64,000 nucleotides of DNA from Escherichia coli (GTDB taxonomy: Bacteria > Pseudomonadota > Gammaproteobacteria > Enterobacterales > Enterobacteriaceae), in the NCBI RefSeq assembly GCF_030013595.1, contig NZ_CP122768.1. One strand, 5' to 3'. The notes below the pieces were generated by a model, which saw only the letters and a program-made list of their open reading frames with translations, was not told where the DNA came from and did not search any database. Positions within the stretch are counted from its first letter, which is position 1, and the number at the start of each line of letters is the position of its first letter. This document shows positions 1 through 64,000 of the stretch, piece by piece. The translations under genes were made by a program, and so were the position numbers.

Positions 1-788
1 ACTTCGCCGAGCATGAACTGACTGCGCAATGCATAATGAAAGTAATATGGTCAATGGTTCTTTCCCATCTTAATGGAAAACGTCAATCACAAGAACGTAG
101 GGAACCGCTTGAGCTTTATAGAATTTACTTCTATGACTGTCCACCACTCGACATTCAAACACGCCTTCCACTTCCTGAGCCTGGCAATAAGACGCCTGGT
201 CGCAAGAATTTCAAACTCGAAAAATCATATATTCTGAGAACGGAGCTGCATGAAGAGTTAAGAAAAACTCGAAAAACAGCCTTAAGATTAGGGAATCTTG
301 TTGATAATAAGCGATGGCAACTAACTACATTCTCCCTTGATGCTCTGATGAAAGGAACGAAAAAATGGGATGAACTGACAAATGATGATTTTTACTATGA
401 CATCAAACAAAAACAAGTTGATATCAAGCTAGGGATGGATATCACGACTTTAGCTTATGAAAAACTTGTTGATGTAATTGTCCTTGTTGCTGGGGACTCA
501 GACTTTGTGCCTGCCGCCAAACACGCCAGAATTAAAGGTATTGATTTTATTCTTGATCCACTAAGACAGAATGTTACCCCATCACTGTCAGAGCACATTG
601 ATGGAGTTCAGTCATACAGCTTGATATCAGGACTTGCCGATGCTTTACATGTTGAGCCAGACCCGGCACCTGACTGGTGGGAAGATCGAAAAAAAGGCAA
701 GCCTAGAGGAAAAAACAATAGCGGTAAACGCAGGTATGGAAACACTCAAGCTGAGTCAGCAAAGAAACATCAAAGAAATAAACGATAA
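1..788 (+). CDS. NYN/LabA-like (PIN-type nuclease fold) domain protein with basic C-terminal tail; immunity-region accessory gene; possibly 5'-truncated by window edge (first ATG at 36, frame open to position 3)
   Basis: 250-aa ORF; motif VLVAGDSDFVPAAKHARIKGIDF typical of NYN/LabA domains; lies upstream of pL/nutL/N, same strand, followed by terminator. Confidence 0.55.
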   Translation, partial: FAEHELTAQCIMKVIWSMVLSHLNGKRQSQERREPLELYRIYFYDCPPLDIQTRLPLPEPGNKTPGRKNFKLEKSYILRTELHEELRKTRKTALRLGNLVDNKRWQLTTFSLDALMKGTKKWDELTNDDFYYDIKQKQVDIKLGMDITTLAYEKLVDVIVLVAGDSDFVPAAKHARIKGIDFILDPLRQNVTPSLSEHIDGVQSYSLISGLADALHVEPDPAPDWWEDRKKGKPRGKNNSGKRRYGNTQAESAKKHQRNKR

Positions 789-796
789 TCCCATCA

Positions 797-823
797 ACCC
801 GGCCACCGAGCCGGGTTTTCTTT
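797..823 (+). terminator. Rho-independent terminator after immunity-region ORF
   Basis: ACCCGG...CCGGGT 6-bp stem followed by TTTTCTTT. Confidence 0.5.
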
Positions 824-1008
824 GCCTCACGCCCCCACCTAAAGACACATAACCAAATGTATTTATTGAAAAATAAATAGATACAACTCACTAAACCACG
901 CAATTCTGATCTCTCCTTACATCGCCGAGGCGATACACCCACGCTAAAAAACAACACTATTAAATACAAAGCGTTATAAAAAATCACCCCATTTTAGAAC
1001 AAATTGTA

Positions 1009-1037
1009 TTGACCCAATAAAGTACATATCGTACTAT
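1009..1037 (+). promoter_or_regulatory. Candidate pL promoter (-35 TTGACC, 17-bp spacer, -10 TACTAT)
   Basis: Sigma70-like hexamers about 45 nt upstream of nutL boxA and about 190 nt upstream of N start. Confidence 0.35.
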
Positions 1038-1083
1038 TTAACCGTCAGCAGGACGCTGTAAGCCAAACGGAGCAGACTGGCAG

Positions 1084-1129
1084 GCTCTTTAAACAACGTC
1101 GAACACTCGACTACGTGGCTGAAAAGCCA
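1084..1129 (+). promoter_or_regulatory. nutL-like site: boxA (GCTCTTTAAACAA, 1084-1096) plus boxB-like hairpin (TGGCT-GAAA-AGCCA, 1116-1129)
   Basis: boxA nearly identical to the rrn/lambda boxA consensus; small GNRA-looped hairpin about 20 nt downstream, in the N leader. Confidence 0.45.
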
Positions 1130-1227
1130 GATCACCCAACCATATAAGCTGTGGGATGCAATGCCGAAGCAACCGTCTCAGGAGGAGCTTCGAGATTGCA
1201 TCGCCAAAGTTTATTCGGGAGGAATCT

Positions 1228-1500
1228 ATGTCCAGAAAAACAGAATTTAAAGGCACCGCAGCTTCTCGCCGTAGAGCTCGTCGTGCAAACCTGCAAAGTC
1301 AGGAGGCGATCAGCTCTGACAAGCTACACAGGCCAACCCCTTCACGAGTGGTCTTACAATGCAAACGCAAACCAGTAATGAGAGCAGAAGTAATAACACT
1401 GACAACGTTGACCAGAAAATATGAAGGCTCAACTTGTCTTCCAAATGTAGCCATTTACGCGGCAGGCTACAGGAAATCCAAACAGCTGACAGCAAGATGA
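1228..1500 (+). CDS. N: Antitermination protein N, non-lambda type (933W / P22 gp24-like)
   Basis: 90 aa; N-terminal arginine-rich motif (GTAASRRRARRANL); C-terminus ...CLPNVAIYAAGYRKSKQLTAR resembles recalled P22 gp24/933W N; GGAGG SD 5 nt upstream. Confidence 0.7.
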   Translation: MSRKTEFKGTAASRRRARRANLQSQEAISSDKLHRPTPSRVVLQCKRKPVMRAEVITLTTLTRKYEGSTCLPNVAIYAAGYRKSKQLTAR

Positions 1501-1558
1501 CTTGTGTTGGTCGCCAGAAAATGAAATTAGGCAGCAAACCACTTATTTGAGGTGAGAT

Positions 1559-1645
1559 ATGGAAGAAGAATTTGAAGAGTTCGAAGAGCATCCTCAGGAT
1601 GTGATGGAACAATACCAGGACTATCCGTATGACTACGACTATTGA
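1559..1645 (+). CDS. Small acidic ORF (28 aa, MEEEFEEFEEHPQDVMEQYQDYPYDYDY), lambda orf28-like
   Basis: ATG 1559 to TGA 1643-1645; position between N and ral. Confidence 0.35.
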   Translation: MEEEFEEFEEHPQDVMEQYQDYPYDYDY

Positions 1646-1829
1646 TACAAATCAATGGTGTGGACAATTCAAACGATGCAATGGATGCAAGCTGCAATCG
1701 GAATGCATGGTTAAGCCTGAAGAAATGTTTCCTGTAATGGAAGATGGGAAATATGTCGATAAATGGGCAATACGAACGACGGCAATGATTGCCAGAGAAC
1801 TTGGTAAACAGAACAACAAAGCTGCCTGA
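1629..1829 (+). CDS. ral: Ral (restriction alleviation)
   Basis: 66-aa ORF matching recalled lambda Ral length and position. Confidence 0.7.
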   Translation: MTTTIDTNQWCGQFKRCNGCKLQSECMVKPEEMFPVMEDGKYVDKWAIRTTAMIARELGKQNNKAA

Positions 1830-1965
1830 TAGTGGCCTTTATTTTTGGCATAAATAACAGAATAAACACTGCACTGTGTATTCATTCCAACGAGTGAATA
1901 CACGGAGCAATGTCGCTCGTAACTAAACAGGAGCCGACTTGTTCTGATTATTGGAAATCTTCTTT

Positions 1966-1992
1966 GCCCTCCAGTGTGAGGGCGATTTTTTA
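1966..1992 (+). terminator. Rho-independent terminator in pL operon
   Basis: GCCCTC-cagtgt-GAGGGC hairpin followed by T-run. Confidence 0.45.
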
Positions 1993-2011
1993 TCTATGAG
2001 GATATGAATAG

Positions 2012-2380
2012 ATGTCAAACATCAAAAAATACATCATTGATTACGACTGGAAAGCATCAATAGAAATTGAAATCGACCATGACTTAATGACAGAGGAAAA
2101 ACTTCACAAGATTAATAATTTCTGGTCAGACTCTGAATACCGACTCAATAAACACGGCTCTGTATTAAATGCTGTATTAATCATGCTGGCGCAACATGCT
2201 CTGCTTATAGCAATTTCAAGCGACTTAAATGCATATGGTGTTGTGTGTGAGTTCGACTGGAATGATGGAAATGGTCAGGAAGGATGGCCTACAATGGATG
2301 GTAGCGAAGGAATAAGAATTACCGATATCGATACATCAGGAATATTTGATTCAGATGATATGACTATCAAAGCCGCCTGA
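2012..2380 (+). CDS. ea10: Ea10-like early protein
   Basis: 122-aa ORF in lambda ea10 position and size. Confidence 0.65.
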   Translation: MSNIKKYIIDYDWKASIEIEIDHDLMTEEKLHKINNFWSDSEYRLNKHGSVLNAVLIMLAQHALLIAISSDLNAYGVVCEFDWNDGNGQEGWPTMDGSEGIRITDIDTSGIFDSDDMTIKAA

Positions 2381-2452
2381 GCGCGGCGTTACCGCATACC
2401 AATAACGCTTCACTCGAGGCGTTTTTCGTTATGTATAAATAAGGAGCACACC

Positions 2453-2617
2453 ATGCAATATGCCATTGCAGGGTGGCCTGTTGCTGGCTGCCCTTCCGAA
2501 TCTTTACTTGAACGAATCACCCGTAAATTACGTGACGGATGGAAACGCCTTATCGACATACTTAATCAGCCAGGAGTCCCAAAAAATGGATCAAACACTT
2601 ATGGCTATCCAGACTAA
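2453..2617 (+). CDS. cIII: CIII (FtsH/HflB inhibitor)
   Basis: 54 aa [54 protein letters not shown]; matches recalled lambda CIII. Confidence 0.85.
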   Translation: MQYAIAGWPVAGCPSESLLERITRKLRDGWKRLIDILNQPGVPKNGSNTYGYPD

Positions 2618-2729
2618 ATTCACTATCGCCACTTTTATTGGCGATGAAAAGATGTTTCGTGAAGCCGTCGACGCTTATAAAAAATGGATATTAATGCTGA
2701 AACTGAGATCAAGCAAAAGCATTCACTAA
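2586..2729 (+). CDS. kil: Kil (host-killing, FtsZ inhibitor)
   Basis: 47 aa, overlaps cIII 3' end as in lambda. Confidence 0.75.
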
Positions 2730-2804
2730 CCCCCTTTCCTGTTTTCCTAATCAGCCTGGCATTTCGCGGGCGCTATTTTCACAGCCATTTTCAGGAGTTC
2801 AGCC

Positions 2805-3101
2805 ATGAACGCTTATTACATTCAGGATCGTCTTGAGGCTCAGAGCTGGGCGCGTCACTACCAGCAGATCGCCCGTGAAGAGAAAGAGGCAGAACTGGCA
2901 GACGACATGGAAAAAGGCCTGCCCCAGCACCTGTTTGAATCGCTATGCATCGATCATTTGCAACGCCACGGGGCCAGCAAAAAAGCCATTACCCGTGCGT
3001 TTGATGACGATGTTGAGTTTCAGGAGCGCATGGCAGAACACATCCGGTACATGGTTGAAACCATTGCTCACCACCAAGTTGATATTGATTCAGAGGTATA
3101 A
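2805..3101 (+). CDS. gam: Gam (RecBCD inhibitor), short form
   Basis: 98 aa [21 protein letters not shown]...; AGGAG SD 7 nt upstream. Confidence 0.9.
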
Positions 3102-3106
3102 AACGG

Positions 3107-3892
3107 ATGAGTACAGCACTCGCAACGCTGGCAGGGAAGCTGGCTGAACGTGTCGGCATGGATTCTGTCGACCCACAGGAACTGATCACCACTCTTCGCC
3201 AGACGGCATTTAAAGGTGATGCCAGCGATGCGCAGTTCATCGCATTGTTGATCGTCGCCAACCAGTACGGCCTTAATCCGTGGACGAAAGAAATTTACGC
3301 CTTCCCTGATAAGCAGAACGGCATCGTTCCGGTGGTGGGCGTTGATGGCTGGTCCCGCATCATCAATGAAAACCAGCAGTTTGATGGCATGGACTTTGAG
3401 CAGGACAATGAATCCTGTACATGCCGGATTTACCGCAAGGACCGTAATCATCCGATCTGCGTTACCGAATGGATGGATGAATGCCGCCGCGAACCATTCA
3501 AAACTCGCGAAGGCAGAGAAATCACGGGGCCGTGGCAGTCGCATCCCAAACGGATGTTACGGCATAAAGCCATGATTCAGTGTGCCCGTCTGGCCTTCGG
3601 ATTTGCTGGTATCTATGACAAGGATGAAGCCGAGCGCATTGTCGAAAATACTGCATACACTGCAGAACGCCAGCCGGAACGCGACATCACTCCGGTTAAC
3701 GATGAAACCATGCAGGAGATTAACACTCTGCTGATCGCCCTGGATAAAACATGGGATGACGACTTATTGCCGCTCTGTTCCCAGATATTTCGCCGCGACA
3801 TTCGCGCATCGTCAGAACTGACACAGGCCGAAGCAGTGAAAGCTCTTGGATTCCTGAAACAGAAAGCCTCTGAACAGAAGGTGGCTGCATGA
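3107..3892 (+). CDS. bet: Bet (Red-beta single-strand annealing protein)
   Basis: 261 aa, matches recalled lambda Bet. Confidence 0.95.
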
Positions 3893-4569
3893 CACCGGAC
3901 ATTATCCTGCAGCGTACCGGGATCGACGTGAGAGCTGTCGAACAGGGGGATGATGCGTGGCACAAATTACGGCTCGGCGTCATCACCGCTTCAGAAGTTC
4001 ACAATGTGATAGCAAAACCCCGCTCCGGAAAGAAATGGCCTGACATGAAAATGTCCTACTTCCACACCCTGCTTGCCGAGGTTTGCACCGGTGTGGCTCC
4101 GGAAGTTAACGCTAAGGCGCTGGCCTGGGGAAAACAGTACGAGAACGACGCCAGAGCCCTCTTTGAGTTCACTTCCGGCGTGAATGTTACTGAATCCCCG
4201 ATCATCTATCGCGACGAAAGTATGCGCACCGCCTGCTCTCCCGATGGTTTATGCAGTGACGGCAACGGCCTTGAACTGAAATGCCCGTTTACCTCCCGGG
4301 ATTTCATGAAATTCCGGCTCGGTGGTTTCGAGGCCATAAAGTCGGCTTACATGGCCCAGGTGCAGTACAGCATGTGGGTGACGCGAAAAGATGCCTGGTA
4401 CTTTGCCAACTATGACCCACGAATGAAGCGTGAAGGCCTGCATTATGTCGTGGTTGAGCGGGATGAAAATTACATGGCGAGTTTTGACGAGATGGTGCCG
4501 GAGTTCATCGAAAAAATGGACGAGGCACTGGCTGAAATTGGTTTTGTATTTGGGGAGCAATGGCGATGA
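3889..4569 (+). CDS. exo: Exo (lambda exonuclease, Red-alpha)
   Basis: 226 aa, matches recalled lambda Exo; overlaps bet stop. Confidence 0.95.
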
Positions 4570-4748
4570 AGCATCCTCACGATAATATCCGGGTAGGTGC
4601 GATCACTTTCGTCTACTCCGTTACAAAGCGAGGCTGGGTATTTCCCGGCCTTTCTGTTACCCGAAATCCCCTGAAAGCACAGCGGCTGGCTGAGGAGATA
4701 AATAATAAACGGGGAGCTGTATGCACAAAGCATCTCCTGTTGAGTTAA
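4566..4748 (+). CDS. exo-xis region small protein, orf60a-like
   Basis: 60 aa from second in-frame Met; position immediately after exo. Confidence 0.45.
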
Positions 4749-4912
4749 GAACGAGCATTGAGATGGCACATAGCCTCGCTCAAATTGGAGTCAGGTTTGT
4801 GCCAATACCAGTAGAAACAGACGAAGAATTTCATACGTTAGCCGCATCCCTTTCACAAAAGCTGGAAATGATGGTGGCGAAAGCAGAAGCAGATGAGAGA
4901 GACCAGGTATGA
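4721..4912 (+). CDS. exo-xis region small protein, orf63-like
   Basis: 63-aa ORF. Confidence 0.5.
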   Translation: MHKASPVELRTSIEMAHSLAQIGVRFVPIPVETDEEFHTLAASLSQKLEMMVAKAEADERDQV

Positions 4913-4988
4913 CAACCACTGAATGCATTTTTCTGGCAGCGGGCTTCATATTCTGTGTGCTTATGCTTGCCGACATGGGACTTGTTCA

Positions 4989-5204
4989 ATGACACATCAG
5001 CAAGAAAACGCCCTTCGCAGTATTGCCCGTCAGGCTAATTCTGAAATCAAAAAAGCCAGACAGCAGTTTCCGGATAAAAACGTCGATGACATTTGCCGTA
5101 GCGTACTGAAGAAGCACCGCGAAACGGTAACGCTGATGGGATTCACACCGACTCATTTAAGCCTGGCGATCGGCATGTTAAACGGCGTCTTTAAGGAACG
5201 GTGA
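4989..5204 (+). CDS. exo-xis region small protein, orf61-like (start uncertain; frame open from 4923)
   Basis: ORF in expected position; start codon choice unresolved. Confidence 0.35.
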   Translation: MTHQQENALRSIARQANSEIKKARQQFPDKNVDDICRSVLKKHRETVTLMGFTPTHLSLAIGMLNGVFKER

Positions 5205-5302
5205 GCATGAAAAACAAAATCATCATGGAGCTACAGGCTCCTTTTTTATTATTCGCATTCACCCTCAAGCGTATTAACCAACAATTCAGGGATTAATGAA
5301 AG

Positions 5303-5524
5303 ATGGCAGACATCATTGATTCAGCATCAGAAATTGAAGAATTACAGCGCAACACAGCAATAAAAATGCGCCGCCTGAACCACCAGGCTATATCTGCCAC
5401 TCATTGTTGTGAGTGTGGCGATCCGATAGATGAACGAAGACGCTTGGCCGTTCAGGGTTGTCGGACTTGTGCAAGTTGCCAGGAGGATCTGGAACTTATC
5501 AGTAAACAGAGAGGTTCGAAGTGA
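5303..5524 (+). CDS. exo-xis region C4 zinc-finger protein (DksA/TraR-like), orf73-like
   Basis: 73 aa with CxxC...CxxC (CCECGDPIDERRRLAVQGCRTCASC). Confidence 0.6.
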   Translation: MADIIDSASEIEELQRNTAIKMRRLNHQAISATHCCECGDPIDERRRLAVQGCRTCASCQEDLELISKQRGSK

Positions 5525-6069
5525 GCGAAATTAACTCTCAGGCACTGCGTGAAGCGGCAGAGCAGGCAATGCATGACGACTGGGGATTTGACGCAGACCT
5601 TTTCCATGAATTGGTAACACCATCGATTGTGCTGGAACTGCTGGATGAACGGGAAAGAAACCAGCAATACATCAAACGCCGCGACCAGGAGAACGAGGAT
5701 ATTGCGCTAACAGTAGGGAAACTGCGTGTTGAGCTTGAAACAGCAAAATCAAAACTCAACGAGCAGCGTGAGTATTACGAAGGTGTTATCTCGGATGGGA
5801 GTAAGCGTATTGCTAAACTGGAAAGCAACGAAGTCCGTGAAGACGGAAACCAGTTTCTTGTTGTTCGCCATCCTGGGAAGACTCCTGTTATCAAGCACTG
5901 CACTGGTGACCTGGAAGAGTTTCTGCGGCAGTTAATCGAACAAGACCCGTTAGTAACTATCGACATCATTACGCATCGCTATTACGGGGTTGGAGGTCAA
6001 TGGGTTCAGGATGCAGGTGAGTATCTGCATATGATGTCTGACGCTGGCATTCGCATCAAAGGAGAGTGA
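5521..6069 (+). CDS. ea22: Ea22
   Basis: 182-aa ORF in lambda ea22 position and size. Confidence 0.75.
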   Translation: MSEINSQALREAAEQAMHDDWGFDADLFHELVTPSIVLELLDERERNQQYIKRRDQENEDIALTVGKLRVELETAKSKLNEQREYYEGVISDGSKRIAKLESNEVREDGNQFLVVRHPGKTPVIKHCTGDLEEFLRQLIEQDPLVTIDIITHRYYGVGGQWVQDAGEYLHMMSDAGIRIKGE

Positions 6070-6260
6070 GATCGGTTTTGTAAAAGATAACGCTTGTGAA
6101 AATGCTGAATTTCGCGTCGTCTTCACAGCGATGCCAGAGTCTGTAGTGTCAGATGATGACCGTACTCAAACATCGGGTTGAGTATTATCTTACTGTTTCT
6201 TTACATAAACATTGCTGATACCGTTTAGCTGAAACGACATACATTGCAAGGAGTTTATAA

Positions 6261-6542
6261 ATGAGTATCAATGAGTTAGAGTCTGAGCAAAAAGATTGGG
6301 CGTTATCAATGTTGTGCAGATCCGGTGTCTTGTCTCCATGCAGACATCACGAAGGTGTTTATGTAGATGAAGGTATAGATATAGAGTCGGCATACAAATA
6401 TTCCATGAAGGTTTATAAGTCTAATGAAGACAAATCCCCATTCTGCAATGTGCGAGAAATGACTGATACCGTGCAAAATTATTATCACGAGTACGGTGGA
6501 AACGATACTTGCCCTCTCTGTACAAAACATATAGATGATTAA
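6261..6542 (+). CDS. ea8.5: Ea8.5
   Basis: 93-aa Cys/His-rich ORF in lambda ea8.5 position and size. Confidence 0.75.
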   Translation: MSINELESEQKDWALSMLCRSGVLSPCRHHEGVYVDEGIDIESAYKYSMKVYKSNEDKSPFCNVREMTDTVQNYYHEYGGNDTCPLCTKHIDD

Positions 6543-6630
6543 ACCCAATATTACATAACAATCCTCGCACTCGCGGGGATTTATTTTATCTGAACTCGCT
6601 ACGGCGGGTTTTGTTTTATGGAGATGATAA

Positions 6631-6798
6631 ATGCACTTCCGAGTCACAGGAGAATGGAATGGAGAGCCATTCAACAGAGTTATCGAAGCGGAGAACATCA
6701 ACGACTGCTACGACCACTGGATGATATGGGCGCAGATAGCACATGCAGACATAACCAATATTCGAATTGAAGAACTGAAAGAACACCAAGCCGCCTGA
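6631..6798 (+). CDS. Small ORF (55 aa) between ea8.5 and xis
   Basis: ATG 6631 to TGA 6796-6798, followed by hairpin plus T-run; below the 60-aa cutoff of the ORF track. Confidence 0.4.
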   Translation: MHFRVTGEWNGEPFNRVIEAENINDCYDHWMIWAQIAHADITNIRIEELKEHQAA

Positions 6799-6813
6799 TG
6801 GCGGTTTTTTCTT
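6789..6813 (+). terminator. Rho-independent terminator upstream of xis
   Basis: CCGCC-tgat-GGCGG hairpin followed by TTTTTTCTT. Confidence 0.4.
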
Positions 6814-6837
6814 GCGTGTAATTGCGGAGACTTTGCG

Positions 6838-7056
6838 ATGTACTTGACACTTCAGGAGTGGAACGCTCGCCAGCGACGCCCAAGAAGCCTTGAAACAGTT
6901 CGTCGATGGGTGCGCGAATGCAGGATATTCCCTCCTCCGGTTAAGGATGGAAGAGAATATCTGTTCCACGAATCAGCGGTAAAGGTTGACTTAAATCGAC
7001 CAGTAACAGGTAGCCTTTTGAAGAGGATCAGAAATGGGAAGAAGGCGAAGTCATGA
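6838..7056 (+). CDS. xis: Excisionase Xis
   Basis: 72 aa MYLTLQEWNARQRRPRSLETVRRWVRECRIF...; matches recalled lambda Xis. Confidence 0.95.
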   Translation: MYLTLQEWNARQRRPRSLETVRRWVRECRIFPPPVKDGREYLFHESAVKVDLNRPVTGSLLKRIRNGKKAKS

Positions 7057-8104
7057 GCGCCGGGATTTACCCCCTAACCTTTATATAAGAAACAATGGAT
7101 ATTACTGCTACAGGGACCCAAGGACGGGTAAAGAGTTTGGATTAGGCAGAGACAGGCGAATCGCAATCACTGAAGCCATACAGGCCAACATTGAGTTATT
7201 TTCAGGACACAAACACAAGCCTCTGACAGCGAGAATCAACAGTGATAATTCCGTTACGTTACATTCATGGCTTGATCGCTACGAAAAAATCCTGGCCAGC
7301 AGAGGAATCAAGCAGAAGACACTCATAAATTACATGAGCAAAATTAAAGCAATAAGGAGGGGTCTGCCTGATGCTCCACTTGAAGACATCACCACAAAAG
7401 AAATTGCGGCAATGCTCAATGGATACATAGACGAGGGCAAGGCGGCGTCAGCCAAGTTAATCAGATCAACACTGAGCGATGCATTCCGAGAGGCAATAGC
7501 TGAAGGCCATATAACAACAAACCCTGTCGCTGCCACTCGCGCAGCAAAATCAGAGGTAAGGAGATCAAGACTTACGGCTGACGAATACCTGAAAATTTAT
7601 CAAGCAGCAGAATCATCACCATGTTGGCTCAGACTTGCAATGGAACTGGCTGTTGTTACCGGGCAACGAGTTGGTGATTTATGCGAAATGAAGTGGTCTG
7701 ATATCGTAGATGGATATCTTTATGTCGAGCAAAGCAAAACAGGCGTAAAAATTGCCATCCCAACAACATTGCATGTTGATGCTCTCGGGATATCAATGAA
7801 GGAAACACTTGATAAATGCAAAGAGATTCTTGGCGGAGAAACCATAATTGCATCTACTCGTCGTGAACCGCTTTCATCCGGCACAGTATCAAGGTATTTT
7901 ATGCGCGCACGAAAAGCATCAGGTCTTTCCTTCGAAGGGGATCCGCCTACCTTTCACGAGTTGCGCAGTTTGTCTGCAAGACTCTATGAGAAGCAGATAA
8001 GCGATAAGTTTGCTCAACATCTTCTCGGGCATAAGTCGGACACCATGGCATCACAGTATCGTGATGACAGAGGCAGGGAGTGGGACAAAATTGAAATCAA
8101 ATAA
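7034..8104 (+). CDS. int: Integrase Int (tyrosine recombinase)
   Basis: 356 aa MGRRRSHERRDLPPNLYIRNNGYYCYRDPRTGKEF...; matches recalled lambda Int; overlaps xis. Confidence 0.97.
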   Translation: MGRRRSHERRDLPPNLYIRNNGYYCYRDPRTGKEFGLGRDRRIAITEAIQANIELFSGHKHKPLTARINSDNSVTLHSWLDRYEKILASRGIKQKTLINYMSKIKAIRRGLPDAPLEDITTKEIAAMLNGYIDEGKAASAKLIRSTLSDAFREAIAEGHITTNPVAATRAAKSEVRRSRLTADEYLKIYQAAESSPCWLRLAMELAVVTGQRVGDLCEMKWSDIVDGYLYVEQSKTGVKIAIPTTLHVDALGISMKETLDKCKEILGGETIIASTRREPLSSGTVSRYFMRARKASGLSFEGDPPTFHELRSLSARLYEKQISDKFAQHLLGHKSDTMASQYRDDRGREWDKIEIK

Positions 8105-8200
8105 TGATTTTATTTTGACTGATAGTGACCTGTTCGTTGCAACAAATTGATAAGCAATGCTTTTTTATAATGCCAACTTAGTATAAAAAAGCAGGCTTCA
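8105..8200 (-). other. attL: attL (P' arm plus 15-bp core GCTTTTTTATACTAA at 8178-8192, read on minus strand, plus B arm)
   Basis: Core TTAGTATAAAAAAGC on + strand; lambda P' arm sequence immediately 3' of int; bacterial B-arm bases continue into ybhC leader. Confidence 0.9.
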
Positions 8201-8238
8201 ACGGATTCATTTTTCTATTTCATAGCCCGGAGCAACCT

Positions 8239-9522
8239 GTGAACACATTTTCAGTTTCCCGTCTGGCGCTGGCATTGGCTTTTGGCGTGACGCTGACCGC
8301 CTGTAGCTCAACACCGCCCGATCAACGTCCTTCTGATCAAACCGCGCCTGGTACCTCTTCTCGCCCGATTCTGTCGGCAAAAGAAGCGCAGAATTTCGAT
8401 GCTCAACACTATTTTGCATCCCTGACACCAGGTGCGGCAGCGTGGAATCCTTCCCCGATTACCCTGCCTGCGCAACCTGACTTTGTTGTCGGCCCGGCGG
8501 GTACTCAAGGTGTAACGCATACCACGATTCAGGCGGCGGTAGATGCGGCAATTATCAAGCGCACCAACAAGCGCCAGTATATTGCCGTGATGCCTGGTGA
8601 GTATCAGGGAACGGTGTATGTCCCTGCCGCTCCGGGTGGAATTACTCTGTACGGTACAGGTGAAAAACCGATTGATGTGAAGATTGGGCTTTCCCTTGAT
8701 GGTGGCATGAGCCCTGCCGACTGGCGTCACGACGTCAACCCGCGCGGCAAATATATGCCAGGTAAACCGGCGTGGTATATGTACGATAGCTGCCAGAGCA
8801 AACGCAGCGACAGTATCGGCGTTCTCTGCTCTGCGGTCTTCTGGTCACAAAACAATGGCCTGCAACTGCAAAACCTGACCATCGAAAACACGCTGGGCGA
8901 TAGCGTAGATGCGGGTAACCATCCGGCGGTGGCACTGCGTACTGATGGCGACAAAGTGCAGATCAATAACGTCAACATTCTCGGTCGTCAGAACACCTTC
9001 TTTGTCACCAACAGCGGTGTGCAGAACCGTCTGGAAACCAACCGTCAGCCGCGTACTCTGGTGACCAACAGTTACATTGAAGGGGATGTGGATATCGTTT
9101 CTGGTCGCGGCGCAGTGGTGTTCGATAACACCGAATTCCGCGTGGTGAACTCACGTACTCAGCAAGAAGCGTATGTGTTTGCACCGGCAACACTGTCTAA
9201 CATCTATTACGGTTTCCTCGCCGTAAACAGCCGTTTCAATGCTTCCGGTGATGGCGTGGCGCAACTGGGCCGCTCGCTGGATGTTGATGCCAATACCAAC
9301 GGTCAGGTGGTGATCCGTGATAGCGCCATCAACGAAGGTTTTAACACAGCCAAACCGTGGGCTGATGCGGTGATCTCTAATCGTCCGTTTGCGGGTAACA
9401 CCGGCAGCGTTGATGATAACGACGAAGTACAGCGTAATCTGAATGACACTAACTACAACCGCATGTGGGAATACAATAACCGCGGCGTGGGTAGCAAAGT
9501 GGTTGCAGAGGCGAAGAAGTAA
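8239..9522 (+). CDS. ybhC: YbhC, outer-membrane lipoprotein of the pectinesterase fold (acyl-CoA thioesterase)
   Basis: 427 aa, lipoprotein signal (LTACSS); GTG start; attB-flanking position. Confidence 0.9.
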   Translation: MNTFSVSRLALALAFGVTLTACSSTPPDQRPSDQTAPGTSSRPILSAKEAQNFDAQHYFASLTPGAAAWNPSPITLPAQPDFVVGPAGTQGVTHTTIQAAVDAAIIKRTNKRQYIAVMPGEYQGTVYVPAAPGGITLYGTGEKPIDVKIGLSLDGGMSPADWRHDVNPRGKYMPGKPAWYMYDSCQSKRSDSIGVLCSAVFWSQNNGLQLQNLTIENTLGDSVDAGNHPAVALRTDGDKVQINNVNILGRQNTFFVTNSGVQNRLETNRQPRTLVTNSYIEGDVDIVSGRGAVVFDNTEFRVVNSRTQQEAYVFAPATLSNIYYGFLAVNSRFNASGDGVAQLGRSLDVDANTNGQVVIRDSAINEGFNTAKPWADAVISNRPFAGNTGSVDDNDEVQRNLNDTNYNRMWEYNNRGVGSKVVAEAKK

Positions 9523-9540
9523 GAGCTATTAACTATTTGC

Positions 9541-10309
<769 letters not shown>

Positions 10310-10413
10310 ATCAGCATACTTGTCCTTAGCCTTCTGCAGTGACAGCTGGTAGTACAGCGTGCTTCTGGCCAGCCCTGCAGCCTTTAACAGGTCAGACTGG
10401 CAGTGTCCGCACC

Positions 10414-10944
10414 TCAGGCTCCGGATGACTTTCGTTTTTTCTCCAGCTCCTGGCGCTTTTTTTCCAGGAGATGCTCCTGCATGGCTTTCAGATATGCATT
10501 TTCTGCGCGAAGATAACGCAGCTCATTCTTCATCTCTTCCGGCGTCATGTTTGCCTCGTTTTCATGGGTATCATCAGAACGGGTCATGCTTTTCTCCTTC
10601 CTGCGCCTGATAAAGGCCTCATTACCAGATTTGCGGTAGCCTTTTATCCAGTTTTTAACCGTGTTGTGGCTGGGAATGTTAAACCGGGCAGCTACCCGGG
10701 GTAGAGACTCAGAATGCCCGAGAGCATAAAGAACCACGCAAAGTTTATCTTCAGGAGAATAGCTACGCTTGTGTCTGCAATCCAGTGCACGAGGACCGTG
10801 AAGAAGAAAAAGATTAATCCAGTGTGAGAGGCTGGTGTGAGAAAGTTGAAAGAGTTTTGCCGTAGAAATGATGCCTGCATGACCAGCCAGGTAATGATTT
10901 ACAGCGGCAAGTTTTACTTCAAATGAATGTTTCATAAACTGCAC
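10414..10944 (-). CDS. IS transposase OrfA (HTH plus leucine zipper)
   Basis: 176 aa; ends just after slippery heptamer A AAA AAG (+ strand T-run 10457-10463). Confidence 0.8.
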   Translation of the reverse strand: MQFMKHSFEVKLAAVNHYLAGHAGIISTAKLFQLSHTSLSHWINLFLLHGPRALDCRHKRSYSPEDKLCVVLYALGHSESLPRVAARFNIPSHNTVKNWIKGYRKSGNEAFIRRRKEKSMTRSDDTHENEANMTPEEMKNELRYLRAENAYLKAMQEHLLEKKRQELEKKRKSSGA

Positions 10945-10986
10945 CTTCAGATGTCAGATTATGTCCAACATTTGGGGTGCAGTTCA

Positions 10987-11090
10987 GTAAACGCCTTATC
11001 CGGCCTACGGTTCGATGCGATTTGTAGGTCGGATAAGATGCGCCAGCATCGCATCCGACAATAAGTGCCGAATGCGACCTACATTCACAT
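10987..11090. repeat. BIME: REP right half plus additional REP copies
   Basis: ACGCCTTATCCGGCCTAC..., GTAGGTCGGATAAGATGCGCCAGCATCGCATCCGAC palindromic units. Confidence 0.6.
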
Positions 11091-11098
11091 GGCGCTTT

Positions 11099-13360
11099 TT
11101 ACATCTGACGGTTTTTATTGAAGTTAATCAAACTACCCGCCTTGATAATCTCGCGCTCTTCGGCCGTCAGGCTTTCCATGTAAAGCGTAATTTCCGTTAC
11201 CGGCGCATCTTCATGGATCACATAACCTTTAAACGTCGTACCCGGATTATCCAGCGCTGCTTTAATGCCAGGGATGTAAATGTAATCCCCCACTTCAAAC
11301 GTTGGTGCTTCCGCCATCTGCAGCGGTAACATCCCCCAGTTGATGACGTTAGAACGGTAGCGTTTAGTCGCGTACTCCTCGGCAATATTCGCCAGACCGC
11401 CAATCACACGCTGGCAGCTCGCCGCCTGCTCACGCGCAGAACCATCGCCTGGTTTCACCGCATAGACCATGCTGCCAATTTCAGTTTGCAGCGGATCAAT
11501 ATGCTCCTGACCAGCAATCTGCTTAATGCGCGCAAACACCTCTGTCAGCTCGCTGACATTCCCCGCCAGACGCTGATTTTCCAGCTCAGCAGTCGCTTTA
11601 CTTCTGCCAACATAACCTGGATCGCGGCGTGACAGGGTAAACTCCGCCAGACCAATCGGATTTGAACGATAAGAAGAGGTTTCACCGGAAGGGATCAGTT
11701 CGTCGGTGGTGGTCACTTCGTCGAGGATCTTCGAGCACACTTTGAGGACGATATTGTCAGTTAGCGCCCCCAATTCTGGCCAGTCTTTTATGTTCGGTCC
11801 GTAAATCAATGGTTGCTGGGTCGCCCCTTTCACAAAGCCCTGATAAACACGGTTTTTATACGGAGTTACATCGAAGGCGTACTCCGGTACGTTGTCCCAG
11901 CAATCAAGTTCGCTGGCAGAGGTTAAATAGCCACCGTTTGCCGCAGTCGCAGCGATAGAACGAGCGTCCATCAACGCCACCGCTGACATCTGCCCATTGG
12001 CTGGCTTAGAGCCTTCGCGGTTCGGGAAGTTACGCGTGGTGTGGCGAATACTCAAACCGTTGTTGATTGGCGTATCGCCCGCGCCAAAGCATGGGCCGCA
12101 GAACGCGGTTCTGATGATTGCGCCTGCGCCAATCAAATCTGCTACCACGCCTTTTTTGGCTAAATCCATAAACACCGGCTGTGATGACGGGTAAACCGCT
12201 AACGAGAAGGTGTCATTGCCACAGGATTGACCGCGCAGCGCATTCGCCGCCGCGATGACGTTTTCATAGTTACCGCCAGAACAGCCCGCGATAATCCCCT
12301 GCTGCACTTTCAGGCGACCATTTTCCACTTTATCCAGCAGCGAGAGTTTGGCTTTACCGTGCGCCACGCGTTCGGACTCAATTTCAATCTCACGCAGAAT
12401 ATCGGTCAGGTTCTGGTTCAGCGTGTCGATTTCATATACGTTGCTCGGGTGGAACGGCAGCGCAATCATTGGTTTGATGGCGCTTAAATCAACGCTGATG
12501 CAGCCATCGTAGTATGCCATCGGTTGAGGGTTAAGCTGGCAGTAATCCTGGCCGCGTCCGTGCAGCGCCAGCCAGTTATGGACTTCTTCATCGGTTTGCC
12601 AGACAGAACTTAAACAGGTCGTTTCAGTGGTCATAACGTCAACGCTGTTACGGAAATCGGTAGAGAGCGCAGCAACACCGGGACCTACGAATTCCATCAC
12701 TTTGTTTTTGACGTAGCCGTTTTTGAACACGGCACCGATGATAGCCAGCGCCACATCCTGTGGCCCCACATACGGCGCAGGCTTTCCGGTCAAATGCACC
12801 GCAACAACTCCCGGATAGTCGATATCCCATGTGTCATTAAGCAGCTGTTTTACCAACTCACCGCCACCCTCACCGACTGCCATTGTCCCTAATGCACCGT
12901 AACGGGTGTGGCTGTCTGACCCGAGGATCATTTTGCCGCCGCCTGCCATCATCTCACGCATATATTGATGGATGACCGCAATATGCGGAGGCACAAAAAT
13001 ACCGCCATAACGCTGAGCCGCCGATAAACCAAAAACATGGTCATCACCGTTAATGGTGCCGCCGACGGCGCAAAGTGAGTTATGGCAGTTGGTCAGCACA
13101 TACGGCAGCGGGAAACGTTCCATACCGGACGCTTTAGCGGTCTGTACAATACCAACAAAGGTAATATCGTGAGAGGCTAATGAATCAAACTTAATTTTAA
13201 GTTTATCCATATTTCCGGACGTATTATGAGAAGAGAGAATAGACCAGGCAATAGTGCCTTTTTTTGCTTCTTCTTTTTTAATTTCGCCGGTGAAATGTTC
13301 TTCGGCAATTATTTCGTTATTACTGGCGAGAAACACGCCTTTTTCAGATAACTTGATCAT
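11099..13360 (-). CDS. ybhJ: YbhJ, aconitase-family hydratase
   Basis: 753 aa from second Met (MIKLSEKG); aconitase family Fe-S hydratase fold. Confidence 0.85.
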
Positions 13361-13413
13361 CAAATGCTCCAGATATCTGCGCACCGTGAAGTGCGCAGAA
13401 AGATAATAAATGG

Positions 13414-13542
13414 ATATACTCTAAATAATTCGAGTTGCAGGAAGGCGACAAGCGAGTGAATCCCCAGGAGCTTACATAAGTAAGTGACTGGGGTGAGCGA
13501 ACGCAGACGCAGCACATGCAACTTGAAGTATGACGAGTATAT
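13414..13542. repeat. ERIC (IRU) element
   Basis: Contains GTGAATCCCCAGGAGCTTACATAAGTAAGTGACTGGGGTGAGCG; terminal ATATACTC / GAGTATAT. Confidence 0.8.
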
Positions 13543-14976
13543 TTACAGCATGTTCCAGCCGATCAGCATATTCCACCACCACACGCCGAGGGTGATATGC
13601 ACCAGGAAGGTTAATATCGTCAGTACCGCACCGACCAACCACCAGGATTTAATATCGTTGTAACCCACGCCAAAGATGACCGGACCTGCCGCGCCGCCAT
13701 AGTGAGTAACCATGCCGCCATAGGAGTTAGAGAACAACAGTGCCAGCGCGGTTAACATTAACGGTGCGCCGGAGACGTTCGCCAGCATGGCAAATACCGG
13801 TAACATAGCAACGATATAGGCACTACCGGAAGCGAAGAAATAACGAACGATGATGCTGAGGAAAATAATAACGAAGAAAGCAACGTTACCGTGACCATCA
13901 AATGCCAGGTTATTTTTAAAGACTTCAGCTAACCATTCGAAAAATTTAACTTTCGATAATAAGGAGCTTAAGCCGATAATACCGCCGTACCAGATTAAGG
14001 TATTCCATCCGCCTTTATTTTTAACCACGTCTTCCCAGGTAACGATACCCAGCAGCAGCATGGTCGCCATAACAACGATTGCCACGGTGGATTCATCAAC
14101 CCCCAGAGACTTACTGAAAATCCAGCCCAGTAGCGCCAGCACAAAGACACCGAGCAGCATTTTTTCGCGGATTTTCATCGGTCCCAGTTCGGCAAGGCCC
14201 GCTTTGGCGATGGTTTTGTTATCCACCTTCTTAATTTCTGGCGGATACATGGTGTAAATCACCAGCGGGGTGACCAGCAGCATAATGATGCCCGGCAATC
14301 CGGCTGCCAGCGCCCATCCACCCCAGCTAATTTGCAGGTGCAGAATGTCGTTGATCATTTTCAGCGCCAGAATGTTCCCCGCCATTGCGGTAAAGAACAT
14401 ATAGCTGGTGGTTTTGGTGACCATGTAAATGGACATCATCAGGTAATGTCCGACACGACGCGGACTTTTTTCCGGTTCGGACCCCAAAGCCACCGCCACG
14501 CTGTTGATGATCGGTAACACAATGCCGCCCGCACGCGCGGTGTTAGACGGTGTTGCCGGAGCCAGTACCAGATCGAGGAATACCGTAACGTAACCCAGAC
14601 CCAGCGTGGTGTTACCGATTTTACCAATCAGCAGATAGGCTATACGTTTACCTAAGCCGGTGGTCACAAATGCGGCGCTTAAGGTAAACGCCGAGAACAC
14701 CAGCCAGGTGGTACCTGAAGAGTAACCGCTTAATACGGCGGTGGTCTTAAACGCACCGTCGGATAAGTTACCGACCACCACCATTGAGGCAGCAACGGCA
14801 ATTAACAGTACGACAGGTTCCGGGAAAGGCTTGATAACCAGCCCCACAATGGCCGCCAGGTAAATACCAAAAAGCACCCACGCCAGTTCGCTTAATCCTG
14901 CCGGAGCTGGCATAAAGCCAATAATACATGGGATCGCTAATATCAGAATTAGCTTCCATAACGATTTTTTATTCAT
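13543..14976 (-). CDS. ybhI: YbhI, DASS-family anion:sodium symporter
   Basis: 477 aa polytopic membrane protein. Confidence 0.85.
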   Translation of the reverse strand: MNKKSLWKLILILAIPCIIGFMPAPAGLSELAWVLFGIYLAAIVGLVIKPFPEPVVLLIAVAASMVVVGNLSDGAFKTTAVLSGYSSGTTWLVFSAFTLSAAFVTTGLGKRIAYLLIGKIGNTTLGLGYVTVFLDLVLAPATPSNTARAGGIVLPIINSVAVALGSEPEKSPRRVGHYLMMSIYMVTKTTSYMFFTAMAGNILALKMINDILHLQISWGGWALAAGLPGIIMLLVTPLVIYTMYPPEIKKVDNKTIAKAGLAELGPMKIREKMLLGVFVLALLGWIFSKSLGVDESTVAIVVMATMLLLGIVTWEDVVKNKGGWNTLIWYGGIIGLSSLLSKVKFFEWLAEVFKNNLAFDGHGNVAFFVIIFLSIIVRYFFASGSAYIVAMLPVFAMLANVSGAPLMLTALALLFSNSYGGMVTHYGGAAGPVIFGVGYNDIKSWWLVGAVLTILTFLVHITLGVWWWNMLIGWNML

Positions 14977-15051
14977 TTAAAATCCTGTTCTTTCTGTATG
15001 ACTCATACAGAAGTCCTTTATTGATTGTCCTTATCCTGACAACGAATTTTT

Positions 15052-16104
15052 TCAGGGAAGAAAAACTTCACCGGAAAATATTTTTCTGGTTGTCCGAATA
15101 ACAGATGCGCGTAACGTCGTGGCATCCTGACCTTCATTACTTAAATGAACGTCGAGCGCACCACTGGGGTGTTCAATATTGATATTGCCGTATCCTACAG
15201 AAGGGACGATTTGTCGGGTGACGGTGCCTTCCAATGCACAACTACTGGAAATGGCAATAGCACCGGTTATCGCCAGCGCGCGATGGCAAGAATGCGGCAT
15301 AAAATAACGCACATTAATTGCTCCGCCTTTCTGCGCTGGAGAAATAAGCACAGGTTTAGGGATAACCATATTACTGACATCGCCTAAGCCCATTGCTTTA
15401 CCCGCTTGTAGACGGATAGATTCAATGCGGGCTAATAATGCTTTGTCGGCATCCAGCTCCGCCGGTAATTCATAGCCTGTTTTTCCCAGATATTCAGCAG
15501 GAATAATGACAACTGGCATCGCCATATCGATACAGGTCACCGGGACATCGTCAAAATAATCAATCTGATTATCCGTCGGGAAGACTTTTCCGGTTTTGGT
15601 TCCGGCGGCATTCAGGAAAGTGAGCGCAACCGGTGCGGCAGTACCCGGTACGCCGTCAATTCTGGCGCAACCCTCGTACTCGACAACACCATTTGGCGTT
15701 TGCACATCAGCTTCGATGAACGTACCCGTATTGACGTTGCGGATACGTACGCGGGTAACTGGCGAAGTCGCTGCAATCAAACCATTTTCAATGGCGAATG
15801 CCCCAACGCCAGACAGCATATTGCCGCAGTTAGGCGTGGTATCGACACGTTGCTCATGGACGATAACTTGAGCAAACAGATAATCGACATCTGCACGCGG
15901 ATCGCTGGAGCGGCTAATAATGGCGACTTTACTGGTCAGCGGATTACCGCCGCCAATACCGTCAATTTCCAGATCGTTACCGGAACCCATAATTGCCATC
16001 AATATTTTATCGCGCTGCGTTTGATCTTCGGGTAGATGTTCCGCTAACAGGAACGCGCCCCTCGAGGTTCCACCTCGCATCATCACGCAGGGTATTTTTT
16101 TCAT
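15052..16104 (-). CDS. ybhH: YbhH, PrpF/AcnD-accessory family isomerase
   Basis: 350 aa. Confidence 0.85.
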   Translation of the reverse strand: MKKIPCVMMRGGTSRGAFLLAEHLPEDQTQRDKILMAIMGSGNDLEIDGIGGGNPLTSKVAIISRSSDPRADVDYLFAQVIVHEQRVDTTPNCGNMLSGVGAFAIENGLIAATSPVTRVRIRNVNTGTFIEADVQTPNGVVEYEGCARIDGVPGTAAPVALTFLNAAGTKTGKVFPTDNQIDYFDDVPVTCIDMAMPVVIIPAEYLGKTGYELPAELDADKALLARIESIRLQAGKAMGLGDVSNMVIPKPVLISPAQKGGAINVRYFMPHSCHRALAITGAIAISSSCALEGTVTRQIVPSVGYGNINIEHPSGALDVHLSNEGQDATTLRASVIRTTRKIFSGEVFLP

Positions 16105-16287
16105 AATAATGCCCTCAATTTAAAAACATAACTTATTGCGATATGGTTACATTAAGGGCAAAGCATCTCTAATGACTTTAGCTCAACGATTAATAACATT
16201 TTTTCATTAATTTAAGTTGGCTAAATGCAGTTAAAATTTTTAACGGCCAGCTACCCAAAATCGACGCTTCCATTTTCCGGAGTAATA

Positions 16288-17241
16288 ATGAAGCATGAAT
16301 TATCAAGTATGAAGGCATTTGTCATACTGGCAGAGTCCAGTTCATTTAACAATGCCGCTAAATTACTCAATATTACGCAACCTGCATTAACGCGAAGAAT
16401 AAAAAAGATGGAGGAAGATTTACATATCCAACTATTTGAGCGTACAACTCGCAAGGTTACGTTAACAAAAGCAGGAAAAAGATTGCTCCCGGAGGCGCGG
16501 GAATTAATAAAGAAACTCGATGAAACGCTTTTTAATATTCGTGATATGAATGCTTATCATCGTGGTATGGTGACGTTAGCGTGTATTCCGACTGCAGTAT
16601 TTTATTTTTTACCGCTGGCAATCGGTAAATTTAATGAGCTGTATCCCAATATTAAAGTGCGAATTCTGGAACAAGGCACGAATAATTGCATGGAATCGGT
16701 GCTGTGTAACGAATCAGACTTTGGCATAAACATGAACAACGTCACAAATTCATCCATTGATTTTACCCCACTGGTCAACGAGCCGTTCGTGCTGGCCTGT
16801 CGGCGTGACCATCCATTGGCCAAAAAGCAGCTTGTTGAATGGCAGGAGTTAGTGGGTTACAAAATGATTGGCGTACGTTCCTCCAGCGGCAACCGATTGT
16901 TGATAGAACAACAGCTAGCCGACAAGCCCTGGAAGCTGGACTGGTTTTACGAAGTGCGTCATCTTTCGACGTCATTAGGACTGGTGGAGGCAGGACTGGG
17001 GATTTCGGCGCTTCCTGGTCTGGCAATGCCCCATGCGCCCTATTCTTCGATTATTGGTATCCCACTGGTGGAACCCGTTATACGTCGGACATTGGGGATT
17101 ATTCGCCGCAAAGATGCCGTGCTTTCTCCGGCAGCTGAACGCTTTTTTGCCTTGCTGATTAATTTGTGGACTGACGATAAAGACAATTTGTGGACCAATA
17201 TCGTCGAACGCCAGAGACATGCGTTACAGGAGATAGGTTAA
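16288..17241 (+). CDS. ybhD: YbhD, LysR-family transcriptional regulator
   Basis: 317 aa from MKHELSS; N-terminal HTH; divergent from ybhH. Confidence 0.8.
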   Translation: MKHELSSMKAFVILAESSSFNNAAKLLNITQPALTRRIKKMEEDLHIQLFERTTRKVTLTKAGKRLLPEARELIKKLDETLFNIRDMNAYHRGMVTLACIPTAVFYFLPLAIGKFNELYPNIKVRILEQGTNNCMESVLCNESDFGINMNNVTNSSIDFTPLVNEPFVLACRRDHPLAKKQLVEWQELVGYKMIGVRSSSGNRLLIEQQLADKPWKLDWFYEVRHLSTSLGLVEAGLGISALPGLAMPHAPYSSIIGIPLVEPVIRRTLGIIRRKDAVLSPAAERFFALLINLWTDDKDNLWTNIVERQRHALQEIG

Positions 17242-17281
17242 TACACCGGCGCAGGAGAGACTGCGCCGGGTAAATCAGCGG

Positions 17282-18313
<1,032 letters not shown>

Positions 18314-18431
18314 CTAAAATTAGTCGCTTTTGGCGGTGAATGCTGAATTAAAACGCAGAATTTTGTCCGATAGTGGTATCGGTGTACCATTCGCGCAGAC
18401 GAAAATTCTTAACCTTAATCTGGAATACGCC

Positions 18432-19250
18432 ATGACCACACGCGTGATTGCTCTCGACTTAGACGGCACCTTATTGACCCCGAAAAAGACCCTGCTTCCT
18501 TCATCGATAGAAGCTCTGGCCCGTGCTCGCGAAGCAGGCTATCAATTAATCATCGTCACAGGTCGCCATCACGTCGCTATTCATCCTTTTTATCAGGCGC
18601 TGGCGCTGGATACACCTGCTATTTGCTGTAATGGCACCTATTTGTATGATTATCATGCAAAAACAGTGCTGGAAGCGGACCCAATGCCCGTTAATAAAGC
18701 CCTGCAACTCATTGAGATGCTGAATGAACACCACATTCACGGTCTGATGTATGTGGATGATGCGATGGTCTATGAGCACCCGACCGGGCATGTCATTCGC
18801 ACGTCTAACTGGGCGCAAACCCTGCCGCCGGAACAGCGTCCGACTTTCACACAAGTCGCTTCTCTGGCTGAAACGGCGCAACAAGTTAACGCCGTATGGA
18901 AGTTCGCCCTGACGCACGACGACCTGCCGCAATTGCAGCATTTTGGTAAGCATGTCGAACATGAACTGGGACTGGAGTGTGAATGGTCCTGGCACGATCA
19001 GGTTGATATTGCACGCGGCGGCAACAGCAAAGGTAAACGTTTGACGAAATGGGTTGAGGCACAAGGTTGGTCGATGGAAAACGTCGTGGCATTCGGCGAT
19101 AACTTTAATGATATCAGTATGCTGGAAGCCGCTGGTACAGGCGTGGCGATGGGCAACGCCGATGACGCGGTAAAAGCGCGCGCCAACATTGTGATTGGTG
19201 ATAACACCACCGACAGCATTGCCCGGTTCATTTATAGCCACCTGATTTAA
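18432..19250 (+). CDS. ybhA: YbhA, HAD-family pyridoxal phosphate phosphatase
   Basis: 272 aa from MTTRVIALDLDGTLL (HAD motif I). Confidence 0.85.
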   Translation: MTTRVIALDLDGTLLTPKKTLLPSSIEALARAREAGYQLIIVTGRHHVAIHPFYQALALDTPAICCNGTYLYDYHAKTVLEADPMPVNKALQLIEMLNEHHIHGLMYVDDAMVYEHPTGHVIRTSNWAQTLPPEQRPTFTQVASLAETAQQVNAVWKFALTHDDLPQLQHFGKHVEHELGLECEWSWHDQVDIARGGNSKGKRLTKWVEAQGWSMENVVAFGDNFNDISMLEAAGTGVAMGNADDAVKARANIVIGDNTTDSIARFIYSHLI

Positions 19251-20309
19251 TCAGGCAGTTATCGACACACTTTTAATTTGCGCGTACAGCCACAGGCCAG
19301 GTTTGATCGCCAGTTCATCCCTGGCCCACGGGCTGATACGCGCCCACAGCGTTTTACCGCCGACTTCCAGCTCCACTTCCACCTGGCCGTTGTCGTCATA
19401 ACTATTAACAACTTTTGCCCGCAATACGTTACGAATGCTGGTTTGCTGCGGCGGTTGTAAAACCAGCGAGACATCGGAAGCCTGAATGCGGATGCGTAGC
19501 GCAGCTTGCAGCGGTTCGTCCAGCTTATTGACCCACAAATGCTGATCGCCCAGCGCCAGCGCGGTCATCGCGTAATGCGGATGATGCTCAAGCACCGTCA
19601 CTTTCAGAATGCTACTTTGTTGCTCTTTCGGCAGCCACGGATTCATCACGCTACTGCCCCACACTTCCTCCAGCGCGCCAAAGGCTTTCACCTGACCGTT
19701 TTCCAGTACCATCACTCTGTCTGCCAGATGGAGGATCTCATCCAGCGAATGGCTGACATACAACATCGGAATGTTGATTTCCCGTGTCAGCCGTTGCAGA
19801 TAAGGCAACAGTTCGCGTTTACGCGGAATATCCAGTGACGCCAGCGGTTCATCCAGCAACAGCAATTCCGGTGCTGTCAGCAAAGCCCGACCAATCGCCA
19901 CGCGCTGTTTTTCGCCTCCGGACAGGCTGCCTGGTAAACGGTCAAGCAACGGTTCAATGCCTAAAAGCGCCACCAGCTTATCGAACTGAACGACCATACT
20001 TTTCGACATGCCGTAGCGCAGATTGCCACGCACTTTGTAATGCGGGAACAGCCGCGCATCCTGAAAAACATAGCCAACGCGACGCTTTTCCGGCGTCAGG
20101 CAGATACCTTTTTCGGCATCATTTAGTACCCGCCCATTGAGGACAATCCGCCCTTTTTGCGGGCGCGTCAGTCCACTGATGGCGTTAATCAGCGAAGTTT
20201 TTCCGGCACCGGAGACGCCAAAGATAGCAGTGATGCCATTGGCGGGCAGCGTTTCATTAATGATCAGGCAATGGTTGCCCAACGTCTGGGAAAAATTCAG
20301 TTCCAGCAT
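19251..20309 (-). CDS. modC: Molybdate ABC transporter ATPase
   Basis: 352 aa; Walker [10 protein letters not shown]. Confidence 0.92.
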
Positions 20310-20311
20310 GA

Positions 20312-21001
20312 TTAGCGCCCCGCCCGTTCACGGCTGATTCTGGCCAGCCATTCTGAAATCAACAGGGAGATCATCGCCAGCGCAATAGAAATAATGCACA
20401 GTCTCGCCGCGCCACTTTCCCCGCCGGGGGTCTGGATCAGGGTATACATGGCAGAAGGAATGGTTCGCGTTTCACCAGGAATGTTCGACACAAAGGTGAT
20501 GGTTGCACCAAACTCACCGAGAGAACGAGCAAAAGCCAGTACCGTACCAACAATAATGCCCGGTAAGGTCAGCGGTAACGTGATAGTAAAGAAAACGCGC
20601 CAGCGCCCGGCACCCAGTGTTCTTGCGGCCTGTTCCAGTTTGACATCAACCCCTTCCAGCGCCAGACGAATTGCCCGCACCATCAGCGGAAACGACATGA
20701 CGGCGGCAGCGAGAACCGCGCCGCGCCAGCTAAAGGCGAAGGTAATGCCAAACCAGTCATACAGACGTTCACCGATAAATCCGCGCCGTCCCATCGAAAC
20801 TAATAATAAGTAACCGACGACCACGGGCGGTAACACCAGCGGTAGATGCAGTACGCTATCGAGCAGAGCTTTGCCCGGAAACGTGCAACGCACCAGTAAC
20901 CAGGCAAAAAAGATCCCAAACGGCAGGCTAAACAGCACAGCCAGGGAAGAAACTTTCAGGCTTAGTAAAACCGCCTGCCATTCTGGATCGGTCAGTATCA
21001 T
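20312..21001 (-). CDS. modB: Molybdate ABC transporter permease
   Basis: 229 aa. Confidence 0.92.
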
Positions 21002-21774
21002 TACTTGGTTGTAAATCCGTAACGTTTAAAGATTTCCGCAGCCTGCGGCCCCTTCAGATAATCATAAAATGCTTTCACTGTCGCATTGTTATGCCCTTCC
21101 ACAACTGCAACCGGATATTCCACTTTTTTATGTGAATCTTCCGGGAAGGTGGCAACCACTTTTACCCCTTTGCTGGCAACTGCGTCAGAACCGTAAACAA
21201 TACCCAGCGGCGCTTCATTGCGTTCGACCAACGCCAGCGCGCCACGAACATCTTCCGCCGGAGCCAGTTTCGGGGAGAGCGTATCCCATGCGCCCAGTTT
21301 TTGCAGTGCTTCTTTTGCATAAATGCCAGCGGGAACATGTTCCGGATCGCCAACCGCCAGGCGACCGCCATTCAGCAGTGAAGTCCAGTTGGTTTTGCTG
21401 TCGATGGTGAAATCTTTCTGCTCGCTGGCTTTCGGTGCTACAACGACCAGGCTATTGCCGAGCAGTGTCTGACGCGTAGCTGTATCGATCGCTTTTTTAT
21501 CAACCGCATAATCCATCCATTTCTGATCGGCAGAAATAAACAGATCCGCAGGGGCACCCGCTTCAATCTGACGGGCGAGAGTAGATGACGAAGCGAAAGA
21601 AGAAACCACATCCACGCCTTTCTCTTTTTTATACTGCGTAGCAATGTCCTGCATTGCGTTAGTCAGTGATGCGGCGGCGAACACCGTGATTTTCCCTTCA
21701 TCTGCCACTGCATTGCCAGCAACAGCGAAAGAGAGTGCCGCCCCGGCAAACAAGTTCAACCATTTACGAGCCAT
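21001..21774 (-). CDS. modA: Molybdate-binding periplasmic protein
   Basis: 257 aa with signal peptide. Confidence 0.92.
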   Translation of the reverse strand: MARKWLNLFAGAALSFAVAGNAVADEGKITVFAAASLTNAMQDIATQYKKEKGVDVVSSFASSSTLARQIEAGAPADLFISADQKWMDYAVDKKAIDTATRQTLLGNSLVVVAPKASEQKDFTIDSKTNWTSLLNGGRLAVGDPEHVPAGIYAKEALQKLGAWDTLSPKLAPAEDVRGALALVERNEAPLGIVYGSDAVASKGVKVVATFPEDSHKKVEYPVAVVEGHNNATVKAFYDYLKGPQAAEIFKRYGFTTK

Positions 21775-21789
21775 TGGTAACCCCTTAAT

Positions 21790-21820
21790 GTAACGTTATG
21801 TAGGCGACAATATAACGACT
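21790..21820 (-). promoter_or_regulatory. ModE operator in modA leader
   Basis: CGTTATATTGTCGCCTACATAACGTTA (minus strand), TAACGTTA-type palindromic half-sites directly upstream of modA. Confidence 0.45.
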
Positions 21821-21940
21821 AACTCGGAATTTTCCCAGCAGTTATTGCTAACCTTTGTGAGGTAGTTAAGAAAAAATATCGGCAGGAAAAGCAGGAAGTT
21901 GAGAAAAAGAAAATGCCCGACTAAGCGGGCATTCAGGGAA

Positions 21941-22108
<168 letters not shown>

Positions 22109-22218
22109 TCATGAGACTATTCTAACCGCTAAGCACAGAAAAGCACTCCCCTTTTGTGCGGTCAGCTTTGCGTGGCGTTCGTTTTCCGTCACAATAAGAC
22201 TTTTGCCAGGACATTGTT

Positions 22219-23007
22219 ATGCAGGCCGAAATCCTTCTCACCCTTAAGCTCCAACAAAAATTATTCGCCGACCCGCGCCGCATTTCGCTACTAAAACACA
22301 TTGCGCTTTCCGGTTCCATTAGCCAGGGAGCGAAAGATGCCGGTATCAGCTATAAAAGCGCCTGGGATGCCATTAACGAGATGAATCAGTTAAGTGAGCA
22401 TATTCTGGTCGAGCGCGCAACAGGCGGTAAAGGTGGCGGCGGCGCAGTACTGACCCGCTATGGTCAGCGACTGATTCAGCTCTATGACTTACTGGCGCAA
22501 ATCCAGCAAAAAGCCTTTGATGTGTTAAGTGACGATGACGCCCTGCCGCTGAACAGCCTGCTGGCCGCGATCTCACGTTTTTCACTGCAAACCAGCGCCC
22601 GTAACCAGTGGTTCGGTACCATCACCGCCCGCGATCATGATGACGTTCAACAGCATGTTGATGTCTTACTGGCTGATGGAAAAACACGCCTGAAAGTCGC
22701 AATTACCGCACAAAGCGGCGCGCGTCTGGGGCTGGATGAAGGCAAAGAAGTGTTGATATTGCTAAAAGCGCCGTGGGTAGGCATTACTCAGGACGAAGCT
22801 GTCGCACAAAACGCCGACAACCAATTACCGGGTATTATTAGTCATATTGAGCGCGGCGCAGAGCAGTGCGAAGTATTAATGGCGCTACCCGACGGGCAAA
22901 CACTGTGCGCCACAGTGCCGGTAAATGAAGCGACTTCTCTTCAGCAAGGACAGAATGTCACGGCCTACTTTAATGCCGACAGCGTGATTATCGCCACGCT
23001 GTGCTAA
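22219..23007 (+). CDS. modE: Molybdate-responsive transcriptional regulator
   Basis: 262 aa. Confidence 0.92.
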   Translation: MQAEILLTLKLQQKLFADPRRISLLKHIALSGSISQGAKDAGISYKSAWDAINEMNQLSEHILVERATGGKGGGGAVLTRYGQRLIQLYDLLAQIQQKAFDVLSDDDALPLNSLLAAISRFSLQTSARNQWFGTITARDHDDVQQHVDVLLADGKTRLKVAITAQSGARLGLDEGKEVLILLKAPWVGITQDEAVAQNADNQLPGIISHIERGAEQCEVLMALPDGQTLCATVPVNEATSLQQGQNVTAYFNADSVIIATLC

Positions 23008-23074
23008 GCGTGTTGACAATTTGTTATGAAACACGTATCCCTGTCAGTAATCGCTGCACAAAATGGGATATAAA

Positions 23075-24547
23075 ATGTCATCGTTGCAAATTTTGCAAGG
23101 CACGTTTCGTCTTGGCGACACAAAAACGCTGCAATTGCCTCAGCTAACGTTAAACGCGGGTGATAGTTGGGCGTTTGTCGGTTCGAATGGAAGCGGGAAA
23201 TCGGCCCTGGCCCGTGCGCTGGCGGGGGAACTTCCGCTTTTGAAAGGTGAACGGCAAAGCCAGTTTTCCCACATCACTCGTCTCTCCTTCGAGCAATTGC
23301 AAAAGCTCGTCAGCGACGAATGGCAGCGGAATAATACCGATATGCTTAGTCCTGGCGAAGATGACACCGGGCGTACCACGGCTGAGATCATTCAGGATGA
23401 AGTAAAGGATACTCCGCGTTGCATGCAACTGGCGCAGCAGTTCGGTATTACCGCCCTCCTCGACCGACTCTTTAAATACCTTTCCACTGGCGAGACGCGA
23501 AAAACCCTGCTGTGTCAGGCGCTGATGTCGGAGCCTGACTTGTTGATTCTTGATGAGCCGTTCGATGGCCTGGATGTTGCCTCACGTCAGCAGCTGGCTG
23601 AGCTACTCGCCTCGTTACATCAGTCCGGTATTACTCTGGTAATGGTGCTCAATCGCTTCGATGAGATCCCAGAATTTGTCCAGTTTGCTGGCGTGCTGGC
23701 GGATTGTACGTTAGCGGAAACTGGCGCTAAAGAGGAACTGCTCCAGCAAGCACTCGTCGCGCAACTGGCGCATAGCGAACAGCTTGAAGGTGTACAACTG
23801 CCGGAGCCGGATGAACCTTCAGCACGTCACGCCTTACCCGCCAACGAACCGCGCATTGTGCTGAACAACGGCGTGGTTTCTTATAACGATCGCCCCATTC
23901 TTAATAACCTTAGCTGGCAGGTGAATCCAGGCGAGCACTGGCAAATTGTCGGGCCAAATGGCGCGGGAAAATCGACGTTATTAAGCCTGATTACTGGCGA
24001 TCATCCGCAAGGTTACAGCAACGATTTGACGCTTTTCGGACGACGTCGCGGCAGCGGCGAAACCATCTGGGATATCAAAAAGCATATCGGTTACGTCAGC
24101 AGTAGTTTGCATCTGGATTACCGGGTCAGCACTACCGTGCGTAATGTGATCCTTTCTGGCTATTTTGATTCGATTGGCATTTATCAGGCCGTTTCGGATC
24201 GCCAGCAAAAACTGGTGCAGCAGTGGCTGGATATTCTCGGCATTGATAAACGCACGGCTGACGCTCCTTTCCATAGTCTTTCCTGGGGGCAACAACGCCT
24301 GGCGCTGATCGTCCGTGCACTGGTGAAACATCCGACGTTGCTTATTCTCGATGAACCACTACAGGGGCTTGATCCGCTCAATCGCCAGCTTATCCGCCGG
24401 TTTGTTGATGTGCTGATTAGCGAAGGTGAAACGCAATTGTTGTTTGTTTCGCACCACGCTGAAGATGCGCCTGCCTGTATTACCCATCGTCTTGAGTTCG
24501 TGCCAGACGGCGGACTCTATCGCTATGTGCTGACAAAAATAAATTGA
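23075..24547 (+). CDS. modF: ModF, ABC-type ATPase with duplicated ATP-binding domains
   Basis: 490 aa from MSSLQ; two Walker A motifs. Confidence 0.88.
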   Translation: MSSLQILQGTFRLGDTKTLQLPQLTLNAGDSWAFVGSNGSGKSALARALAGELPLLKGERQSQFSHITRLSFEQLQKLVSDEWQRNNTDMLSPGEDDTGRTTAEIIQDEVKDTPRCMQLAQQFGITALLDRLFKYLSTGETRKTLLCQALMSEPDLLILDEPFDGLDVASRQQLAELLASLHQSGITLVMVLNRFDEIPEFVQFAGVLADCTLAETGAKEELLQQALVAQLAHSEQLEGVQLPEPDEPSARHALPANEPRIVLNNGVVSYNDRPILNNLSWQVNPGEHWQIVGPNGAGKSTLLSLITGDHPQGYSNDLTLFGRRRGSGETIWDIKKHIGYVSSSLHLDYRVSTTVRNVILSGYFDSIGIYQAVSDRQQKLVQQWLDILGIDKRTADAPFHSLSWGQQRLALIVRALVKHPTLLILDEPLQGLDPLNRQLIRRFVDVLISEGETQLLFVSHHAEDAPACITHRLEFVPDGGLYRYVLTKIN

Positions 24548-24714
24548 GTCGGTAGTGCTGACCGTGCCGGAGGCGGCCTAAGCGCCCTCTCCGGCCAACG
24601 GTTCGACGCATCCAGGCATGAAACCGCGTCTTTTTTTCAGATAAAAAGCGCAATCATTCATAAACCCTCTGTTTTATAATCACTTAATCGCACATAAAAA
24701 AAGGTTAAACTCTT

Positions 24715-24730
24715 GTGTAAACGATTCCAC
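24715..24730 (+). promoter_or_regulatory. gal external operator OE (GalR/GalS site) within gal P1/P2 promoter region
   Basis: GTGTAAACGATTCCAC. Confidence 0.6.
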
Positions 24731-24808
24731 TAATTTATTCCATGTCACACTTTTCGCATCTTTGTTATGCTATGGTTATTTCATACCATAAGCCTAATGG
24801 AGCGAATT

Positions 24809-25825
24809 ATGAGAGTTCTGGTTACCGGTGGTAGCGGTTACATTGGAAGTCATACCTGTGTGCAATTACTGCAAAACGGTCATGATGTCATCATTCTTGA
24901 TAACCTCTGTAACAGTAAGCGCAGCGTACTGCCTGTTATCGAGCGTTTAGGCGGCAAACATCCAACGTTTGTTGAAGGCGATATCCGTAACGAAGCGTTG
25001 ATGACCGAGATCCTGCACGATCACGCTATCGATACCGTGATCCACTTCGCCGGGCTGAAAGCCGTTGGCGAATCGGTACAAAAACCGCTGGAATATTACG
25101 ACAACAATGTTAACGGTACTCTGCGCCTGATTAGCGCCATGCGCGCCGCGAACGTCAAAAACTTTATTTTTAGCTCCTCCGCCACCGTCTATGGCGATCA
25201 GCCCAAAATTCCATACGTTGAAAGCTTCCCGACCGGCACACCGCAAAGCCCTTACGGCAAAAGCAAGCTAATGGTGGAACAGATCCTCACCGATCTGCAA
25301 AAAGCCCAGCCGGACTGGAGCATTGCCCTGCTGCGCTACTTCAACCCGGTTGGCGCGCATCCGTCGGGCGATATGGGCGAAGATCCGCAAGGCATTCCGA
25401 ATAACCTGATGCCATACATCGCCCAGGTTGCTGTAGGCCGTCGCGACTCGCTGGCGATTTTTGGTAACGATTATCCGACCGAAGACGGTACTGGCGTGCG
25501 CGATTACATCCACGTAATGGATCTGGCGGACGGTCACGTCGTGGCGATGGAAAAACTGGCGAACAAGCCAGGCGTACACATCTACAACCTCGGCGCTGGC
25601 GTAGGCAGCAGCGTGCTGGACGTGGTTAATGCCTTCAGCAAAGCCTGCGGCAAACCGGTTAACTATCATTTTGCACCGCGTCGCGAGGGCGACCTTCCGG
25701 CCTACTGGGCGGACGCCAGCAAAGCCGACCGTGAACTGAACTGGCGCGTGACGCGCACACTCGATGAAATGGCGCAGGACACCTGGCACTGGCAGTCACG
25801 CCATCCACAGGGATATCCCGATTAA
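24809..25825 (+). CDS. galE: UDP-glucose 4-epimerase
   Basis: 338 aa from MRVLVTGGSGYIGSH. Confidence 0.95.
   Translation: MRVLVTGGSGYIGSHTCVQLLQNGHDVIILDNLCNSKRSVLPVIERLGGKHPTFVEGDIRNEALMTEILHDHAIDTVIHFAGLKAVGESVQKPLEYYDNNVNGTLRLISAMRAANVKNFIFSSSATVYGDQPKIPYVESFPTGTPQSPYGKSKLMVEQILTDLQKAQPDWSIALLRYFNPVGAHPSGDMGEDPQGIPNNLMPYIAQVAVGRRDSLAIFGNDYPTEDGTGVRDYIHVMDLADGHVVAMEKLANKPGVHIYNLGAGVGSSVLDVVNAFSKACGKPVNYHFAPRREGDLPAYWADASKADRELNWRVTRTLDEMAQDTWHWQSRHPQGYPD
24828..24843 (+). promoter_or_regulatory. gal internal operator OI inside galE
   Basis: GTGGTAGCGGTTACAT. Confidence 0.6.
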
Positions 25826-25834
25826 GGAACGACC

Positions 25835-26881
25835 ATGACGCAATTTAATCCCGTTGATCATCCACATCGCCGCTACAACCCGCTCACCGGGCAATGGATT
25901 CTGGTTTCACCGCACCGCGCTAAGCGCCCCTGGCAGGGGGCGCAGGAAACGCCAGCCAAACAGGTGTTACCTGCGCACGATCCAGATTGCTTCCTCTGCG
26001 CAGGTAATGTGCGGGTGACAGGCGATAAAAACCCCGATTACACCGGGACTTACGTTTTCACTAATGACTTTGCGGCCTTGATGTCTGACACGCCAGATGC
26101 GCCAGAAAGCAACGATCCGCTGATGCGTTGCCAGAGCGCGCGCGGTACCAGCCGGGTGATCTGCTTTTCACCGGATCACAGTAAAACGTTGCCAGAACTG
26201 AGCGTTGCGGCATTGACGGAAATCGTCAAAACCTGGCAGGAGCAAACCGCAGAACTGGGGAAAACATACCCATGGGTGCAGGTCTTTGAAAACAAAGGTG
26301 CGGCGATGGGCTGCTCTAACCCGCATCCGCACGGACAGATTTGGGCAAATAGCTTCCTGCCTAACGAAGCTGAGCGTGAAGACCGCCTGCAAAAAGAATA
26401 TTTTGCCGAACAGAAATCACCAATGCTGGTGGATTATGTTCAGCGCGAGCTGGCAGACGGTAGCCGTACCGTTGTCGAAACCGAACACTGGTTAGCCGTC
26501 GTGCCTTACTGGGCTGCCTGGCCGTTCGAAACGCTACTGCTGCCCAAAGCCCACGTTTTACGGATCACCGATTTGACCGACGCCCAGCGCAGCGATTTGG
26601 CACTGGCGTTGAAAAAGCTGACCAGTCGTTATGACAACCTCTTCCAGTGCTCCTTCCCCTACTCTATGGGCTGGCACGGCGCACCATTTAATGGCGAAGA
26701 GAATCAACACTGGCAGCTGCACGCGCACTTTTATCCGCCTCTGTTGCGCTCCGCCACCGTACGTAAATTTATGGTTGGTTATGAAATGCTGGCAGAGACC
26801 CAGCGAGACCTGACCGCAGAACAGGCAGCAGAGCGTTTGCGCGCAGTCAGCGATATCCATTTTCGCGAATCCGGAGTGTAA
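25835..26881 (+). CDS. galT: Galactose-1-phosphate uridylyltransferase
   Basis: 348 aa. Confidence 0.95.
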
Positions 26882-26884
26882 GAA

Positions 26885-28033
26885 ATGAGTCTGAAAGAAA
26901 AAACACAATCTCTGTTTGCCAACGCATTTGGCTACCCTGCCACTCACACCATTCAGGCGCCTGGCCGCGTGAATTTGATTGGTGAACACACCGACTACAA
27001 CGACGGTTTCGTTCTGCCCTGCGCGATTGATTATCAAACCGTGATCAGTTGTGCACCACGCGATGACCGTAAAGTTCGCGTGATGGCAGCCGATTATGAA
27101 AATCAGCTCGACGAGTTTTCCCTCGATGCGCCCATTGTCGCGCATGAAAGCTATCAATGGGCGAACTACGTTCGTGGCGTGGTGAAACATCTGCAACTGC
27201 GTAACAACAGCTTCGGCGGTGTGGACATGGTGATCAGCGGCAATGTGCCGCAGGGTGCCGGGTTAAGTTCTTCCGCTTCACTGGAAGTCGCGGTCGGAAC
27301 CGTATTGCAGCAGCTTTATCATCTGCCGCTGGACGGCGCACAAATCGCGCTTAACGGTCAGGAAGCAGAAAACCAGTTTGTTGGCTGTAACTGCGGGATC
27401 ATGGATCAGCTAATTTCCGCACTCGGCAAGAAAGATCATGCCTTGCTGATTGACTGCCGCTCACTGGGGACTAAAGCAGTTTCCATGCCGAAAGGTGTGG
27501 CTGTCGTCATCATTAACAGTAACTTCAAACGTACCCTGGTTGGCAGCGAATACAACACCCGTCGTGAACAGTGCGAAACCGGTGCGCGTTTCTTCCAGCA
27601 GCCAGCCCTGCGCGATGTCACCATTGAAGAGTTCAACGCTGTTGCGCATGAACTGGACCCAATCGTGGCGAAACGCGTGCGTCATATCCTGACTGAAAAC
27701 GCCCGCACCTTTGAAGCTGCCAGCGCGCTGGAGCAAGGCGACCTGAAACGTATGGGCGAGTTGATGGCGGAGTCTCATGCCTCTATGCGCGATGATTTCG
27801 AAATCACCGTGCCGCAAATTGACACTCTGGTAGAAATCGTCAAAGCTGTGATTGGCGACAAAGGTGGCGTACGCATGACCGGCGGCGGATTTGGCGGCTG
27901 TATCGTCGCGCTGATCCCGGAAGAGCTGGTGCCTGCCGTACAGCAAGCTGTCGCTGAACAATATGAAGCAAAAACAGGTATTAAAGAGACTTTTTACGTT
28001 TGTAAACCATCACAAGGAGCAGGACAGTGCTGA
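26885..28033 (+). CDS. galK: Galactokinase
   Basis: 382 aa. Confidence 0.95.
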
Positions 28034-29067
28034 ACGAAACTCCCGCACTGGCACCCGATGGTCAGCCGTACCGACTGTTAACTTTGCGTAACAACGCAGG
28101 GATGGTAGTCACGCTGATGGACTGGGGTGCGACTTTACTTTCAGCCCGTATTCCGCTTTCCGATGGCAGCGTCCGCGAGGCGCTGCTCGGCTGTGCCAGC
28201 CCGGAATGCTATCAGGAGCAGGCCGCGTTTCTGGGGGCCTCTATTGGTCGTTATGCCAACCGCATCGCCAATAGCCGTTATACCTTTGACGGTGAAACCG
28301 TGACGCTTTCGCCAAGTCAGGGCGTCAACCAATTGCACGGCGGCCCGGAAGGGTTCGACAAACGTCGCTGGCAGATTGTGAACCAGAACGATCGTCAGGT
28401 GCTGTTTGCCCTGAGTTCAGATGATGGCGATCAGGGCTTCCCGGGTAATCTCGGCGCGACGGTGCAATATCGTCTGACCGACGATAACCGTATCTCCATT
28501 ACTTATCGCGCCACAGTTGATAAACCTTGCCCGGTGAATATGACTAATCACGTCTATTTCAATCTTGACGGCGAGCAGTCTGACGTGCGCAATCACAAGT
28601 TGCAGATTCTGGCGGACGAATATCTGCCGGTTGATGAAGGCGGCATTCCCCACGACGGCCTGAAATCTGTCGCCGGAACGTCTTTTGATTTCCGCAGCGC
28701 CAAAATCATCGCCAGTGAGTTTCTTGCCGACGACGATCAGCGCAAAGTGAAAGGTTACGATCACGCGTTCTTGTTACAGGCCAAAGGCGATGGCAAGAAA
28801 GTGGCGGCGCATGTCTGGTCAGCAGATGAAAAATTGCAGCTGAAGGTCTACACCACCGCTCCGGCTCTGCAATTCTACTCCGGCAACTTCCTCGGCGGCA
28901 CACCGTCGCGGGGAACCGAACCTTACGCCGACTGGCAAGGGCTGGCTCTGGAAAGCGAATTTCTGCCGGACAGCCCGAACCACCCTGAATGGCCGCAACC
29001 AGACTGCTTCCTGCGTCCTGGCGAAGAGTATTCCAGCCTGACGGAATATCAGTTTATTGCTCAGTAA
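28027..29067 (+). CDS. galM: Aldose 1-epimerase (mutarotase)
   Basis: 346 aa. Confidence 0.95.
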
Positions 29068-29269
29068 TGTTAAGCCCTCGTCATGAGGGCTTTATCCTCA
29101 TATTGTTCAAATCACCAGCAAACACCGACATATTTGCAACTCAATATTCACAACAACCTTACACTGCGACACTATTTTCGCTATGGTTATGCGTAAGCAT
29201 TGCTGTTGCTTCGTCACGGCAATATAATGAGAATTATTATCATTAAAAGATGATTTGAGGAGTAAGTAT

Positions 29270-30022
29270 ATGGCTGTAACTAAGCTGGTTCTGGTTCGTC
29301 ATGGCGAAAGTCAGTGGAACAAAGAAAACCGTTTCACCGGTTGGTACGACGTGGATCTGTCTGAGAAAGGCGTAAGCGAAGCAAAAGCAGCAGGTAAGCT
29401 GCTGAAAGAGGAAGGTTACAGCTTTGACTTTGCTTACACCTCTGTGCTGAAACGCGCTATTCATACCCTGTGGAATGTGCTGGACGAACTGGATCAGGCA
29501 TGGCTGCCCGTTGAGAAATCCTGGAAACTGAACGAACGTCACTACGGTGCGTTGCAGGGTCTGAACAAAGCGGAAACTGCTGAAAAGTATGGCGACGAGC
29601 AGGTGAAACAGTGGCGTCGTGGTTTTGCAGTGACTCCGCCGGAACTGACTAAAGATGATGAGCGTTATCCGGGTCACGATCCGCGTTACGCGAAACTGAG
29701 CGAGAAAGAACTGCCGCTGACGGAAAGCCTGGCGCTGACCATTGACCGCGTGATCCCTTACTGGAATGAAACTATTCTACCGCGTATGAAGAGCGGTGAG
29801 CGCGTAATCATCGCTGCACACGGTAACTCGTTACGTGCGCTGGTGAAATATCTTGATAACATGAGCGAAGAAGAGATTCTTGAGCTGAATATCCCGACCG
29901 GCGTGCCGCTGGTTTATGAGTTTGACGAGAACTTCAAACCGCTGAAACGCTATTATCTGGGTAATGCTGACGAGATCGCGGCGAAAGCAGCAGCCGTTGC
30001 GAACCAGGGTAAAGCGAAGTAA
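29270..30022 (+). CDS. gpmA: 2,3-bisphosphoglycerate-dependent phosphoglycerate mutase
   Basis: 250 aa from [17 protein letters not shown]. Confidence 0.95.
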
Positions 30023-30044
30023 ACGTCATTCGTTTAAAAATGAG

Positions 30045-30076
30045 AAAGCCGACTGCAAGTGAGTCGGCTTTTTTGT
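30045..30076. terminator. Bidirectional rho-independent terminator between gpmA and aroG
   Basis: AGCCGACT-gcaagtg-AGTCGGCT hairpin flanked by A-run and T-run; REP follows. Confidence 0.5.
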
Positions 30077-30187
30077 TTGTCGTTGCTAACAATGGAGCAC
30101 ATTGCCTGATGCGACGCTGCGCGTCTTGCCAGGGCTACGGTGATTCATCGGATACGCCACTCTGACGGCGCATCCGACAATTAAACC

Positions 30188-31240
30188 TTACCCGCGACGC
30201 GCTTTTACTGCATTCGCCAGTTGACGTAACAGAGCATCGGTATCATCCCAGCCAATGCAGGCATCGGTGATGCTCTTGCCATAGGCCAGCGGTTCCCCAC
30301 TCTCGAGGCTCTGATTGCCTTCCACCAGATGGCTTTCCACCATCACGCCAATAATGGCCTTTTCGCCACCGGCAATCTGCTGGCAAACGTCAGTACAAAC
30401 ATCCATCTGCTTTTTGAATTGTTTGGACGAATTAGCATGGCTGAAATCGATCATCACCTGTGCTGGCAGGCCTGCTTTGTTCAGCCCTTCTTTCACTTCA
30501 GCAACGTGCTTCGCGCTGTAGTTAGGCTCTTTACCGCCGCGCAGAATGATATGGCAATCGCCGTTACCGCTGGTATTCACAATCGCCGAATGCCCCCATT
30601 TCGTTACGGACAGGAAGCAGTGCGGCGCACCGGCGGCATTAATGGCATCGATAGCCACTTTAATCGTACCATCAGTGCCATTTTTGAAGCCTACCGGGCA
30701 AGAAAGACCAGACGCCAGTTCGCGGTGCACCTGCGATTCCGTGGTACGTGCGCCAATTGCGCCCCAGCTCATCAGGTCAGCGAGATACTGCGGGGTGATC
30801 ATATCGAGAAATTCACCCGCCGCTGGCAGACCGCTATCGTTAATATCGAGCAGCAATTTACGGGCGATTCGCAAACCGTCGTTGATCTGGAAGCTGTTAT
30901 CCATATGTGGATCGTTAATCAGCCCTTTCCAGCCCACCGTGGTGCGCGGCTTTTCAAAATAGACGCGCATCACGATTTCCAGCTCATCTTGCAGCTCTTC
31001 ACGCAGCGCCAGCAAGCGAGTGGCATACTCTTTAGCAGCGACAGGATCATGAATTGAGCACGGACCAATCACAACCAACAGGCGATCATCATTACCTTTC
31101 AGGATCTTATGGATCGCTTTTCGGGCATGGGCGACCGTATTCGCGGCATTTTCAGTAGCGGGGAATTTTTCCAGCAATGCGACAGGAGGAAGTAACTCTT
31201 TGATTTCTTTGATGCGTAAATCGTCGTTCTGATAATTCAT
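30188..31240 (-). CDS. aroG: DAHP synthase, Phe-sensitive
   Basis: 350 aa MNYQNDDLRIKEIKELLPP. Confidence 0.95.
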   Translation of the reverse strand: MNYQNDDLRIKEIKELLPPVALLEKFPATENAANTVAHARKAIHKILKGNDDRLLVVIGPCSIHDPVAAKEYATRLLALREELQDELEIVMRVYFEKPRTTVGWKGLINDPHMDNSFQINDGLRIARKLLLDINDSGLPAAGEFLDMITPQYLADLMSWGAIGARTTESQVHRELASGLSCPVGFKNGTDGTIKVAIDAINAAGAPHCFLSVTKWGHSAIVNTSGNGDCHIILRGGKEPNYSAKHVAEVKEGLNKAGLPAQVMIDFSHANSSKQFKKQMDVCTDVCQQIAGGEKAIIGVMVESHLVEGNQSLESGEPLAYGKSITDACIGWDDTDALLRQLANAVKARRG

Positions 31241-31555
31241 GTCTGTTCCAGTGTTGCCATACTTATCTTAGTGAATGCAATACTTCCAATCTATATCTTC
31301 CGTCAGAATGTGTAAACGGGGTTTTACACTATGAACGGATTAATCCTGGAATTAGCAAGAAAAACGCCAGATTGTCGCGAAAAACGAGATCTCTCCTACA
31401 ATTTCTAACTGTAACTCCTTTGTTTGTTAATTATTTCAAGATTCTCTGCTGGGTATCTTTGCCTGGCTGAAATCTTAAACCATTGCCTTATATTCACCTG
31501 CAAATGCACTGTTGGAAGAGGTTATCCGACATAACGACCATAACAGGAGCATCCT

Positions 31556-31936
31556 ATGAAAATGACAAAACTGGCCACACTATTTTTGACTGCCACTCTA
31601 AGCCTTGCCAGCGGTGCCGCACTGGCTGCCGATAGCGGAGCGCAAAGCAATAACGGCCAGGCAAACGCCGCAGCTGATGCGGGCCAGGTAGCCCCTGATG
31701 CCCGTGAAAATGTCGCGCCAAATAACGTCGACAATAACGGGGTAAATACCGGTTCTGGCGGCACAATGCTGCATCCGGATGGTTCTTCAATGAACAATGA
31801 CGGCATGACCAAAGATGAAGAGCACAAGAACACCATGTGCAAAGATGGTCGCTGTCCGGATATCAATAAAAAGGTACAAACTGGTGATGGCATCAACAAT
31901 GATGTCGATACCAAAACCGACGGTACCACGCAGTAA
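31556..31936 (+). CDS. ybgS: YbgS, secreted low-complexity protein
   Basis: 126 aa with signal peptide. Confidence 0.8.
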
Positions 31937-32049
31937 CCCTGCGAAATAGCCAATAATGGGAGAGCGGAGTCTCTCCCTTTTAATTTTTCCCTTCTAAAAG
32001 CAGTATGATGTCATAAAGTTAAGTGAGAATAATTAAGGGATGACTCGTC

Positions 32050-32991
32050 ATGGCGCACTCACACTCACACACTTCCTCACACCTGCCAGAAGATAATAAT
32101 GCTCGTCGCTTGTTGTATGCTTTCGGCGTGACTGCCGGGTTTATGCTCGTAGAAGTCATTGGTGGTTTTCTTTCCGGTTCTCTGGCATTGCTGGCCGATG
32201 CGGGTCATATGTTGACCGATACTGCCGCCCTGCTTTTCGCCCTACTCGCAGTGCAATTTTCCCGTCGTCCTCCCACCATTCGCCACACTTTCGGTTGGCT
32301 AAGATTGACCACGCTCGCGGCGTTTGTGAATGCCATCGCCCTGGTGGTGATTACTATTTTGATTGTCTGGGAGGCGATAGAACGCTTCCGCACTCCGCGT
32401 CCGGTCGAGGGCGGCATGATGATGGCAATTGCCGTGGCTGGGCTGCTGGCAAATATACTTTCTTTCTGGTTACTTCATCACGGCAGCGAAGAGAAAAACC
32501 TCAACGTGCGAGCAGCGGCACTGCATGTGCTCGGGGACCTGCTGGGTTCGGTTGGGGCTATTATTGCCGCGTTGATTATTATCTGGACCGGCTGGACACC
32601 TGCTGACCCCATTCTCTCAATACTGGTGTCGCTTCTGGTTCTGCGTAGCGCGTGGCGACTGTTGAAAGATAGCGTGAATGAATTACTTGAAGGTGCACCG
32701 GTATCGCTGGATATCGCCGAACTGAAGCGTCGTATGTGCCGGGAAATCCCGGAAGTCCGCAATGTGCACCATGTACATGTATGGATGGTAGGCGAGAAGC
32801 CGGTGATGACGCTGCATGTGCAGGTGATCCCGCCACACGATCACGATGCCTTGTTAGATCAGATCCAACACTACCTGATGGATCACTATCAGATTGAGCA
32901 CGCCACTATTCAGATGGAATATCAACCTTGTCATGGGCCAGACTGCCACCTGAATGAAGGGGTGTCTGGCCATTCACATCATCACCATTAA
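32050..32991 (+). CDS. zitB: Zinc efflux transporter (CDF family)
   Basis: 313 aa, His-rich termini. Confidence 0.9.
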
Positions 32992-33707
32992 TGGGACAGC
33001 GCGCGTGAACCTCTTTCGCGTGCGCTGTTGATCCACATCCGGCTGCCGTTGAGGGCAATAAAGGTCAGGATGATGTACTCCAGAGACATGGCGTAAACGC
33101 CCTGAAGTGCAAAAATAACGACGCTAATCACGTTAATAATCACCCACAACAGCCAGTTTTCCACATACTTACGCGTCATCAGAATCATTGCCACGATAGA
33201 TAACACCATCATGCATGAATCCCAGAACGGGAAAGCGTCCGGTTGCAGTTCAGGCATCACAACCTGTAATCCTAATGCTTGCATGATCATGACTGCCACG
33301 CGGGTCAAAAATGCAAACACCGGATTGATAAATACCGTCATCAGACCAATCGAAACAACGCAAACCGCCAACCAGCTTAGCGCCTTCGGCAATGGCAACC
33401 AGCGAATTTTCAACTCCGCCTCGTTCTGACTGGTTTGTCGCGACCACGCATACCAACCGTAAATATTCGCGGCAAAGAAAAACACCTGTAATAGCAGGCT
33501 GGCATACAGCTGAATCTGAAAGAAAATAATGCCAAACAAGGTGACGTTGATCAGGCCAAAGAAGTAGTTGCTGATCTTCTCCAGACTGGCAAGGCCAATA
33601 CACAGCAACCCGGCGATCGTGCCTACCGCTTCGATCCATGAGAGATCATAACCGCCTGCTCCTATTGGTATATGTACCAGGATATTCTGCACACTAAAAA
33701 AATCCAT
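32988..33707 (-). CDS. pnuC: Nicotinamide riboside transporter
   Basis: 239 aa membrane protein. Confidence 0.9.
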
Positions 33708-33744
33708 CTTTCCCCCAAAGCGTAACGTTACGCCTTATTATTCG

Positions 33745-34788
33745 TTATCCACGTAGTGTAGCCGCAAAATCCAGCATACGATTGAGCGGCACCAGCGCCC
33801 TCTCTCGCAGCCTTTCATCAACATGAACCTCGTGATTGCTTCCTTCCTGTTCTAATGCCTCTGCGATGGCCTGAAGGCCATTCATGGCCATCCACGGACA
33901 ATGCGCGCAGCTGCGGCAGGTTGCACCCTCACCTGCGGTTGGTGCTTCCAGTAACTCTTTATCTGGCACCGCCTGCTGCATTTTGTAGAAAATACCCCGA
34001 TCGGTTGCCACAATAAGCCTCTGATGTGGCAATGTTTTCGCAGCAGCGATCAGTTGACTGGTGGAACCGACCGCATCCGCCATATCGACAATAGCTTGTG
34101 GTGATTCTGGATGCACCAGTATGGCAGCATCCGGGTATTCTTCTTGCAAGCGGGTTAACGCCTGAGTCTTAAATTCATCATGCACAATGCAGGCACCCTG
34201 CCAGCATAAAATGTCTGCGCCCGTCTGTTTTTGCACGTAACGCCCCAGATGTTTGTCGGGAGCCCAGATGATTTTTTCACCCAAACTATCCAGATGATCA
34301 ATAAGTTCGACAGCAATGCTTGAAGTTACCACCCAATCTGCCCGCGCTTTTACCGCAGCAGAAGTGTTGGCGTAGACGACGACAGTATGATCGGGATGGG
34401 CATCGCAAAATGCGTTAAATTCTTCAACTGGGCAGCCGAGATCCAGTGAACATTCAGCCTGAAGTGTCGGCATCAGAATTGTTTTTTCCGGACTGAGAAT
34501 TTTGGCGGTTTCTCCCATAAATCTCACCCCAGCGACTAACAACGTAGAAGCGGGATGCTTTGCACCGAAGCGCGCCATTTCCAGAGAATCAGAAATACAG
34601 CCACCGGTTTCTTCTGCCAGTTGTTGAATTTCGGGATCGGTATAGTAATGGGCAACCATCACCGCATTACGTTCTTTTAGCAGACGTTTTATCTTCTCGC
34701 GGTAATACGCTTTTTCATCAATGCTTAACGGCGTCGGCTTCGGGGGGAAAGGATAAATCGCCGTGTCTGGATCAAACATCACGCTCAT
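33745..34788 (-). CDS. nadA: Quinolinate synthase
   Basis: 347 aa. Confidence 0.95.
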
Positions 34789-34860
34789 CTTACCATCTCG
34801 TTTTACAGGCTTAACGTTAAAACCGACATGAGCGTAATATTCGCTGTTATCGGTGTAATT

Positions 34861-34878
34861 TGTTTTATATGCTAAACA
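34861..34878 (-). promoter_or_regulatory. Candidate NadR box upstream of nadA-pnuC
   Basis: TGTTTtatatgcTAAACA inverted repeat. Confidence 0.4.
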
Positions 34879-35190
34879 AGATAGTCGAATGGTGGGGAAA
34901 AGTCACTCGAATTACGTATGAGATGCCGAATGCCACACTTTGCGTCTTATTTCTCCGACGTAAAGTTGTTTACGCAGCAAACGCGGAGTATGTCATCTGG
35001 GTTAAGAATTGAAATTGAGAGATGCCTGAATAGCAAAAAAGCGCCTTTAGGGCGCTTTTTTACATTGGTGGGTCGTGCAGGATGACTCGCTTCGCTCGCC
35101 CTTCGGGCCGTCGCCGCGAGCGGCTCCGTTGTTTCGCTGCGCTCAACTCAAACCTGCTGCAGGTTCGAATCTTTGAGTATCGCAGATAGC

Positions 35191-35218
35191 AAAAAAGCGC
35201 CTTTAGGGCGCTTTTTTA
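35191..35218 (-). terminator. Rho-independent terminator after tRNA cluster (second copy at 35033-35061)
   Basis: AAAAAAGCGCC-ttta-GGGCGCTTTTTT symmetric hairpin. Confidence 0.6.
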
Positions 35219-35221
35219 CAT

Positions 35222-35297
35222 TGGTGGGTCGTGCAGGATTCGAACCTGCGACCAATTGATTAAAAGTCAACTGCTCTACCAACTGAGCTAACGACCC
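35222..35297 (-). tRNA. lysQ: tRNA-Lys (UUU)
   Basis: Reverse complement matches tRNA-Lys including CCA end; position in cluster. Confidence 0.9.
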
Positions 35298-35330
35298 CTT
35301 GCGGGATTATGCTGCTTTAATCATTCAGGA

Positions 35331-35406
35331 TGGTGGGTCGTGCAGGATTCGAACCTGCGACCAATTGATTAAAAGTCAACTGCTCTACCAACTGAGCTAA
35401 CGACCC
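35331..35406 (-). tRNA. lysZ: tRNA-Lys (UUU)
   Basis: Identical tRNA-Lys copy. Confidence 0.9.
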
Positions 35407-35552
35407 ATACGGGTGTTACCTGAAAGATTTCTACTCGGAACCAATCTTTAAAATTGGTGGGTCGTGCAGGATGACTCGCTTCGCTCGCCCTTCGGGCCGT
35501 TGCTGGCGCAACGTTATCCTTCACGCTTAACATCTGAGTTTGATGTTAAAAT

Positions 35553-35628
35553 TGGTGGGTCGTGCAGGATTCGAACCTGCGACCAATTGATTAAAAGTCA
35601 ACTGCTCTACCAACTGAGCTAACGACCC
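35553..35628 (-). tRNA. lysY: tRNA-Lys (UUU)
   Basis: Identical tRNA-Lys copy. Confidence 0.9.
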
Positions 35629-35631
35629 GAG

Positions 35632-35707
35632 TGGTGGGTGATGACGGGATCGAACCGCCGCCCCCCTCCTTGTAAGGGAGGTGCTCTCCCAGCTGAGCTA
35701 ATCACCC
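35632..35707 (-). tRNA. valZ: tRNA-Val (UAC)
   Basis: Reverse complement matches tRNA-Val(UAC), one base variant from the other copy. Confidence 0.9.
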
Positions 35708-35758
35708 GATACTGCGCTGGATACTACAAACTACTTCCACCGAACCCACCGTAATTAG

Positions 35759-35834
35759 TGGTGGGTCGTGCAGGATTCGAACCTGCGACCAATTGATTAA
35801 AAGTCAACTGCTCTACCAACTGAGCTAACGACCC
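35759..35834 (-). tRNA. lysW: tRNA-Lys (UUU)
   Basis: Identical tRNA-Lys copy. Confidence 0.9.
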
Positions 35835-35836
35835 GG

Positions 35837-35912
35837 TGGTGGGTGATGACGGGATCGAACCGCCGACCCCCTCCTTGTAAGGGAGGTGCTCTCCCAGCTG
35901 AGCTAATCACCC
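35837..35912 (-). tRNA. valT: tRNA-Val (UAC)
   Basis: Reverse complement matches tRNA-Val(UAC). Confidence 0.9.
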
Positions 35913-36047
35913 AATACTACGCTGGATACTACAACTAACTATGTTAGTGGTGGGTCGTGCAGGATGACTCGACTTCGTCTCGCCCTTCGGGCCGTTGCTG
36001 ACGCAACGTTATCCTTCACGTTTTACTACCGCTTCCACCTTAGCGAT

Positions 36048-36123
36048 TGGTGGGTCGTGCAGGATTCGAACCTGCGACCAATTGATTAAAAGTCAACTGC
36101 TCTACCAACTGAGCTAACGACCC
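36048..36123 (-). tRNA. lysT: tRNA-Lys (UUU)
   Basis: Identical tRNA-Lys copy, first gene of cluster. Confidence 0.9.
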
Positions 36124-36287
36124 ACTTTTTCGTTGCTTTCGGTTTGTTTGATATCCCGTGGCAACGGCGGCATATATTACTGATTTCAGACTTGAGCGCA
36201 ACAAAAATTTCGATGCAGATCACTCAACTGCTTATGATTCGCACGACACGACCAGAAATAATGCGACTTCTGGTCGTGTGTTATGCA

Positions 36288-37079
36288 TTACATCGCGTTC
36301 AGACGTTTTTGCGCCTGTTTAGCGCCATCAGTACCAGGGTATTTACTGATAACCTGCTGGTATACGGCTTTCGCTTTTGCGGTGTCACCTTTGTCCTGCA
36401 TGATGACGCCGACTTTAAACATCGCATCTGCAGCCTTTGGCGACTTCGGATAGTTTTTTACTACCGAAGCAAAATAGTACGCCGCATCATCTTTTTTACC
36501 CTTGTTGTAGTTTAACTGACCCAGCCAATAATTGGCGTTTGGCAGGTAAGTTGAATCAGGGTAATTTTTGATGAAATTCTGAAATGCCACCATTGCGTCA
36601 TCCTGGCGGGATTTATCCTGCACCAGCGCAATAGCTGCATTGTAATCCGTGTTTGCATCACCGCTTTTCACCGGCGCGCCAGCATTCGCAGTACCAGCAT
36701 CAGCTGTCGGCGTCATTGATGCCGCCGCACCGCTTTGATCGCCGCTGGTTGATTGCGCCGCTGCACCACCGCTGCTGAGGCTATCGATCTGCAACAGGAT
36801 CTGCTTTTGCCGCTCCACGACCTGATTCAGTTGATACTGATTTTCCTGAATCTGACCACGCAGGGAATCAATATCGGATTGATTATCAGAGAGTTGTTGC
36901 TGGAGTTGGGTTAAAAGCTGGCTGTGAGCATTTGAAATACGCTCAAGTTGAGTGACGCGGTCTTCGACCGAGCCTGAGCCGACACTACTGATTGGTGCCT
37001 GAGCAAAAGCGGCCCAGGGGGCCGCTATACCAACCAGTAACGACAGACTCAATAGTTGATGTCTGAAGTTACTGCTCAT
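36288..37079 (-). CDS. cpoB: CpoB (YbgF), TPR-containing cell-division coordinator
   Basis: 263 aa, signal peptide, coiled coil plus TPR. Confidence 0.9.
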   Translation of the reverse strand: MSSNFRHQLLSLSLLVGIAAPWAAFAQAPISSVGSGSVEDRVTQLERISNAHSQLLTQLQQQLSDNQSDIDSLRGQIQENQYQLNQVVERQKQILLQIDSLSSGGAAAQSTSGDQSGAAASMTPTADAGTANAGAPVKSGDANTDYNAAIALVQDKSRQDDAMVAFQNFIKNYPDSTYLPNANYWLGQLNYNKGKKDDAAYYFASVVKNYPKSPKAADAMFKVGVIMQDKGDTAKAKAVYQQVISKYPGTDGAKQAQKRLNAM

Positions 37080-37088
37080 GCAATTCTC

Positions 37089-37634
<546 letters not shown>

Positions 37635-37644
37635 TTAATTATTA

Positions 37645-38937
37645 TCACAGATACGGCGACCAGGCAGGGAATTTGACCTGTCCATCAGTTGCCGGAAGAC
37701 GCGCTTTGAAACGCCCATCTGTAGAAACCAAATTCAGCACGGATCCCATCCCCTGAGAAGAGCTGTAGATTACCATAGTGCCGTTAGGTGCCAGACTTGG
37801 CGTTTCATCCAGGAACGTGGACGACAGAACTTGTACGCCTCCCGTTGCCAGATCTTGTTTGGCAATGTGCTGCTGCCCACCATTGGAGCTGACCATTACC
37901 ATAAATTTACCGTCGCTGCTGACATCCGCATCCTGGTTCTGCGAACCTTCCCAGGTAATACGTTGTGGCGCACCGCCGTTGATATTCACTTTATAAACCT
38001 GTGGACGACCGGCCTGGTCAGAAGTAAATGCCAGGTTCTGGCTGTCCGGGAACCAGGTCGGTTCGGTATTGTTACTGCGACCATCCGTCACCTGGCGGAT
38101 CTGACCAGAAGCCAAATCCATTACGTATAGGTTCAGGCTACCAGTTTTCGACAAGGCGAATGCCAGTTTGCTGCCGTCTGGCGAGAATGCAGGTGCACCG
38201 TTGTGACGCGGGAATGAAGCCACCTGACGTACAGCGCCATTTGCCAGCGTTTGGATGACCAGCGCGGAACGACCGCTTTCGAAGGTCACATAAGCCAGTT
38301 TAGAACCGTCTGGTGACCACGCCGGAGACATCAGCGGCTGTGGTGAACGGTGAACGACAAATTGGTTGTAACCGTCATAGTCAGATACGCGCAGTTCATA
38401 CGGGAACTGACCGCCGTTGGTCTGAACAACGTAGGCAATACGGGTACGGAACGCACCTTTAATGCCGGTCAGTTTTTCAAACACTTCATCACTGGCGGTA
38501 TGACCAGCATAACGCAGCCACTGCTTGTTCACTTTGTACGAGTTCTGAGCAAGTACAGTACCCGGTGCGCCGCCAGTGTCAACAAGTTGATAAGCAACAT
38601 TGTAAGAACCATCCGGATTCGGAGTGACCTGACCGACAACTACAGCGTCAATACCCAGCGCGGACCATGCAGCTGGTTGTACTTCCTGCGCACTACCCGG
38701 CTGCTGTGGCAGACGAGCGCGATCTAACGGATTAAATTTACCGCTGTTACGCAAGTCGGCAGCAACGATGCCGCCAATATCTTCAGGTGCCGCACCAGGG
38801 CCCGCCCACTGGAAAGGAACAACTCCAATAGGACGACCGGAATCTACACCGCTGTCGATCACAATGCGGACTTCAGCATGCAGAACTGATGCCCACAGTA
38901 TGAGAAAACCAAATGCTACTCGTAATGCCTGCTTCAT
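37645..38937 (-). CDS. tolB: TolB periplasmic beta-propeller protein
   Basis: 430 aa. Confidence 0.95.
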
Positions 38938-39069
38938 CATATCTCCCTTATCTGGACCGATGGCCCACGATAATTTAGCAGAATGTTAACAAACTAAAAT
39001 ACACAAAACTACCAGAACCCCGTGGCAACCGGTGCCTGATGTTGACCGTCGGAACAGTCAACATCGCGA

Positions 39070-40335
39070 TTACGGTTTGAAGTCCAATGGCGCGTTTTTG
39101 AACACTTCATATACTGCCTGGCTTGGTGGTTTCGGGATCTTCGCAAGTTTAGCTGCTGCCAACGCAGCCTGACAAAGTGCGGGATCGCCACCTTCAGGTT
39201 TGATATCCAGTAACATACCATCGGGTGCCAGTTTTATGCGCAGCGTACAGGTTTTGCCTGCATAGGACGATGCGTCATAGAACTTACTTTCGATAGCAGA
39301 TTTAATCTGCCCGGCATAGTTATTGATATCGGCCCCTGATGCGCCATTGTTTTTAGTATTACCACTCCCGGCTGGCGAAGCATTGTTCCCTTTCGCCCCT
39401 CCCCCCGTTTTCGGTGCATTCTTACCAGAGCTTAGCTCACCGAAAATATCATCTGCCTCTGCGGCAGCTTTTGCTGCAGCGGCTTTTTCAGCTGCTGCTT
39501 TTGCCGCTGCCGCTTTTTTGTCTGCGGCGGCTTTTTCTGCCGCTGCTTTCTTATCAGCAGCTGCCTTTTCAGCAGCCGCTTTTTCTGCTGCTTTTTTGTC
39601 GGCTGCAGCTTTCTCTGCTGCCGCTTTCTTATCAGCTGCAGCCTTTTCAGCAGCCGCTTTCTTATCAGCTTCTGCCTTGGCTTTTTCAGCAGCTTCAGTT
39701 GCCGCTTTCTTTCTTGCTTCAGCTGCAGCTGCTTCTGCCGCTTCCGCTTTCTTCTTCAGTGCCGCCGCGGCTGCCTCGGCTTTTTTCTGCGCTTCGGCTG
39801 CGGCTTTGGCGGCTTCTGCTTCTGCTTTTTTCTTCGCGTCTGCAGCCGCTTTCTTCGCAGCTTCTTCCGCAGCTTTAGCATCCGCTTCGGCCTTCGCTTT
39901 AGCATCTGCCGCCGCTTTCGCTGCCGCTTCTTCCGCTTGCTTCTGCTTTAACTCGGCCTGTTTTGCGGCTTCTTCAGCCTGCTTTTTCTGTTCCTGAGCA
40001 GCTAACCGCTCTTTCTCAAGTTGCTTCAGGCGTTCCTGTTCAGCCGCTTGTTTCTCACGCAGTTCTTCAGCAGCCTGCTGTTCCTTCATCTTGCGCTGCT
40101 CATCAGAACGCTTCGCGCTTGATTCCTGGCTTTGCATGCGTTTGTACTGCTCAACTACCGCACCTGAATCAACCATGACAGCGTCGATGGATGAACCACC
40201 GCCGCCTCCGGCTGAAGCTTCTATATTCTCATCGAACGAACTCCAGATCAGCGCCGCAAATAAGATGACATGCAGCACTGCTGAAATAATTATCGCCCGC
40301 TTGAGCTTGTCGTTTTGTTCGGTTGCCTTTGACAC
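39070..40335 (-). CDS. tolA: TolA
   Basis: 421 aa, long Ala/Lys/Glu-rich helical domain. Confidence 0.92.
   Translation of the reverse strand: MSKATEQNDKLKRAIIISAVLHVILFAALIWSSFDENIEASAGGGGGSSIDAVMVDSGAVVEQYKRMQSQESSAKRSDEQRKMKEQQAAEELREKQAAEQERLKQLEKERLAAQEQKKQAEEAAKQAELKQKQAEEAAAKAAADAKAKAEADAKAAEEAAKKAAADAKKKAEAEAAKAAAEAQKKAEAAAAALKKKAEAAEAAAAEARKKAATEAAEKAKAEADKKAAAEKAAADKKAAAEKAAADKKAAEKAAAEKAAADKKAAAEKAAADKKAAAAKAAAEKAAAAKAAAEADDIFGELSSGKNAPKTGGGAKGNNASPAGSGNTKNNGASGADINNYAGQIKSAIESKFYDASSYAGKTCTLRIKLAPDGMLLDIKPEGGDPALCQAALAAAKLAKIPKPPSQAVYEVFKNAPLDFKP
39470..39700 (-). repeat. Imperfect tandem repeats within tolA central domain
   Basis: Reiterated GCAGC(C/T)GC...TTTCTTATCAGC units encoding (K/E)AAA(E/D)KKAA. 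Confidence 0.45.
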
Positions 40336-40399
40336 TCTCGGTTTCCAAAAACTGTTCGCCTGTTACCCGCTCTCTTTCAAGCAAGGGAAACGCAGATGT

Positions 40400-40828
40400 T
40401 TAGATAGGCTGCGTCATTAAACCAACCGATTTCACACCCGCACTATGTAACAAGTTCAGTGCTTTAATTATTTCATCGTAAGGCACATCTTTTGCGCCAC
40501 CGATCAGAAAGACCGTTTTCGGGTTGGCCTTGAAACGGCTGGACACTTCCGCCACCACCTGCTCTGGTGGTAAACGCTCCAGGCGATCTTTCTCAACCAC
40601 CACGGTGTACTGACCAATACCAGACACTTCAACAATCACTGGCGGATTATCGTTACTGCTCACCGCCTGTGATTCAGTAGCGTCTGGCAGATCGACCTCC
40701 ACGCTCTGGGTGATGATGGGCGCTGTCGCCATAAAGATCAGCAACAGCACCAGCAGTACGTCCAGCAACGGTACAATGTTGATTTCGGACTTGAGATCGC
40801 GACGACCTCGTCCACGCGCTCTGGCCAT
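40400..40828 (-). CDS. tolR: TolR
   Basis: 142 aa. Confidence 0.95.
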   Translation of the reverse strand: MARARGRGRRDLKSEINIVPLLDVLLVLLLIFMATAPIITQSVEVDLPDATESQAVSSNDNPPVIVEVSGIGQYTVVVEKDRLERLPPEQVVAEVSSRFKANPKTVFLIGGAKDVPYDEIIKALNLLHSAGVKSVGLMTQPI

Positions 40829-40831
40829 GGC

Positions 40832-41925
<1,094 letters not shown>

Positions 41926-42074
41926 TTTACATCCCGGTAATGCAACAAAAGTTAGAGCTTTTAAACGCTGCTACTATACGCGCGCGATTGAGGTTTGGGA
42001 ATGAGGGCAAGTTAAGGGAGCGTAAAAATTTATGGGCCTGTAGCGGCCCATAATTTTTTAAAGAGAATTCTGAG

Positions 42075-42368
42075 TTAAAAGAAGAAGAAAATCAGCCCGA
42101 CAATGAGAACAATATCGGCAAGCAATGGGCAAAAAATCCCTTGCCAAAGAACCTTCTGCGGACGAAAGCCCACGCCGTGAATCACACCAGCACAGACGGC
42201 CCACATCAGCAATAAACCATGCCAGATTTCCAGTTCACTGGTCTTCGCGGCGAAACGTGATGGGTCCCAAAACATACATCCGGCTAACAGAAGCGCCATC
42301 ACGAAGGAAAGCGCCCGCAGGGGGCGCTTGTCCATTACCGCATACAAGGTTGCGATAATCTTACTCAT
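42075..42368 (-). CDS. ybgE: YbgE, cyd operon inner-membrane protein
   Basis: 97 aa. Confidence 0.8.
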   Translation of the reverse strand: MSKIIATLYAVMDKRPLRALSFVMALLLAGCMFWDPSRFAAKTSELEIWHGLLLMWAVCAGVIHGVGFRPQKVLWQGIFCPLLADIVLIVGLIFFFF

Positions 42369-42481
42369 CAGATGTCTTCTTGACCGGCTTTGCCTGATTC
42401 GACGTGCTCAAGCGCCAGCGCGGTGATTACCCCAAACGAACAGGCAAGAAGCGTTCCCAGAATCCATGCGAAATACCACAT
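42368..42481 (-). CDS. cydX: CydX, small subunit of cytochrome bd-I oxidase
   Basis: 37 aa MWYFAWILGTLLACSFGVITALALEHVESGKAGQEDI; below ORF-track cutoff; stop overlaps ybgE start. Confidence 0.85.
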   Translation of the reverse strand: MWYFAWILGTLLACSFGVITALALEHVESGKAGQEDI

Positions 42482-42495
42482 TTTTAGCTCCTTAC

Positions 42496-43635
42496 TTAGT
42501 ACAGAGAGTGGGTGTTACGTTCAATATCTTCTTTGGTGATACGACCGAACATTTTCCAGTAACACCAGGCGGTGTAGAGCAGAATGATCGGTACCAGAAC
42601 CACCGCAACCCAAGTCATGACGTTAAGTGTCAGCTGGCTGGAAGTTGCATCCCACATTGTCAGACTTGCGTTCATCATGGTGCTGGACGGCATCACAAAC
42701 GGGAACATTGCGATACCGGCAGTCAGGATGATGCAGGCCAGCGTCAGGGAGGAGAACACAAACGCCCACGCGGCTTTATCCATACGTGCAGTCAGGATGG
42801 TCAGCAGCGGCAGAACCACACCCAGTGCCGGAATAGCCCACAGAATTGGCGTGTTGTTGAAGTTAACCAGCCATGCGCCAGCTTCACGAACCACTTCTTT
42901 ATTCAGCGGGTTAGAGGCTGCGTAATGGTCCATTGTCGATTTCACGACATAACCATCGATACCGTACATCACCCATACGCCAGCCAGTGCGAAACAGACC
43001 AGTGTCACCAGTGCCGCCACCTGAGCCGTTGCACGGGTACGCAGGTGCAGTTCGCCCACGGTACGCATTTGCAGATAGGTTGCGCCCTGAGTAATGATCA
43101 TCCCTACGCTCACCACGCCTGCCAGCAGGCCGAACGGGTTAAGCAGCTGGAAGAAGTTACCGGTGTAGTACAGACGCAGATATTCATCAACGTTGAACGG
43201 TACGCCCTGCAACAGGTTACCGAACGCTACACCAATCACCAACGGCGGAACGAAGCTACCAATGAAGATGCCCCAGTCCCACATGTTACGCCAGCGGGTT
43301 TCTTCAATCTTGGAGCGGTAGTCAAAACCGACCGGACGGAAGAACAAAGACGCCAGCACGAGGATCATCGCCACATAGAAGCCGGAGAACGCAGCGGCAT
43401 AGACCATCGGCCAGGCAGCAAAGAGTGCGCCGCCTGCGGTGATCAGCCAAACCTGGTTACCGTCCCAGTGTGGTGCGATGGAGTTAATCATAATTCGACG
43501 CTCGGTGTCGTTACGACCGAGGAAACGGGTGAGCATGCCCACCCCCATGTCGAAACCGTCAGTGACTGCAAAACCAATCAGCAGAACGCCAACCAGCAGC
43601 CACCAGATAAAACGCAATACTTCATAATCGATCAT
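42496..43635 (-). CDS. cydB: Cytochrome bd-I oxidase subunit II
   Basis: 379 aa. Confidence 0.95.
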   Translation of the reverse strand: MIDYEVLRFIWWLLVGVLLIGFAVTDGFDMGVGMLTRFLGRNDTERRIMINSIAPHWDGNQVWLITAGGALFAAWPMVYAAAFSGFYVAMILVLASLFFRPVGFDYRSKIEETRWRNMWDWGIFIGSFVPPLVIGVAFGNLLQGVPFNVDEYLRLYYTGNFFQLLNPFGLLAGVVSVGMIITQGATYLQMRTVGELHLRTRATAQVAALVTLVCFALAGVWVMYGIDGYVVKSTMDHYAASNPLNKEVVREAGAWLVNFNNTPILWAIPALGVVLPLLTILTARMDKAAWAFVFSSLTLACIILTAGIAMFPFVMPSSTMMNASLTMWDATSSQLTLNVMTWVAVVLVPIILLYTAWCYWKMFGRITKEDIERNTHSLY

Positions 43636-43650
43636 TTGACGACTCCTGTC

Positions 43651-45219
43651 TTAGCGTGCCGGCTGAGTAGTCGTGGAAGACTGCTCAAAGTGATAGCGAC
43701 CGGTTTTCAGGCTGCTTGGGCCGAGGCGTGCAAACTTGAACATTAAGAACAATTCTGCCACCAGGAACAGGGTATACAGGCCGCAAATCAGCACCATTGA
43801 GAAGATGAGATCGCCTGCGGTCAGTGACGAGTTCGCCACAGCTGTCGGCAGCACTTCACCGATAGCCCACGGTTGGCGGCCATATTCAGCCACAAACCAG
43901 CCCGCTTCTACAGCAATCCACGGCAGCGGAATACCGTACAGCGCGGCGCGCAGCAGCCATTTTTTCTCGCCAATGCGGTTGCGGATGACACTCCAGAAAG
44001 AGAGCGCGATGATTGCCAGCAGCAGGAAGCCACACGCCACCATGATACGGAACGCGAAGTACAGCGGCGCTACACGCGGAATGGAGTCTTTGGTTGCCTG
44101 TTGAATCTGCGCTTCAGTCGCATCAGCCACGTTTGGCGTATAGCGTTTCAGCAGCAGACCGTAACCGAGGTCTTTCTTCATGCTATTGAACTGGTCACGA
44201 ACCGCCTGGTCGGTAGAACCAGAACGCAGTTGCTCGAGCAGAGAGTACGCCTTCATCCCGTTACGAATGCGTTCTTCATGCTGCACCATCAGTTCTTTCA
44301 GGCCGATAACTGGAGTATCCACGGAACGCGTTGCAATGATACCCAGCGCGTAAGGGATCTGGATCGCAAATTTGTTCGTCTCCTCTTCCTGATCAGGAAT
44401 GCCGAACAGAGTAAAGGCAGCAGGCGCAGGTTGCGTTTCCCACTCGGCTTCAATAGCAGCCAGTTTGGTTTTCTGCACGTCGCCCATTTCGTAACCAGAT
44501 TCATCACCCAGAACAATAACAGACAGAACGGCAGCCATACCGAAGCTGGCAGCGATAGCAAAGGAGCGTTTAGCGAAGGCGAAGTCACGACCTTTCAGCA
44601 TATACCATGCGCTGATACCGAGGATGAACATCGCGCCAGTCACATAACCAGACGCTACAGTGTGAACGAATTTCACCTGAGCAACCGGGTTAAGCACCAG
44701 CTCGGAGAAGCTCACCATCTCCATACGCATAGTTTCAAAGTTGAAATCAGACGCGATTGGGTTTTGCATCCAGCCGTTCGCAACCAGAATCCACAGTGCG
44801 GACAGGTTTGAACCGAGCGCCACCAGCCAGGTGACACACATATGCTGAACTTTACCCAGACGATCCCAACCGAAGAAGAACAGACCTACAAAGGTGGATT
44901 CGAGGAAGAAGGCCATTAGACCTTCGATTGCCAGCGGCGCACCGAAGATATCCCCTACATAGTGGGAATAGTAAGACCAGTTAGTCCCGAACTGGAACTC
45001 CATGGTCAGACCGGTAGCCACACCCAGAGCGAAGTTGATACCAAACAACTTGCCCCAGAACTTGGTCATATCTTTATAAATCTGTTTGCCGGAAAGGACG
45101 TAGACCGTTTCCATAATGGCCAGCAGGAACGCCATACCGAGCGTCAGTGGCACAAAAAGGAAGTGGTACATCGCGGTCAAGGCAAACTGTAAGCGCGACA
45201 GTTCGACTATATCTAACAT
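43651..45219 (-). CDS. cydA: Cytochrome bd-I oxidase subunit I
   Basis: 522 aa from [15 protein letters not shown]. Confidence 0.95.
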
Positions 45220-45556
45220 CATGACTCCTTGCTCATCGCATGAAGACTCCGAGAGTGAACCCCGTTAGAAAGGGTCACACGCATGCCCCAATACAAAATT
45301 ATTTGCTCGCCTCTATCGTTGCCATTTCATCAAAAGAGGAAAAGACAATGATAAAAAAGTTACAAATATGTTAATGAATAAACCAAATTGATCCCGTAAT
45401 TATATTACGCCGCAAAATCCTTACAATAAACAGGTTTTTATTGAGCAAATTTGCATTTTTCGACAGTGATCAATTTATAGCGAAATTGTCACGATCTCAC
45501 CAATTTGATCTACGACAATTTATCGTGTTTTGCAGATTTTTTTCAAGAATTAAAAA

Positions 45557-45570
45557 TTGATTTATATCAA
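45557..45570 (-). promoter_or_regulatory. FNR-type site in cydA upstream regulatory region
   Basis: TTGATttatATCAA perfect FNR consensus. Confidence 0.45.
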
Positions 45571-46024
45571 AATCAACCAAATATGTTAATTATGTATAAA
45601 CCATAGATCATTGGTAATTTTATTGTTAATTTATTGTGAAATATTTATGCAACACAATTATTACAATGAAAAAGTATAGATAAAAAACCAGTGTTTTATT
45701 TAACAGAACCGCCCTATCCACTTTTTATAATACCAATTGATTAGAGTAGCCAATTTGTTGCTATTTTACATAACATATTTTTATCAAAGTTAATTGATTG
45801 TTGCCTTTATGAGCACCGGCCGTAAGCCCGTTATGTTATTGTTTCATTAGTAATAATCACTTAAATGTATCGATGAAACAGGTATGACTTAGCGGGAGTG
45901 ATTGTTTCTGAGTGAACAGAGACCACTTTCGCCTGATAAATGAAAAATGAGCGATTTTTGCAAGTTAGTTTTTCTATAGCCGAGTACGCTCAGCGCCTCG
46001 CTTGATTACAATGAGGTTGCTGCT

Positions 46025-46969
46025 ATGAGTCCTGATAATATCAGTTCTGCTGTCAATCGCTTCTCAGGTTGGCCATCTAATGATCCTCTAAAAACAGATA
46101 AAGAATCAATGACATCACCCATGACTGTGCAGGTAATAAAGATGATTGCCGCCATCCTTGACCCACATCGGATAGTCGTTGGAATCGATACACTTTATAC
46201 AACGCAGCGCGAAACATTTACCTCAGAGAGTCAACAGCTCATTGAATCAGCATTGCAAACACTTCATGTGATGAATTTAAATAACCTGGAAACAAATCTC
46301 GATGAGGAAGGTCACTATCTGGCTTTTGGATATAACGTTGACACTCCTGACAGAATAACCGTTTCTGCTTATAATGAAAAAAAGCCTGGCTGCTATGGCC
46401 AATGTCTTTTAATACAGGATGACGAAACAGACTTATTTAACCTGATAAAAGTTAAAATTTTTGAAGCCAGGCATAATTATGTCGCTCAATTGATGAGCGA
46501 TCCGGAATTTATGTTCAAATTTAGTTATAGCGCTCAACAAAATAGATTAGAACCTCATCTTCTGGTTCCCACTTATTTCCCTCTAAAAACAAACGAACCG
46601 GTTACGCAAGAGGATGTACTGTTACTTTATCGTTTCTTTAAAATGGATGGTGATTTTAATATATTAACATCAGATGAATACATGAGTATCATGACACCTC
46701 TAATGAAGTGTGAGCGTAGCATCCACGACCACAACAGGTATGTGACGGGCAAAGATCCCCTTCTTCTGGACTATCCTCCTTCTGGTAACCAGATATATTT
46801 CCATATTTTTCCTGACGAATCAGCAACACTAGTCCTTTATTTTTCAAACAATGACATTGAATGTTTCGTCTTTGAAAGAGATATTCCGAGCCAGTATCGC
46901 TTTTTCAAAATGTTTACCAATCTGGCACTGGTTATTGATCAGTTAACCGATGCCAATCAAATACTTTAA
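46025..46969 (+). CDS. Hypothetical protein, AT-rich accessory gene, no recognised domain
   Basis: 314-aa ORF in low-GC DNA where long random ORFs are unlikely; Ser/Pro/Asn-rich N-terminus. Confidence 0.6.
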   Translation: MSPDNISSAVNRFSGWPSNDPLKTDKESMTSPMTVQVIKMIAAILDPHRIVVGIDTLYTTQRETFTSESQQLIESALQTLHVMNLNNLETNLDEEGHYLAFGYNVDTPDRITVSAYNEKKPGCYGQCLLIQDDETDLFNLIKVKIFEARHNYVAQLMSDPEFMFKFSYSAQQNRLEPHLLVPTYFPLKTNEPVTQEDVLLLYRFFKMDGDFNILTSDEYMSIMTPLMKCERSIHDHNRYVTGKDPLLLDYPPSGNQIYFHIFPDESATLVLYFSNNDIECFVFERDIPSQYRFFKMFTNLALVIDQLTDANQIL

Positions 46970-47049
46970 TTTTTATATATTCCCTGTGGCAAATATTGCT
47001 AAACAATGCCCGGGGATTAATTTTTATTACTCACGGAAAGATTTAAATA

Positions 47050-47472
47050 ATGATCCCATCTCAAATCTCTTTCAACACCCTTCCTGTCAATGCAACATAC
47101 GCTTCAGAGACAACAGTTGACACACAAAAATTCTCTGACATCCTCTACTCAGCGGGGTGTTCCCTAAAGGATCTGGCTTATCTGAGCAGATGTCTGGCAT
47201 CAATACATCCGACTATCGCCAAAAACATTTATGAAACAGAAAATCTCAGCGATCAAAAATTACTACATATTGATTGCCGTAGTACAAATGAAATCAAGAT
47301 AAATATCTTTTTTGGTCAACAACGAGAAGGATTAATTGAAATTAGTTCTGACACAGTCATTTTTTCGATACTGTCTTCATTGATTGACTCCACCATTTCT
47401 AAATTTCAACACCAAAACCCCGTTAACGGTTCTGTAAATCCTGACCTATTGTATGAGGATTATACTGATTAA
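47050..47472 (+). CDS. Hypothetical protein, AT-rich accessory gene, no recognised domain
   Basis: 140-aa ORF 80 nt downstream of previous ORF, same strand, same low GC. Confidence 0.5.
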   Translation: MIPSQISFNTLPVNATYASETTVDTQKFSDILYSAGCSLKDLAYLSRCLASIHPTIAKNIYETENLSDQKLLHIDCRSTNEIKINIFFGQQREGLIEISSDTVIFSILSSLIDSTISKFQHQNPVNGSVNPDLLYEDYTD

Positions 47473-48019
47473 ATCCCTCCTGTCGCGAAAAATGGCCTGC
47501 GTTATTGCCAGACGTAATAAAACTTTTGATTAACGTTTCTCGTACTGGTAGCACCTTCATGTACTTTTCTTTTTTACGAAAAATCAAAAGAGCTAACAAA
47601 GGTCATAATTCGCATGAATCATTAATTATTTGTTATTTTCAACATTATTTTTACATTAAGCAGAGATGAATTGCAGTGAAATTCGACTTAATTTTTATGA
47701 AATGCATTTACTCATGGCTAAAGCCACGTCACAAAAATGCAAATTAGAAGTTGATCACAATTATCTCAATACATCAAATCAAGTTAATTTTAAAAATTTA
47801 ACATTCATGACACTAGTTGACATAACACACTGAATTAAAATGAGAATTTGGAAACACACTTTAAACAATCATTTCCCGAAAGACATTTTGAAAATAGATC
47901 AATTGCAACATTACGGTCAGATAAAGACACTCCTGTGATATTAAACCTGTGCCGTTATGAACGGCCATAAATACGACGTGTGTAACTTATTTTACTCTCT
48001 GTCTTACAAAGGATTACCC

Positions 48020-48469
48020 ATGAAGAAAGCAACACTTGTGATTGGCGTTATTGGCGCGGACTGCCATGCAGTAGGCAATAAAGTTCTGGACCGCGTTTTT
48101 AGCAACCATGGCTTCAGAGTCATTAATCTGGGCGTAATGGTCAGCCAGGACGAATATATTGATGCTGCCATTGAAACTGGCGCTGACGCGATTGTCGTCT
48201 CCTCTATCTATGGGCATGGCGATATCGACTGTCTGGGCATGCGCGAACGCTGCATCGAGCGTGGACTGGGTGACATCCTGCTCTATGTGGGCGGTAACCT
48301 GGTGGTCGGAAAACATGACTTCGCTGACGTGGAAACCAAATTTAAAGAGATGGGATTTGATCGCGTCTTTGCCCCAAGTCATGACTTAGAAGATGTTTGT
48401 CAGCTGATGGCCCACGATATCAACCAACGTCATGACGTTGATACTCGCATTCTTGAAGAGGCAATCTGA
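48020..48469 (+). CDS. Glutamate mutase sigma (S) subunit, B12-binding (methylaspartate mutase S chain)
   Basis: 149 aa from [21 protein letters not shown] (B12-binding DxHxxG motif). Confidence 0.85.
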
Positions 48470-49857
48470 TGCAAATCGTCTCTGTCGATATTGGATCGAC
48501 GTGGACCAAAGCAGCCCTCTTCGCCCGGGAGGGGGACGCGTTAACGTTGGTTAACCACGTACTGACCCCAACCACCACCCATCATCTGGCGAAGGGGTTT
48601 TTCTCCAGCCTGAACCTGGTGTTAAACGTAGATAATGCCCTCCCCCTGTTTAACAGCGGTGAGGTTACATTGAAGTATTCCTCCTCTGCCAAAGGTGGGC
48701 TGGCGGTTGCCGCAATGGGATTGGTGCCTTCTATCACCCTGGAAACCGCGAAAGTAACCGCTCACTCTGCGGGGGCTAAAATTGCGCAATATTACTCCTA
48801 CAAGCTGAACCGCCGTGATATCCAGGCACTGGAAGAAACGCAGCCCGATATTCTCTTGTTCACCGGCGGCACCGACGGCGGAGAAGAAAGCTACGGCCTG
48901 AATAACGCCCGTGTGCTGGCAGAATCCAAACTCGACTGCGCCATTATTTATGCCGGAAACCGGGATATTCAGGACGAAGTGCAGGAGATCCTAGGGCATA
49001 AAGACCTGACCATCGTCGACAACGTTCTGCCCGATCTTGACCATCCGAACCCTTTAGCCGCACGCCAGGCTATCTGCGACATATTCCTTAAACGCATCGT
49101 TAAAGGGAAAGGGCTGGATGTCGTTGTTGATAAAACAGGCGAAGAACCAATGCCGACACCATGGACGGTCTTTGAACTGGTTAAGGCAATCAGTAACGTC
49201 GATCACAGCTGGAAAGAGTTCATGCTGATCGACATGGGCGGCGCAACCACCGATGTCTATTCCGCCTGTGCCAACACGCTCTCGCCCGACACCGTTTTAC
49301 ACGGCGTACCGGAACCCTTCGTGAAACGGACGGTGGAAGGCGATCTGGGAATGCGCGTCTCGGCAATGGTGGTTGGTGAAAGTGCGAAAGAGTTAGTCAA
49401 TGTGAATTTTGCTCAGCAACCCGCACAGCTGGACGCTTTTTATCATTACCTCCGTCATCTAGTCGCTCATCCCGACTACTTACCCGCGAATGCAGAAGAA
49501 AAATATTTCGATACCGTCCTGGCCGGACTGTGTGTGGGTTATGCCACCGAAAGACATGCGGGCACCAAAAAAGAGGTCTGCACCTGCGTCGGCAATGTCG
49601 ATTTACAGATGGGACGTGACCTGACAACCGTGCGTAAAGTCGTCGGATCCGGCGGATGGCTCTCGCGTGCCAGTCAGTTCGATATGCATCACTGGTTGAA
49701 ATACCGCGAGTTAAACGACGACGGTAAACGCATTCTCTTACCGACCGAATTTGAATATTACCGCGATTCCCGGGGGCTATTACCACTGCTGGCAAACGTC
49801 GCCAGAGTCGATCCTCTGGCCGCCGCGCGCACCAGTATTCAATGCTTAACCCTATAA
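48469..49857 (+). CDS. Glutamate mutase accessory protein L (MutL/GlmL)
   Basis: 462 aa; sits between S and E subunits as in clostridial clusters. Confidence 0.75.
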   Translation: MQIVSVDIGSTWTKAALFAREGDALTLVNHVLTPTTTHHLAKGFFSSLNLVLNVDNALPLFNSGEVTLKYSSSAKGGLAVAAMGLVPSITLETAKVTAHSAGAKIAQYYSYKLNRRDIQALEETQPDILLFTGGTDGGEESYGLNNARVLAESKLDCAIIYAGNRDIQDEVQEILGHKDLTIVDNVLPDLDHPNPLAARQAICDIFLKRIVKGKGLDVVVDKTGEEPMPTPWTVFELVKAISNVDHSWKEFMLIDMGGATTDVYSACANTLSPDTVLHGVPEPFVKRTVEGDLGMRVSAMVVGESAKELVNVNFAQQPAQLDAFYHYLRHLVAHPDYLPANAEEKYFDTVLAGLCVGYATERHAGTKKEVCTCVGNVDLQMGRDLTTVRKVVGSGGWLSRASQFDMHHWLKYRELNDDGKRILLPTEFEYYRDSRGLLPLLANVARVDPLAAARTSIQCLTL

Positions 49858-49875
49858 CAATTAAGGCTGCAATCA

Positions 49876-51321
49876 ATGGAACTTCGAAATAAGAAATTAA
49901 CCCATGACGAATTCATGACCGAGCGGCAACAGGTACTGAAAACCTGGGAAACCGGCAAGGATGTTGAAAACTTTGAAGATGGCGTTAAATACCAACAAAC
50001 CATTCCTGAGCATAAACGCTTCTCTCTTGCGCTGTTGAAAGCAGACAAGGAAGGTAAAACCCTTAGCCAACCGCGCGCAGGTGTGGCGCTGATGGACGAA
50101 CACATCGAACTACTGAAAACACTACAAGAAGAGTGCGATCTGCTGCCGAGCACTATCGATGCATATACCCGTCTGAATCGGTACGAAGAAGCGGCTGTAG
50201 GGATTAAAAAATCCATCGAAGCCGGAACCTCTAAACTGAACGGTTTGCCGGTAGTTAACCATGGCGTCGCAGCTTGCCGTCGCCTCACCGAAACCCTGCA
50301 AAAACCGCTACAGATCCGCCACGGCACGCCAGATGCGCGTCTGCTGGCTGAAATCTCAATGGCCAGCGGCTTTACCAGTTATGAAGGCGGTGGCATTTCC
50401 TACAACATTCCGTATGCCAAACGCGTAACGCTGGAAAAATCGATCCGCGACTGGCAGTACTGCGACCGTTTAATGGGGATGTATGAAGAACACGGGATCC
50501 GCATCAACCGCGAACCGTTTGGCCCACTAACGGGTACGCTGATCCCGCCGTTTATCTCGCACTCTATCGCGATAATCGAAGGCTTGCTGGCGCTGGAACA
50601 GGGTGTGAAATCTATCACCGTTGGTTATGGACAGGTCGGCAGCCTGACGCAGGATGTTGCGGCGATCCAGTCTCTGCGTGAACTTGCACACGAATATTTT
50701 CAGAGCTATGGCTATACCGACTATGAATTAAGTACCGTGTTTCACCAGTGGATGGGCGGCTTTCCGGAAGACGAATCGAAAGCGTTCGCTATTATCTCCT
50801 GGGGCGCAGCCGTCGCGGGGATGTCTGGTGCCACCAAAGTCATCACCAAAAGTCCGCACGAAGCCTGGGGCATCCCGACTGCCGCTGCCAACATTCAGGG
50901 GCTGAAAGCCTCCCGCCAGATGCTCAACATGGTCAACGAGCAGAAATTCCCGCCGTGCCCTGCGGTTGAACTGGAAATTGAACTGATTAAGAGCGAGGTT
51001 CGCGCGGTACTGAATAAAGTGTTCGAACTGGGTAATGGTGATATTGCGCGCGGTACGGTGCTGGCATTTGAAGCGGGCGTACTGGATGTGCCGTTTGCGC
51101 CAGCCGCCTGCAACGCGGGCAAAATTCTTCCGGTCCGTGACAACACCGGCGCGATACGCGTACTGGAAGCCGGAGCCGTTCCATTGCCAAAAGATATTCT
51201 CGACCTCCACCACGATTACGTTGCTGAACGCGCACGCTTTGAAGGACGCCAACCGACATTCCAGATGGTTGTAGATGACATCAATGCTGTATCCCACAGT
51301 AAATTAATAGGAAGACCATAA
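49876..51321 (+). CDS. Glutamate mutase epsilon (E) subunit (methylaspartate mutase E chain)
   Basis: 481 aa TIM-barrel mutase. Confidence 0.85.
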   Translation: MELRNKKLTHDEFMTERQQVLKTWETGKDVENFEDGVKYQQTIPEHKRFSLALLKADKEGKTLSQPRAGVALMDEHIELLKTLQEECDLLPSTIDAYTRLNRYEEAAVGIKKSIEAGTSKLNGLPVVNHGVAACRRLTETLQKPLQIRHGTPDARLLAEISMASGFTSYEGGGISYNIPYAKRVTLEKSIRDWQYCDRLMGMYEEHGIRINREPFGPLTGTLIPPFISHSIAIIEGLLALEQGVKSITVGYGQVGSLTQDVAAIQSLRELAHEYFQSYGYTDYELSTVFHQWMGGFPEDESKAFAIISWGAAVAGMSGATKVITKSPHEAWGIPTAAANIQGLKASRQMLNMVNEQKFPPCPAVELEIELIKSEVRAVLNKVFELGNGDIARGTVLAFEAGVLDVPFAPAACNAGKILPVRDNTGAIRVLEAGAVPLPKDILDLHHDYVAERARFEGRQPTFQMVVDDINAVSHSKLIGRP

Positions 51322-52562
51322 TGAAAATAAAACAGGCTCTGTTCACCGCTGGCTACTCCTCATTCTATTTCGATGACCAGCAGGCGATAAAAAACGGAGC
51401 GGGTCATGACGGCTTTTTTTATACCGGGGAGCCAGTAACACAGGGGTTTAACGCCGTACGTCAGGCCGGGGAGTGCGTATCGGTACAGTTGATTCTGGAA
51501 AACGGCGCGGTCGCCGTAGGTGACTGTGCTGCCGTACAGTATTCCGGGGCAGGTGGTCGCGATCCACTGTTCCTCGCAGAGCACTTTATTCCGTTCCTCA
51601 ACGACCATATCAAGCCATTACTGGTAGGCCGCGATGTGGATGCTTTCCTGCCGAATGCCCGTTTCTTCGACAAATTGCGTATTGACGGCAACTTGCTACA
51701 TACCGCCGTGCGCTACGGATTATCACAGGCGCTGCTTGATGCTACCGCGCTGGCAACCGGCCGTCTGAAAACTGAAGTAGTTTGCGATGAATGGCAGTTG
51801 CCACGCGTGGCGGAATCCATTCCATTATTTGGTCAGAGCGGTGACGATCGATATATCGCCGTCGATAAGATGATCCTTAAGGGCATCGACGTGCTGCCCC
51901 ATGCACTGATTAATAACGTCGAAGAGAAACTAGGCTTTAAAGGTGAAAAACTGCGCGAATATGTCCGCTGGCTGTCGGATCGTATTCTGAGCAAGCGCAC
52001 CAGCGCACGCTACCACCCTACCCTGCACATCGATGTATACGGCACTATCGGTCTGATCTTCGATATGGATCCGCTTCGCTGTGCGCAATACATCGCCAGC
52101 CTGGAAAAAGAAGCGCAAGGCCTGCCGCTCTACATTGAAGGGCCGGTCGATGCCGGTAACAAGCCCGATCAAATTCGCCTGCTGACCGCGATTACCAAAG
52201 AGCTGACGCGCCTCGGTTCCGGCGTGAAAATTGTGGCCGATGAATGGTGTAACACCTACCAGGATATTGTTGATTTTACTGATGCCGCCAGTTGCCACAT
52301 GGTGCAAATCAAAACCCCGGATCTGGGCAGTATTCACAACATCGTCGATGCGGTTCTTTACTGCAACAGCCACAGCATGGAAGCGTACCAGGGCGGCACC
52401 TGCAATGAAACTGATGTCAGTGCCTGCACCTGTGTCCACGTCGCCCTTGCCGCTCGCCCTATGCGTATGCTGGTAAAGCCAGGGATGGGCTTTGACGAAG
52501 GCCTCGATATCGTCTTCAACGAAATGAATCGTACTATCGCGCTGTTGCAGGCTAAGGATTAA
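51321..52562 (+). CDS. 3-Methylaspartate ammonia-lyase
   Basis: 413 aa enolase-superfamily protein, MKIKQALFTAGYSSFYFDDQQAIKNGAGHDGF. Confidence 0.85.
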   Translation: MKIKQALFTAGYSSFYFDDQQAIKNGAGHDGFFYTGEPVTQGFNAVRQAGECVSVQLILENGAVAVGDCAAVQYSGAGGRDPLFLAEHFIPFLNDHIKPLLVGRDVDAFLPNARFFDKLRIDGNLLHTAVRYGLSQALLDATALATGRLKTEVVCDEWQLPRVAESIPLFGQSGDDRYIAVDKMILKGIDVLPHALINNVEEKLGFKGEKLREYVRWLSDRILSKRTSARYHPTLHIDVYGTIGLIFDMDPLRCAQYIASLEKEAQGLPLYIEGPVDAGNKPDQIRLLTAITKELTRLGSGVKIVADEWCNTYQDIVDFTDAASCHMVQIKTPDLGSIHNIVDAVLYCNSHSMEAYQGGTCNETDVSACTCVHVALAARPMRMLVKPGMGFDEGLDIVFNEMNRTIALLQAKD

Positions 52563-52565
52563 CAA

Positions 52566-53936
52566 ATGGCTCGTTCTTTTAAAGTCTTATCGCCAACGGC
52601 AATCCTCGGGTATGGATTCCCGGAAGAGAGCTTCCGTAAAGCGATGGCAGAATCGCCCGATCTGATCGCCGTTGATGCAGGCTCTTCCGATCCTGGCCCC
52701 CACTACCTCGGGGCGGGCAAACCGTTTACCGATCGCGCAGGGGTCAAGCGCGATCTGCGCTATATGATCACCGCAGGCGTGCAAAATAATATACCGGTGG
52801 TGATCGGAACGGCTGGCGGTTCTGGTGCCGCACCACACCTGGAGTGGTGCCGAGAAATAATTCATGAGATTGCCCGGGAAGAGCACCTCTCGTTCTCGAT
52901 GGCGTTGATCCCGGCAGACGTTGACAAAGCCATCGTCCACCAGGCGCTGGATAACGGCAAAATCACGGCGCTGGATTTTGTCCCGCCGTTAACCCACGAC
53001 GCGATTGACGAAAGTACGTATATCGTCGCGCAAATGGGCATCGAACCCTTCCAGCAGGCGCTGAAAGAAGGCGCGCAAGTGGTGCTGGGCGGGCGCGCTT
53101 ACGACCCGGCCTGCTTTGCTGCGCTACCGATCATGCAAGGCTTTGATGAAGGTCTGGCGCTGCATTGTGGGAAAATCCTTGAATGCGCGGCAATCGCCGC
53201 AACGCCCGGCTCAGGCTCTGACTGGGCGATGGGCATCATTGATGACAACGGCTTTACGCTGAAGACATTTAATCCGAAGCGTAAATTTACCGAAACGTCA
53301 GCGGCTGCACACACACTGTATGAGAAATCCGATCCCTACTTCCTGCCAGGACCTGGCGGCGTGTTGAACCTGAAAGACTGCACATTTAAAGCGGTCAATG
53401 ACGGCGAAGTGTACGTCAGCGGTTCTAAGCATGAAGAAACGCCGTATGCCCTGAAACTGGAAGGTGCGCGACGAGTGGGCTTCCGCTGTCTGACCATCGC
53501 AGGAACGCGCGACCCGATCATGATCGCCGGGATCGATAAAATCATCGATGAAGTCAAAACCAGCGTTTCGCGTAACCTGTCGCTCGACGATGACAGCATT
53601 CACATCAATTTCCACCTGTACGGCAAAAACGGGGTGATGGGCGACCATGAACCGATGCAAACTGCCGGGCATGAGCTGGGGATTGTCCTTGATGTAGTTG
53701 CACCGACCCAGGAAATTGCCAATAGCGTTTGCTCGCTGGTGCGCTCTACCATGCTGCACTACGGCTATGAAAACCGCATCGCTACCGCAGGCAATCTGGC
53801 GTTCCCGTTCTCCCCTTCTGATATCCAGGGCGGGCCGGTATACGAATTTTCCATATATCACCTGATTGAAGCCAACGACGCTCTGCGTTTTGATTTCCAT
53901 ATTGAACAGGTGACGCCAGAAGGAGTTCAGGCATGA
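52566..53936 (+). CDS. DUF1446 (AtuA-like) family protein
   Basis: 456 aa; family assignment from recalled sequence features. Confidence 0.6.
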   Translation: MARSFKVLSPTAILGYGFPEESFRKAMAESPDLIAVDAGSSDPGPHYLGAGKPFTDRAGVKRDLRYMITAGVQNNIPVVIGTAGGSGAAPHLEWCREIIHEIAREEHLSFSMALIPADVDKAIVHQALDNGKITALDFVPPLTHDAIDESTYIVAQMGIEPFQQALKEGAQVVLGGRAYDPACFAALPIMQGFDEGLALHCGKILECAAIAATPGSGSDWAMGIIDDNGFTLKTFNPKRKFTETSAAAHTLYEKSDPYFLPGPGGVLNLKDCTFKAVNDGEVYVSGSKHEETPYALKLEGARRVGFRCLTIAGTRDPIMIAGIDKIIDEVKTSVSRNLSLDDDSIHINFHLYGKNGVMGDHEPMQTAGHELGIVLDVVAPTQEIANSVCSLVRSTMLHYGYENRIATAGNLAFPFSPSDIQGGPVYEFSIYHLIEANDALRFDFHIEQVTPEGVQA

Positions 53937-54250
53937 AACAGTCAATTGTCTCACTGGCGCAAGTCATTCGTTCGAAAAATGCCGGACCTTACGAACTGGT
54001 TTTAGATATTTTATTTAAAACCAAAGAAAACTATGAGCGTGTCAAATCATCAGGGCAATTAACCCCAGAACTGATCGCGCGCTTATATCATGTTGAACCT
54101 GACTTTATTCATCGTATTGTCTGGTTTGATCCTTCTAACGCAGTAAAAATCGTCATGCCACGAGATATTATCTCCGGGAATGTAGGTGACAATGATGTCT
54201 ATGGTGCACAGCAACATGCACCTTTATTAAATATGAGTTTCGATTTGTAA
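53933..54250 (+). CDS. DUF4387 family protein, usual partner of DUF1446
   Basis: 105 aa, start overlaps upstream stop. Confidence 0.55.
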   Translation: MKQSIVSLAQVIRSKNAGPYELVLDILFKTKENYERVKSSGQLTPELIARLYHVEPDFIHRIVWFDPSNAVKIVMPRDIISGNVGDNDVYGAQQHAPLLNMSFDL

Positions 54251-54398
54251 AAATCCGAATACTTTTAGCCAACTGACATCCCGTCACTTATTGCAGTTCA
54301 ACACTTCAGCTATTTGTAAGGTTGTAATAGCAGGTAGATGCCTGAATCTCTATTCAGGCATCTACTTCTCCTGATTCTGATTTATCGCCGCGCACCTG

Positions 54399-55691
54399 AT
54401 GGAGGAAAAAATGAAGAAAATAAGTTTAACCACGATGATTCTTTTGGCGCTGGTACTTGGAATGATTATCGGCGTAGTGCTCAATAACACTGCTTCACCG
54501 GAAACCGCAAAACTCTATGCGCAAGAAATATCGATATTCACGACGATTTTCTTACGACTGATAAAAATGATTATCGCTCCGTTAGTGGTCTCTACCCTGG
54601 TGGTAGGTATAGCTAAAATGGGCGATGCCAAAGCCCTTGGTCGTATTTTTTCTAAAACACTCTTTTTATTTATTTGCGCCTCATTGCTGTCAATTGCCTT
54701 AGGCTTGATAACAGTAAATTTCTTCATGCCAGGCACAGGAATTAATTTTGTTGCACACGGAGCCGAAACCACCGGAGTGGTCGCGTCAGAACCCTTTACG
54801 CTAAAAGTATTTATTTCGCATGCTTTCCCCACCAGCATTGTCGATGCCATGGCGCACAATGAAATTTTGCAAATCGTGGTGTTCTCAATTTTCCTCGGCT
54901 GTAGCCTGACGGCGATTGGCGAGAAAGCCAGCGCCATCGTTCACGCCTTAGATTCGCTGGCACATGCCATGTTAAAGCTCACTGGCTACGTCATGCTCTT
55001 CGCTCCCCTGACCGTATTCGCTGCTATTTCAGCATTGATTGCTGAACGAGGACTGGCAGTTATGGTGAGCGCCGGGATCTTTATGGGTGAATTTTATTTC
55101 ACCATGTTATTACTTTGGGTGCTGCTTATCGGTCTGGCCATCGTTTATGTTGGCCCCTGCATCAGACGCCTGACCCGCGCCCTTTCGGAACCCGCCCTGC
55201 TGGCATTTACCACATCCAGTTCTGAAGCGGCTTTTCCAGGAACGCTTGAAAAACTGGAGCAATTTGGCGTTTCCCCCAAAATTGCCAGCTTTGTCTTACC
55301 CATTGGCTACTCATTTAATCTCGTTGGATCAATGGCCTACTGCTCCTTCGCCACAGTTTTCATCGCCCAGGCCTGCAATATCCATTTATCCATCGGTGAG
55401 CAAATCACCATGCTGTTGATCCTGATGTTGACCTCGAAAGGAATGGCTGGCGTACCACGCGCCTCAATGGTGGTTATCGCCGCCACGCTCAACCAGTTCA
55501 ATATTCCGGAAGCGGGGCTGATCTTGCTGATGGGCGTTGATCCGTTCCTTGATATGGGGCGTTCCGCGACAAACGTCATGAGCAACGCAATGGGCGCTGC
55601 GATGGTGAGTCGGTGGGAAGGCGAACATTTCGGCGAGGGCTGTCGGGGTAAAGCATTAAAACCCAATGAATCGAACGTTGCTCTGCCCTGA
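54399..55691 (+). CDS. Dicarboxylate/amino acid:cation symporter (DAACS; GltP/DctA family)
   Basis: 430 aa, polytopic, SDF-family motif TSKGMAGVP; start may be 54411. Confidence 0.8.
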   Translation: MEEKMKKISLTTMILLALVLGMIIGVVLNNTASPETAKLYAQEISIFTTIFLRLIKMIIAPLVVSTLVVGIAKMGDAKALGRIFSKTLFLFICASLLSIALGLITVNFFMPGTGINFVAHGAETTGVVASEPFTLKVFISHAFPTSIVDAMAHNEILQIVVFSIFLGCSLTAIGEKASAIVHALDSLAHAMLKLTGYVMLFAPLTVFAAISALIAERGLAVMVSAGIFMGEFYFTMLLLWVLLIGLAIVYVGPCIRRLTRALSEPALLAFTTSSSEAAFPGTLEKLEQFGVSPKIASFVLPIGYSFNLVGSMAYCSFATVFIAQACNIHLSIGEQITMLLILMLTSKGMAGVPRASMVVIAATLNQFNIPEAGLILLMGVDPFLDMGRSATNVMSNAMGAAMVSRWEGEHFGEGCRGKALKPNESNVALP

Positions 55692-55798
55692 GGGGGATCT
55701 TAAGCAATCAGAAGCCAATGACTACGCATTTTTATAAGCCGGATCATGAAGTTAGACGGCAATTAAGTAACACTAACGTTTAAGGTGAAAAGTGAAAT

Positions 55799-57451
55799 AT
55801 GTCAAAACCATTTATCTGGCAAGAACCGTTTCTACAAAATAAAGACGGTACAGAATATACATTAATTAGCGATCAGCATATTACAGTAACGGAATTAGAC
55901 GGCGAAGAAGTGATAAAAATCGCTCCTGAAGCATTAACGCTGCTTGCCCGGCAGGCATTTTATGAAGCCTCTTTTTTCTTACGTTCCGCTCATTTGCAAC
56001 AGGTCGCCAGCATTCTTAACGATCCGCAGGCCAGTAGTAATGATAAATACGTTGCGTTGCAGTTATTACGTAATGCTGAAGTCTCAGCAAAAGGGGTATT
56101 ACCCAACTGTCAGGATACCGGCACCGCAACTATTGTTGCCAGTAAAGGGCAACAGATATGGACGGGAGGTAACGACGCTGAAGCCTTAAGCAAAGGCATT
56201 TACAGTACTTTCCAGGAAAATAATCTGCGCTTTTCACAAAATGCGCCGCTGGATATGTATACCGAAGTCAATACGCAAACCAATCTCCCGGCGCAGATTG
56301 ATATCAGCGCTGTCGCTGGTAATGAGTACCATTTTCTCTGTGTTAATAAAGGGGGCGGCTCCGCCAATAAAGCCGCACTTTATCAGGAAACCAAATCCTT
56401 ATTGCAACCAGAAAAACTGACCGCATTTTTAATCGAAAAAATGAAATCGCTGGGCACCGCTGCCTGCCCGCCTTACCACATCGCCTTTGTCGTCGGAGGG
56501 CTTTCAGCCGATCAAACCTTAAAAGTTGCCAAGCTGGCCTCAACGAAATATTACGACAATTTGCCCACCAGCGGAAACGAGCAAGGACAAGCATTCCGTG
56601 ATATTGAGCTGGAAAAAGTGTTGCTCGAGGCCAGTCAGCAATTTGGTATTGGTGCGCAATTTGGAGGTAAATATTTCGCTCATGATATTCGCGTCATTCG
56701 TCTGCCGCGTCACGGTGGCTCCTGCCCGATAGCTATGGCGCTCTCCTGTTCTGCCGATCGCAATATCAAAGCAAAAATTAACAAGCACGGTATCTGGCTG
56801 GAAAAACTCGAACACAATCCGGGGCAATATATTCCAGCCTCACTGCGGGAAGAAAATCACGCGCAACATGTACAGCTGGATCTAAACCGTCCGTTGCGTG
56901 ACGTGATGCAGGATCTCGCCAGATTACCGGTAGGTACCCGCGTGTCGTTAAGTGGTCCCATCGTAGTGGCGCGCGATATCGCCCACGCCAAAATAAAAGC
57001 GCGGCTGGATAGCGGCGAACCGATGCCGGATTACCTGAAGCATCATATTGTCTATTACGCTGGCCCGGCGAAAACACCGGAGAACATGGCCTGCGGTTCA
57101 CTAGGTCCAACCACGGGCGGTCGAATGGACGGTTATGTCGATACCTTCCAGGCTGCTGGCGGCAGTCTGGTAATGTTATCGAAAGGTAACCGCAGCCAGC
57201 AGGTCACCGATGCCTGTCACAAACATGGCGGCTTCAATCTGGGAAGTATTGGCGGTGCAGCTGCGTTACTGGCGCAAGAATATGTCAAAAGTCTGCGTTG
57301 CCTGGAATACCCGGAGCTGGGTATGGAAGCGGTGTGGATGATGGAAGTGGAAAATCTGCCCGCATTCATCCTGGTAGATGATAAAGGCAATAATTTCTTT
57401 AGTCAGTTTGAGCAGCAACACCGCTGCGCCAGTTGCCCTGCGGGACATTAA
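55799..57451 (+). CDS. fumD: Class I fumarate hydratase paralog; likely mesaconase (FumD-like)
   Basis: 550 aa, Fe-S class I fumarase family; embedded in methylaspartate cluster. Confidence 0.8.
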
Positions 57452-57460
57452 GGAAAATGA

Positions 57461-58063
57461 ATGGAAGCGCGAATTTCAACTGAACGGCATGTGCAGCGCC
57501 AGCAGAAATTGAAGGAACAGGTCGATACGCGCATCGCGGCGGCGATAGAGAAAAAAGGGATTTTGATTGTTTTCACCGGCAATGGCAAAGGGAAATCCAC
57601 TGCCGCGTTTGGTACTGTGACGCGCGCGGTGGGTCATGGCAAAACGGTGGGGGTTGCGCAGTACATCAAGGGGCAATGGGACAACGGCGAATACAACCTT
57701 CTCCAGCCGCTGGGGGTTGAGTTTCATATTATGGGAACCGGTTTTACCTGGGAGACACAGAACCGGCAAGCGGATATCGACGCGGCGAAAGAGGTCTGGT
57801 CGGAAAGCAAACGGATGCTGGCTGACAAGCGTTACGACTTAGTGGTGCTTGATGAGCTGACCTATATGCTGGCTTACCATTATCTGGATACCGAAGAAGT
57901 GATCGCTTCTCTGCAAAACCGCCCGGCACAACAAAGTGTCATTGTCACCGGACGCGGTTGCCACAGTCAGATATTAAAAATGGCGGATACGGTCAGCGAA
58001 ATCCGCCCCGTCAAACATGCTTTTGATAACGGCATTCAGGCCCAGCCGGGTATCGACTGGTAA
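57461..58063 (+). CDS. Cob(I)alamin adenosyltransferase (CobA/BtuR family)
   Basis: 200 aa, P-loop FTGNGKGKSTAAFG. Confidence 0.85.
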   Translation: MEARISTERHVQRQQKLKEQVDTRIAAAIEKKGILIVFTGNGKGKSTAAFGTVTRAVGHGKTVGVAQYIKGQWDNGEYNLLQPLGVEFHIMGTGFTWETQNRQADIDAAKEVWSESKRMLADKRYDLVVLDELTYMLAYHYLDTEEVIASLQNRPAQQSVIVTGRGCHSQILKMADTVSEIRPVKHAFDNGIQAQPGIDW

Positions 58064-58065
58064 TA

Positions 58066-58096
58066 ACTGCGCCTGGCATCCCGCCAGGCGCAGGTT
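58066..58096. terminator. Bidirectional terminator between adenosyltransferase and LysR genes
   Basis: CTGCGCCTGGC-atcc-CGCCAGGCGCAG hairpin with flanking A/T runs. Confidence 0.5.
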
Positions 58097-59002
58097 TTAC
58101 ATCTCCTGCGGTACAACCGATTTCGCCAGCAACCATTCACGAAATTGCTGCAAGTGCGGTGAGTCAGACTTCTCTTCCTGCCACGTCATAATAAAACGAT
58201 TACCGGTACGAATAGGCACATCACAGGGGATCACCATATCGCCACTATCCAAATCATGTTGAATAGCGAACCGTGGTAACAGCGCCACGCCGAGATTCGA
58301 GCGCACGGCGGCAATCAGCATTGAAAGCAAATCGAAACGTGGTCCGTTGTTGACCAGCGGACTGCTAACGCCAGATAAGGCAAACCACTCTTCCCAGCCA
58401 GTAATACGGGTACTTTGATGCAGAAGTGGTAACTCTGTAAGCAGTTCTGCCACTGACAGTTTTTGATCGGACATTGCAAGCAAACTGCCGCTGCATACCG
58501 GCAAAATCTCCTCATAAAAGAGATATTCTACTTCCGCCCAGGGCGCGCAAAAATTTTCGCGCATAATGACAGCATCGTACTCCCGATTAAGAAAATCGCC
58601 GTTATTAGCTAAAGAGTGAATATTAACAATAATATCGGGATGTAACTTTGTGAATTCATGTAAATTTGGGATTAACCAGTGAGTACTAAACGTAGGATTA
58701 ACGGCAAGTTCAATAACCTGAACCGTAGGCTGCCAGGTCATAATGGTATTGGTATCGCGTTCCAGCTTATTTAATGTTTCTTTTACTATCCCCAGGTAAT
58801 ACTTCCCTGCATCATTAAGAAAAATGCGTTTTTTAGAGTGTGAAAATAACGGAGTATGTAAAAATTCCTCCAGCGCACTTACTTGTCTGAATACAGCACT
58901 TTGGGTTAACGCTAACTCCTCTGCCGCTCTGGTATAGCTTTCATGACGTGCGACGACCTCAAAAGTCACCAGCTGCTCCGTTTTAGGTATTTTTCCTCGC
59001 AT
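58097..59002 (-). CDS. LysR-family transcriptional regulator
   Basis: 301 aa from MRGKIPKTEQL; HTH TQSAVFRQVSALE. Confidence 0.8.
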   Translation of the reverse strand: MRGKIPKTEQLVTFEVVARHESYTRAAEELALTQSAVFRQVSALEEFLHTPLFSHSKKRIFLNDAGKYYLGIVKETLNKLERDTNTIMTWQPTVQVIELAVNPTFSTHWLIPNLHEFTKLHPDIIVNIHSLANNGDFLNREYDAVIMRENFCAPWAEVEYLFYEEILPVCSGSLLAMSDQKLSVAELLTELPLLHQSTRITGWEEWFALSGVSSPLVNNGPRFDLLSMLIAAVRSNLGVALLPRFAIQHDLDSGDMVIPCDVPIRTGNRFIMTWQEEKSDSPHLQQFREWLLAKSVVPQEM

Positions 59003-59213
59003 AATGCCGTCCGTGAAAAAATAACAATTCAAAAATTATTTTATAAAAAACAGTAGCACTAATGAATATCATAATTCAAATAAACAAACCAGTCAGCTAT
59101 ATGTCTAACCAGGAAAATAAAGTGACAATAATCCTAAAACAGGAATTTCACCTCAGTTATCCGCATGCAATACTTTAAAGCTATTATTGCAAGAATATTA
59201 TTCATATACATGA

Positions 59214-59341
59214 ATATACTCTAAATAAGTCAAGTTGCAGGAAGGGAACAAATAATGAATTTCCAGAAGCTTACATAAGTAAGTGACCTGGGTGAGCGAA
59301 CATCGATGCAGCACATGCAACTTGAATTATGACAAGTATAC
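59214..59341. repeat. ERIC-like element, divergent copy
   Basis: Shares ...GCTTACATAAGTAAGTGAC(C)TGGGTGAGCGAAC...GCAGCACATGCAACTTGAA with ERIC at 13414-13542. Confidence 0.65.
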
Positions 59342-59591
59342 AATGATAAATTTATATACCCTATGTTATATATTATCTATGTCCGGTTAAATTGAATGAG
59401 TCATGGCCTTAAAAGACTTCACAAAAGATAATTCCTCTTTAACAATAAGCCAGATTTACCACTTGTAAAACTTGCTATCGCCACATACACTACGCGCGTT
59501 TTCTTTCCCTTTTGCTGGCTGCTGACCGGAAAGACAAAATTACCCTCGCAATACAGGGGGTTGTTTAACGTCTATATTTCAGGACAGCGTT

Positions 59592-60989
59592 ATGCATCAT
59601 CTTTCAAGGCTTGATAAAGCCTTTCTGCGCAAAGGGATCCAACTTTCCCGCGCCAACAATATTGTTTCATTATCTCGTCCATCAGGTGCCAGTGCCCGCG
59701 TACTGCTGCCGGACGAACTGCCGCTGGAAGAAAAAGCAGTAACACAACTGCTTGATTTTGCAGAAGTGAAGCTACCAGACCACCCAGGTTATGTGCGCCA
59801 GACGTGCGCGACGCCAGATTTTCATCCCGGCAATGGAGTCCCCGTTGGCGCGGTGGTGGCCTCAACGCCGGATTTAGTCATTCCCGCCGCCATCGGCACC
59901 GATATTTCTTGTGGCATGCGGCTGCTGACGACCGGATTAACACTTGAGCAAGCCGAAGCGCATAAAGACGTCATCGCTCAGCGGTTAACGCAAGTGCTAC
60001 TGCAAAATGAGCGCGATGTTCCGTTATCCGCACAGGCGTTCACCGCGCTTTTTGATGGCGGACCGGCAGATTGCGTGTCGACCTTGCCATCAGCAGGTCT
60101 CTGGACACGCACGAATATCCCCCGAATGGTACAAGAGATTGACCGCTGCATTGGGCTTAACGAGCATAACAGTCATTCGCGTTATGCCCCACCCGCCCTG
60201 CTGGCAACGGACCGCGCATTACTCCGCGATCCTTGTCTGGGTACGCCGGGTTCAGGTAATCATTTTATTGAACTTCAGGTCGTTGATAGCGTGGTTGATC
60301 GCCATGTAGCCTGGCAACAAGGGCTGAAAACAGGCGATATTGTGGTGATGATCCACAGTGGATCGCGAGATGTTGGCTTTTACGTCGGAAGACGCTGGAT
60401 GGATCGCGCCCGTGCTGAATGGCCCACCGGACATAAACATCCACAAAGCGGGTTATATGGTCTGGCAGGCGGACTGGCGGAGGAATATCTACAAGCGATA
60501 GGAATGGCGGCGCGTTACGCGTGGTTAAATCGCGTCACAATTGCCGAAATGGTGCGCGTATGTCTCGCCAATCTCTTTCATCAGGACAATTCGCATCTGG
60601 TGGTGGATGTGCCGCATAACATCATCCTTCGCGAGCATGAAATGAATATTCATCGCAAAGGTGCAACACCGGCACGAGTGGGCGATCTGGCATTAATCCC
60701 CGGTTCAATGGGCGATTATTCGTGGCTTGCAGTCGGTTGCGGCAACCCGGAGTGGCTGTGGTCATGCAGTCACGGAGCAGGACGCAGCCAGCGTCGACAG
60801 GCCATGCGCTCAAGCGCGACTGAAGAGTCAACGCTGCCGTGGCAATGCGTCACATTGCGTGAAGAACGACGTCTTGAAGAAGCGCCAGCGGCTTATAAAG
60901 ATATTGGTCCGGTTATCGAAGCCCAACAAGAAGCCGGATTAATTCAGCCAGCGGTCAGATTTCGACCGTGGTTAACGTTTAAGGCATAA
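59592..60989 (+). CDS. RtcB-family RNA ligase homolog (orphan)
   Basis: 465 aa; motifs GTDISCGMRL, GSGNHFIEL, HSGSRDVG, SHGAGRS. Confidence 0.75.
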   Translation: MHHLSRLDKAFLRKGIQLSRANNIVSLSRPSGASARVLLPDELPLEEKAVTQLLDFAEVKLPDHPGYVRQTCATPDFHPGNGVPVGAVVASTPDLVIPAAIGTDISCGMRLLTTGLTLEQAEAHKDVIAQRLTQVLLQNERDVPLSAQAFTALFDGGPADCVSTLPSAGLWTRTNIPRMVQEIDRCIGLNEHNSHSRYAPPALLATDRALLRDPCLGTPGSGNHFIELQVVDSVVDRHVAWQQGLKTGDIVVMIHSGSRDVGFYVGRRWMDRARAEWPTGHKHPQSGLYGLAGGLAEEYLQAIGMAARYAWLNRVTIAEMVRVCLANLFHQDNSHLVVDVPHNIILREHEMNIHRKGATPARVGDLALIPGSMGDYSWLAVGCGNPEWLWSCSHGAGRSQRRQAMRSSATEESTLPWQCVTLREERRLEEAPAAYKDIGPVIEAQQEAGLIQPAVRFRPWLTFKA

Positions 60990-61086
60990 AAAAGGCCATC
61001 ATACGATGGCCAACCATGTCGAAACCGACAGCCCTTCGCCATTCCTGTAGAGGGAAGCGGCGAGGGCTATTTCTTATTACAGATAT
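60987..61086 (-). ncRNA. sdhX: sucD 3'UTR with intrinsic terminator; SdhX (RybD) sRNA locus
   Basis: Minus-strand GGCCAUCGUAUGAUGGCC hairpin plus U6 directly downstream of sucD stop. Confidence 0.55.
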
Positions 61087-61956
61087 TTATTTCAGAACAG
61101 TTTTCAGTGCTTCACCGATATCCGCCAGGCTGCGAACGGTTTTCACGCCTGCGGCTTCCAGAGCAGCGAATTTCTCATCCGCAGTCCCTTTCCCACCGGC
61201 AATGATCGCACCCGCGTGGCCCATACGTTTGCCTTTCGGCGCAGTCACACCAGCGATGTAACCCACAACTGGCTTGGTAACATGCTCTTTGATGTACGCA
61301 GCCGCTTCTTCTTCAGCGCTACCGCCGATCTCACCGATCATCACGATCGCTTCGGTCTGCGGATCTTTTTCGAACATTTCGAGGATGTCGATAAAGTTAG
61401 AGCCAGGGATCGGGTCACCGCCGATACCAACACAGGTCGACTGACCGAAACCGTAATCCGTGGTCTGTTTCACCGCTTCATAGGTCAGTGTACCGGAACG
61501 GGAAACGATACCCACTTTACCCGGTTTGTGAATGTGACCAGGCTGGATACCGATTTTGCATTCACCCGGAGTGATAACGCCTGGGCAGTTCGGGCCGATC
61601 ATGCGAACGCCCGCTTCATCCAGTTTCACCTTCACGGTCAGCATATCCAGCGTCGGGATGCCTTCAGTGATGGTGATAATCAGTTTGATGCCTGCATCAA
61701 TAGCTTCCAGAATGGAGTCTTTGCAGAACGGTGCTGGTACGTAGATAACAGAAGCGGTAGCGCCAGTAGCAGCAACAGCTTCACGCACGGTATTGAACAC
61801 CGGCAGGCCGAGGTGGGTAGTACCGCCTTTACCTGGGGTTACGCCGCCAACCATTTTGGTGCCGTATGCAATGGCCTGTTCAGAGTGGAAAGTCCCCTGG
61901 CTACCGGTAAAGCCCTGGCAGATAACCTTGGTGTTTTTATCAATTAAAATGGACAT
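61087..61956 (-). CDS. sucD: Succinyl-CoA synthetase alpha subunit
   Basis: 289 aa. Confidence 0.95.
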
Positions 61957-63122
61957 TATTTCCCCTCCACTGCGGCAACAACCTGCTGAGCTGCATCCGT
62001 CAGACCTTTTGCTGCAATAATATTCAGGCCGCTGTCAGCCAGTTTCTTCGCGCCGAGTTCGGCGTTGTTACCTTCCAGACGTACCACGACCGGTACGTTA
62101 ACACCCACTTCCGCTACCGCGCCGATGATACCGTCAGCGATCAGGTCGCAACGAACGATACCGCCGAAGATGTTAACCAGAACGGCTTTCACTTTGTCGT
62201 CAGAGAGGATGATTTTGAACGCTTCGGTTACACGTTCTTTGGTTGCGCCGCCGCCAACGTCCAGGAAGTTAGCTGGTTCGCCGCCGTGCAGTTTAACGAT
62301 GTCCATCGTACCCATCGCCAGACCTGCGCCGTTAACCATACAACCGATGTTACCGTCCAGCGCAACGTAGTTCAGTTCCCACTGTGCAGCCTGTGCTTCA
62401 CGCGGATCTTCCTGCGACTGGTCACGCATTTCGCGCAGATCAGGCTGGCGGAACAGTGCGTTGCCGTCAGCGCCCAGTTTGCCGTCGAGGCAAATCAGAT
62501 CGCCCTGTTTGGTGATGACCAGCGGGTTGATTTCGATCAGCGCCAGGTCGCGCTCCAGGAAAATGGTCGCCAGGCCCATGAAGATTTTGGTGAACTGCTG
62601 AACCAGTTTACCTTCCAGACCCAGTTTAAACGCCAGCTCGCGTCCCTGATACGGCATCGGGCCAGTCAGCGGATCAAGCGCAACTTTGTGGATCAGGTGC
62701 GGAGTTTCTTCCGCCACTTTTTCGATTTCCACGCCGCCTTCGGTGGAGGCCATAAAGACCACACGACGGGAACTACGGTCAACAACGGCACCGAGATACA
62801 GCTCTTTAGCGATATCGGTCGCTGCTTCAACCAGAATCTGGTTAACCGGTTGGCCATTGGCATCTGTTTGATACGTTACCAGACGCTTGCCCAGCCAGTT
62901 TTCTGCAAAAGCACGGATGTCTTCTTTGCTGTTTACCACTTTCACACCGCCCGCTTTACCGCGGCCACCAGCGTGAACCTGACATTTCACTACCCACGGA
63001 CCGGCACCGATTTTTGAAGCGGCTTCTTCTGCTTCGCGCGGAGTAGTACAGGCATAACCCACCGGTGCTGGTAAGCCATAGCGGGCAAAAAGTTGTTTTG
63101 CCTGATATTCATGTAAGTTCAT
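61956..63122 (-). CDS. sucC: Succinyl-CoA synthetase beta subunit
   Basis: 388 aa [18 protein letters not shown]. Confidence 0.95.
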
Positions 63123-63215
63123 GTGTTCTGTCCATCCTTCAGTAATCGTTATCTTTTAAACCGTAGACCGACACCCTATCCACGTCGGTCTACAGTGCAG
63201 GTGAAGCTTAAACTA

Positions 63216-64000
63216 CTACACGTCCAGCAGCAGACGAGTCGGATCTTCCAGCAACTCTTTGATCGTTACCAGGAAGCCCACGGATTCGCGACCATCGATC
63301 AGACGGTGATCGTAGGACAGCGCCAGGTACATCATCGGCAAGATCTCAACCTGACCATTCACCGCCATCGGACGATCTTTGATAGCGTGCATACCCAGAA
63401 TTGCGCTCTGCGGCGGGTTGATGATCGGCGTAGACATCAGGGAACCGAACACACCACCATTGGTGATGGTGAAGTTACCACCGGTCAGATCTTCAACGGT
63501 CAGCTTGCCGTCACGGCCTTTAACAGCCAGCTCTTTGATTTTCTTCTCGATGTCTGCCATGCCGAGGGTATCGACATCACGCAGAACCGGCGTCACCAGG
63601 CCGCGCGGCGTAGAAACCGCCATGCTGACGTCGAAATAGTTGTGGTAAACCACATCATCGCCGTCGATAGACGCGTTCACTTCCGGGTAACGTTTCAGGG
63701 CTTCAACCACCGCTTTCACGTAGAAGGACATAAAGCCCAGACGGATGCCGTGGCGTTTTTCAAACGCTTCACCGTACTGCTTACGCAGATCCATAATCGG
63801 CTTCATGTTGACTTCGTTGAACGTGGTCAGCATGGCGGTGGAGTTTTTCGCTTCCAGCAGACGCTCAGCCACACGCTTACGCAGGCGAGTCATCGGCACA
63901 CGTTTTTCGCTACGTGCAGCCAGAGCCGGTTGCGCCGCCGGAGCAGCCGCTGCCGGAGCAGACTCTTTCGCCGGGGCTTTCGCCAGATGTTTTTCCACAT
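63216..64000 (-). CDS. sucB: Dihydrolipoyllysine succinyltransferase (E2o), 3' part only; 5' end beyond window
   Basis: C-terminal catalytic domain, frame open to window end. Confidence 0.9.

Follow-up and report, generated by a model that had tools for sequence, protein, structure and literature searches.

The closest described relative of the sequences considered here is the RtT RNA of the tyrT-tyrV operon (RttR; Rfam family RF00391; rttR, b4425, in Escherichia coli K-12), a member of a family first described more than 30 years ago. It occurs as repeated copies, each located after a tRNA gene and in the same orientation. The core consists of an ACGTTGC..GCAACG hairpin, a GCCC-GAA-GGGC hairpin, a variable third hairpin, and the motif GAGTMATCC, and it is followed by a tail that is the 3' end of the unit's own tRNA, CCA included, to which the 5' strand of the unit is complementary. 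Overproduction of tyrT RtT reportedly has an effect on the stringent response, and this is the sole functional report. Transcribed spacers of tRNA precursors can also give rise to sRNA sponges, of which 3'ETS-leuZ and the metZWV ITS, freed by tRNA-processing nucleases, are examples. These are unrelated to RtT in sequence and structure and lack its copy of a tRNA 3' end, and, in contrast to them, we know of no base-pairing targets, established or predicted, for RtT. Integrase att sites provide a further comparison, because their cores in tRNA genes classically reach from the T loop as far as the CCA end.

Release of a discrete RNA has been reported only for the tyrT homologue (Bosl & Kersten 1991, cited in PMC4986893). 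The lysT operon of K-12, in which the sequences described below also occur, is expressed as a single transcript with its 3' end at the lysQ terminator, and the cleavages by RNase P run in the 3' to 5' direction (PMC4176162). The 3' extensions of the Lys pre-tRNAs, of up to 150 nt, are taken off by RNase II and PNPase, and RNase E can cut the long spacers of the operon (PMC4176162). Northern blots with spacer probes revealed few intermediates in the wild type; the same report does not mention RtT and describes no discrete spacer RNA (PMC4176162). Our literature search found no paper describing RtT in the lysT operon.

The stretch of DNA analyzed here (the window) comprises 64,000 nucleotides of the E. 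coli contig NZ_CP122768.1 (assembly GCF_030013595.1). It contains seven tRNA genes between positions 35222 and 36123, arranged in the same order as in K-12 (Table 1), and the five tRNA-Lys genes among them are identical. The 17-mer TGGTGGGTCGTGCAGGA has eight exact matches in the window, compared with 0.02 expected by chance; five form the 3' ends of genes that ARAGORN calls as tRNA-Lys(UUU), and the other three are orphans. A preliminary description of this DNA had placed the latter near 35065, 35462, and 35948. The fragments are real, with exact starts at 35066, 35455, and 35948, such that 35462 should read 35455. That description had also reported their fusion to a common GC-rich segment, and this is seen at every copy: all three orphans continue identically as the 24-mer ...GGATGACTCG (three matches, with none expected), after which CTCGCCCTTCGGGCCG comes next. 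The inversely oriented T-arm piece that it noted (CTGCAGGTTCGAATC, 35157-35171) is likewise present, and the terminator duplication takes the form of an exact 54-nt direct repeat (35030-35083 and 35186-35239), each copy of which holds the palindrome AAAAAAGCGCC...GGCGCTTTTTT. The fragments are non-random, tRNA-derived, and conserved.

Table 1. Features of the lysT operon region in the window
Feature	Position	Strand	Basis or remark
lysT	36048-36123	-	ARAGORN, Rfam tRNA
RtT-like unit 1, lysT-valT spacer	35948-36047	-	RF00391, 60.6 bits
Orphan tRNA-Lys 3' end, 18 nt	35948-35965	-	unit 1 tail
valT	35837-35912	-	ARAGORN, Rfam tRNA
lysW	35759-35834	-	ARAGORN, Rfam tRNA
lysW-valZ spacer, 51 nt	35708-35758	-	empty site; K-12 has a 98-nt RtT unit here
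valZ	35632-35707	-	ARAGORN, Rfam tRNA
lysY	35553-35628	-	ARAGORN, Rfam tRNA
RtT-like unit 2, lysY-lysZ spacer	35455-35552	-	RF00391, 57.8 bits; fold; alignment
Orphan tRNA-Lys 3' end, 18 nt	35455-35472	-	unit 2 tail
lysZ	35331-35406	-	ARAGORN, Rfam tRNA
lysZ-lysQ spacer, 33 nt	35298-35330	-	empty site; K-12 has a 99-nt RtT unit here
lysQ	35222-35297	-	ARAGORN, Rfam tRNA
Rho-independent terminator of the lysT operon, directly after lysQ (AAAAAAGCGCCCTAAAGGCGCTTTTTT)	35191-35217	-	palindrome; 54-nt duplicate
RtT unit 3, degenerate long form between the lysQ terminator and its identical copy	35066-35191	-	RF00391, 46.7 bits
Orphan tRNA-Lys 3' end, 18 nt (ATCCTGCACGACCCACCA), T-loop position 59 to CCA	35066-35083	-	unit 3 tail
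Second identical terminator copy, after unit 3	35035-35061	-	54-nt repeat

The orphan tRNA-Lys ends are very probably the 3' tails of three elements of the RtT family (RF00391) within the lysT operon. All three units score above the family's gathering score of 45, lie downstream of a tRNA gene on the same strand within the tRNA operon (as do relatives in other genomes), and end in the exact 18-nt 3' end of tRNA-Lys including CCA. They can be aligned with the four K-12 tyrT RtT copies, with invariant columns through GC.ACG.CCCGAAGGG.GA and GA.T.ATCCT, and the core that is common to both groups reads ACGTTGC..GCAACGGCCCGAAGGGCGAG..GAGTMATCC. The RF00391 alignment of the internal copies is partly artefactual, in that the 5' third of the model takes its match from the upstream tRNA-Lys T-arm, separated by a 44-nt insertion. 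That the score derives wholly from the adjacent true tRNA is nevertheless disfavored, because the core aligns with tyrT RtT. The resemblance to the tyrT elements extends to all of the features of layout set out above. The differences are that the tail and closing strand are specific for tRNA-Lys rather than tRNA-Tyr, that the internal copies are without the 5' domain of ∼45 nt (an inverted/direct T-arm hairpin and a CGAGCG hairpin), that there is no tpr-like ORF, and that the scores, at 47-61 bits, are well below the 133-137 bits of the tyrT copies. The observation is real, but RtT is a structured repeat known for decades from spacers in E. coli tRNA operons, and its presence is ordinary for the locus.

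Unit 1 is made up of a 27-nt leader (36021-36047) and a 73-nt core (35948-36020) that reads, in order, CGTGAAGGAT, the hairpin ACGTTGC-GTCA-GCAACG, GCCC-GAA-GGGC, GAC-GAA-GTC, GAGTC, and the tail; its minimum free energy (MFE) is -28.5 kcal/mol (z = -3.8). Unit 2 has a 27-nt leader containing a hairpin of its own (35526-35552) and a 71-nt core (35455-35525). These two are best described as a truncated short-form subfamily and are strictly not full-length RtT: the full-length 5' domain, which consists of the inverted T-arm hairpin and the small CGAGCG hairpin, is absent, and the closing strand abuts hairpin 1. In unit 3 the domain is present in degenerate form. There, the inverted T-arm copy GATTCGAACCTGC (35157-35171 on the plus strand) pairs with a direct T-arm-like sequence, GCAGGTTTGAG, after which come the GC-rich core and the tRNA-Lys tail. 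Unit 3 is barely above the gathering score and has a degenerate closing helix; PGAP labels it "RtT sRNA" in strain HCP5S3_I2, which is 100% identical.

Folding of the spacers, which the preliminary description had proposed, yields MFE structures with the closing helix and hairpins. The internal short form (71-73 nt) has four helices, the first formed by the 5' strand and the tRNA-like tail and the others being three hairpins, with an 8-nt ...ACCCACCA overhang. In the closing helix of the internal copies, CGTGAAGGAT pairs with ATCCTGCACG at nine of 10 positions, and this helix covaries between the Lys- and Arg-linked types (UA to GC and GC to AU, or the reverse). Across 34 distinct short forms, both Lys- and Arg-linked, 94.7% of cells are paired, compared with 28-49% when the partner strand is slid; six pairs in this set have double changes, and RNAalifold recovers the same four helices from it. 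Hairpin 3 has a stem of at least 3 bp in 79% of 52 distinct sequences, compared with 5% of shuffles. The four-helix fold of the short form is supported by covariation across 34 relatives. Such covariation fits constraint at the level of RNA and of single-stranded DNA alike and does not separate the two, and counts for the asymmetry between G·U and A·C in the helices are too sparse to distinguish them.

The RtT core is found after tRNA genes for Lys, Tyr, Arg, Pro, and Ser and after 5S rRNA genes in the Gammaproteobacteria, and it is conserved, with covariation, over several orders of this class. We surveyed the tails of 164 core-pattern matches in 123 loci, comprising 120 from a genome scan, the window-identical strain, and two from K-12. 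In 97 of the 99 matches with any tRNA tail match, the tail is identical to the final 16-19 nt of a tRNA on the same strand of its own locus, these 99 being of the types Lys (46), Tyr (33), Arg(ACG) (13), Pro (5), Ser (1), and Arg(CCG) (1), and the 5' strand of RtT covaries with tRNA type. The T-arm sequence GGTTCGAATCC is present in 80 of 83 linked tRNAs, and the 42 tRNA-Val genes all lack a linked core. Pantoea and Klebsiella have tandem arrays with a period of 156 nt. The forms linked to 5S rRNA and to tRNA-Arg score under the Rfam threshold and have no annotation in E. coli.

Alignment with the K-12 lysT-lysQ region, also proposed in the preliminary description, shows that the fragments are conserved there as part of five units in the same operon, compared with three in the window strain. 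Those after lysT, lysY, and the lysQ terminator are orthologous and nearly identical between the two strains; those after lysW and lysZ are lacking from the window strain, the differences being exact indels of 98 and 99 nt with the 18-nt repeat ATCCTGCACGACCCACCA at their borders. An interpretation of the fragments as scars of recombination is thus correct insofar as single units are gained or lost exactly at this repeat, but they are not mere scars, since they belong to a structured RNA family with covarying helices. By a rough count, ∼4046 of 5426 complete E. coli genomes contain a match to the long, K-12-type lysW-valZ spacer at 80% coverage or more, a figure that rests on the long-form query, the short-spacer BLAST search having joined pieces across the insertion. 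Of 5426 E. coli genomes, 3239 carry the terminal unit, and some strains have two annotated copies. Because this strain is missing two of the five K-12 copies, individual copies in the lysT operon are dispensable, and copy-number polymorphism argues against an essential role for the units.

The internal units lie within a polycistronic precursor of ∼1100 nt and are therefore processed along with it. Unit 3 is situated behind the operon terminator, with its own copy of the terminator, and is outside the main transcript. Each unit is a conserved GC-rich core to which the final 18 nt of tRNA-Lys are attached as an exact copy, with the junction at the T-loop position. The strand upstream of the core is complementary to this tail, so that the RNA folds into the closing helix and three hairpins and leaves ...ACCCACCA-3' single-stranded. 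We propose that RNase P would cut at the 5' end of the next tRNA and 3' exonucleases may then trim back to the closing helix, which would leave a tRNA-like CCA end; cleavage by RNase E or other enzymes in the AU-rich leader could release, or initiate decay of, a spacer RNA of ∼75-100 nt. Unit number varies, with three here and five in K-12, through units being gained or lost exactly between the 18-nt direct repeats. The tail is presumably kept identical to the neighboring tRNA through recombination or gene conversion, with the 5' strand tracking it by compensatory change.

Several other accounts of these elements have to be weighed against this one. They might be selfish, mobile, or amplifying DNA repeats, similar to MITE or REP sequences, that spread among stable RNA genes via the shared T-loop/3'-end sequence, with hairpins constrained at the DNA level or merely inherited and the RNA a by-product. 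This is a possibility to which we give some weight but do not favor. It draws on the multiple copies and their variable number within E. coli, the presence of the terminal unit in part of the genomes and its doubling in some strains, the tandem arrays of other genera, the occurrence of one core behind different tRNA genes and 5S rRNA genes, the near-restriction to tRNAs that carry the common T-arm sequence, with no tRNA-Val gene linked, and the position of terminal copies behind terminators, where transcription should be low. Set against it are the strict orientation relative to the upstream stable RNA gene, with units always downstream, and the window locus, where no transposase or integrase gene was seen. 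In addition, covariation of the 5' strand with the tail requires selection on pairing, and literature cited in PMC4986893 has the tyrT homologue giving a discrete RNA. We consider it unlikely that the units are cis-acting elements for the processing or stability of tRNA precursors, in which the closing helix and CCA tail would cap the 3' end and stall RNase II and PNPase, or would guide RNase E or RNase P, thereby ordering the maturation of the adjacent tRNA-Lys. Such a function would fit their position directly after tRNA-Lys genes inside the precursor, the stable helix followed by an 8-nt overhang, and the published removal of Lys pre-tRNA 3' extensions by RNase II/PNPase, together with RNase E sites in exactly these spacers (PMC4176162). 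However, in this strain lysW and lysZ are without a unit whereas lysT, lysY, and lysQ have one, and the identity of all five genes means that tRNA-Lys can mature in its absence; the terminal copy, moreover, is outside the main transcript. The preliminary description had also suggested conserved processing elements; a role specifically as a signal for RNase E or RNase P is unsupported.

The remaining two accounts have very little to recommend them. Site-specific integration at the 3' ends of tRNA-Lys genes would leave att sites as scars, and the repeated segment does span the T loop to CCA, as att direct repeats do, with indels flanked by exact direct repeats. But the 80-140 nt between the repeats are a conserved structured RNA family rather than foreign DNA and hold no integrase gene, gene remnant, or annotated CDS, the same architecture is found behind 5S rRNA genes, and the strand complementary to the tail would be left unexplained. 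Integrase-mediated recombination, which had also been suggested, is largely refuted on these grounds. It is similarly most improbable that the fragments represent pseudogenes of truncated tRNA-Lys or belong to alternative tRNA genes of full length, despite the 18-nt identity to tRNA-Lys and the T-arm-like GCAGGTT(T/C)GA that precedes the core in long forms. ARAGORN calls only the seven genes and none at the orphans, where the Rfam tRNA model has zero matches even at E ≤ 10, and full-length tRNA genes at these positions are thereby refuted; there is no D or anticodon arm upstream of the tail, and what lies there matches the core shared with tyrT RtT instead. RtT may have arisen long ago from the 3' half of a tRNA that had an insertion in its T loop, which is no rival for its present identity.

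As RtT-family elements, the units are of small significance for the window itself: the repeat family is known, the genome is that of the best-studied bacterium, and one of three copies is already annotated. Their interest lies at the level of the family, with its conserved, covarying core and a tail that always copies the 3' end of the neighboring stable RNA. A broader reading, which we regard as doubtful, is that RtT is not peculiar to tyrT or to tRNA genes but is a general module on the 3' ends of stable RNAs (tRNAs for Lys, Tyr, Arg, Pro, and Ser with the GGTTCGAATCC T-arm, and 5S rRNA), acting as a decoy or a mobile repeat. The layout, in which the 3' end of the host RNA is repeated at the end of each copy and its complement stands at the beginning, would be in keeping with this. 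If true, RtT could be a 3'-end mimic or decoy for readers of free stable RNA 3' ends, such as exonucleases, the CCA-adding enzyme, or RelA, or else a mobile repeat aimed at such ends. Natural strains with three and five units, differing by clean indels, could serve as isogenic-like material for studies of tRNA-Lys maturation and stress responses.

A number of minor observations were made at the locus. No sense-strand ORF with a start codon was found in any of the three units, and a tpr-type small ORF (protamine-like) can be dismissed, the ATG of GGATGAGAA being absent from all of them. An antisense Arg-rich ORF of 35 amino acids (35082-35189), in which ATG comes right after AGG with zero spacing, was discarded as no support for it was found. 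A promoter scan of the locus found nothing. A simple terminator scan missed the lysQ terminator and flagged antisense readings of RtT hairpin 1 instead, and the only repeat reported by Tandem Repeats Finder was the 205-nt duplication of Lys-Val genes.

Between nadA and cpoB, the minus strand at 34.8-36.3 kb carries seven tRNA genes, which ARAGORN calls as five identical tRNA-Lys(UUU) and two tRNA-Val(UAC). Chance would give 0.02 occurrences of the 17-mer TGGTGGGTCGTGCAGGA in the window, but there are eight: five form the 3' ends of the tRNA-Lys genes, and three, at 35066, 35455 and 35948, are orphans outside any full tRNA gene. The preliminary description had reported such fragments, fused to a common GC-rich segment, and exact matching bears it out: all three orphans run on into the same GGATGACTCG, then CTCGCCCTTCGGGCCG. 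Its position 35462 was a small slip for 35455; the oppositely oriented T-arm piece that it noted is real, as is the duplicated terminator, an exact repeat of 54 nt. Neither ARAGORN nor the Rfam tRNA model finds a tRNA at the orphans, which are therefore not parts of alternative full-length tRNA genes; tRNA pseudogenes were likewise rejected.

When all Rfam families were scanned against the 64-kb window, RF00391 (RtT RNA; gathering score 45 bits) matched every orphan together with its GC-rich segment on the transcribed strand (60.6, 57.8 and 46.7 bits), with no further match elsewhere in the window. Two of these units are internal, in the lysT-valT and lysY-lysZ spacers, and one, the terminal unit, lies between the lysQ terminator and its duplicate. 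The NCBI pipeline labels the terminal unit 'RtT sRNA' in another genome, which matches 34900-36300 at 100% identity. The repeats that lie behind tyrT/tyrV served to define the family. K-12 has four of them, scoring 133-137 bits with RF00391; the small ORF tpr overlaps one, the gene rttR. On alignment, the window units share with those of the K-12 lysT operon and tyrT a common core (ACGTTGC-loop-GCAACG, G/ACCCGAAGGGCGA, a variable hairpin and GAGTMATCC), whereas the tail is tRNA-Lys-specific in the lysT operon and tRNA-Tyr-specific in tyrT RtT. The window units are members of a known curated family, at an already annotated locus of the best-known bacterial genome, and the finding is therefore counted as already known. 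The Rfam family text mentions RtT-like repeats of further K-12 tRNA operons, which Rudd reportedly catalogued in the late 1990s (1999). What goes slightly beyond annotation is a four-helix model of the short form, the exact indel polymorphism and sub-threshold relatives linked to 5S and Arg.

Positions of the RtT-like units and of other features discussed
Feature	Coordinates	Strand
Internal unit, lysT-valT spacer	35948-36047	-
Its core	36020-35948	-
Its RF00391 hit	35948-36116	-
Internal unit, lysY-lysZ spacer	35455-35552	-
Its core	35525-35455	-
Its RF00391 hit	35455-35621	-
Terminal unit	35066-35191	-
Oppositely oriented T-arm piece	35157-35171	
Terminator repeat	35030-35083 and 35186-35239	
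Antisense ORF	35082-35189	+
valZ	35632-35707	-
CpoB/ybgF intercistronic RNA thermometer (RF02782)	37050-37188	-
Lambda cIII thermoregulator element (RF01804)	2440-2498	+
Tandem arrays, Pantoea and Klebsiella	L012:2138-2470, L067:1315-1650	
5S-linked form, other genomes	L030:60-230, L033:200-345, L080:300-445, L093, L072:7790-7912	

In each internal unit a leader of 27 nt, which is variable, is followed by a core of 71-73 nt. Folding of the spacers had been proposed, and both MFE folding (-28.5 kcal/mol, z = -3.8) and RNAalifold give a closing helix surrounding three hairpins. In this helix, CGTGAAGGAT of the core is paired with ATCCTGCACG of the tail at 9 of 10 positions, with a single A.G mismatch, and ACCCACCA-3' is left single-stranded. 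RNAalifold recovers the structure independently from 34 distinct short forms found in many enterobacteria, in operons with Lys and Arg(ACG) tRNAs. When the structure was imposed on these forms by hand, 94.7% of cells were paired, compared with 28-49% with slid partners, and six pairs have changed on both sides (UA<->GC and GC<->AU in the closing helix; GC/AU/CG/UA in hairpin 3). Among all relatives in the matches listed, the outer stem of hairpin 3 has at least 3 bp in 79% of 52 distinct sequences versus 5% of shuffles. On the internal copies, RF00391 aligns its 5' domain to the genuine upstream tRNA-Lys over a 44-nt insertion; this alignment is partly an artefact, and the internal copies are a short form without that domain. 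The hits reach 70 nt into the upstream tRNA-Lys gene, whose real T-arm stands in for the missing domain, and this overlap may be the reason that PGAP labels the terminal copy alone.

As a degenerate long form, the terminal unit runs from an inverted T-arm copy, GATTCGAACCTGC (the oppositely oriented piece), through its pairing partner, a direct T-arm-like GCAGGTTTGAG, to core and tail. It has a poor closing helix, and its RF00391 score is barely above threshold. No promoter-like site was found at the unit, which, lying behind a terminator, can only be produced by read-through. A 35-codon Arg-rich antisense ORF, MTRFARPSGRRRERLRCFAALNSNLLQVRIFEYRR, crosses it; this has neither a spaced Shine-Dalgarno sequence nor supporting evidence and is therefore probably chance in GC-rich palindromic sequence. 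In Pantoea and Klebsiella, 3-4 terminal units of Lys type, every one accompanied by its own copy of the terminator, are arrayed in tandem at a period of 156 nt, the spacing of the single duplication in the window (35066 versus 35222).

Alignment with the K-12 lysT operon, also proposed beforehand, reveals five RtT-like units there, one per tRNA-Lys gene and the last behind the lysQ terminator. The window strain keeps three, those following lysW and lysZ being absent as exact gaps of 98 and 99 nt, with borders inside an 18-nt direct repeat, ATCCTGCACGACCCACCA, and one base different in the flanks of each. By rough counts over 5426 complete E. coli genomes (at least 80% coverage), the K-12-type long lysW-valZ spacer is present in 4046 and the terminal unit in 3239; some strains have two annotated terminal copies. 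Unit number is thus polymorphic and changes by recombination or slippage between tRNA 3' ends and orphan copies; since two of the five K-12 units are missing here, no single unit is essential. Of the suggested scars of duplication or site-specific recombination, then, shifting copy number at tRNA 3' ends stands, and integrase scars were rejected. The window valZ differs by one base in its variable loop from window valT and K-12 valZ (GGGGGGCGG versus GGGGGTCGG).

A core-pattern scan of species-representative genomes gave at least 120 loci. The matches listed span Enterobacterales (including Erwinia, Pantoea, Hafnia, Yersinia, Budvicia and Brenneria), Orbaceae (Gilliamella), the Oceanospirillales-like Amphritea, Neptuniibacter and Marinobacterium, Thioalkalivibrio and others, with a minority of chance hits in GC-rich genomes. 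Among them, where the locus has a tRNA gene, 97 of 99 tail matches reproduce the final 16-19 nt of a tRNA there on the same strand, in nearly every case the upstream neighbour: Lys(UUU) in 46, Tyr in 33, Arg(ACG) in 13, Pro in 5, and Ser and Arg(CCG) in one each. Chance hits, 5S-linked copies and truncated loci are among the other 65 of the 164 core matches listed. The 5' closing strand varies with tRNA type, and long forms open with a near-exact inverted copy of the tRNA T-arm and part of the acceptor 3' strand (for Tyr, GGGGAAGGATGAGAACCTT versus the reverse complement GGGGAAGGATTCGAACCTT). Over loci L002-L123 (the window-identical L001 excluded), in counts that lack phylogenetic independence, the matches listed place T-arm motif GGTTCGAATCC in 80 of 83 RtT-linked tRNAs versus 91 of 171 unlinked ones, and none of 42 tRNA-Val(UAC), which has GGTTCGATCCC, is RtT-linked, even within the same operons. 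Short forms with a tRNA-Arg(ACG) tail, ATCCTCCCGGATGCACCA, and matching 5' strand, GGGAGGAT, lie in serV-argV-type clusters (L016, L029, L048, L071 and other loci); at 29-41 bits with RF00391 they would escape standard annotation. For long forms linked to Pro or Ser, the scores are 55-95 bits.

The same GC-rich core also follows 5S rRNA genes in other genomes, ending in the 5S 3' end, AACTGCCAGGCAT, and starting with its complement, GGCAGTTCaCTACTC. This form scores a sub-threshold 34 bits with RF00391 and is present, unannotated, in 574 of the 5426 E. coli genomes. The module always duplicates the 3' end of the stable RNA next to it and pairs with that 3' end.

The internal units are situated inside a tRNA precursor. 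The K-12 operon yields a single transcript of ~1100 nt, ending at the terminator after lysQ, which RNase P cleaves in the 3'->5' direction at the 5' end of each tRNA, so that Lys pre-tRNAs keep up to 150 nt of 3' extension; in the processing model of the Figure 7 legend, these extensions are next handled by RNase II and PNPase; RNase E is able to cut in exactly these long spacers (PMC4176162). The 3' exonucleases would be expected to pause at the stable closing helix and 8-nt tail, yielding an RNA with a tRNA-like CCA end, which cuts in the AU-rich leader could free. Our literature search found no experiment showing such CCA-ended species for the lysT operon. For the tyrT homologue, release as a discrete RNA (Bosl and Kersten 1991, as cited in PMC4986893) and an effect on the stringent response upon overproduction are reported. 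A serious alternative, favoured by the polymorphic copy number, the tandem arrays and the copies that lie behind terminators, is that the units are a selfish or amplifying DNA repeat. That they are a cis-acting processing element is possible, but weakened by the existence of identical tRNA-Lys genes without a unit.

A pseudouridine-mapping preprint, in which strand information was not kept, describes an sRNA 'antisense to tRNA-Tyr' beside rttR/tpr (PMC11623569). Long-form RtT includes an inverted tRNA-Tyr T-arm copy, so RtT reads from the K-12 tyrT locus might, speculatively, have passed for antisense tRNA-Tyr. Elsewhere in the window, the CpoB/ybgF thermometer (142 bits) is in its expected place upstream of cpoB, and the cIII element (88.5 bits), towards one end of the window, suggests a lambdoid prophage there.

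Follow-up and report, generated by a model that had tools for sequence, protein, structure and literature searches.

A methylaspartate-pathway gene cluster between cydA and sucD of Escherichia coli, probably resident at this site since before the genus arose

In E. coli K-12 the interval between sucD and cydA holds mngR, mngA and mngB. A different gene set is found there in another E. coli strain (assembly GCF_030013595.1, contig NZ_CP122768.1), from which a stretch of 64,000 nucleotides, here called the window, was analyzed. What is this gene set, and did it enter the locus recently or was it lost from K-12? An earlier reading made from the sequence alone had favored a recent arrival, namely a strain-specific accessory island of about 15 kb replacing mngR-mngAB. 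The comparisons described below lead to another answer. The interval is the already described B12-dependent glutamate-fermentation cluster, an old resident which K-12 has lost.

Extent and junctions of the interval

Homology to K-12 MG1655 stops at position 45595 of the window, 376 bp upstream of the start codon of cydA (ATG, 45219), and restarts at 60984, just past the K-12 mngR stop codon. The interval unlike K-12 comprises positions 45596–60983 (15,388 bp). Both junctions of the sequence-only reading were found, with the left limit moved outwards from 46000 to 45596 by this comparison. On the right, the rtcB stop codon (60987–60989) lies 4 nt from the sucD terminator hairpin (60994–61011, minus strand, terminator scan), which forms the right junction of the variable interval, as had been proposed. 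The flanking conserved core genes cydA (43651–45219) and sucD (61087–61956), both on the minus strand, were taken from a RefSeq record 99.95% identical to window positions 43000–63000, and cydA also from the list of open reading frames. The 13 annotated genes of this record together with NCBIfam matches agree with the gene content listed before. The presence of mngR-mngA-mngB in the K-12 interval was likewise verified. The K-12 locus agrees with the window in its flanks and in the sucD terminator, which directly follows the last gene, but inside the interval the two have no sequence in common. Using tblastn and blastn, no mng, hut or TPR homology was detected in the entire 64-kb window.

The spacer upstream of cydA (45220–45874) is ancestral. 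In blastn comparisons its homology to B2/TPR-type loci ends at 45860, that to Salmonella arizonae extends through 45637 and that to Escherichia whittamii through 45874. Thus the sequence past the K-12 breakpoint is common to the window, E. whittamii and Salmonella. The junction of rtcB stop codon and terminator also occurs in E. whittamii and Escherichia sp. E1V33, and its sequence gtttaagg/cataaaaaaggcc is common to the window, E. whittamii, E1V33 and the O157-type and hut-type loci of E. coli. Since both window junctions are found in outgroups, K-12 represents the derived state.

The GC content is 49.6% for the whole window and 51% for the operon. An atypical base composition was observed only for the cassette at 45875–47613, which had correctly been recognized as AT-rich (38% GC), and for the spacer between lysR and rtcB (59021–59461, 30% GC). 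Between cassette and operon lies the ancestral glmS upstream (promoter) region (47614–48019, plus strand, approximately 31% GC) which shows 72% identity to its counterpart in E. whittamii and 61% to the one in Salmonella arizonae.

The operon and its predicted pathway

The operon is encoded on the plus strand in the order glmS-glmL-glmE-mal-cmlA-cmlB-symporter-fumD-cobO. The genes glmS (48020–48469), glmL (48469–49857) and glmE (49876–51321) carry these names in the RefSeq annotation and match NCBIfam equivalog models above the cut-off. The matches to NF002612 (254 bits, cut-off 110), TIGR01503 (865 bits, cut-off 390) and NF040745 (510 bits, cut-off 475) identify a B12-dependent glutamate (methylaspartate) mutase GlmS/GlmE with its accessory protein GlmL. 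The next gene, mal (51321–52562), encodes a methylaspartate ammonia-lyase (TIGR01502, 541 bits, cut-off 286). It is followed by a pair annotated as AtuA/DUF1446 family (cmlA, 52566–53936) and DUF4387 (cmlB, 53933–54250). Over their full lengths, the first product matches chain A of the PDB entries 9erq and 9evf, "Citramalate lyase, subunit A (cmlA)" (E value 6.6e-289, approximately 91% identity), and the second matches chain B, "subunit B (cmlB)" (E value 5e-57). By these matches the "AtuA/DUF4387" pair is the predicted two-subunit citramalate lyase CmlAB. The protein in these entries is that of Raoultella planticola, studied in the Berg laboratory. R. planticola cmlAB has been used for the cleavage of citramalate to pyruvate and acetate (bioRxiv 10.64898/2026.01.16.699985).

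A dicarboxylate/amino acid:cation symporter of the DAACS family (GltP/DctA-like; 54411–55691) is annotated next in RefSeq. Its NCBIfam matches to GltP and DctA both remain under the cut-off, and the presumed substrate, glutamate, is deduced from the gene context. The gene fumD (55799–57451) encodes a class I fumarase, the predicted mesaconase (NF011921, 1286 bits, cut-off 1060) and is 98.6% identical at the nucleotide level to the O157:H7 gene for ECs0757, a protein which was characterized as mesaconase/fumarase (PMC4682846). The operon ends with cobO/cobA (57461–58063), an ATP:cob(I)alamin adenosyltransferase gene by its NCBIfam equivalog match above the cut-off, and a terminator hairpin at 58067–58093 (plus strand; terminator scan, inverted repeat I17). 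A LysR-family, GcvA-like regulator (58097–59002, minus strand; RefSeq annotation, best NCBIfam match to the GcvA subfamily below the cut-off) faces the operon convergently and is kept beside it in all enterobacterial loci.

From these family assignments and published enzymology the following pathway can be proposed. Glutamate would be imported by the symporter and converted by GlmS/GlmE to (2S,3S)-3-methylaspartate. The activity of the mutase would be maintained by GlmL, and adenosylcobalamin would be made by CobO from imported corrinoid. Methylaspartase would then remove ammonia to yield mesaconate, which would be hydrated by FumD to (S)-citramalate and finally cleaved to pyruvate and acetate by CmlAB. 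Presumably, the operon is controlled by the adjacent LysR protein. For E. coli itself a function is suggested only by constraint on the genes: dN/dS values of 0.02–0.03 for glmE and mal (0.02 for glmE) indicate strong purifying selection. In an O157:H7 strain, Kronen and Berg observed neither expression nor growth on glutamate (PMC4682846).

Genes and gene order from glmS through lysR are identical to those of the glutamate-fermentation cluster of O157:H7 and other Enterobacteriaceae described by Kronen and Berg in 2015 (PMC4682846). The O157:H7 chromosome is colinear with window positions 43000–59020 at 98.4% identity. It differs in the allele of the lysR upstream spacer and in the segment from lysR to sucD, in which the window has an intact rtcB but O157:H7 no more than fragments of hutH and rtcB. 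The same chemistry, from glutamate to pyruvate and acetate, is used by Clostridium tetanomorphum and C. tetani, whose cluster also contains GlmS/E, GlmL (MutL), Mal and a mesaconase of the class I fumarase type (PMC4682846). However, the clostridial mesaconase MesAB is split while FumD is a single chain, and the clostridial citramalate lyase is the citrate-lyase-type CitDEF, to which CmlAB is unrelated. The function of this pathway was already known.

A cassette of orphan genes and a stand-alone rtcB

The limits of the cassette (45875–47613, plus strand) within the ancestral cydA-glmS spacer were obtained by alignment with the E. whittamii spacer. It contains the two orphan open reading frames orf314 (46025–46969) and orf140 (47050–47472), both on the plus strand, for which no Pfam, NCBIfam, PADLOC or PHROG match was found. 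Homologues with 65–98% identity are confined to Escherichia, and a search among 1.84 billion representatives returned only fragments of the same protein. The dN/dS values are 0.43–0.49 for orf314 and 0.21 for orf140. The cassette was found in 1,138 of the 5,426 complete E. coli genomes.

At the other end, rtcB (59592–60989, plus strand) encodes a stand-alone RtcB-family RNA ligase of 465 amino acids. The full-length domain PF01139 covers residues 63–464 (1.4e-94), and the motifs PDFHpG, CGmR, GSGNHF, HSGSR and sCsHGAGR align with the metal-binding and His-nucleophile positions of Thermus thermophilus RtcB (2epg). The protein shares the domain and the metal-binding/His-GMP motifs with E. coli RtcB of the rtcBA-rtcR operon and with the PrfH-associated RtcB2. 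In contrast to these, it falls well under the NCBIfam cut-offs of NF007153 and TIGR03073 (204 bits versus 407 for the E. coli RtcB model, 168 versus 272 for the PrfH-linked model), and no rtcA, rtcR or prfH lies beside the gene, whose neighbors are lysR and sucD. It belongs to a subfamily of approximately 465 amino acids common among Betaproteobacteria and Pseudomonas, where its closest relatives outside Escherichia are found (60–67% identity). The gene is present in 296 of the 5,426 genomes and has a dN/dS of 0.16–0.17. The cassette looks like an addition within Escherichia, and rtcB is perhaps another; no other part of the interval has this appearance.

Age and history of the locus

In order to judge the age of the cluster, its occurrence was determined in other species, one genome per species. 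The core from glm to lysR is flanked by cydA and sucD in E. whittamii, two more Escherichia species, Salmonella arizonae and diarizonae, many Citrobacter, the Klebsiella oxytoca group and Pseudescherichia, five genera in all. By this synteny in outgroups the core is ancestral across Escherichia, in conflict with an accessory island. In the single genomes scanned for E. albertii, E. fergusonii, E. marmotae and E. ruysiae the cluster was not seen. The nucleotide and synonymous identities of the cluster parallel those of the flanks: approximately 98–99% within E. coli, 85–92% to other Escherichia, 74–83% to Salmonella, Citrobacter and Klebsiella and 64–78% to Pseudescherichia. It is very likely, then, that the interval represents the enterobacterial methylaspartate-pathway cluster at a long-held position in the chromosome, between cydAB and sucABCD. 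If it was inherited vertically, it must have been lost many times independently, among others in S. enterica subsp. enterica, K. pneumoniae and approximately 79% of E. coli.

Two other explanations of the interval have to be weighed against this. That a horizontally acquired island replaced mngR-mngAB in one event in the lineage of this strain would fit the patchy distribution in E. coli (approximately 21%), the AT-rich cassette and lysR-rtcB spacer, the betaproteobacterial relationship of rtcB and the position of mng in the same interval of K-12. We nevertheless regard it as highly improbable. In five genera the same core is found at this site with its gene order kept, and it has diverged in proportion to the flanks. 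Its GC content equals the background, and both junctions are those of outgroup species. No integrase, transposase or other mobility gene is among the 13 annotated genes, and no tRNA or Rfam match was found at the interval. Direct repeats or integrase remnants, which had been suggested as marks of insertion, are absent from the borders, the only repeats being short and scattered. The cluster gave no phage match, and no copy on a phage or true plasmid was found. Furthermore, the cluster, rtcB and mngB-mngA-mngR stand together in 134 E. coli genomes, as in strain 98210 (L007), where cydA-cassette-glm operon-lysR-rtcB-mngB-mngA-mngR-sucD form one contiguous piece. Replacement of one set by the other is contradicted by this arrangement, with mng to the right of rtcB; K-12 has mng without the cluster. 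The glm cluster and mng are adjacent modules, each present or absent independently. Nor is the cluster strain-specific: at least 80% of window positions 44500–61500 is present in 1,116 of the 5,426 genomes, the cluster itself in about 1,116–1,138 (21%), and 26.5% of E. coli and many enterobacteria were reported to carry it (PMC4682846).

Alternatively, the cluster may have been transferred repeatedly between genera into the same site via the cydAB and sucCD flanks, so that synteny would reflect a recombination-friendly site and not descent. These flanks are 84–92% identical across genera, and within E. coli the locus does recombine, with flank haplotypes uncoupled from content: strain HS-02 has flanks 99.4% identical to those of the window yet carries mng. 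In a tree of concatenated GlmE, Mal and CmlA, Klebsiella, Citrobacter, Salmonella, Enterobacter and Buttiauxella are separated by short deep branches without a resolved order. Enterobacter, Lelliottia and Buttiauxella have the cluster away from cyd/suc, yet nest among the syntenic genera; thus, some transfer or relocation between genera must have occurred. On the other hand, the sequences in this tree group by genus, each genus being monophyletic, and synonymous identity drops in the same order as in the flanks. In enterobacteria, homologous recombination is strongly impeded when flanks diverge by 10–15%. Genus-specific extras, namely a PocR-like AraC regulator, SumT and an additional gene before fumD, argue for long separate histories. 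We therefore consider repeated transfer unlikely as a general explanation.

Under descent at an old site, the comparisons suggest the following history. The common ancestor of Escherichia, Salmonella, Citrobacter and the Klebsiella oxytoca group would already have had the core cluster between cydA and sucD. Escherichia would later have extended the locus at both ends, with a hut operon and rtcB towards sucD and the two-gene orphan cassette towards cydA, and in E. coli mngB-mngA-mngR would have come in between rtcB and the terminator of sucD. The loci of today would be differing deletion states of one array, which E. coli lineages exchange through homologous recombination within the conserved flanks and without mobility functions of the loci themselves. 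In the K-12 type mng alone remains. The B2 type has a TPR gene, with or without mng, and scars of glmS, hutU and rtcB. The O157 type, without mng, retains hut and rtcB only as scars, whereas the hut type, also without mng, has both intact. The composite type has rtcB and mng without hut, and the window type has rtcB without hut or mng. The scars agree with this scheme: the O157-type spacer is made of hutH and rtcB fragments, and B2-type loci contain glmS (plus), hutU (minus) and rtcB (plus) fragments in the order and orientation of the island, of which glmS is solid (E value 2e-6) and hutU and rtcB are short (E values 0.001–0.03). In this scheme the K-12, B2 and O157 forms are decay states, and K-12 keeps a derived breakpoint.

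The window type is rare (approximately 10 of 5,426 genomes). Its lysR-rtcB spacer allele also occurs in the composite type, while other E. coli have an 8.6-kb hut operon at this position. To the hut/O157-type spacer it shows weak homology (65–69%) only in the lysR-proximal 120–210 bp, and tblastn detected no hut scars in it. The window form could have arisen from the composite form by a deletion of 5,609 bp, from TAAG at the rtcB stop to TAAG at the mngR stop, or it could retain a junction that never had mng. The window indeed equals L007 minus L007 positions 20415–26023 with a 4-bp TAAG microhomology, its island is closest to the composite haplotype on either side of the junction (99.0–99.7%), and genomes with the composite form outnumber those with the window form roughly tenfold (134 versus approximately 10). 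However, both stop codons dictate TAA, which leaves the microhomology with little weight. Moreover, hut-type E. coli, whose rtcB allele is 4% diverged, O157-type loci and two further Escherichia species have the identical junction. This junction type is therefore older than the composite form, and the deletion appears plausible but somewhat short of an even chance. In strain 23CRST031 a loss mediated by IS903B/IS1 was observed.

Gene content of the cydA-sucD interval and the encoded pathway

The genes of the interval were assigned using the ORF list and the annotation of a RefSeq chromosome which is 99.95% identical to the window over 43000-63000. Between cydA (43651-45219, minus strand) and sucD (61087-61956, minus strand) this revealed orf314 (46025-46969) and orf140 (47050-47472), followed by glmS (48020-48469), glmL (48469-49857), glmE (49876-51321), the methylaspartate ammonia-lyase gene mal (51321-52562), cmlA (52566-53936, labelled "AtuA family"), the DUF4387 gene cmlB (53933-54250), a DAACS symporter gene (54411-55691), the class I fumarase gene fumD (55799-57451) and cobO (57461-58063). 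The products of glmS, glmL, glmE, mal, fumD and cobO scored above the curated NCBIfam cut-offs. A strong terminator hairpin (58067-58093) is followed by lysR (58097-59002, minus strand) and rtcB (59592-60989). The GC content is 38% at 45875-47613, 51% in the operon and 30% in the lysR-rtcB spacer, compared to 49.6% for the whole window.

Homology to E. coli K-12 MG1655 stops at 45595 and restarts at 60984, immediately past the K-12 mngR stop codon. The differing interval comprises 45596-60983 (15,388 bp). The whole window is free of mng, hut and TPR sequence, and the rtcB stop codon directly abuts the sucD terminator (…GTTTAAGG / CATAAAAAAGGCCATCATACGATGGCC…). Thus, the observation that a gene set other than mngB-mngA-mngR, the occupant of this interval in K-12, lies between cydA and sucD is confirmed and was correctly placed.

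The cluster is already known and does not represent a new kind of system. A literature search with the O157 locus tags retrieved a single paper, by Kronen & Berg (PMC4682846), in which the cluster was reported for 26.5% of E. coli and 90.6% of O157:H7, FumD was shown to be a mesaconase and no expression of the cluster was found in an O157:H7 strain. That study did not settle what becomes of citramalate or what DUF1446 does. The AtuA/DUF4387 pair was suspected to be the missing citramalate lyase and its structure was predicted (pLDDT 84). This prediction was superfluous since a sequence search of the PDB found the solved CmlAB structure. Entries 9erq and 9evf describe the DUF1446/DUF4387 pair as "citramalate lyase subunits A and B (cmlA, cmlB)", and CmlA and CmlB of the window match this pair over the full length, CmlA with approximately 91% identity. 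In a 2026 preprint (bioRxiv 10.64898/2026.01.16.699985) cmlAB from Raoultella planticola was used for the conversion of citramalate to pyruvate and acetate. With this identification the pathway from glutamate to pyruvate and acetate appears, as judged from the sequence, to be fully encoded. The identity of CmlAB fills the pathway gap noted in 2015, and the "AtuA family" and "DUF4387" genes of RefSeq E. coli annotations are the two citramalate lyase subunits. Within E. coli, strong purifying selection acts on glmE and mal (dN/dS 0.02-0.03). A fifth of complete E. coli genomes retain this strongly constrained, B12-dependent route, which may matter in the gut and which laboratory strains lack.

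Age of the cluster and the state of K-12

A CmlA protein scan using one genome per species yielded 57 loci. In tblastn maps the gene order cydB-cydA-glmS-glmL-glmE-mal-cmlA-cmlB-symporter-(one extra gene)-fumD-cobO-lysR-…-sucD-sucC was observed, with the core between cyd and suc, in E. whittamii, Escherichia sp. E1V33 and MOD1-EC7003, Salmonella enterica subsp. arizonae and diarizonae, Klebsiella grimontii, michiganensis, spallanzanii and oxytoca, a dozen Citrobacter species and Pseudescherichia. Enterobacter, Lelliottia, Buttiauxella, Pluralibacter, Yersinia, Hafnia and Budvicia carry the cluster at other sites. Nucleotide identity to the window drops in parallel for the cluster genes and for the cyd and suc flanks, from 98-99% (flanks 98-100%) in other E. 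coli to 85-92% (96-99%) in other Escherichia species, 74-83% (84-92%) in Salmonella, Citrobacter and Klebsiella and 64-78% (82-88%) in Pseudescherichia. In a neighbour-joining tree of GlmE, Mal and CmlA the sequences formed groups by genus, and those of Yersinia, Hafnia and Budvicia lay outside. The core has long been resident between cydA and sucD.

Some genera possess additional genes at the locus. A PocR-like AraC regulator is encoded between lysR and sucD in Salmonella arizonae and Citrobacter, the latter also encoding a SumT methyltransferase. The symporter-fumD gap of Citrobacter and of other non-Escherichia genera contains a further gene, coding for a secreted protein (these extras are located at 16845-17747 of locus L033 and at 17994-19666 and 13287-14290 of locus L016). 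All three are absent from E. coli, where no remnants were detected.

The sequence-only reading had proposed a strain-specific island that replaced mngRAB. Strain specificity does not hold, since at least 80% of window 44500-61500 is present in 1,116 of 5,426 complete E. coli genomes. A replacement is contradicted by E. coli strain 98210, which carries the cluster, rtcB and mng together in the order cydA-orf314-orf140-glm operon-lysR-rtcB-mngB-mngA-mngR-sucD. The window corresponds to this composite locus (L007) minus its positions 20415-26023 (5,609 bp). In the K-12, TPR plus mng and composite contexts alike, the mng module is bounded by the stop codons of mngB and mngR; it is a neighbour of the cluster and not an allele of it. 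The border repeats and integrase remnants sought as traces of insertion did not turn up: the region showed no border repeat, flanking direct or inverted repeat, mobility gene, tRNA or Rfam family (cobalamin riboswitch included). Searches for phage or plasmid copies gave no true plasmid or phage carrying the region, the "plasmid" matches being chromosome-sized records (a 730-kb E. coli record and a 416-kb Salmonella replicon).

E. whittamii possesses window segment 45596-45874, which is missing from K-12. Salmonella arizonae matches the window as far as 45637, whereas the match between K-12 and Salmonella stops at K-12's own breakpoint. The rtcB-end/terminator junction was also found in E. whittamii and E1V33. 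Since outgroups share both junctions of the window, K-12 represents the derived state. No remnants of island genes were found in the 470-bp K-12-specific spacer. An ancestral metabolic cluster that underwent differential loss in E. coli describes the interval better than a strain-specific replacement does. The natural reading is mistaken here: the supposed island is the older arrangement, and it is the reference strain K-12 that is degraded.

Forms of the locus in E. coli

Among the 5,426 complete E. coli genomes, mngRAB was detected in 3,887 and the TPR-gene segment typical of B2 strains in 1,114, approximately 567 of them at ≥99% (the form with mng) and approximately 544 at 90-95% (the form without mng). 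The rtcB segment occurs in 296 genomes, in 144 together with the window-type lysR-rtcB spacer. The rtcB-mngB junction is found in 134 genomes and the window-like rtcB-terminator junction in 156. By subtraction (144 − 134, or 156 − 144), only about 10-12 genomes have the exact window configuration with intact rtcB, no hut and no mng. Every single module of this configuration is common in E. coli, though the combination is rare.

A full 8.8-kb hut segment between lysR and rtcB is present in 144 genomes. In strain LD67-1 (L006 16273-24013) this gap contains the operon hutU-permease-hutD-hutI-hutG-hutH. Its position next to the glm cluster would couple histidine breakdown to glutamate fermentation, adding a histidine route in these approximately 144 cluster-bearing genomes. 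K-12 lacks hut genes at the locus. O157:H7, E. whittamii and E1V33 retain only fragments of hutH, hutU and rtcB.

The remaining E. coli forms have arisen by decay. The 506-bp lysR-sucD spacer of the O157 type is built of pieces of hutH (residues 445-490 and 312-331, 87-90% identical) and rtcB (residues 375-398 and 451-462). Loci of the B2/TPR type share the cydA upstream sequence with the window up to 45860 and contain scars of glmS (residues 69-102, E 2e-6), of hutU on the opposite strand (E 0.001-0.009) and of rtcB (E 0.027), in the order and orientation of the full array. B2-type strains (Nissle 1917, NC101, ST1193) carry a TPR-repeat gene next to these short scars (L004 and L005, approximately 2862-5151). 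In E. coli 23CRST031 (L066 5693-8517) the cydA-sucD interval contains a truncated lysR with IS903B and a frameshifted IS1 at its sides; the entire cluster was recently lost here through an IS-mediated deletion.

In C. amalonaticus mngB-mngA-mngR is located on the cydA side of glmS (L049 1-4817), opposite to E. coli, and consequently mng entered the interval at different points in different genera. A related strain (L044 4563-4953) has only mngB and mngR scars at this position.

The DNA upstream of lysR (window 59003-59461 versus L002 16005-16412 and L006 16003-16410) diverges from 18 bp before the start codon, the alleles showing only 65-69% identity over approximately 200 bp. Regulation of lysR, and possibly of the operon, may therefore differ between the window/composite and the O157/hut types. 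The flanks of the locus (window 43000-45595 and 60984-63000) are unusually divergent among E. coli lineages (on the cydA side, identity to K-12 is 96.1%), and the alleles of mng are 4-7% apart between contexts. Flank haplotype is uncoupled from content: the flanks of strain HS-02, which contains mng, are 99.4% identical to the window. The divergent flanks and this uncoupling point to frequent recombination.

The AT-rich cassette and the solitary rtcB

The orphan cassette, and perhaps also rtcB, appear to be later additions. A defence-system reading of either was rejected, as PADLOC gave no match. The cassette occupies 45875-47613 within the ancestral cydA-glmS spacer, where E. whittamii has 312 bp. 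Its genes orf314 and orf140 matched no NCBIfam, PADLOC, PHROGs or Pfam family, and a word-indexed search as well as an exhaustive one of 1.84 billion representatives retrieved only Escherichia copies or fragments. The AlphaFold2 orphan model, based on a five-sequence alignment, reached a mean pLDDT of 51. The dN/dS values of 0.43-0.49 for orf314 and 0.21 for orf140 suggest that the genes are real but weakly constrained.

It seems improbable that the cassette is a genuinely new, Escherichia-restricted gene family with a function tied to the locus. In its favour, no relatives appeared among the 1.84 billion representatives, orf314 is intact at 314 codons in a constant position beside cydA across Escherichia lineages dS ~0.5 apart (dN/dS ~0.43), and cassette and glm operon co-occur almost one-to-one in E. 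coli (1,138 versus 1,116 genomes). The cassette might, for example, control or silence the neighbouring glm operon or the promoter region of cydAB.

A non-coli Escherichia locus (L065 9880-12562, Logan SRR11658232) contains cydA, an orf314 homologue (65% amino acid identity), an orf140 scar, a 258-aa ORF lacking a Pfam match and sucD, and no glm genes. Two contigs labelled as Collinsella (L008) and Citrobacter (L009) MAGs encode proteins 96-100% identical to those of the E. coli island, L009 including the Escherichia-only orphans. They are probably mis-binned E. coli DNA.

The rtcB gene encodes a full-length RtcB with conserved catalytic motifs, whose scores do not reach the cut-offs set for the characterised E. 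coli types. Its nearest further relatives are found in Betaproteobacteria and Pseudomonas with 60-67% identity.

Follow-up and report, generated by a model that had tools for sequence, protein, structure and literature searches.

orfA and orfB, two Escherichia-restricted orphan genes in an AT-rich cassette between cydA and the glutamate mutase operon

Genomic setting and bounds of the cassette

The window (the whole stretch of 64,000 nucleotides of Escherichia coli DNA that was analysed) contains two co-directional ORFs, orfA (46025..46969, plus strand, 314 aa) and orfB (47050..47472, plus strand, 140 aa), exactly as claimed in an earlier note that had been made from the letters alone. They lie between cydAB (42496-45222, minus strand, GC 0.50-0.59) and the glutamate mutase genes glmS/L/E (48020 onward, GC 0.50-0.54). 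The pair runs in the direction of glmS and is located directly upstream of it, and orfA is always divergent from cydA, whatever gene stands on its other side. The interval between cydA and sucD is hypervariable: it is occupied by mngRAB in K-12, by a gene encoding a TPR protein in LF82, by the glm island in the present genome and by an outer-membrane-like gene in E. albertii. The earlier note had placed the pair where K-12 has mngB, which agrees with a K-12-type genome, in which mngB adjoins the cydA upstream region.

That the ORFs are more AT-rich than their cyd and glutamate mutase neighbours, as had also been claimed, was confirmed by a GC profile (300-nt windows), which gave 0.34-0.42 over orfA and orfB and 0.26-0.29 in the intergenic stretches that flank them, with an overall range of 0.27-0.42 for the cassette; the DNA of the two ORFs has about 37% GC as compared to 50-56% for the flanking cydA and glmS. 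The bounds of the cassette were derived from blastn comparisons. Homology with E. coli LF82 stops at 45860, which puts the cassette at 45861..47862 (about 2.0 kb, no strand assigned), and homology with Salmonella, Pseudescherichia and other Enterobacteriaceae stops at around 45570-45637 and restarts only at 47863-47944, which by this second yardstick puts it at 45638-47862 (about 2.2 kb). The interior showed no blastn likeness to the intergenic DNA of other genera above that of shuffled controls. By these comparisons the cassette reads as an insert that is specific to Escherichia and was placed in the ancestral cydA-glmS intergenic region. The same locus in other genera is without it. The description of the pair as a discrete AT-rich two-gene module without known function holds. 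An origin de novo from ancestral intergenic DNA was considered and rejected, blastn scores against Salmonella, Pseudescherichia, C. koseri and LF82 being no higher than those of shuffled controls.

A conserved glmS-proximal element (47863..47944, plus strand) lies just outside the cassette. Its core (47878-47907, TTGAAAATAGATCAATTGC...) was recovered over 29-30 nt (47878-47906/7) with 90-97% identity in C. koseri, Pseudescherichia and two other Enterobacteriaceae contigs, and the element is kept in the Salmonella alignment too; every one of these genera is without orfA/orfB. The element is located downstream of orfB and shows that the glm operon has its own control region there. Terminal inverted repeats were also considered: a 24-nt pair (45884-45907 and 47863-47886, 75% complementary) occurs near the cassette edges, but it was rejected as an element end because its right arm lies inside DNA that is conserved in genera without the cassette.

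The two genes and their predicted products

Both ORFs start with ATG. The orfA product begins MSPDNISSAVNRFSGWPSN and has a mass of 36.3 kDa, a pI of 4.7 and a GRAVY of -0.28, and the orfB product begins MIPSQISFNTLPVNATYASETTVDT and has a mass of 15.7 kDa and a pI of 4.65; the GRAVY is negative for both proteins (mildly hydrophilic overall). The spacer between the genes (46970..47049, plus strand) is 80 nt in length (79-81 nt across alleles), with an identity among E. coli alleles of 0.83-0.99 and 0-3 gap events, and a terminator-like site was sought in it but not found. The genes correspond to Sakai ECs0767 (ECs_0767, WP_001310136-type) and ECs0766 (ECs_0766, WP_000613119-type), respectively, which are both annotated as "hypothetical protein"; the DNA is 96-97% identical and occupies the same cydA-glmS locus, so that the differences are allelic only. 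A literature search recovered no function, name or publication attached to ECs0766/ECs0767.

The N-termini had been described as rich in Ser/Thr/Pro/Asn, and the measured composition bears this out: residues 1-30 consist for 47% (orfA) and 50% (orfB) of S/T/P/N/Q, versus 29-32% in the remainder of each protein. The core of orfB (residues 26-117) is near-invariant and both of its ends are variable. Secondary structure prediction yielded a mixture of helix and beta-meander for both proteins, and the AlphaFold models have pLDDT values (46.6 and 40.1) that are too poor for any fold statement. No conserved catalytic, nucleotide-binding or DNA-binding motif is visible in either protein, nor is any nuclease, ATPase or other effector-type motif recognisable, and searches of Pfam, NCBIfam, PADLOC, PHROGs and PDB sequences returned no meaningful match. 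The absence of a recognisable motif or homologue that had been reported in the earlier note thus holds across family, profile and sequence searches, and by the same searches orfA and orfB can be taken to belong to no described family. The proteins are small, acidic and mildly hydrophilic, with a predicted mixture of helix and strand. A match of orfB to phrog_24553 (E = 0.056, unknown function) and Pfam near-matches (E >= 0.14) were treated as noise. A beta-beta-beta-alpha module, putatively present in two copies in orfA and one in orfB, was rejected (Smith-Waterman z of -0.8 to 0.5 versus shuffles), and an hhalign check of the common module gave a probability of 1.1%.

Coding status and selection

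Long open frames in such DNA had been considered unlikely to occur by chance. At this composition about 6% of codons would be stops, and we estimated by hand that a 314-codon open frame arises with a chance of roughly 1e-9 per start, in line with that claim; moreover, both frames are conserved between species. A frame of 140 aa is in itself only weakly improbable and the reality of orfB therefore rests on its conservation and its pN/pS. Over 10 intact E. coli alleles the pN/pS was 0.40 for orfA and 0.27 for orfB. Between E. coli and E. albertii the orfA proteins are 65% identical with 0 indels, the genes differ at 213 nucleotides (22.5% divergence, 77.5% identity) and the dN/dS is 0.43 (Fisher p = 2.7e-7); for orfB dN was also below dS (p = 0.01). 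Simulated neutral change introduced on average 7.8 stops in orfA, with a probability of 0.0002 that no stop arose, and we counted 3-7 gap events in the flanking non-coding DNA versus 0 in the ORFs. With ratios of 0.27-0.43 for orfA/orfB, the pair behaves as coding sequence that is maintained by selection, and judged by these substitution patterns orfA and orfB should be regarded as genuine protein-coding genes that evolve fast under purifying selection. The constraint is weak: over all its nucleotides, orfA has diverged from E. albertii (22.5%) to much the same degree as the neighbouring non-coding DNA.

Distribution, age and loss

The pair was found in 1135 of the 5426 complete E. coli genomes, and glmSLE was present in 1135 of these genomes as well; most E. 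coli have cydAB without the pair. Beyond E. coli the range is narrow: a phmmer search against 1.84 billion cluster representatives retrieved for orfA only fragments of itself, a word-seeded search of 5.8 billion clusters matched solely Escherichia and Shigella proteins, and a scan of GTDB species yielded E. albertii, one Escherichia sp. and two mis-binned MAG contigs, and no others. orfA/orfB are in this respect orphan genes, with homologues in Escherichia and Shigella only, and orfB is confined to E. coli, Shigella and a cryptic clade. The phage search gave no orfA/orfB match, the plasmid matches comprised 3 E. coli records of 0.73-4.9 Mb that are typed as non-mobilizable and of which the two largest are evidently chromosomes under a wrong label, and no prophage or island context was found at the locus.

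E. coli, E. albertii and a cryptic Escherichia clade all carry the cassette at one and the same place in the chromosome, and its divergence tracks the species, which indicates that it is old and was inherited vertically within the genus. The earlier note had proposed a horizontally acquired module; a recent acquisition is not borne out by this pattern, and no donor was detectable. In Salmonella, Pseudescherichia and other Enterobacteriaceae glmS is divergent from cydA at a distance of 0.85-1.2 kb, with no orfA/orfB in between. As dated by this distribution, the insertion would have occurred after the split from Salmonella and before the split between E. coli and E. albertii.

Within the genus the two genes had different fates. 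In E. albertii orfA is intact (the orfA cluster of this species has 131 members, 314 aa being the length of most of those listed), orfB is reduced to a 31-codon remnant and the glm operon is absent. The genes hence do not always co-occur, a point raised in the earlier note, and the comparison shows orfA to be the autonomous and longer-lived gene, while orfB can be dispensed with, in E. albertii at least. Disruption by frameshifts, which the earlier note had named as evidence against its proposal, is found in part of the lineages, and function has been lost in several: the E. albertii type strain is frameshifted, Escherichia sp. MOD1-EC7003 carries ERIC insertions, orfB is truncated in S. dysenteriae, and among 40 sampled E. 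coli carriers we encountered 2 IS insertions and 1 frameshifted orfA. Most carriers are intact nevertheless (about 90% of those sampled).

The equal counts of orfA/orfB and glmSLE in E. coli (1135 complete genomes each), the position of the pair directly upstream of and co-directional with glmS, and the divergent orientation of orfA with respect to cydA in every setting might suggest that the encoded proteins have an accessory or regulatory role for glmSLE-mal (glutamate fermentation) or for cydABX (cytochrome bd-I). The enterobacterial methylaspartate (glutamate mutase) gene cluster is known from Kronen and Berg 2015 (PMC4682846). In E. coli orfA/orfB adjoin this cluster and are co-inherited with it, but they do not belong to its conserved part and are missing from it in Salmonella, Pseudescherichia and C. 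koseri: a glm operon of identical gene order is located beside cydA (Salmonella, Pseudescherichia) or mngR (C. koseri) without orfA/orfB, and the pair is also absent next to glmS in two further Enterobacteriaceae contigs. Conversely, orfA persists without glm in E. albertii and the pair persists beside a destroyed glm operon in a derivative of the EPEC strain E2348/69, where orfA and orfB are intact and the adjoining glm operon is truncated by ISEc13. The conserved control element of glm lies downstream of orfB, cydAB operates without the pair in most E. coli, and both proteins are acidic and devoid of a DNA-binding motif. The co-occurrence of orfA/orfB with glm in E. coli is attributable to physical linkage, and we consider an accessory role quite unlikely; by these comparisons the pair should not be counted as part of the glutamate mutase pathway.

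Expression and the conserved leader

In published RNA-seq data of strain EDL933, four ORFs are annotated between glmS and cydA that have an RPKM of 0-2 in LB and of at most 12 in every one of 11 conditions, the mapping of tags to genes being inferred. The earlier note had held that ORFs that are never transcribed would speak against it; the near-silence in EDL933 goes part of the way in that direction. Neither protein is present in the searched supplementary tables, which may list subsets, of papers on the O157 proteome and on Sakai ribosome profiling. The combination of low GC content (0.27-0.42) and low expression (RPKM 0-12, EDL933) is as seen for H-NS-silenced DNA; the genes are not listed in the text of the supplement to a Pch/H-NS ChIP paper. 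The pair resembles the orphan accessory genes in AT-rich, H-NS-silenced enterobacterial DNA in various ways (low GC, a genus-limited range, no homologues, near-silent transcription, elevated dN/dS and patchy loss). It differs from them in that the cassette is an old one, with synteny kept between Escherichia species, and not a recent strain-specific gain, and in that it carries a strongly conserved leader ahead of orfA.

This putative leader/promoter region (45930..46024, plus strand) comprises the 95 nt directly upstream of orfA and includes a GAGG Shine-Dalgarno sequence (46013-46016). Between E. coli and E. albertii it is 87% identical (93% at 45943-46002), as compared to 58-65% just upstream and 77.5% in the orfA coding sequence. 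It occurs as a single copy and has an identity of 99% or more in 1105 of the 1135 E. coli carriers, while the segment with the ORF pair (46025-47472) reaches this identity in only 225 carriers. Because the leader is better conserved than the coding sequence, expression control appears to be under selection. The stronger conservation of the leader indicates a specific regulatory input, one that could be traced experimentally and that would reveal when the genes act. A structured RNA in the leader was rejected (fold z = -0.37, not significant; no Rfam match), and the alifold pairs are uninformative because all are invariant. An Rfam covariance-model search of 45000-48200 gave nothing at E <= 1, promoters and terminators were predicted at the level of shuffled sequence, and the scan returned no consensus sigma-70 promoter on the plus strand upstream of orfA and no terminator after orfB.

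Several of these observations are compatible with the notion that orfA/orfB are functionless relics, i.e. slowly decaying open ORFs in silenced DNA or young de novo ORFs: transcription is near zero in the 11 conditions (EDL933), the nucleotide divergence overall resembles that of the non-coding flanks, disruptions occurred repeatedly and independently, and homologues were found nowhere. However, dN is significantly smaller than dS (p = 2.7e-7 for orfA and p = 0.01 for orfB), the 314-codon frame has been kept without stops or indels through the split between E. coli and E. albertii (neutral P = 0.0002), about 90% of the sampled carriers are intact, and the leader, whose conservation exceeds that of the coding sequence, implies selection on how expression is controlled. 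We therefore hold the absence of a function to be unlikely.

Functional interpretation

The composition of the N-termini had prompted the hint of secreted effectors. In the form considered here, orfA would be a type III effector, orfB its class I chaperone and the Ser/Thr/Pro/Asn-rich ends the secretion signals. The 47-50% S/T/P/N/Q in residues 1-30 of both proteins fits with this, although such a composition is not specific; orfB, with 15.7 kDa, a pI of 4.65 and a larger gene beside it, is typical of class I chaperones; and O157:H7, EPEC E2348/69 and E. albertii, which all bear the LEE, are among the carriers. In these respects the pair is like Tir-CesT and EspF-CesF of the LEE, where a larger protein is also combined with a small acidic neighbour of about 15 kDa and with Ser/Thr/Pro/Asn-rich N-termini. 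Unlike those pairs, orfB lacks sequence or profile similarity to CesT and CesF (hhalign probability <1%), and there is no mobile-element context: the locus lies in no prophage or pathogenicity island and has no phage or plasmid homologue. As escN-escV are present in 697 of the 5426 complete E. coli genomes and the pair in 1135, at least 438 carriers are without the LEE, the only type III system that was scored. The genes are maintained in spite of this, 10 of 10 E. coli alleles being intact with a pN/pS of 0.27-0.40 (known LEE carriers: O157 and the E2348/69 derivative; the majority come from strains that are not known to bear the LEE), and in E. albertii, which has an intact orfA, the supposed chaperone is lost but for its 31 codons. 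Papers on the Ler and Pch regulons do not mention the tags ECs0766/ECs0767 in such text as was searchable. Secretion as an effector pair is highly improbable in view of these data, and the distribution argues that the maintenance of orfA/orfB is independent of the LEE type III secretion system.

A new type of conflict module, either a toxin with its immunity protein or antitoxin or a two-gene anti-phage system, would match the occurrence of two adjacent, fast-evolving orphan genes of AT-rich composition in an interval (cydA-sucD) that is bounded by core genes and hypervariable, as well as their sporadic loss from part of the lineages. The defence and toxin systems known so far have a scattered distribution that results from horizontal transfer, whereas orfA/orfB are strictly vertical, are limited to one locus in one genus and have no copy on phages or mobilisable plasmids. 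The searches relate to described systems: no family in PADLOC-DB 2.0.0 (systems described through 2023) was matched, neither was any in Pfam, NCBIfam or PHROG, and no toxin or immunity domain was found in the Pfam, NCBIfam, PADLOC and PDB-sequence searches at meaningful E-values, nor any nuclease, ATPase or other effector-type motif. The genes are 80 nt apart and not translationally coupled. Moreover, they are not co-retained in E. albertii, and keeping orfA without orfB would not be tolerable for a toxin-antidote pair in which orfB is the antidote. We regard a conflict module as rather unlikely.

The explanation that we favour is that the products of orfA and orfB are cytoplasmic proteins that evolve fast, are confined to the genus and have a conditional role. 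The genes would have arrived, or arisen, together as a single AT-rich cassette (about 2.2 kb) between cydA and glmS in an early Escherichia ancestor, to be inherited vertically thereafter and to be lost or eroded in many lineages. The cassette would be transcriptionally off in ordinary conditions, most likely through H-NS-type silencing of AT-rich DNA, and would be switched on through the conserved 95-nt leader in some niche-specific condition; the proteins may then act by binding a partner and not by catalysis, with orfB as a putative auxiliary partner of orfA. We put the probability of this explanation as a whole (origin, coding status, silencing and mode of action) at about 0.55. What the genes are and how they arrived, namely genuine Escherichia-restricted coding genes in one old cassette, we consider very probable, and the mode of action doubtful.

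As it stands the finding carries little weight: it concerns hypothetical proteins that were annotated long ago, with no phenotype and no link to virulence machinery. Since the pair has no tie to secretion, glutamate fermentation or any known protein family, we treat orfA/orfB as annotated orphan genes and not as a discovery. They are, all the same, among the few genes of E. coli O157, EPEC and ExPEC that combine zero relatives with demonstrable selection, and as no relative was found in billions of sequences they are good candidates for orphan-gene studies. The history of the locus is unusually clear, with a bracketed date of insertion and independent decay through frameshift, IS and ERIC insertion.

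A bolder and rather improbable extension is that orfA is the founder, and orfB an accessory, of a family exclusive to Escherichia that has a dedicated, highly conserved leader and a specific cellular job that has yet to be described. If this is true, the bracketed age of the locus would also make it a clean case study of a young gene becoming fixed and regulated. Candidate jobs for such a family include a new conflict or defence function, or an adaptation to the gut niche tied to the neighbouring respiratory/fermentative switch.

Coding status and relatives of the two genes

The two open reading frames, orfA (46025-46969, 314 aa) and orfB (47050-47472, 140 aa), lie on the plus strand between cydA and glmS of the glutamate-mutase (glm) operon, as the ORF listing confirmed. 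The other observations of the earlier note were also borne out: the ORFs (GC 0.34-0.42) and the adjoining intergenic DNA (0.26-0.29) are AT-rich relative to cydAB (0.50-0.59) and glmSLE (0.50-0.54), the N-termini are rich in Ser, Thr, Pro, Asn and Gln (47-50%, against 29-32% in the remainder of the proteins), and in a K-12-type genome mngB adjoins the cydA upstream region. With a pI of 4.7 both proteins are acidic, and their GRAVY values (-0.28 for orfA and -0.13 for orfB) make them mildly hydrophilic overall. Many complete E. coli genomes match the region at 96-100% identity, and in them both genes are annotated as 'hypothetical protein'; the O157:H7 Sakai tags are ECs_0767 for orfA and ECs_0766 for orfB, with cydA (ECs_0768) on one side and glmS (ECs_0764) on the other. 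A literature search recovered no publication naming either gene by its locus tag or its accession. The ORFs already carry annotations; the families they represent are undescribed.

Both are real coding sequences. All ten alleles read from E. coli were intact, with a pooled pN/pS of 0.40 for orfA and 0.27 for orfB. The E. coli and E. albertii versions of orfA differ at 213 of 945 nt (65% protein identity) without a single indel, while the same comparisons place 3-7 gap events in the non-coding DNA flanking the ORFs; the differences fall mostly on third codon positions (64/54/95) and dN/dS is 0.43 (Fisher p = 2.7e-7). When the same substitutions were placed at random, a mean of 7.8 stop codons arose and the frame stayed open in 0.02% of trials. 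The purifying selection is moderate, and weak beside that on the neighbours (glmS 0.05-0.2, cydA 0.006).

The pair is restricted to the genus. A phmmer search with orfA of 1.84 billion cluster representatives returned nothing but fragments of orfA itself, and searches of 5.8 billion clusters gave no matches beyond Escherichia and Shigella sequences (orfA at 65% identity or more; intact orfB always at 82% or more, the lower-scoring orfB matches being truncated or frameshifted copies). Pfam, NCBIfam, PADLOC, PHROGs, PDB sequences and Rfam held no meaningful match for either gene or the surrounding DNA, and tblastn found no copy in phages. Two contigs that match E. coli orfA at 98-100% identity appear under 'Collinsella sp.' and 'Citrobacter sp.' MAGs (L004, L005); these filings are database artefacts.

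History of the locus

In Salmonella enterica, Pseudescherichia vulneris and two other Enterobacteriaceae contigs, the cluster glmS-glmL-glmE-mal-AtuA-DUF4387-gltP is divergent from cydA across 0.85-1.2 kb of AT-rich DNA that lacks the pair; in C. koseri mngB-mngA-mngR lies directly upstream of glmS. The window shares with these genera only the cydA-proximal control region (45223 to ~45637) and a glmS-proximal element (47863-47944); the DNA in between is Escherichia-specific, with no detectable similarity to the intergenic DNA of other genera. Since nothing between these parts is shared, the cassette holding both genes is an insert of ~2.2 kb into the ancestral cydA-glmS intergenic region. Its insertion dates to after the Salmonella split and before that of E. 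coli and E. albertii; dS is 0.51 for orfA and 0.29 for cydA.

Lineages differ at this locus: K-12-type strains carry mngRAB here instead, LF82 encodes a TPR protein, and E. albertii has kept orfA, reduced orfB to a 31-codon remnant and lacks the glm operon. In E. coli O127:H6 EPEC1, an E2348/69 derivative (L019 4007-9283), the order is cydA, orfA, orfB, glmS, ISEc13, mngA fragment, mngR, sucD; both ORFs are intact, and the glm operon next to them, cut short after glmS by this IS4-family element, abuts the mng remnant. This hybrid arrangement suggests that glm and mng once stood together at this site, as in C. koseri (L012).

The glmS-proximal element, AGAAAGAnATTTTGAAAATAGATCAATTGC (core TTGAAAATAGATCAATTGC at 47878-47907), lies ~115-140 nt upstream of glmS in otherwise unalignable intergenic DNA. 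Over a stretch of 29-30 nt it keeps 90-97% identity in C. koseri, Pseudescherichia and the two other Enterobacteriaceae contigs, and the Salmonella alignment shows it conserved as well. An imperfect dyad, TTGA-N7-TCAA, lies within the element, which is probably an operator or promoter of the glutamate-mutase operon. A role of the pair in glutamate fermentation is contradicted by the position of the glm control element downstream of orfB, by the glm clusters of other genera that do without the pair and by the persistence of the pair, or of orfA alone, without glm. The pair is independent of glm.

The cydA upstream control region (45223-45860) also varies among E. coli strains: K-12-type genomes align with it only at 45352-45595 (~81%) and B2 strains at 45300-45860 (~90%).

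Distribution and decay

Among the 5426 complete E. coli genomes the pair was present in 1135, never in more than one copy, and was chromosomal in all carriers but one 'plasmid' record; glmSLE is found in an equal number (1135). In the plasmid collection, the sole tblastn matches were three non-mobilizable E. coli records, one of 730 kb and two of 4.9 Mb, the latter evidently mislabelled chromosomes (PLSDB NZ_CP141089.1 and NZ_CP134663.1).

Among 40 carriers taken down the similarity ranking, two had IS insertions, one had two single-base deletions in orfA, one assembly had 14 homopolymer indels (probably a sequencing artefact), and the remainder had full-length spans. The feature summary 'hypothetical protein (x2)' masks pseudogene flags in the similarity-search tables: SCU-482, the assembly with 14 indels, has both genes flagged 'frameshifted', and FDAARGOS_946 has orfA so flagged, though both look intact in the summary. 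The E. albertii orfA cluster has 131 members, most of those listed being 314 aa; orfA is frameshifted in the type strain and intact in some cryptic-clade strains, and orfB is truncated in S. dysenteriae. In Escherichia sp. MOD1-EC7003, both genes were destroyed by ~127-nt ERIC elements carrying the ERIC1R primer sequence, two full copies (L007 6344-6475 and 7084-7213) and one partial (6731-6787); related copies occur in the window (13414-13541 and 59214-59340) and in the Sakai LEE region (L017 35664-35790).

Fast evolution of the genes and the hypervariability of the cydA-sucD interval would fit a toxin-antidote or defence module, but this reading is contradicted by strictly vertical inheritance at one locus, by the lack of any model match, and by the retention of orfA without orfB. 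The autonomous member of the pair is orfA.

Expression and possible function

In EDL933 RNA-seq, the four ORFs annotated between glmS and cydA, read as a group without one-to-one assignment to orfA and orfB, reached RPKM 0-2 in LB and at most 12 across 11 conditions; cydA ranged from 2 to 212. E. coli and E. albertii share 87% identity over the 95-nt leader of orfA (45930-46024), compared with 58-65% just upstream of it and 77.5% in the orfA coding sequence; the leader is at least 99% identical in 1105 of the 1135 carriers, a level that the ORF-pair segment (46025-47472) reaches in only 225. A control region more constrained than its gene argues for regulated and selected, not accidental, expression. 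The leader matched no Rfam family and showed no significant RNA fold; it has a GAGG Shine-Dalgarno sequence 8 nt before the orfA ATG. Two features lack statistical support: a 10-codon upstream ORF (ATG 45947 to TAG 45977-45979), open in E. coli, E. albertii and the cryptic clade yet with non-synonymous changes, and a candidate hairpin pairing CCUC (45996-45999) with the GAGG. Transcriptional silence and repeated decay would fit a functionless relic; the selection tests and the conservation of the leader contradict this reading.

The secreted-effector idea of the earlier note, framed here with orfA as a type III effector and orfB as its putative chaperone, found no support and is very improbable. 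N-terminal composition is the one feature in its favour. Against it, at least 438 carriers maintain the pair without LEE, escN-escV being found in 697 genomes as against 1135 for the pair; the ten intact, constrained alleles come mostly from strains without known LEE; E. albertii has lost orfB, the putative chaperone, which has no profile similarity to CesT or CesF; and the locus lies outside any prophage or island.

For this orphan pair in an old AT-rich insert we tentatively propose, at a probability of about 0.3 for the account as a whole, that the cassette is silenced, probably by H-NS, that it would be induced via the conserved leader in a condition outside those sampled, and that the proteins may act through binding rather than catalysis, orfB as an auxiliary partner. 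Silenced, lineage-restricted orphan genes are a well-known phenomenon, and the pair holds nothing surprising to the specialist and exposes no mechanism; a modest experimental handle comes from its cleanly bracketed evolutionary age and from the conserved leader.

Other genes nearby

Between sucD and the orfB remnant, an E. albertii-type contig has a 258-aa ORF (L002 9907-10683) with a signal-peptide-like start, a beta-rich sequence and no NCBIfam match; the E. albertii type strain (L006) has a truncated version of it. In the window, a 465-aa ORF adjoining sucD (59592-60989, plus strand) matches RtcB-family RNA ligase models in its C-terminal half only, the N-terminal 210 residues lying outside, and far under the curated cut-off (204 bits vs 407). 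The AtuA/DUF1446 gene (52566-53936, plus strand), downstream of methylaspartate ammonia-lyase and without an NCBIfam match, is annotated in Sakai as a second '3-methylaspartate ammonia-lyase', a mis-annotation according to Kronen and Berg (PMC4682846).

Follow-up and report, generated by a model that had tools for sequence, protein, structure and literature searches.

Can a single Escherichia coli locus carry glutamate through the B12-dependent methylaspartate route all the way to central metabolites? The locus lies in a 64,000-nucleotide stretch of E. coli DNA (GCF_030013595.1 NZ_CP122768.1), which was analyzed whole and is called the window here. An initial annotation of the window described the locus as a self-contained, B12-dependent glutamate fermentation module with its own adenosyltransferase and transporter; its functional assignments have all held up. 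We favor, with a probability of roughly 80%, reading the locus as an accessory catabolic operon that encodes every step of the methylaspartate route between glutamate and central metabolites. The ORF listing gives nine intact genes in one direction (48020 to 58063), bounded on the 3′ side by a strong terminator, beyond which lies a LysR regulator gene in convergent orientation. Family calls for the glm genes, mal, fumD, and cobA rest on full-length matches to NCBIfam models over curated cut-offs, and the identities, intactness, and order of the genes are direct observations:

48020 to 48469, + strand: glmS, B12-binding small subunit of glutamate (methylaspartate) mutase (NF002612, 253 bits, cut-off 110)
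48469 to 49857, + strand: glmL (mutL), glutamate mutase accessory/reactivating protein (TIGR01319, 887 bits, cut-off 204)
49876 to 51321, + strand: glmE, catalytic large subunit of glutamate mutase (TIGR01503, 865 bits, cut-off 390)
51321 to 52562, + strand: mal, 3-methylaspartate ammonia-lyase (TIGR01502, 541 bits, cut-off 286)
52566 to 53936, + strand: cmlA, predicted citramalate lyase large subunit, DUF1446/AtuA family (417/456 residues identical to PDB 9ERQ/9EVF chain A)
53933 to 54250, + strand: cmlB, predicted citramalate lyase small subunit, DUF4387 (E = 5e-57 to PDB 9ERQ chain B)
54411 to 55691, + strand: DAACS-family symporter, GltP-like (40% identical to K-12 GltP, 34% to DctA)
55799 to 57451, + strand: fumD, class I Fe-S fumarase paralogue, mesaconase converting mesaconate to (S)-citramalate (NF011921, 1286 bits, cut-off 1060)
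57461 to 58063, + strand: cobA/cobO, ATP:cob(I)alamin adenosyltransferase, CobA/BtuR type (TIGR00708, 247 bits, cut-off 168)
58067 to 58093, + strand: terminator-like hairpin in the gap where cobA and the LysR gene converge (11-bp stem, 9 G-C pairs; consensus scan)
58097 to 59002, − strand: LysR-type regulator (GcvA-like), candidate activator (GcvA subfamily model 220 bits, below the cut-off of 288)

In the route that we propose, glutamate would be taken up by the GltP-like symporter and rearranged to (2S,3S)-3-methylaspartate by the adenosylcobalamin-dependent GlmS and GlmE; GlmL would maintain mutase activity, and imported cobalamin would be charged by the CobA-type adenosyltransferase. Methylaspartate ammonia-lyase would then remove ammonia to give mesaconate, FumD would hydrate mesaconate to (S)-citramalate, and a two-subunit CmlAB would split citramalate into pyruvate and acetate. 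Expression would start from a weak promoter ~80 nt 5′ of glmS that is silent until an activator, for which the LysR-type protein is a candidate, binds.

The entry steps bear out the earlier call of a B12-dependent glutamate mutase and a methylaspartase. GlmS has the DxHxxG motif (DCHAVG, residues 14 to 19) and also exceeds the TIGR01501 cut-off for glutamate mutase; GlmL scores 510 bits against NF040745 (cut-off 475); and Mal matches the 3-methylaspartate ammonia-lyase of PDB 1KKO/1KKR over its full length (895 bits). The start of glmS, which the initial annotation had put at 47957, belongs at 48020, where an AAGGA ribosome-binding site precedes it, the start context is kept in 46 loci, and RefSeq agrees; the first 21 residues of the longer ORF read from 47957 lie outside the family match. 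As for the cofactor, the adenosyltransferase that had been named as the last gene of the cluster is indeed of the CobA/BtuR type, with a P-loop (GNGKGKST) and a full-length match to TIGR00708. It is 67% identical to K-12 BtuR and thus an extra paralogue. To our knowledge, E. coli is incapable of corrin ring synthesis, so B12 would have to be imported.

What the symporter carries is read from its eighth transmembrane segment (TM8). In the structures of GltPh and other solved homologues, the TM8 Asp binds the amino group of the substrate, and the Asp–Arg pair holds both this group and the carboxylate of the side chain. The symporter has LDMGRSATN at this position, compared with LDMARTALN in GltP and MSEARALTN in DctA, and thus keeps the Asp and Arg of GltP where DctA has MSEAR; the motif of the symporter is retained in 49 orthologues. 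Because this pair is shared with GltP and absent in DctA, an acidic amino acid is the favored substrate, and we infer that the protein is probably an importer of glutamate (or another acidic amino acid), in line with the earlier suggestion that it could supply glutamate. Judged by sequence, it is a separate DAACS subfamily: it falls under the cut-offs of both relevant models (GltP NF008440, 305 bits against 638; DctA, 313 bits against 513), and TM7 reads NLVG in place of NLDG, so that a conserved Asp is missing. Its start is probably 54411, as in RefSeq, rather than 54399 as first annotated.

This assignment bears on whether glutamate is the main substrate at all. The enzymes are all reversible or promiscuous (fumarate is also hydrated by FumD), the symporter belongs to an uncharacterized DAACS subfamily, and the Klebsiella, Citrobacter, and Salmonella versions of the cluster add a glutaminase gene, which hints at flexible inputs; the operon might instead serve the use of environmental 3-methylaspartate, mesaconate, or citramalate, or run in reverse for biosynthesis. 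We consider this unlikely, since a mutase, GlmL, and a dedicated adenosyltransferase would be needed only with glutamate as the entry (or exit) compound, the symporter keeps the GltP Asp that DctA lacks, and a glutaminase would amount to glutamate being fed into the pathway.

Downstream of mesaconate, the fumarase paralogue is FumD. The protein scores above the cut-off for the FumD-specific model and falls short of both the FumA model (926 bits, cut-off 1105) and NF011920 (924 bits, cut-off 1094); it matches FumD of O157:H7 strain 86-24 at 545/550 residues (99%). The O157:H7 enzyme has been characterized, with a kcat/Km of 2e6 for mesaconate versus 7.5e5 for fumarate (PMC4682846), and the mesaconase role proposed in the initial annotation is confirmed to that extent.

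The last step would fall to a gene pair that the initial annotation skipped. CmlA is 91% identical, over all 456 residues, to Raoultella planticola CmlA (PDB 9ERQ and 9EVF, chain A, deposited as “Citramalate lyase, subunit A (cmlA)”), and CmlB is near-identical to its R. planticola counterpart (9ERQ chain B, “Citramalate lyase, subunit B (cmlB)”), the alignment covering 104/105 residues. The two genes overlap by 4 nt, and cmlA lies directly 3′ of mal in more than 50 loci across phyla. With Raoultella CmlAB, engineered E. coli grows on mesaconate in a plasmid-dependent manner, and label is incorporated into acetyl-CoA (bioRxiv 10.64898/2026.01.16.699985); a literature search found no primary biochemical paper on CmlAB. 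Going by the PDB molecule names and this one preprint that uses the enzyme, CmlAB is predicted to be the citramalate lyase that forms pyruvate and acetate, and the role of the E. coli pair is transferred by similarity from another genus. On this prediction, cmlAB are the genes that complete the route from glutamate to pyruvate, acetate, and ammonia and supply a step once thought missing, which closes the pathway on paper. The description of the module as self-contained thus fails on the original gene list, which had no citramalate lyase, and stands only once the overlooked cmlAB are counted, with their predicted lyase activity.

A different end point was raised by Kronen & Berg, whose E. coli extracts showed no citramalate lyase activity and who for that reason suggested that the route might stop at (S)-citramalate or mesaconate, secreted to act on the host or on competitors; the DUF1446/DUF4387 pair would then have another role. 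Those extracts, however, came from cells without any cluster expression: in O157:H7 strain ATCC 700728, the cluster was not expressed at all, methylaspartase activity was absent, and cells neither grew anaerobically on glutamate nor were stimulated by it, with or without cobalamins (PMC4682846). Given also the close identity of the pair to a deposited citramalate lyase, the use of CmlAB as such in vivo in the preprint, its translational coupling to mal, and its co-inheritance with the glm genes and mal across phyla, we hold a secreted end product to be quite improbable and retain the full route to pyruvate and acetate.

The genomic setting is that of a maintained accessory operon. The island (~15 kb) is flanked by cydA and sucD, a chromosomal slot occupied by mngRAB in K-12. 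Of 5426 complete E. coli genomes, 1135 carry the cluster; a match to the region with at least 95% identity and at least 80% coverage is present in 1117 genomes. Gaps from glmS to cmlB are only −4 to +18 nt, so that these genes are translationally coupled; the symporter gene, fumD, and cobA are preceded by 160, 107, and 9 nt, respectively. Two ORFs upstream (46025 to 47472) have no match in NCBIfam, Pfam, or PADLOC. Values of dN/dS for the nine operon genes and the LysR regulator range from 0.02 to 0.18 within E. coli; the comparison against Klebsiella gives 0.03 to 0.07, and every operon gene is under strong purifying selection. The core glmS–glmL–glmE–mal–cmlA–cmlB is invariant across Enterobacterales, Aromatoleum/Azoarcus, Telmatospirillum, Desulfotomaculum, Dictyoglomaceae, and Prevotella.

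Conservation extends into the intergenic leader (47473 to 48019; 547 bp, 32% GC, versus 51% for the operon), although only ~75 bp of it is retained across genera. When 48 distinct upstream sequences, representing ~12 genera, are compared at a common anchor, the following elements emerge, which we read as a promoter/operator:

47872 to 47944, + strand: conserved promoter/operator module 5′ of glmS
47872 to 47887: upstream conserved block
47889 to 47905: invariant 17-nt dyad TGAAAATAGATCAATTG (TGA-N7-TCA)
47903 to 47908: −35-like TTGCAA, followed by a 17-nt spacer
47926 to 47931: −10-like GACACT
47940 to 47944: conserved ATTAA

Mean information is 1.89 bits/position in the dyad motif, 1.60 in the −10-like hexamer, and 0.4 to 0.7 in the flanks; bases around the dyad are randomized, and nAnAnT at 47926 to 47931 is kept in 48/48 sequences. 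The dyad occurs once per ~20-kb locus, always 5′ of glmS. (Three Yersinia loci have a second copy between the symporter gene and gltX, which we judged uninformative.) Transcription probably starts at ~47938, ~80 nt 5′ of glmS. A consensus scan of the + strand of 47473 to 48019 finds no canonical sigma-70 promoter, and the proposed one, at ~7/12 positions, lies under the thresholds of that scan.

Several other elements were considered for the leader. An Rfam scan of 45000 to 61000 gives no match at E ≤ 1, which rules out any known RNA in 47473 to 48019, a cobalamin riboswitch included. By eye, an FNR or CRP site is rejected on spacing (TGA-N6-TCA there, TGA-N7-TCA here), as is a sigma-54 promoter (no GG 12 nt 5′ of GC); an IHF site, WATCAANNNNTTR, is a partial match only, whose TTR part is not conserved. 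TATTAA (47939 to 47944) is less likely as the −10 element, as it lacks the final T, whereas nAnAnT at 47926 to 47931 is kept throughout. Of the complex regulation first ascribed to the AT-rich leader, a conserved operator/promoter of ~75 bp survives; a riboswitch or long regulatory RNA does not, on the Rfam scan and the cross-genus comparison.

The promoter looks like an activator-dependent one: it is a weak one, and the invariant dyad reaches into its −35 region, so the operon would be off unless an activator binds, which fits the reported laboratory silence of the cluster. The most likely candidate for an activator at the dyad is the linked LysR-type regulator. In Enterobacterales, most loci have its gene linked to the cluster, and in Aromatoleum and Azoarcus it is transcribed divergently from glmS; TGA-N7-TCA is also compatible with the LysR-type T-N11-A. 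However, the dyad is centered near −42, upstream of the weak promoter, and no LysR homologue lies within 10 kb in Hafnia, Budvicia, and strain B14, where the dyad is kept (with a one-base variant in B14). Tentatively, and at below even odds, we suggest that a dedicated activator recognizes the dyad as its operator; the linked GcvA-like LysR protein is the probable one, and its ligand would be the missing on-signal for B12-dependent glutamate catabolism in O157:H7 and other gut enterobacteria. If so, this ligand would explain the silence of the cluster in every laboratory test and open a way to examine its role in gut colonization; the conserved operator and predicted promoter offer a handle on when and how the operon switches on.

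That the island is instead a horizontally acquired relic, cryptic and permanently silent, without present function is very unlikely: the lack of expression and growth phenotype in O157:H7 ATCC 700728 and the AT-rich flanks, typical of silenced foreign DNA, would fit, but nine intact ORFs, closely matching copies in 1117 genomes, low dN/dS at both distances, an operator invariant amid randomized bases, and a report of methylaspartase activity from other enterobacteria (Kato & Asano 1997, as cited in PMC4682846) all speak against it. Under the preferred reading of an accessory catabolic operon, about one-fifth of E. coli strains would possess the genetic means of making pyruvate, acetate, and ammonia from gut-abundant glutamate if B12 is available.

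Except for the identity of cmlAB, the cluster is already published (Kronen & Berg 2015, PLoS One, PMC4682846), and the original observation, though correct, is not new. The “glutamate fermentation gene cluster” of O157:H7 and other Enterobacteriaceae (Fig. 5 in that paper) has the same genes, order, and chromosomal slot, comprising GlmS, MutL/GlmL, GlmE, Mal, DUF1446, a GltP-like transporter, FumD, CobA, and a LysR regulator, and occurs in ~90% of O157:H7 strains. The proteins in the window are 98 to 100% identical to those of O157:H7 strain 86-24, and the RtcB-family gene beside the regulator is full in this strain and a remnant in O157. The 2015 description listed DUF1446 as unknown and gave no clear fate for citramalate. 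Like the E. coli operon, the cluster of Clostridium tetanomorphum and C. tetani encodes glutamate mutase S, L, and E together with methylaspartase and a mesaconase of the class I fumarase type, and, as predicted here, citramalate is cleaved to pyruvate and acetate. Its mesaconase, however, has two subunits (MesAB), its citramalate lyase is a CitDEF-like complex needing activation by CitCXG, whereas the unrelated CmlAB (DUF1446 plus DUF4387) is found here, and it has a GntR rather than a LysR regulator and no transporter or adenosyltransferase (PMC4682846). The haloarchaeal methylaspartate cycle converts mesaconate to mesaconyl-CoA for acetate assimilation (PMC4682846); in contrast, the E. coli locus, without a CoA-transferase or mesaconyl-CoA hydratase, has a mesaconase and a predicted lyase instead.

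Nine co-directional ORFs occupy the + strand between 48020 and 58063, and six of them match curated NCBIfam families over their full length, with scores above the curated cut-offs (marked "above cut-off"):

starts 48020, + strand: methylaspartate (glutamate) mutase subunit S, glmS, above cut-off
+ strand: accessory protein GlmL, above cut-off
+ strand: mutase subunit E, glmE, above cut-off
+ strand: methylaspartate ammonia-lyase, mal, above cut-off
52566-53936, + strand: 456-residue ORF (cmlA), matched by no NCBIfam model
53933-54250, + strand: 105-residue ORF (cmlB), matched by no NCBIfam model
54411-55691, + strand: DAACS symporter, an NCBIfam family match below both the GltP and DctA cut-offs
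+ strand: class I fumarate hydratase (fumD), above cut-off, matching NF011921 and not the FumA/FumB models
+ strand: CobA-type cob(I)yrinic acid a,c-diamide adenosyltransferase, above cut-off
58067-58093: strong hairpin terminator, just 3′ of the operon

A LysR-type gene (58097-59002, − strand; GcvA-like) converges on the terminator. The initial annotation placed the glmS start at 47957, which requires correction: the actual ATG is at 48020, where it follows an AAGGA ribosome-binding site, its context is kept in 46 related loci, the GlmS family match begins at residue 22 of the longer ORF, and RefSeq sets the same start. GlmS carries the B12-binding DxHxxG motif as DCHAVG. Gaps between genes from glmS to cmlB measure −4 to +18 nt, and these genes are translationally coupled; 160 nt precede the symporter gene, 107 nt fumD, and 9 nt cobA. 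The GC content of cmlB is 39%, versus 55% for the overlapping cmlA and 51% for the whole operon, although its product is 100% identical to the O157:H7 counterpart.

Exactly this cluster was reported in 2015 by Kronen & Berg (PLoS One; PMC4682846), who described it in E. coli O157:H7 and other Enterobacteriaceae as GlmS, MutL, GlmE, Mal, a DUF1446 protein of unknown function, GltP, FumD, CobA, and a LysR regulator, with a frequency of 26.5% among E. coli strains and 90.6% among O157:H7 strains. The initial reading, a B12-dependent glutamate fermentation module, describes a real cluster and is essentially correct: the glutamate mutase, ammonia-lyase, and adenosyltransferase identities all score above curated cut-offs, and the reading of FumD as a mesaconase was right, because the purified enzyme prefers mesaconate (kcat/Km of 2 × 10^6, versus 7.5 × 10^5 M−1 s−1 for fumarate; PMC4682846) and the FumD encoded here is identical to an O157:H7 FumD at 545 of 550 residues.

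The 2015 study could find no citramalate lyase (PMC4682846), and the initial annotation omitted the ORFs at 52566-53936 and 53933-54250, which RefSeq labels "acyclic terpene utilization AtuA family protein" (DUF1446) and DUF4387, respectively. Both match PDB entries 9ERQ and 9EVF, deposited under the chain names "Citramalate lyase, subunit A (cmlA)" and "subunit B (cmlB)": CmlA is identical to the large subunit at 417 of 456 residues, and CmlB matches the small subunit with E = 5e-57 over 104 residues. Citramalate cleavage, the sole gap in the 2015 account, thus appears to be filled by proteins already in the PDB. Our literature search did not find a primary biochemical paper on CmlAB; in a preprint that uses the Raoultella planticola CmlAB as a citramalate lyase, an engineered E. 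coli grew on mesaconate only when its plasmid was kept, and the carbon of mesaconate arrived in acetyl-CoA (bioRxiv 10.64898/2026.01.16.699985). Taken with the gene order, the identification of CmlAB indicates that the operon encodes a route from glutamate to pyruvate and acetate, in which glutamate mutase would form 3-methylaspartate, this would be split into mesaconate and ammonia, mesaconate would be converted to (S)-citramalate, and CmlAB would cleave (S)-citramalate to pyruvate and acetate. On textbook E. coli metabolism, pyruvate formate-lyase and acetate kinase acting downstream could in principle render the whole redox-neutral, with one ATP per glutamate.

The module is less self-contained than was first proposed: it does bring its own adenosyltransferase, an extra, island-dedicated paralogue given the 67% identity of its CobA to K-12 BtuR, and cmlAB closes the route, but E. 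coli is not known to synthesise the corrin ring, and the cofactor must therefore be imported. The symporter (40% identical to GltP, 34% to DctA) reads LDMGRSATN in TM8, against LDMARTALN in GltP and MSEARALTN in DctA; this Asp and Arg, which in solved homologues (GltPh structures) bind the amino group and the distal carboxylate, favour an acidic amino acid over a plain dicarboxylate as the probable substrate, in keeping with the suggested supply of glutamate or 3-methylaspartate. TM7 reads NLVG (kept in 48/52 symporter orthologues) in place of the NLDG of GltP, DctA, and other family members. The conserved NLVG, together with scores below the GltP and DctA cut-offs, marks a distinct, uncharacterised DAACS subfamily, whose ion coupling may differ.

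The intergenic leader ahead of glmS (547 bp, 32% GC) had been thought to signal complex regulation. Rfam detects no riboswitch or other known RNA in it or anywhere in 45000-61000, and most of it is not conserved across genera; what does stand is a compact conserved module of ~75 bp. Mean information content over 48 distinct sequences, anchored on a 17-nt motif, was distributed as follows:

47872-47887: upstream block, 1.26 bits per position
47889-47905: 17-nt motif, 1.89 bits per position
47926-47931: downstream hexamer GACACT at fixed distance, 1.60 bits per position (A, A, and T invariant, 48/48)
flanks: 0.4-0.7 bits per position

Between these genera, the neighbouring genes have reached saturation at synonymous sites (dS > 1), so this conservation is not inherited similarity. 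The 17-mer, TGAAAATAGATCAATTG, is identical in ~38 loci from at least nine genera; in Yersinia, Hafnia, and Budvicia its form is TGA-N7-TCAATTG. Each ~20-kb locus has a single copy, always upstream of glmS, except for three Yersinia loci (L046, L048, and L049), in which the symporter gene and gltX are separated by a stretch with a second TGA-N7-TCAATTG dyad (~13330-13810, minus strand). A perfect short hairpin, GCCGTT-ATG-AACGGC (47950-47965, in the predicted glmS 5′ UTR), is present in Escherichia and not conserved in other genera.

In our promoter model, TTG at 47903-47905 would supply the −35 element and nAnAnT, after a 17-nt spacer, a weak −10, with transcription starting near 47938 and a 5′ UTR of ~80 nt; the dyad would then be centred near −42, the placement known from activator-dependent promoters. 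For the activator, the natural candidate is the linked GcvA-like LysR protein: the TGA-N7-TCA dyad agrees with the T-N11-A rule, most Enterobacterales loci have the LysR gene linked to the cluster, and Aromatoleum and Azoarcus have a LysR gene (45% identical) that diverges from glmS across a TGC-N7-GCA box. However, the dyad is retained in Hafnia, Budvicia, and strain B14 (as a one-base variant), which have no LysR homologue within 10 kb, and CTGAAAATAGATC is common to an alphaproteobacterial locus; a different factor acting at the dyad is therefore possible. An activator-dependent promoter would fit the silence seen in O157:H7, in which no condition was found that expresses the cluster genes, and methylaspartase activity, anaerobic growth on glutamate, and glutamate stimulation were absent with or without cobalamins (PMC4682846); that paper cites methylaspartase activity in other enterobacteria (Kato & Asano 1997).

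All nine operon genes and the regulator are intact, with dN/dS of 0.02-0.18 against O157:H7 and 0.03-0.07 against Klebsiella michiganensis, a pattern of strong purifying selection that argues against a decaying relic. Additions to the published account are modest (cmlAB named in the window, corrected gene starts, island boundaries, and a cross-phylum core), and the conserved operator and predicted promoter make the regulatory question testable.

The cluster region is E. coli DNA, with 99.9% identity to that of a pig isolate, and is found, nearly always on the chromosome, in 1135 of 5426 complete E. coli genomes. It sits in an island of ~15.4 kb bounded by cydA and sucD, with K-12 homology stopping near 45620 (cydA upstream region) and restarting near 60990 (sucD/sdhX terminator); K-12 fills this slot with mngR-mngA-mngB instead. 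O157:H7 strain 86-24 has the same island at the same site, with proteins 98-100% identical, but has lost all except the 3′ end of an RtcB-family gene that the window retains (59592-60989; 289 E. coli genomes have it at full length, and about 400 others in part). This 465-aa product scores below family cut-offs, its first ~210 residues match no model, and neither an RtcA nor an RtcR gene lies beside it; a spacer of 590 bp (34% GC) separates it from the divergent LysR gene. Between cydA and the operon, two ORFs (46025-46969, 314 aa, and 47050-47472, 140 aa; 37% GC) match nothing in NCBIfam, Pfam, or PADLOC. They travel with the island in the 1135 E. coli genomes, have only a diverged partial match in a related Escherichia species, are absent from other genera, and show dN/dS of 0.2-0.7, far above the operon genes. 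In Salmonella Macclesfield, the whole cluster plus a glutaminase gene lies between transposase genes on a 416-kb IncFIB conjugative plasmid (NZ_CP022118; locus L006, 4458-15602), with an HdeA/HdeB acid-stress chaperone gene nearby, and the cluster is therefore mobile.

Scanning one genome per species gave 57 loci, and the order glmS-glmL-glmE-mal-cmlA-cmlB holds in essentially all with enough flank. Enterobacterales with this core include Escherichia, Citrobacter, Klebsiella, Salmonella, Enterobacter, Lelliottia, Pluralibacter, Buttiauxella, Pseudescherichia, Yersinia, Hafnia, and Budvicia; outside the order it occurs in Aromatoleum, Azoarcus, Telmatospirillum, Desulfotomaculum, and a Dictyoglomaceae genome, and one Bacillota genome places mal after cmlB rather than before cmlA. 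Around the core, Klebsiella, Citrobacter, and Salmonella clusters add a glutaminase gene, some Escherichia species lack the symporter and cobA, and in Yersinia fumD, the regulator, and a uroporphyrinogen methyltransferase gene lie together upstream. A Klebsiella pneumoniae plasmid (NZ_CP138692; locus L007, 5989-13323) encodes a pair of AtuA-family and DUF4387 proteins, with 56% and 53% identity to CmlA and CmlB, among two aldehyde dehydrogenase, two other dehydrogenase, fumarate hydratase, and divergent LysR genes; mutase and methylaspartase genes are absent from this interval, and the gene set suggests a second pathway built on the same lyase family. In Prevotella nigrescens, the same six genes are followed by a two-subunit class I fumarase. 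The shared six-gene core supports the CmlAB assignment independently of the PDB matches. The citramalate lyase of clostridia is CitDEF-like and unrelated to the CmlAB encoded here.

Follow-up and report, generated by a model that had tools for sequence, protein, structure and literature searches.

The two adjacent genes at 52566 to 54250 of the window, the 64-kb stretch of Escherichia coli DNA analysed here, very probably encode CmlA and CmlB, which together form a heteromeric (S)-citramalate lyase and supply the last step of the methylaspartate pathway specified by the neighbouring genes. Our analysis supports this through orthology to a crystallised enzyme, through the coupling of the two genes and through a conserved genomic context. 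The function of CmlAB has already been established by others, with structures released in October 2025 and a preprint in 2026; the citramalate-lyase reading is thus right yet no longer new, and it is the database annotation that lags behind. In RefSeq, UniRef, Pfam and NCBIfam, the genes are still named "AtuA family" or "DUF4387", and some database records mislabel cmlA as methylaspartate ammonia-lyase.

The open reading frames, the RefSeq annotation of E. coli locus L001 (99.9% identical) and NCBIfam matches gave the gene order glmS-glmL-glmE-mal-cmlA-cmlB-symporter-fumD-cobO (Table 1). The order given in a preliminary description of this DNA was therefore correct, with cobO as an additional gene after fumD, and the two reading frames that it had assigned to DUF1446 and DUF4387 lie exactly where it had placed them. 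Both family assignments were borne out by the Pfam profiles, as CmlA matched AtuA (PF07287, formerly DUF1446) with an E value of 1.1e-19 over residues 63 to 394, and CmlB matched DUF4387 (PF14330) with an E value of 2.9e-39 over residues 6 to 101. No family covering CmlA or CmlB was found in NCBIfam or PADLOC. Three bases separate the mal stop codon from the cmlA start, the TGA stop codon of cmlA overlaps the ATG of cmlB within the ATGA at 53933 to 53936, and Shine-Dalgarno-like sequences precede both cml genes. The spacer between cmlB and the symporter gene (54251 to 54398) is predicted to fold at -38.5 kcal/mol (z score of -3.85), and the stem-loop within it may terminate transcription in part, which could divide the cluster into two transcription units, or may stabilise the upstream mRNA. 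Since an Rfam search over 45200 to 61100 gave no RNA family at E ≤ 1, no known riboswitch precedes glmS.

Table 1. Genes and RNA hairpins of the methylaspartate island, in window coordinates.
Feature	Position	Strand	Basis or remark
glmS, methylaspartate (glutamate) mutase subunit S	48020..48469	+	RefSeq annotation of 99.9% identical locus L001; longest ORF from 47957
glmL, mutase accessory protein	48469..49857	+	ORF list, RefSeq annotation of L001
glmE, methylaspartate mutase subunit E	49876..51321	+	ORF list, RefSeq annotation of L001
mal, methylaspartate ammonia-lyase	51321..52562	+	ORF list, RefSeq annotation of L001
cmlA, very probable citramalate lyase large subunit, AtuA/DUF1446 family, 456 aa	52566..53936	+	
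cmlB, very probable citramalate lyase small subunit, DUF4387, 105 aa	53933..54250	+	
Stem-loop, perfect 15-bp, in cmlB-symporter spacer; interrupted U-rich stretch 3'	54333..54366	+	Folding, sequence
Dicarboxylate/amino acid:cation symporter (GltP/DctA-like)	54399..55691	+	NCBIfam DctA and GltP below cut-offs; RefSeq start 54411
fumD, class I fumarase acting as mesaconase	55799..57451	+	NCBIfam NF011921, 1286 bits, above cut-off
cobO, cob(I)yrinic acid a,c-diamide adenosyltransferase; adenosyl-B12 source for mutase	57461..58063	+	NCBIfam TIGR00708
GC-rich terminator-like hairpin, operon end	58067..58093	+	11-pair stem with 9 GC pairs in terminator scan
LysR-family regulator, convergent with operon	58097..59032	-	RefSeq annotation of L001, NCBIfam; RefSeq start 59002

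The window is part of the E. coli chromosome, and the island lies between cydAB-ybgE/tol-pal and sucABCD. From 47.9 to 58.1 kb it is 99.9% identical to E. coli strain HCP5S3_I2, and 1,135 of 5,426 complete E. coli genomes, roughly one in five, carry it. At the left edge of the island, two ORFs of 314 and 140 aa (46025 to 46969 and 47050 to 47472) occupy a stretch of 36% GC; both are hypothetical proteins in RefSeq, with no NCBIfam or PADLOC match, and the gap of about 550 bp that follows before glmS holds no known RNA family. Beside the island, the gene at 59592 to 60989 scored 204 bits against an NCBIfam cut-off of 407 for the RtcB family, over its C-terminal half only, and by this match it is classed as a divergent RtcB paralogue. 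Farther to the left, collinearity with the closest genome is lost from 1 to about 8170, where that genome carries uvrB, the bio operon and ybhB; in other E. coli genomes the counterpart of most of this stretch, from about 795 onward, is the integrase/bet/exo end of a lambdoid prophage, and here it abuts ybhC. Within the operon, mal codon 369 (window 52425) encodes Cys where the closest relative has Arg, a change that is probably neutral because the column is variable (R, K, Q, I, L and others) in 72 homologues.

Both proteins aligned over their full length, without a single gap and at equal lengths (456 and 105 aa), with the chains of PDB entries 9ERQ and 9EVF, which were deposited as "Citramalate lyase, subunit A (cmlA)" and "subunit B (cmlB)". 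CmlA was 91.4% identical to chain A (E = 6.6e-289, 39 substitutions) and CmlB 84.6% identical to chain B (E = 5.2e-57, 16 substitutions). Judged by these alignments, the window pair is the orthologue of the crystallised CmlAB, and apart from the two entries no close structural relatives were found. The entries represent an AMPPNP-citramalate and an ADP-pyruvate complex. The exact chain A sequence carries the name Klebsiella michiganensis in the protein collection, so the crystallised enzyme is connected by name only with the Raoultella planticola enzyme of the preprint described below. The likeness to CmlAB of Klebsiella and Raoultella covers the gene families as well as the enterobacterial glm-mal-cmlAB-symporter-fumD-cobO cluster (seen at L002, L003 and other loci), while the difference that stands out among the substitutions is a tryptophan in place of cysteine at residue 220 of the window CmlA.

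Function in vivo has been reported for cmlAB of R. planticola, which turned mesaconate-derived citramalate into pyruvate and acetate (bioRxiv 10.64898/2026.01.16.699985). In that study, growth of an acetyl-CoA auxotroph on mesaconate needed the cmlAB plasmid and was lost on curing, FumA made (S)-citramalate from mesaconate, and label reached acetyl-CoA in the auxotroph. Cml had been chosen specifically as a CoA-independent alternative and its product was described as free acetate; the evolved strains raised acetyl-CoA synthetase, and ATP was never mentioned (bioRxiv 10.64898/2026.01.16.699985). The preprint's cmlAB is linked through Berg's laboratory to the 2015 account of the E. coli cluster by Kronen and Berg (PMC4682846), according to which the cluster makes citramalate and has a DUF1446 gene downstream of mal. 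That account characterised FumD of E. coli O157:H7 as a mesaconase/fumarase and placed the island in about 90% of O157:H7 strains (PMC4682846). It also reported that citramalate is no substrate of E. coli citrate lyase, that there was likewise no citramalate cleavage in E. coli under isocitrate lyase and methylisocitrate lyase conditions, that extracts of E. coli ATCC 700728 had no citramalate lyase activity in an assay run without nucleotide, and that no conditions were found in which this strain expressed the cluster; the fate of citramalate was stated to be unclear (PMC4682846). Our literature search found no primary paper describing CmlAB in the library that it covered, so the activity rests on the names and titles of the deposits together with one preprint in which the enzyme is used as a tool. 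The same search returned nothing on DUF4387, only Kronen and Berg as relevant to DUF1446, nothing useful that links AtuA with methylaspartate, and mostly chloramphenicol-resistance papers for the names CmlA and CmlB.

The pathway that these assignments would give is short. Glutamate would be converted to 3-methylaspartate by GlmSE, with GlmL and CobO, 3-methylaspartate to mesaconate by Mal, and mesaconate to (S)-citramalate by FumD. CmlAB would then split (S)-citramalate into pyruvate and acetate without CoA, the product being that given in the preprint and carried over to the window proteins by orthology.

The genomic context was surveyed with relatives of CmlA, scanned at one genome per species. 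At least 578 matches were confirmed, and the best 80, with 57 to 92% CmlA identity, were analysed by searching their loci with the window proteins and the E. coli K-12 CitC, CitD, CitE, CitF, CitX and CitG proteins using tblastn. These 80 loci span Proteobacteria, Riflebacteria, Aminicenantes, Firmicutes, Spirochaetes and others, with Enterobacterales, Rhodocyclales, Clostridia and Desulfobacterales among the groups represented. In 79 of them cmlB lies directly downstream of cmlA, the exception being a locus whose contig ends 140 bp past cmlA. Of the 73 loci whose DNA extends 1400 bp or more ahead of cmlA, 66 have a mal homologue directly upstream; mutase genes were found in 56 to 64 of the 80, and a class I fumarase, either fused or two-subunit, in 36 of the 58 with enough downstream DNA. 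At two loci lacking mal (L034 and L059), a two-subunit class I fumarase follows straight after cmlB, and fumarase with cmlAB is here a minimal pair for the use of mesaconate or citramalate. The subfamily is unusually well conserved: among 24 of its sequences, with identity down to 60%, 149 columns were invariant. The window proteins keep every invariant column of the two subfamily alignments, and residue 220 of CmlA, which is Cys, Ser or Ala in all 80 loci, is Trp.

Five loci (L023, L056, L067, L073 and L074) carry cmlAB-like pairs, at 57 to 67% identity, with no mal, mutase or fumarase gene within 10 kb. Their neighbours are unrelated, for example HrpA and MalQ, and L073 has an acyl-CoA carboxyltransferase.

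Genes for known citramalate-cleaving systems were sought in the same DNA. With the six K-12 Cit proteins, tblastn of the 64-kb window gave nothing below an E value of 0.1, so the cluster is without a classical lyase, and CitD, CitE or CitF was found within 10 kb of cmlA at none of the 80 loci, save for one 26% CitE-like match 10 kb off at L073. A hidden CitDEF-type lyase in the window or near the homologues was thereby rejected. The classical citramalate lyase of Clostridium tetanomorphum and its relatives (EC 4.1.3.22, CitDEF-like) catalyses the same net reaction as CmlAB and occupies the same position in the methylaspartate pathway, and in Clostridia it is encoded beside glm, mal and mesaconase genes (PMC4682846). 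However, it has no sequence relationship to CmlAB, which has no acyl carrier subunit, CitE, CitF or prosthetic-group enzymes and, according to the deposits, binds an adenine nucleotide. (S)-citramalyl-CoA lyase of the Ccl/CLYBL type (EC 4.1.3.25), together with a CoA-transferase, splits this carbon skeleton too, giving pyruvate and a C2 unit, but this enzyme needs prior CoA activation, yields acetyl-CoA and belongs to a CitE/HpcH-like family to which no similarity was found in the window. Genes for this lyase and CoA-transferase are absent from most enterobacteria (PMC4682846).

In the preliminary description, the lack of a lyase-like gene in the cluster had been taken to make the DUF1446/DUF4387 pair a candidate for the missing citramalate step, and a survey of its co-occurrence with mutase and methylaspartase had been proposed. 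The tblastn search upheld the first point, while the orthology to 9ERQ and 9EVF, the in vivo result of the preprint and the neighbourhood survey all speak for the second. Its other suggestion, an alternative route through CoA esters, is unsupported, as the preprint uses Cml as a CoA-independent step.

AtuA of acyclic terpene utilisation in Pseudomonas and Thauera shares PF07287 with CmlA. Tentatively, it converts 3-hydroxy-3-isohexenylglutaryl-CoA to a 3-oxoacyl-CoA and acetate, a cleavage of a tertiary hydroxy acid (PMC4847356), and since this is a reaction of the same kind, the acetate-release chemistry appears general to the family. Unlike the split CmlAB, AtuA consists of one chain, about 600 aa long and 615 aa in Thauera; its gene accompanies those for geranyl-CoA carboxylase, and its substrate is a CoA ester. 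No carboxylase gene is found among the neighbours of the window pair, and its two chains (456 and 105 aa), its glutamate-pathway neighbours and its identity of 29 to 47% to the fused relatives indicate that it is not AtuA sensu stricto.

These fused relatives emerged from a library-wide search with CmlB, as single chains of about 610 to 735 aa in which a CmlA-like part (29 to 47% identity) is followed by a CmlB-like C-terminus (34 to 45%). Their existence shows independently that CmlA and CmlB work as one unit and that the two together correspond to the fused AtuA-type proteins. The fused proteins share the core invariant residues of CmlA and lack its PGSGSD-C loop. The CmlA residues invariant in split and fused proteins alike are D37-x-G-S-x-D42-x-G-P, R57, D63, G84-G-x-G, H91, Q156, E160, G176-R-x-x-D-P, H200-x-G-K-x-x-E-C207, H249-x-x-Y-E253, K297, E299, R393, H398 and N410, and the motifs DxGSxDxGP, GGxG..H, GRxYDP, HxGKxxEC and HxLYE run through the CmlA family as a whole. 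On the basis of this conservation, the common residues may form the site at which nucleotide and substrate bind. CmlB has invariant polar motifs of its own (RSKNxGPYEL and SGxxGDxDVYGAQQHAPLL), which suggest that it contributes to the active site and is not a passive partner. The active site would then be built from the invariant CmlA residues, probably together with the CmlB motifs, and a retro-aldol reaction would break (S)-citramalate between C2 and C3, freeing the acetate unit from the tertiary hydroxy acid.

One protein from the representative library (P0355, 1096 aa) joins CmlA-like and CmlB-like parts to a third, long segment at its C-terminus. On visual inspection this segment looks like a family III CoA-transferase, a hint that CoA esters may be substrates or products of some members of the family.

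The nucleotide in both deposited complexes may act as co-substrate or activator, or have a structural role. According to the depositors, CmlAB binds AMPPNP or ADP along with citramalate or pyruvate, and the pairing of AMPPNP with substrate and of ADP with product fits an ATP-coupled enzyme, in which CmlAB phosphorylates the C4 carboxylate of citramalate and cleaves the acyl phosphate to pyruvate and acetyl phosphate. The acetate unit would here be activated by phosphate, in the role that the thioester plays in classical lyases, and the ATP would be regained through acetate kinase. Although such coupling is chemically attractive, the preprint gives free acetate as the product, with acetyl-CoA synthetase raised in the evolved strains and ATP unmentioned, and the fold similarities are far below the level that shows homology. 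We therefore consider ATP coupling unlikely, if worth keeping in view, and retain the cleavage to pyruvate and free acetate as the working reaction of CmlAB. If ATP coupling were true, it would add a third type of chemistry for breaking this C-C bond to those that use acyl-carrier-protein and CoA thioesters, enterobacteria could recover ATP through acetate kinase, and the acyl-phosphate logic would extend to the large AtuA/DUF4387 family of bacteria and fungi.

Among the 11 positions at which the window differs from the closest complete genome in 24 kb, one changes CmlA at codon 220 (window 53223 to 53225), which reads TGG (Trp) here and TGT (Cys) in the 99.9% identical relative. The residue comes right after the invariant D219, in the PGSGSD-C loop that is specific to the split CmlA subfamily, and in the 80 loci it is Cys in 72, Ser in five and Ala in three, never a large residue. 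A 55-mer with TGG was present in none of the 5,426 complete E. coli genomes, compared with 1,114 for its TGT version. The exact W220 protein was found on 61 contigs of public assemblies (for example EED0146434.1); a sequencing error was therefore rejected, and W220 is an inherited, persisting allele. Judged from this distribution, C220W is real and lineage specific. As all 80 relatives have Cys, Ser or Ala at this position, W220 CmlA may be impaired, and the substitution could weaken or inactivate the lyase in this strain, so that the cluster would end at citramalate or decay. The persistence of the protein on the 61 contigs speaks against such a loss, as does the finding that the other invariant residues and the reading frames across the operon are all intact, and we judge it rather improbable. 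That the pair instead acts on mesaconate, methylaspartate or CoA esters, or supports the mutase, while citramalate is cleaved by an enzyme encoded elsewhere, is very improbable: the missing functional names in RefSeq, UniRef and NCBIfam, and the mislabelled records, reflect only older uncertainty, and the homologous pairs outside mal clusters (the five loci above) are outweighed by the substrate and product complexes deposited under the citramalate lyase name, the citramalate-cleaving function seen in vivo in the preprint, and the lack of citramalate cleavage under the E. coli citrate, isocitrate and methylisocitrate lyase conditions (PMC4682846).

For annotation, the citramalate lyase function can be assigned, with good confidence, throughout the tightly conserved subfamily, that is, to proteins of at least about 57% identity that are always followed by cmlB and usually have mal upstream. 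What remains of interest is the role of the nucleotide, the extension to the wider AtuA/DUF4387 family and the W220 allele. CmlAB already serves as a compact part in synthetic pathways. In E. coli, the pair closes the glutamate pathway to pyruvate and acetate with neither coenzyme A nor an acyl carrier protein, and this bears on the possible use of glutamate by gut pathogens.
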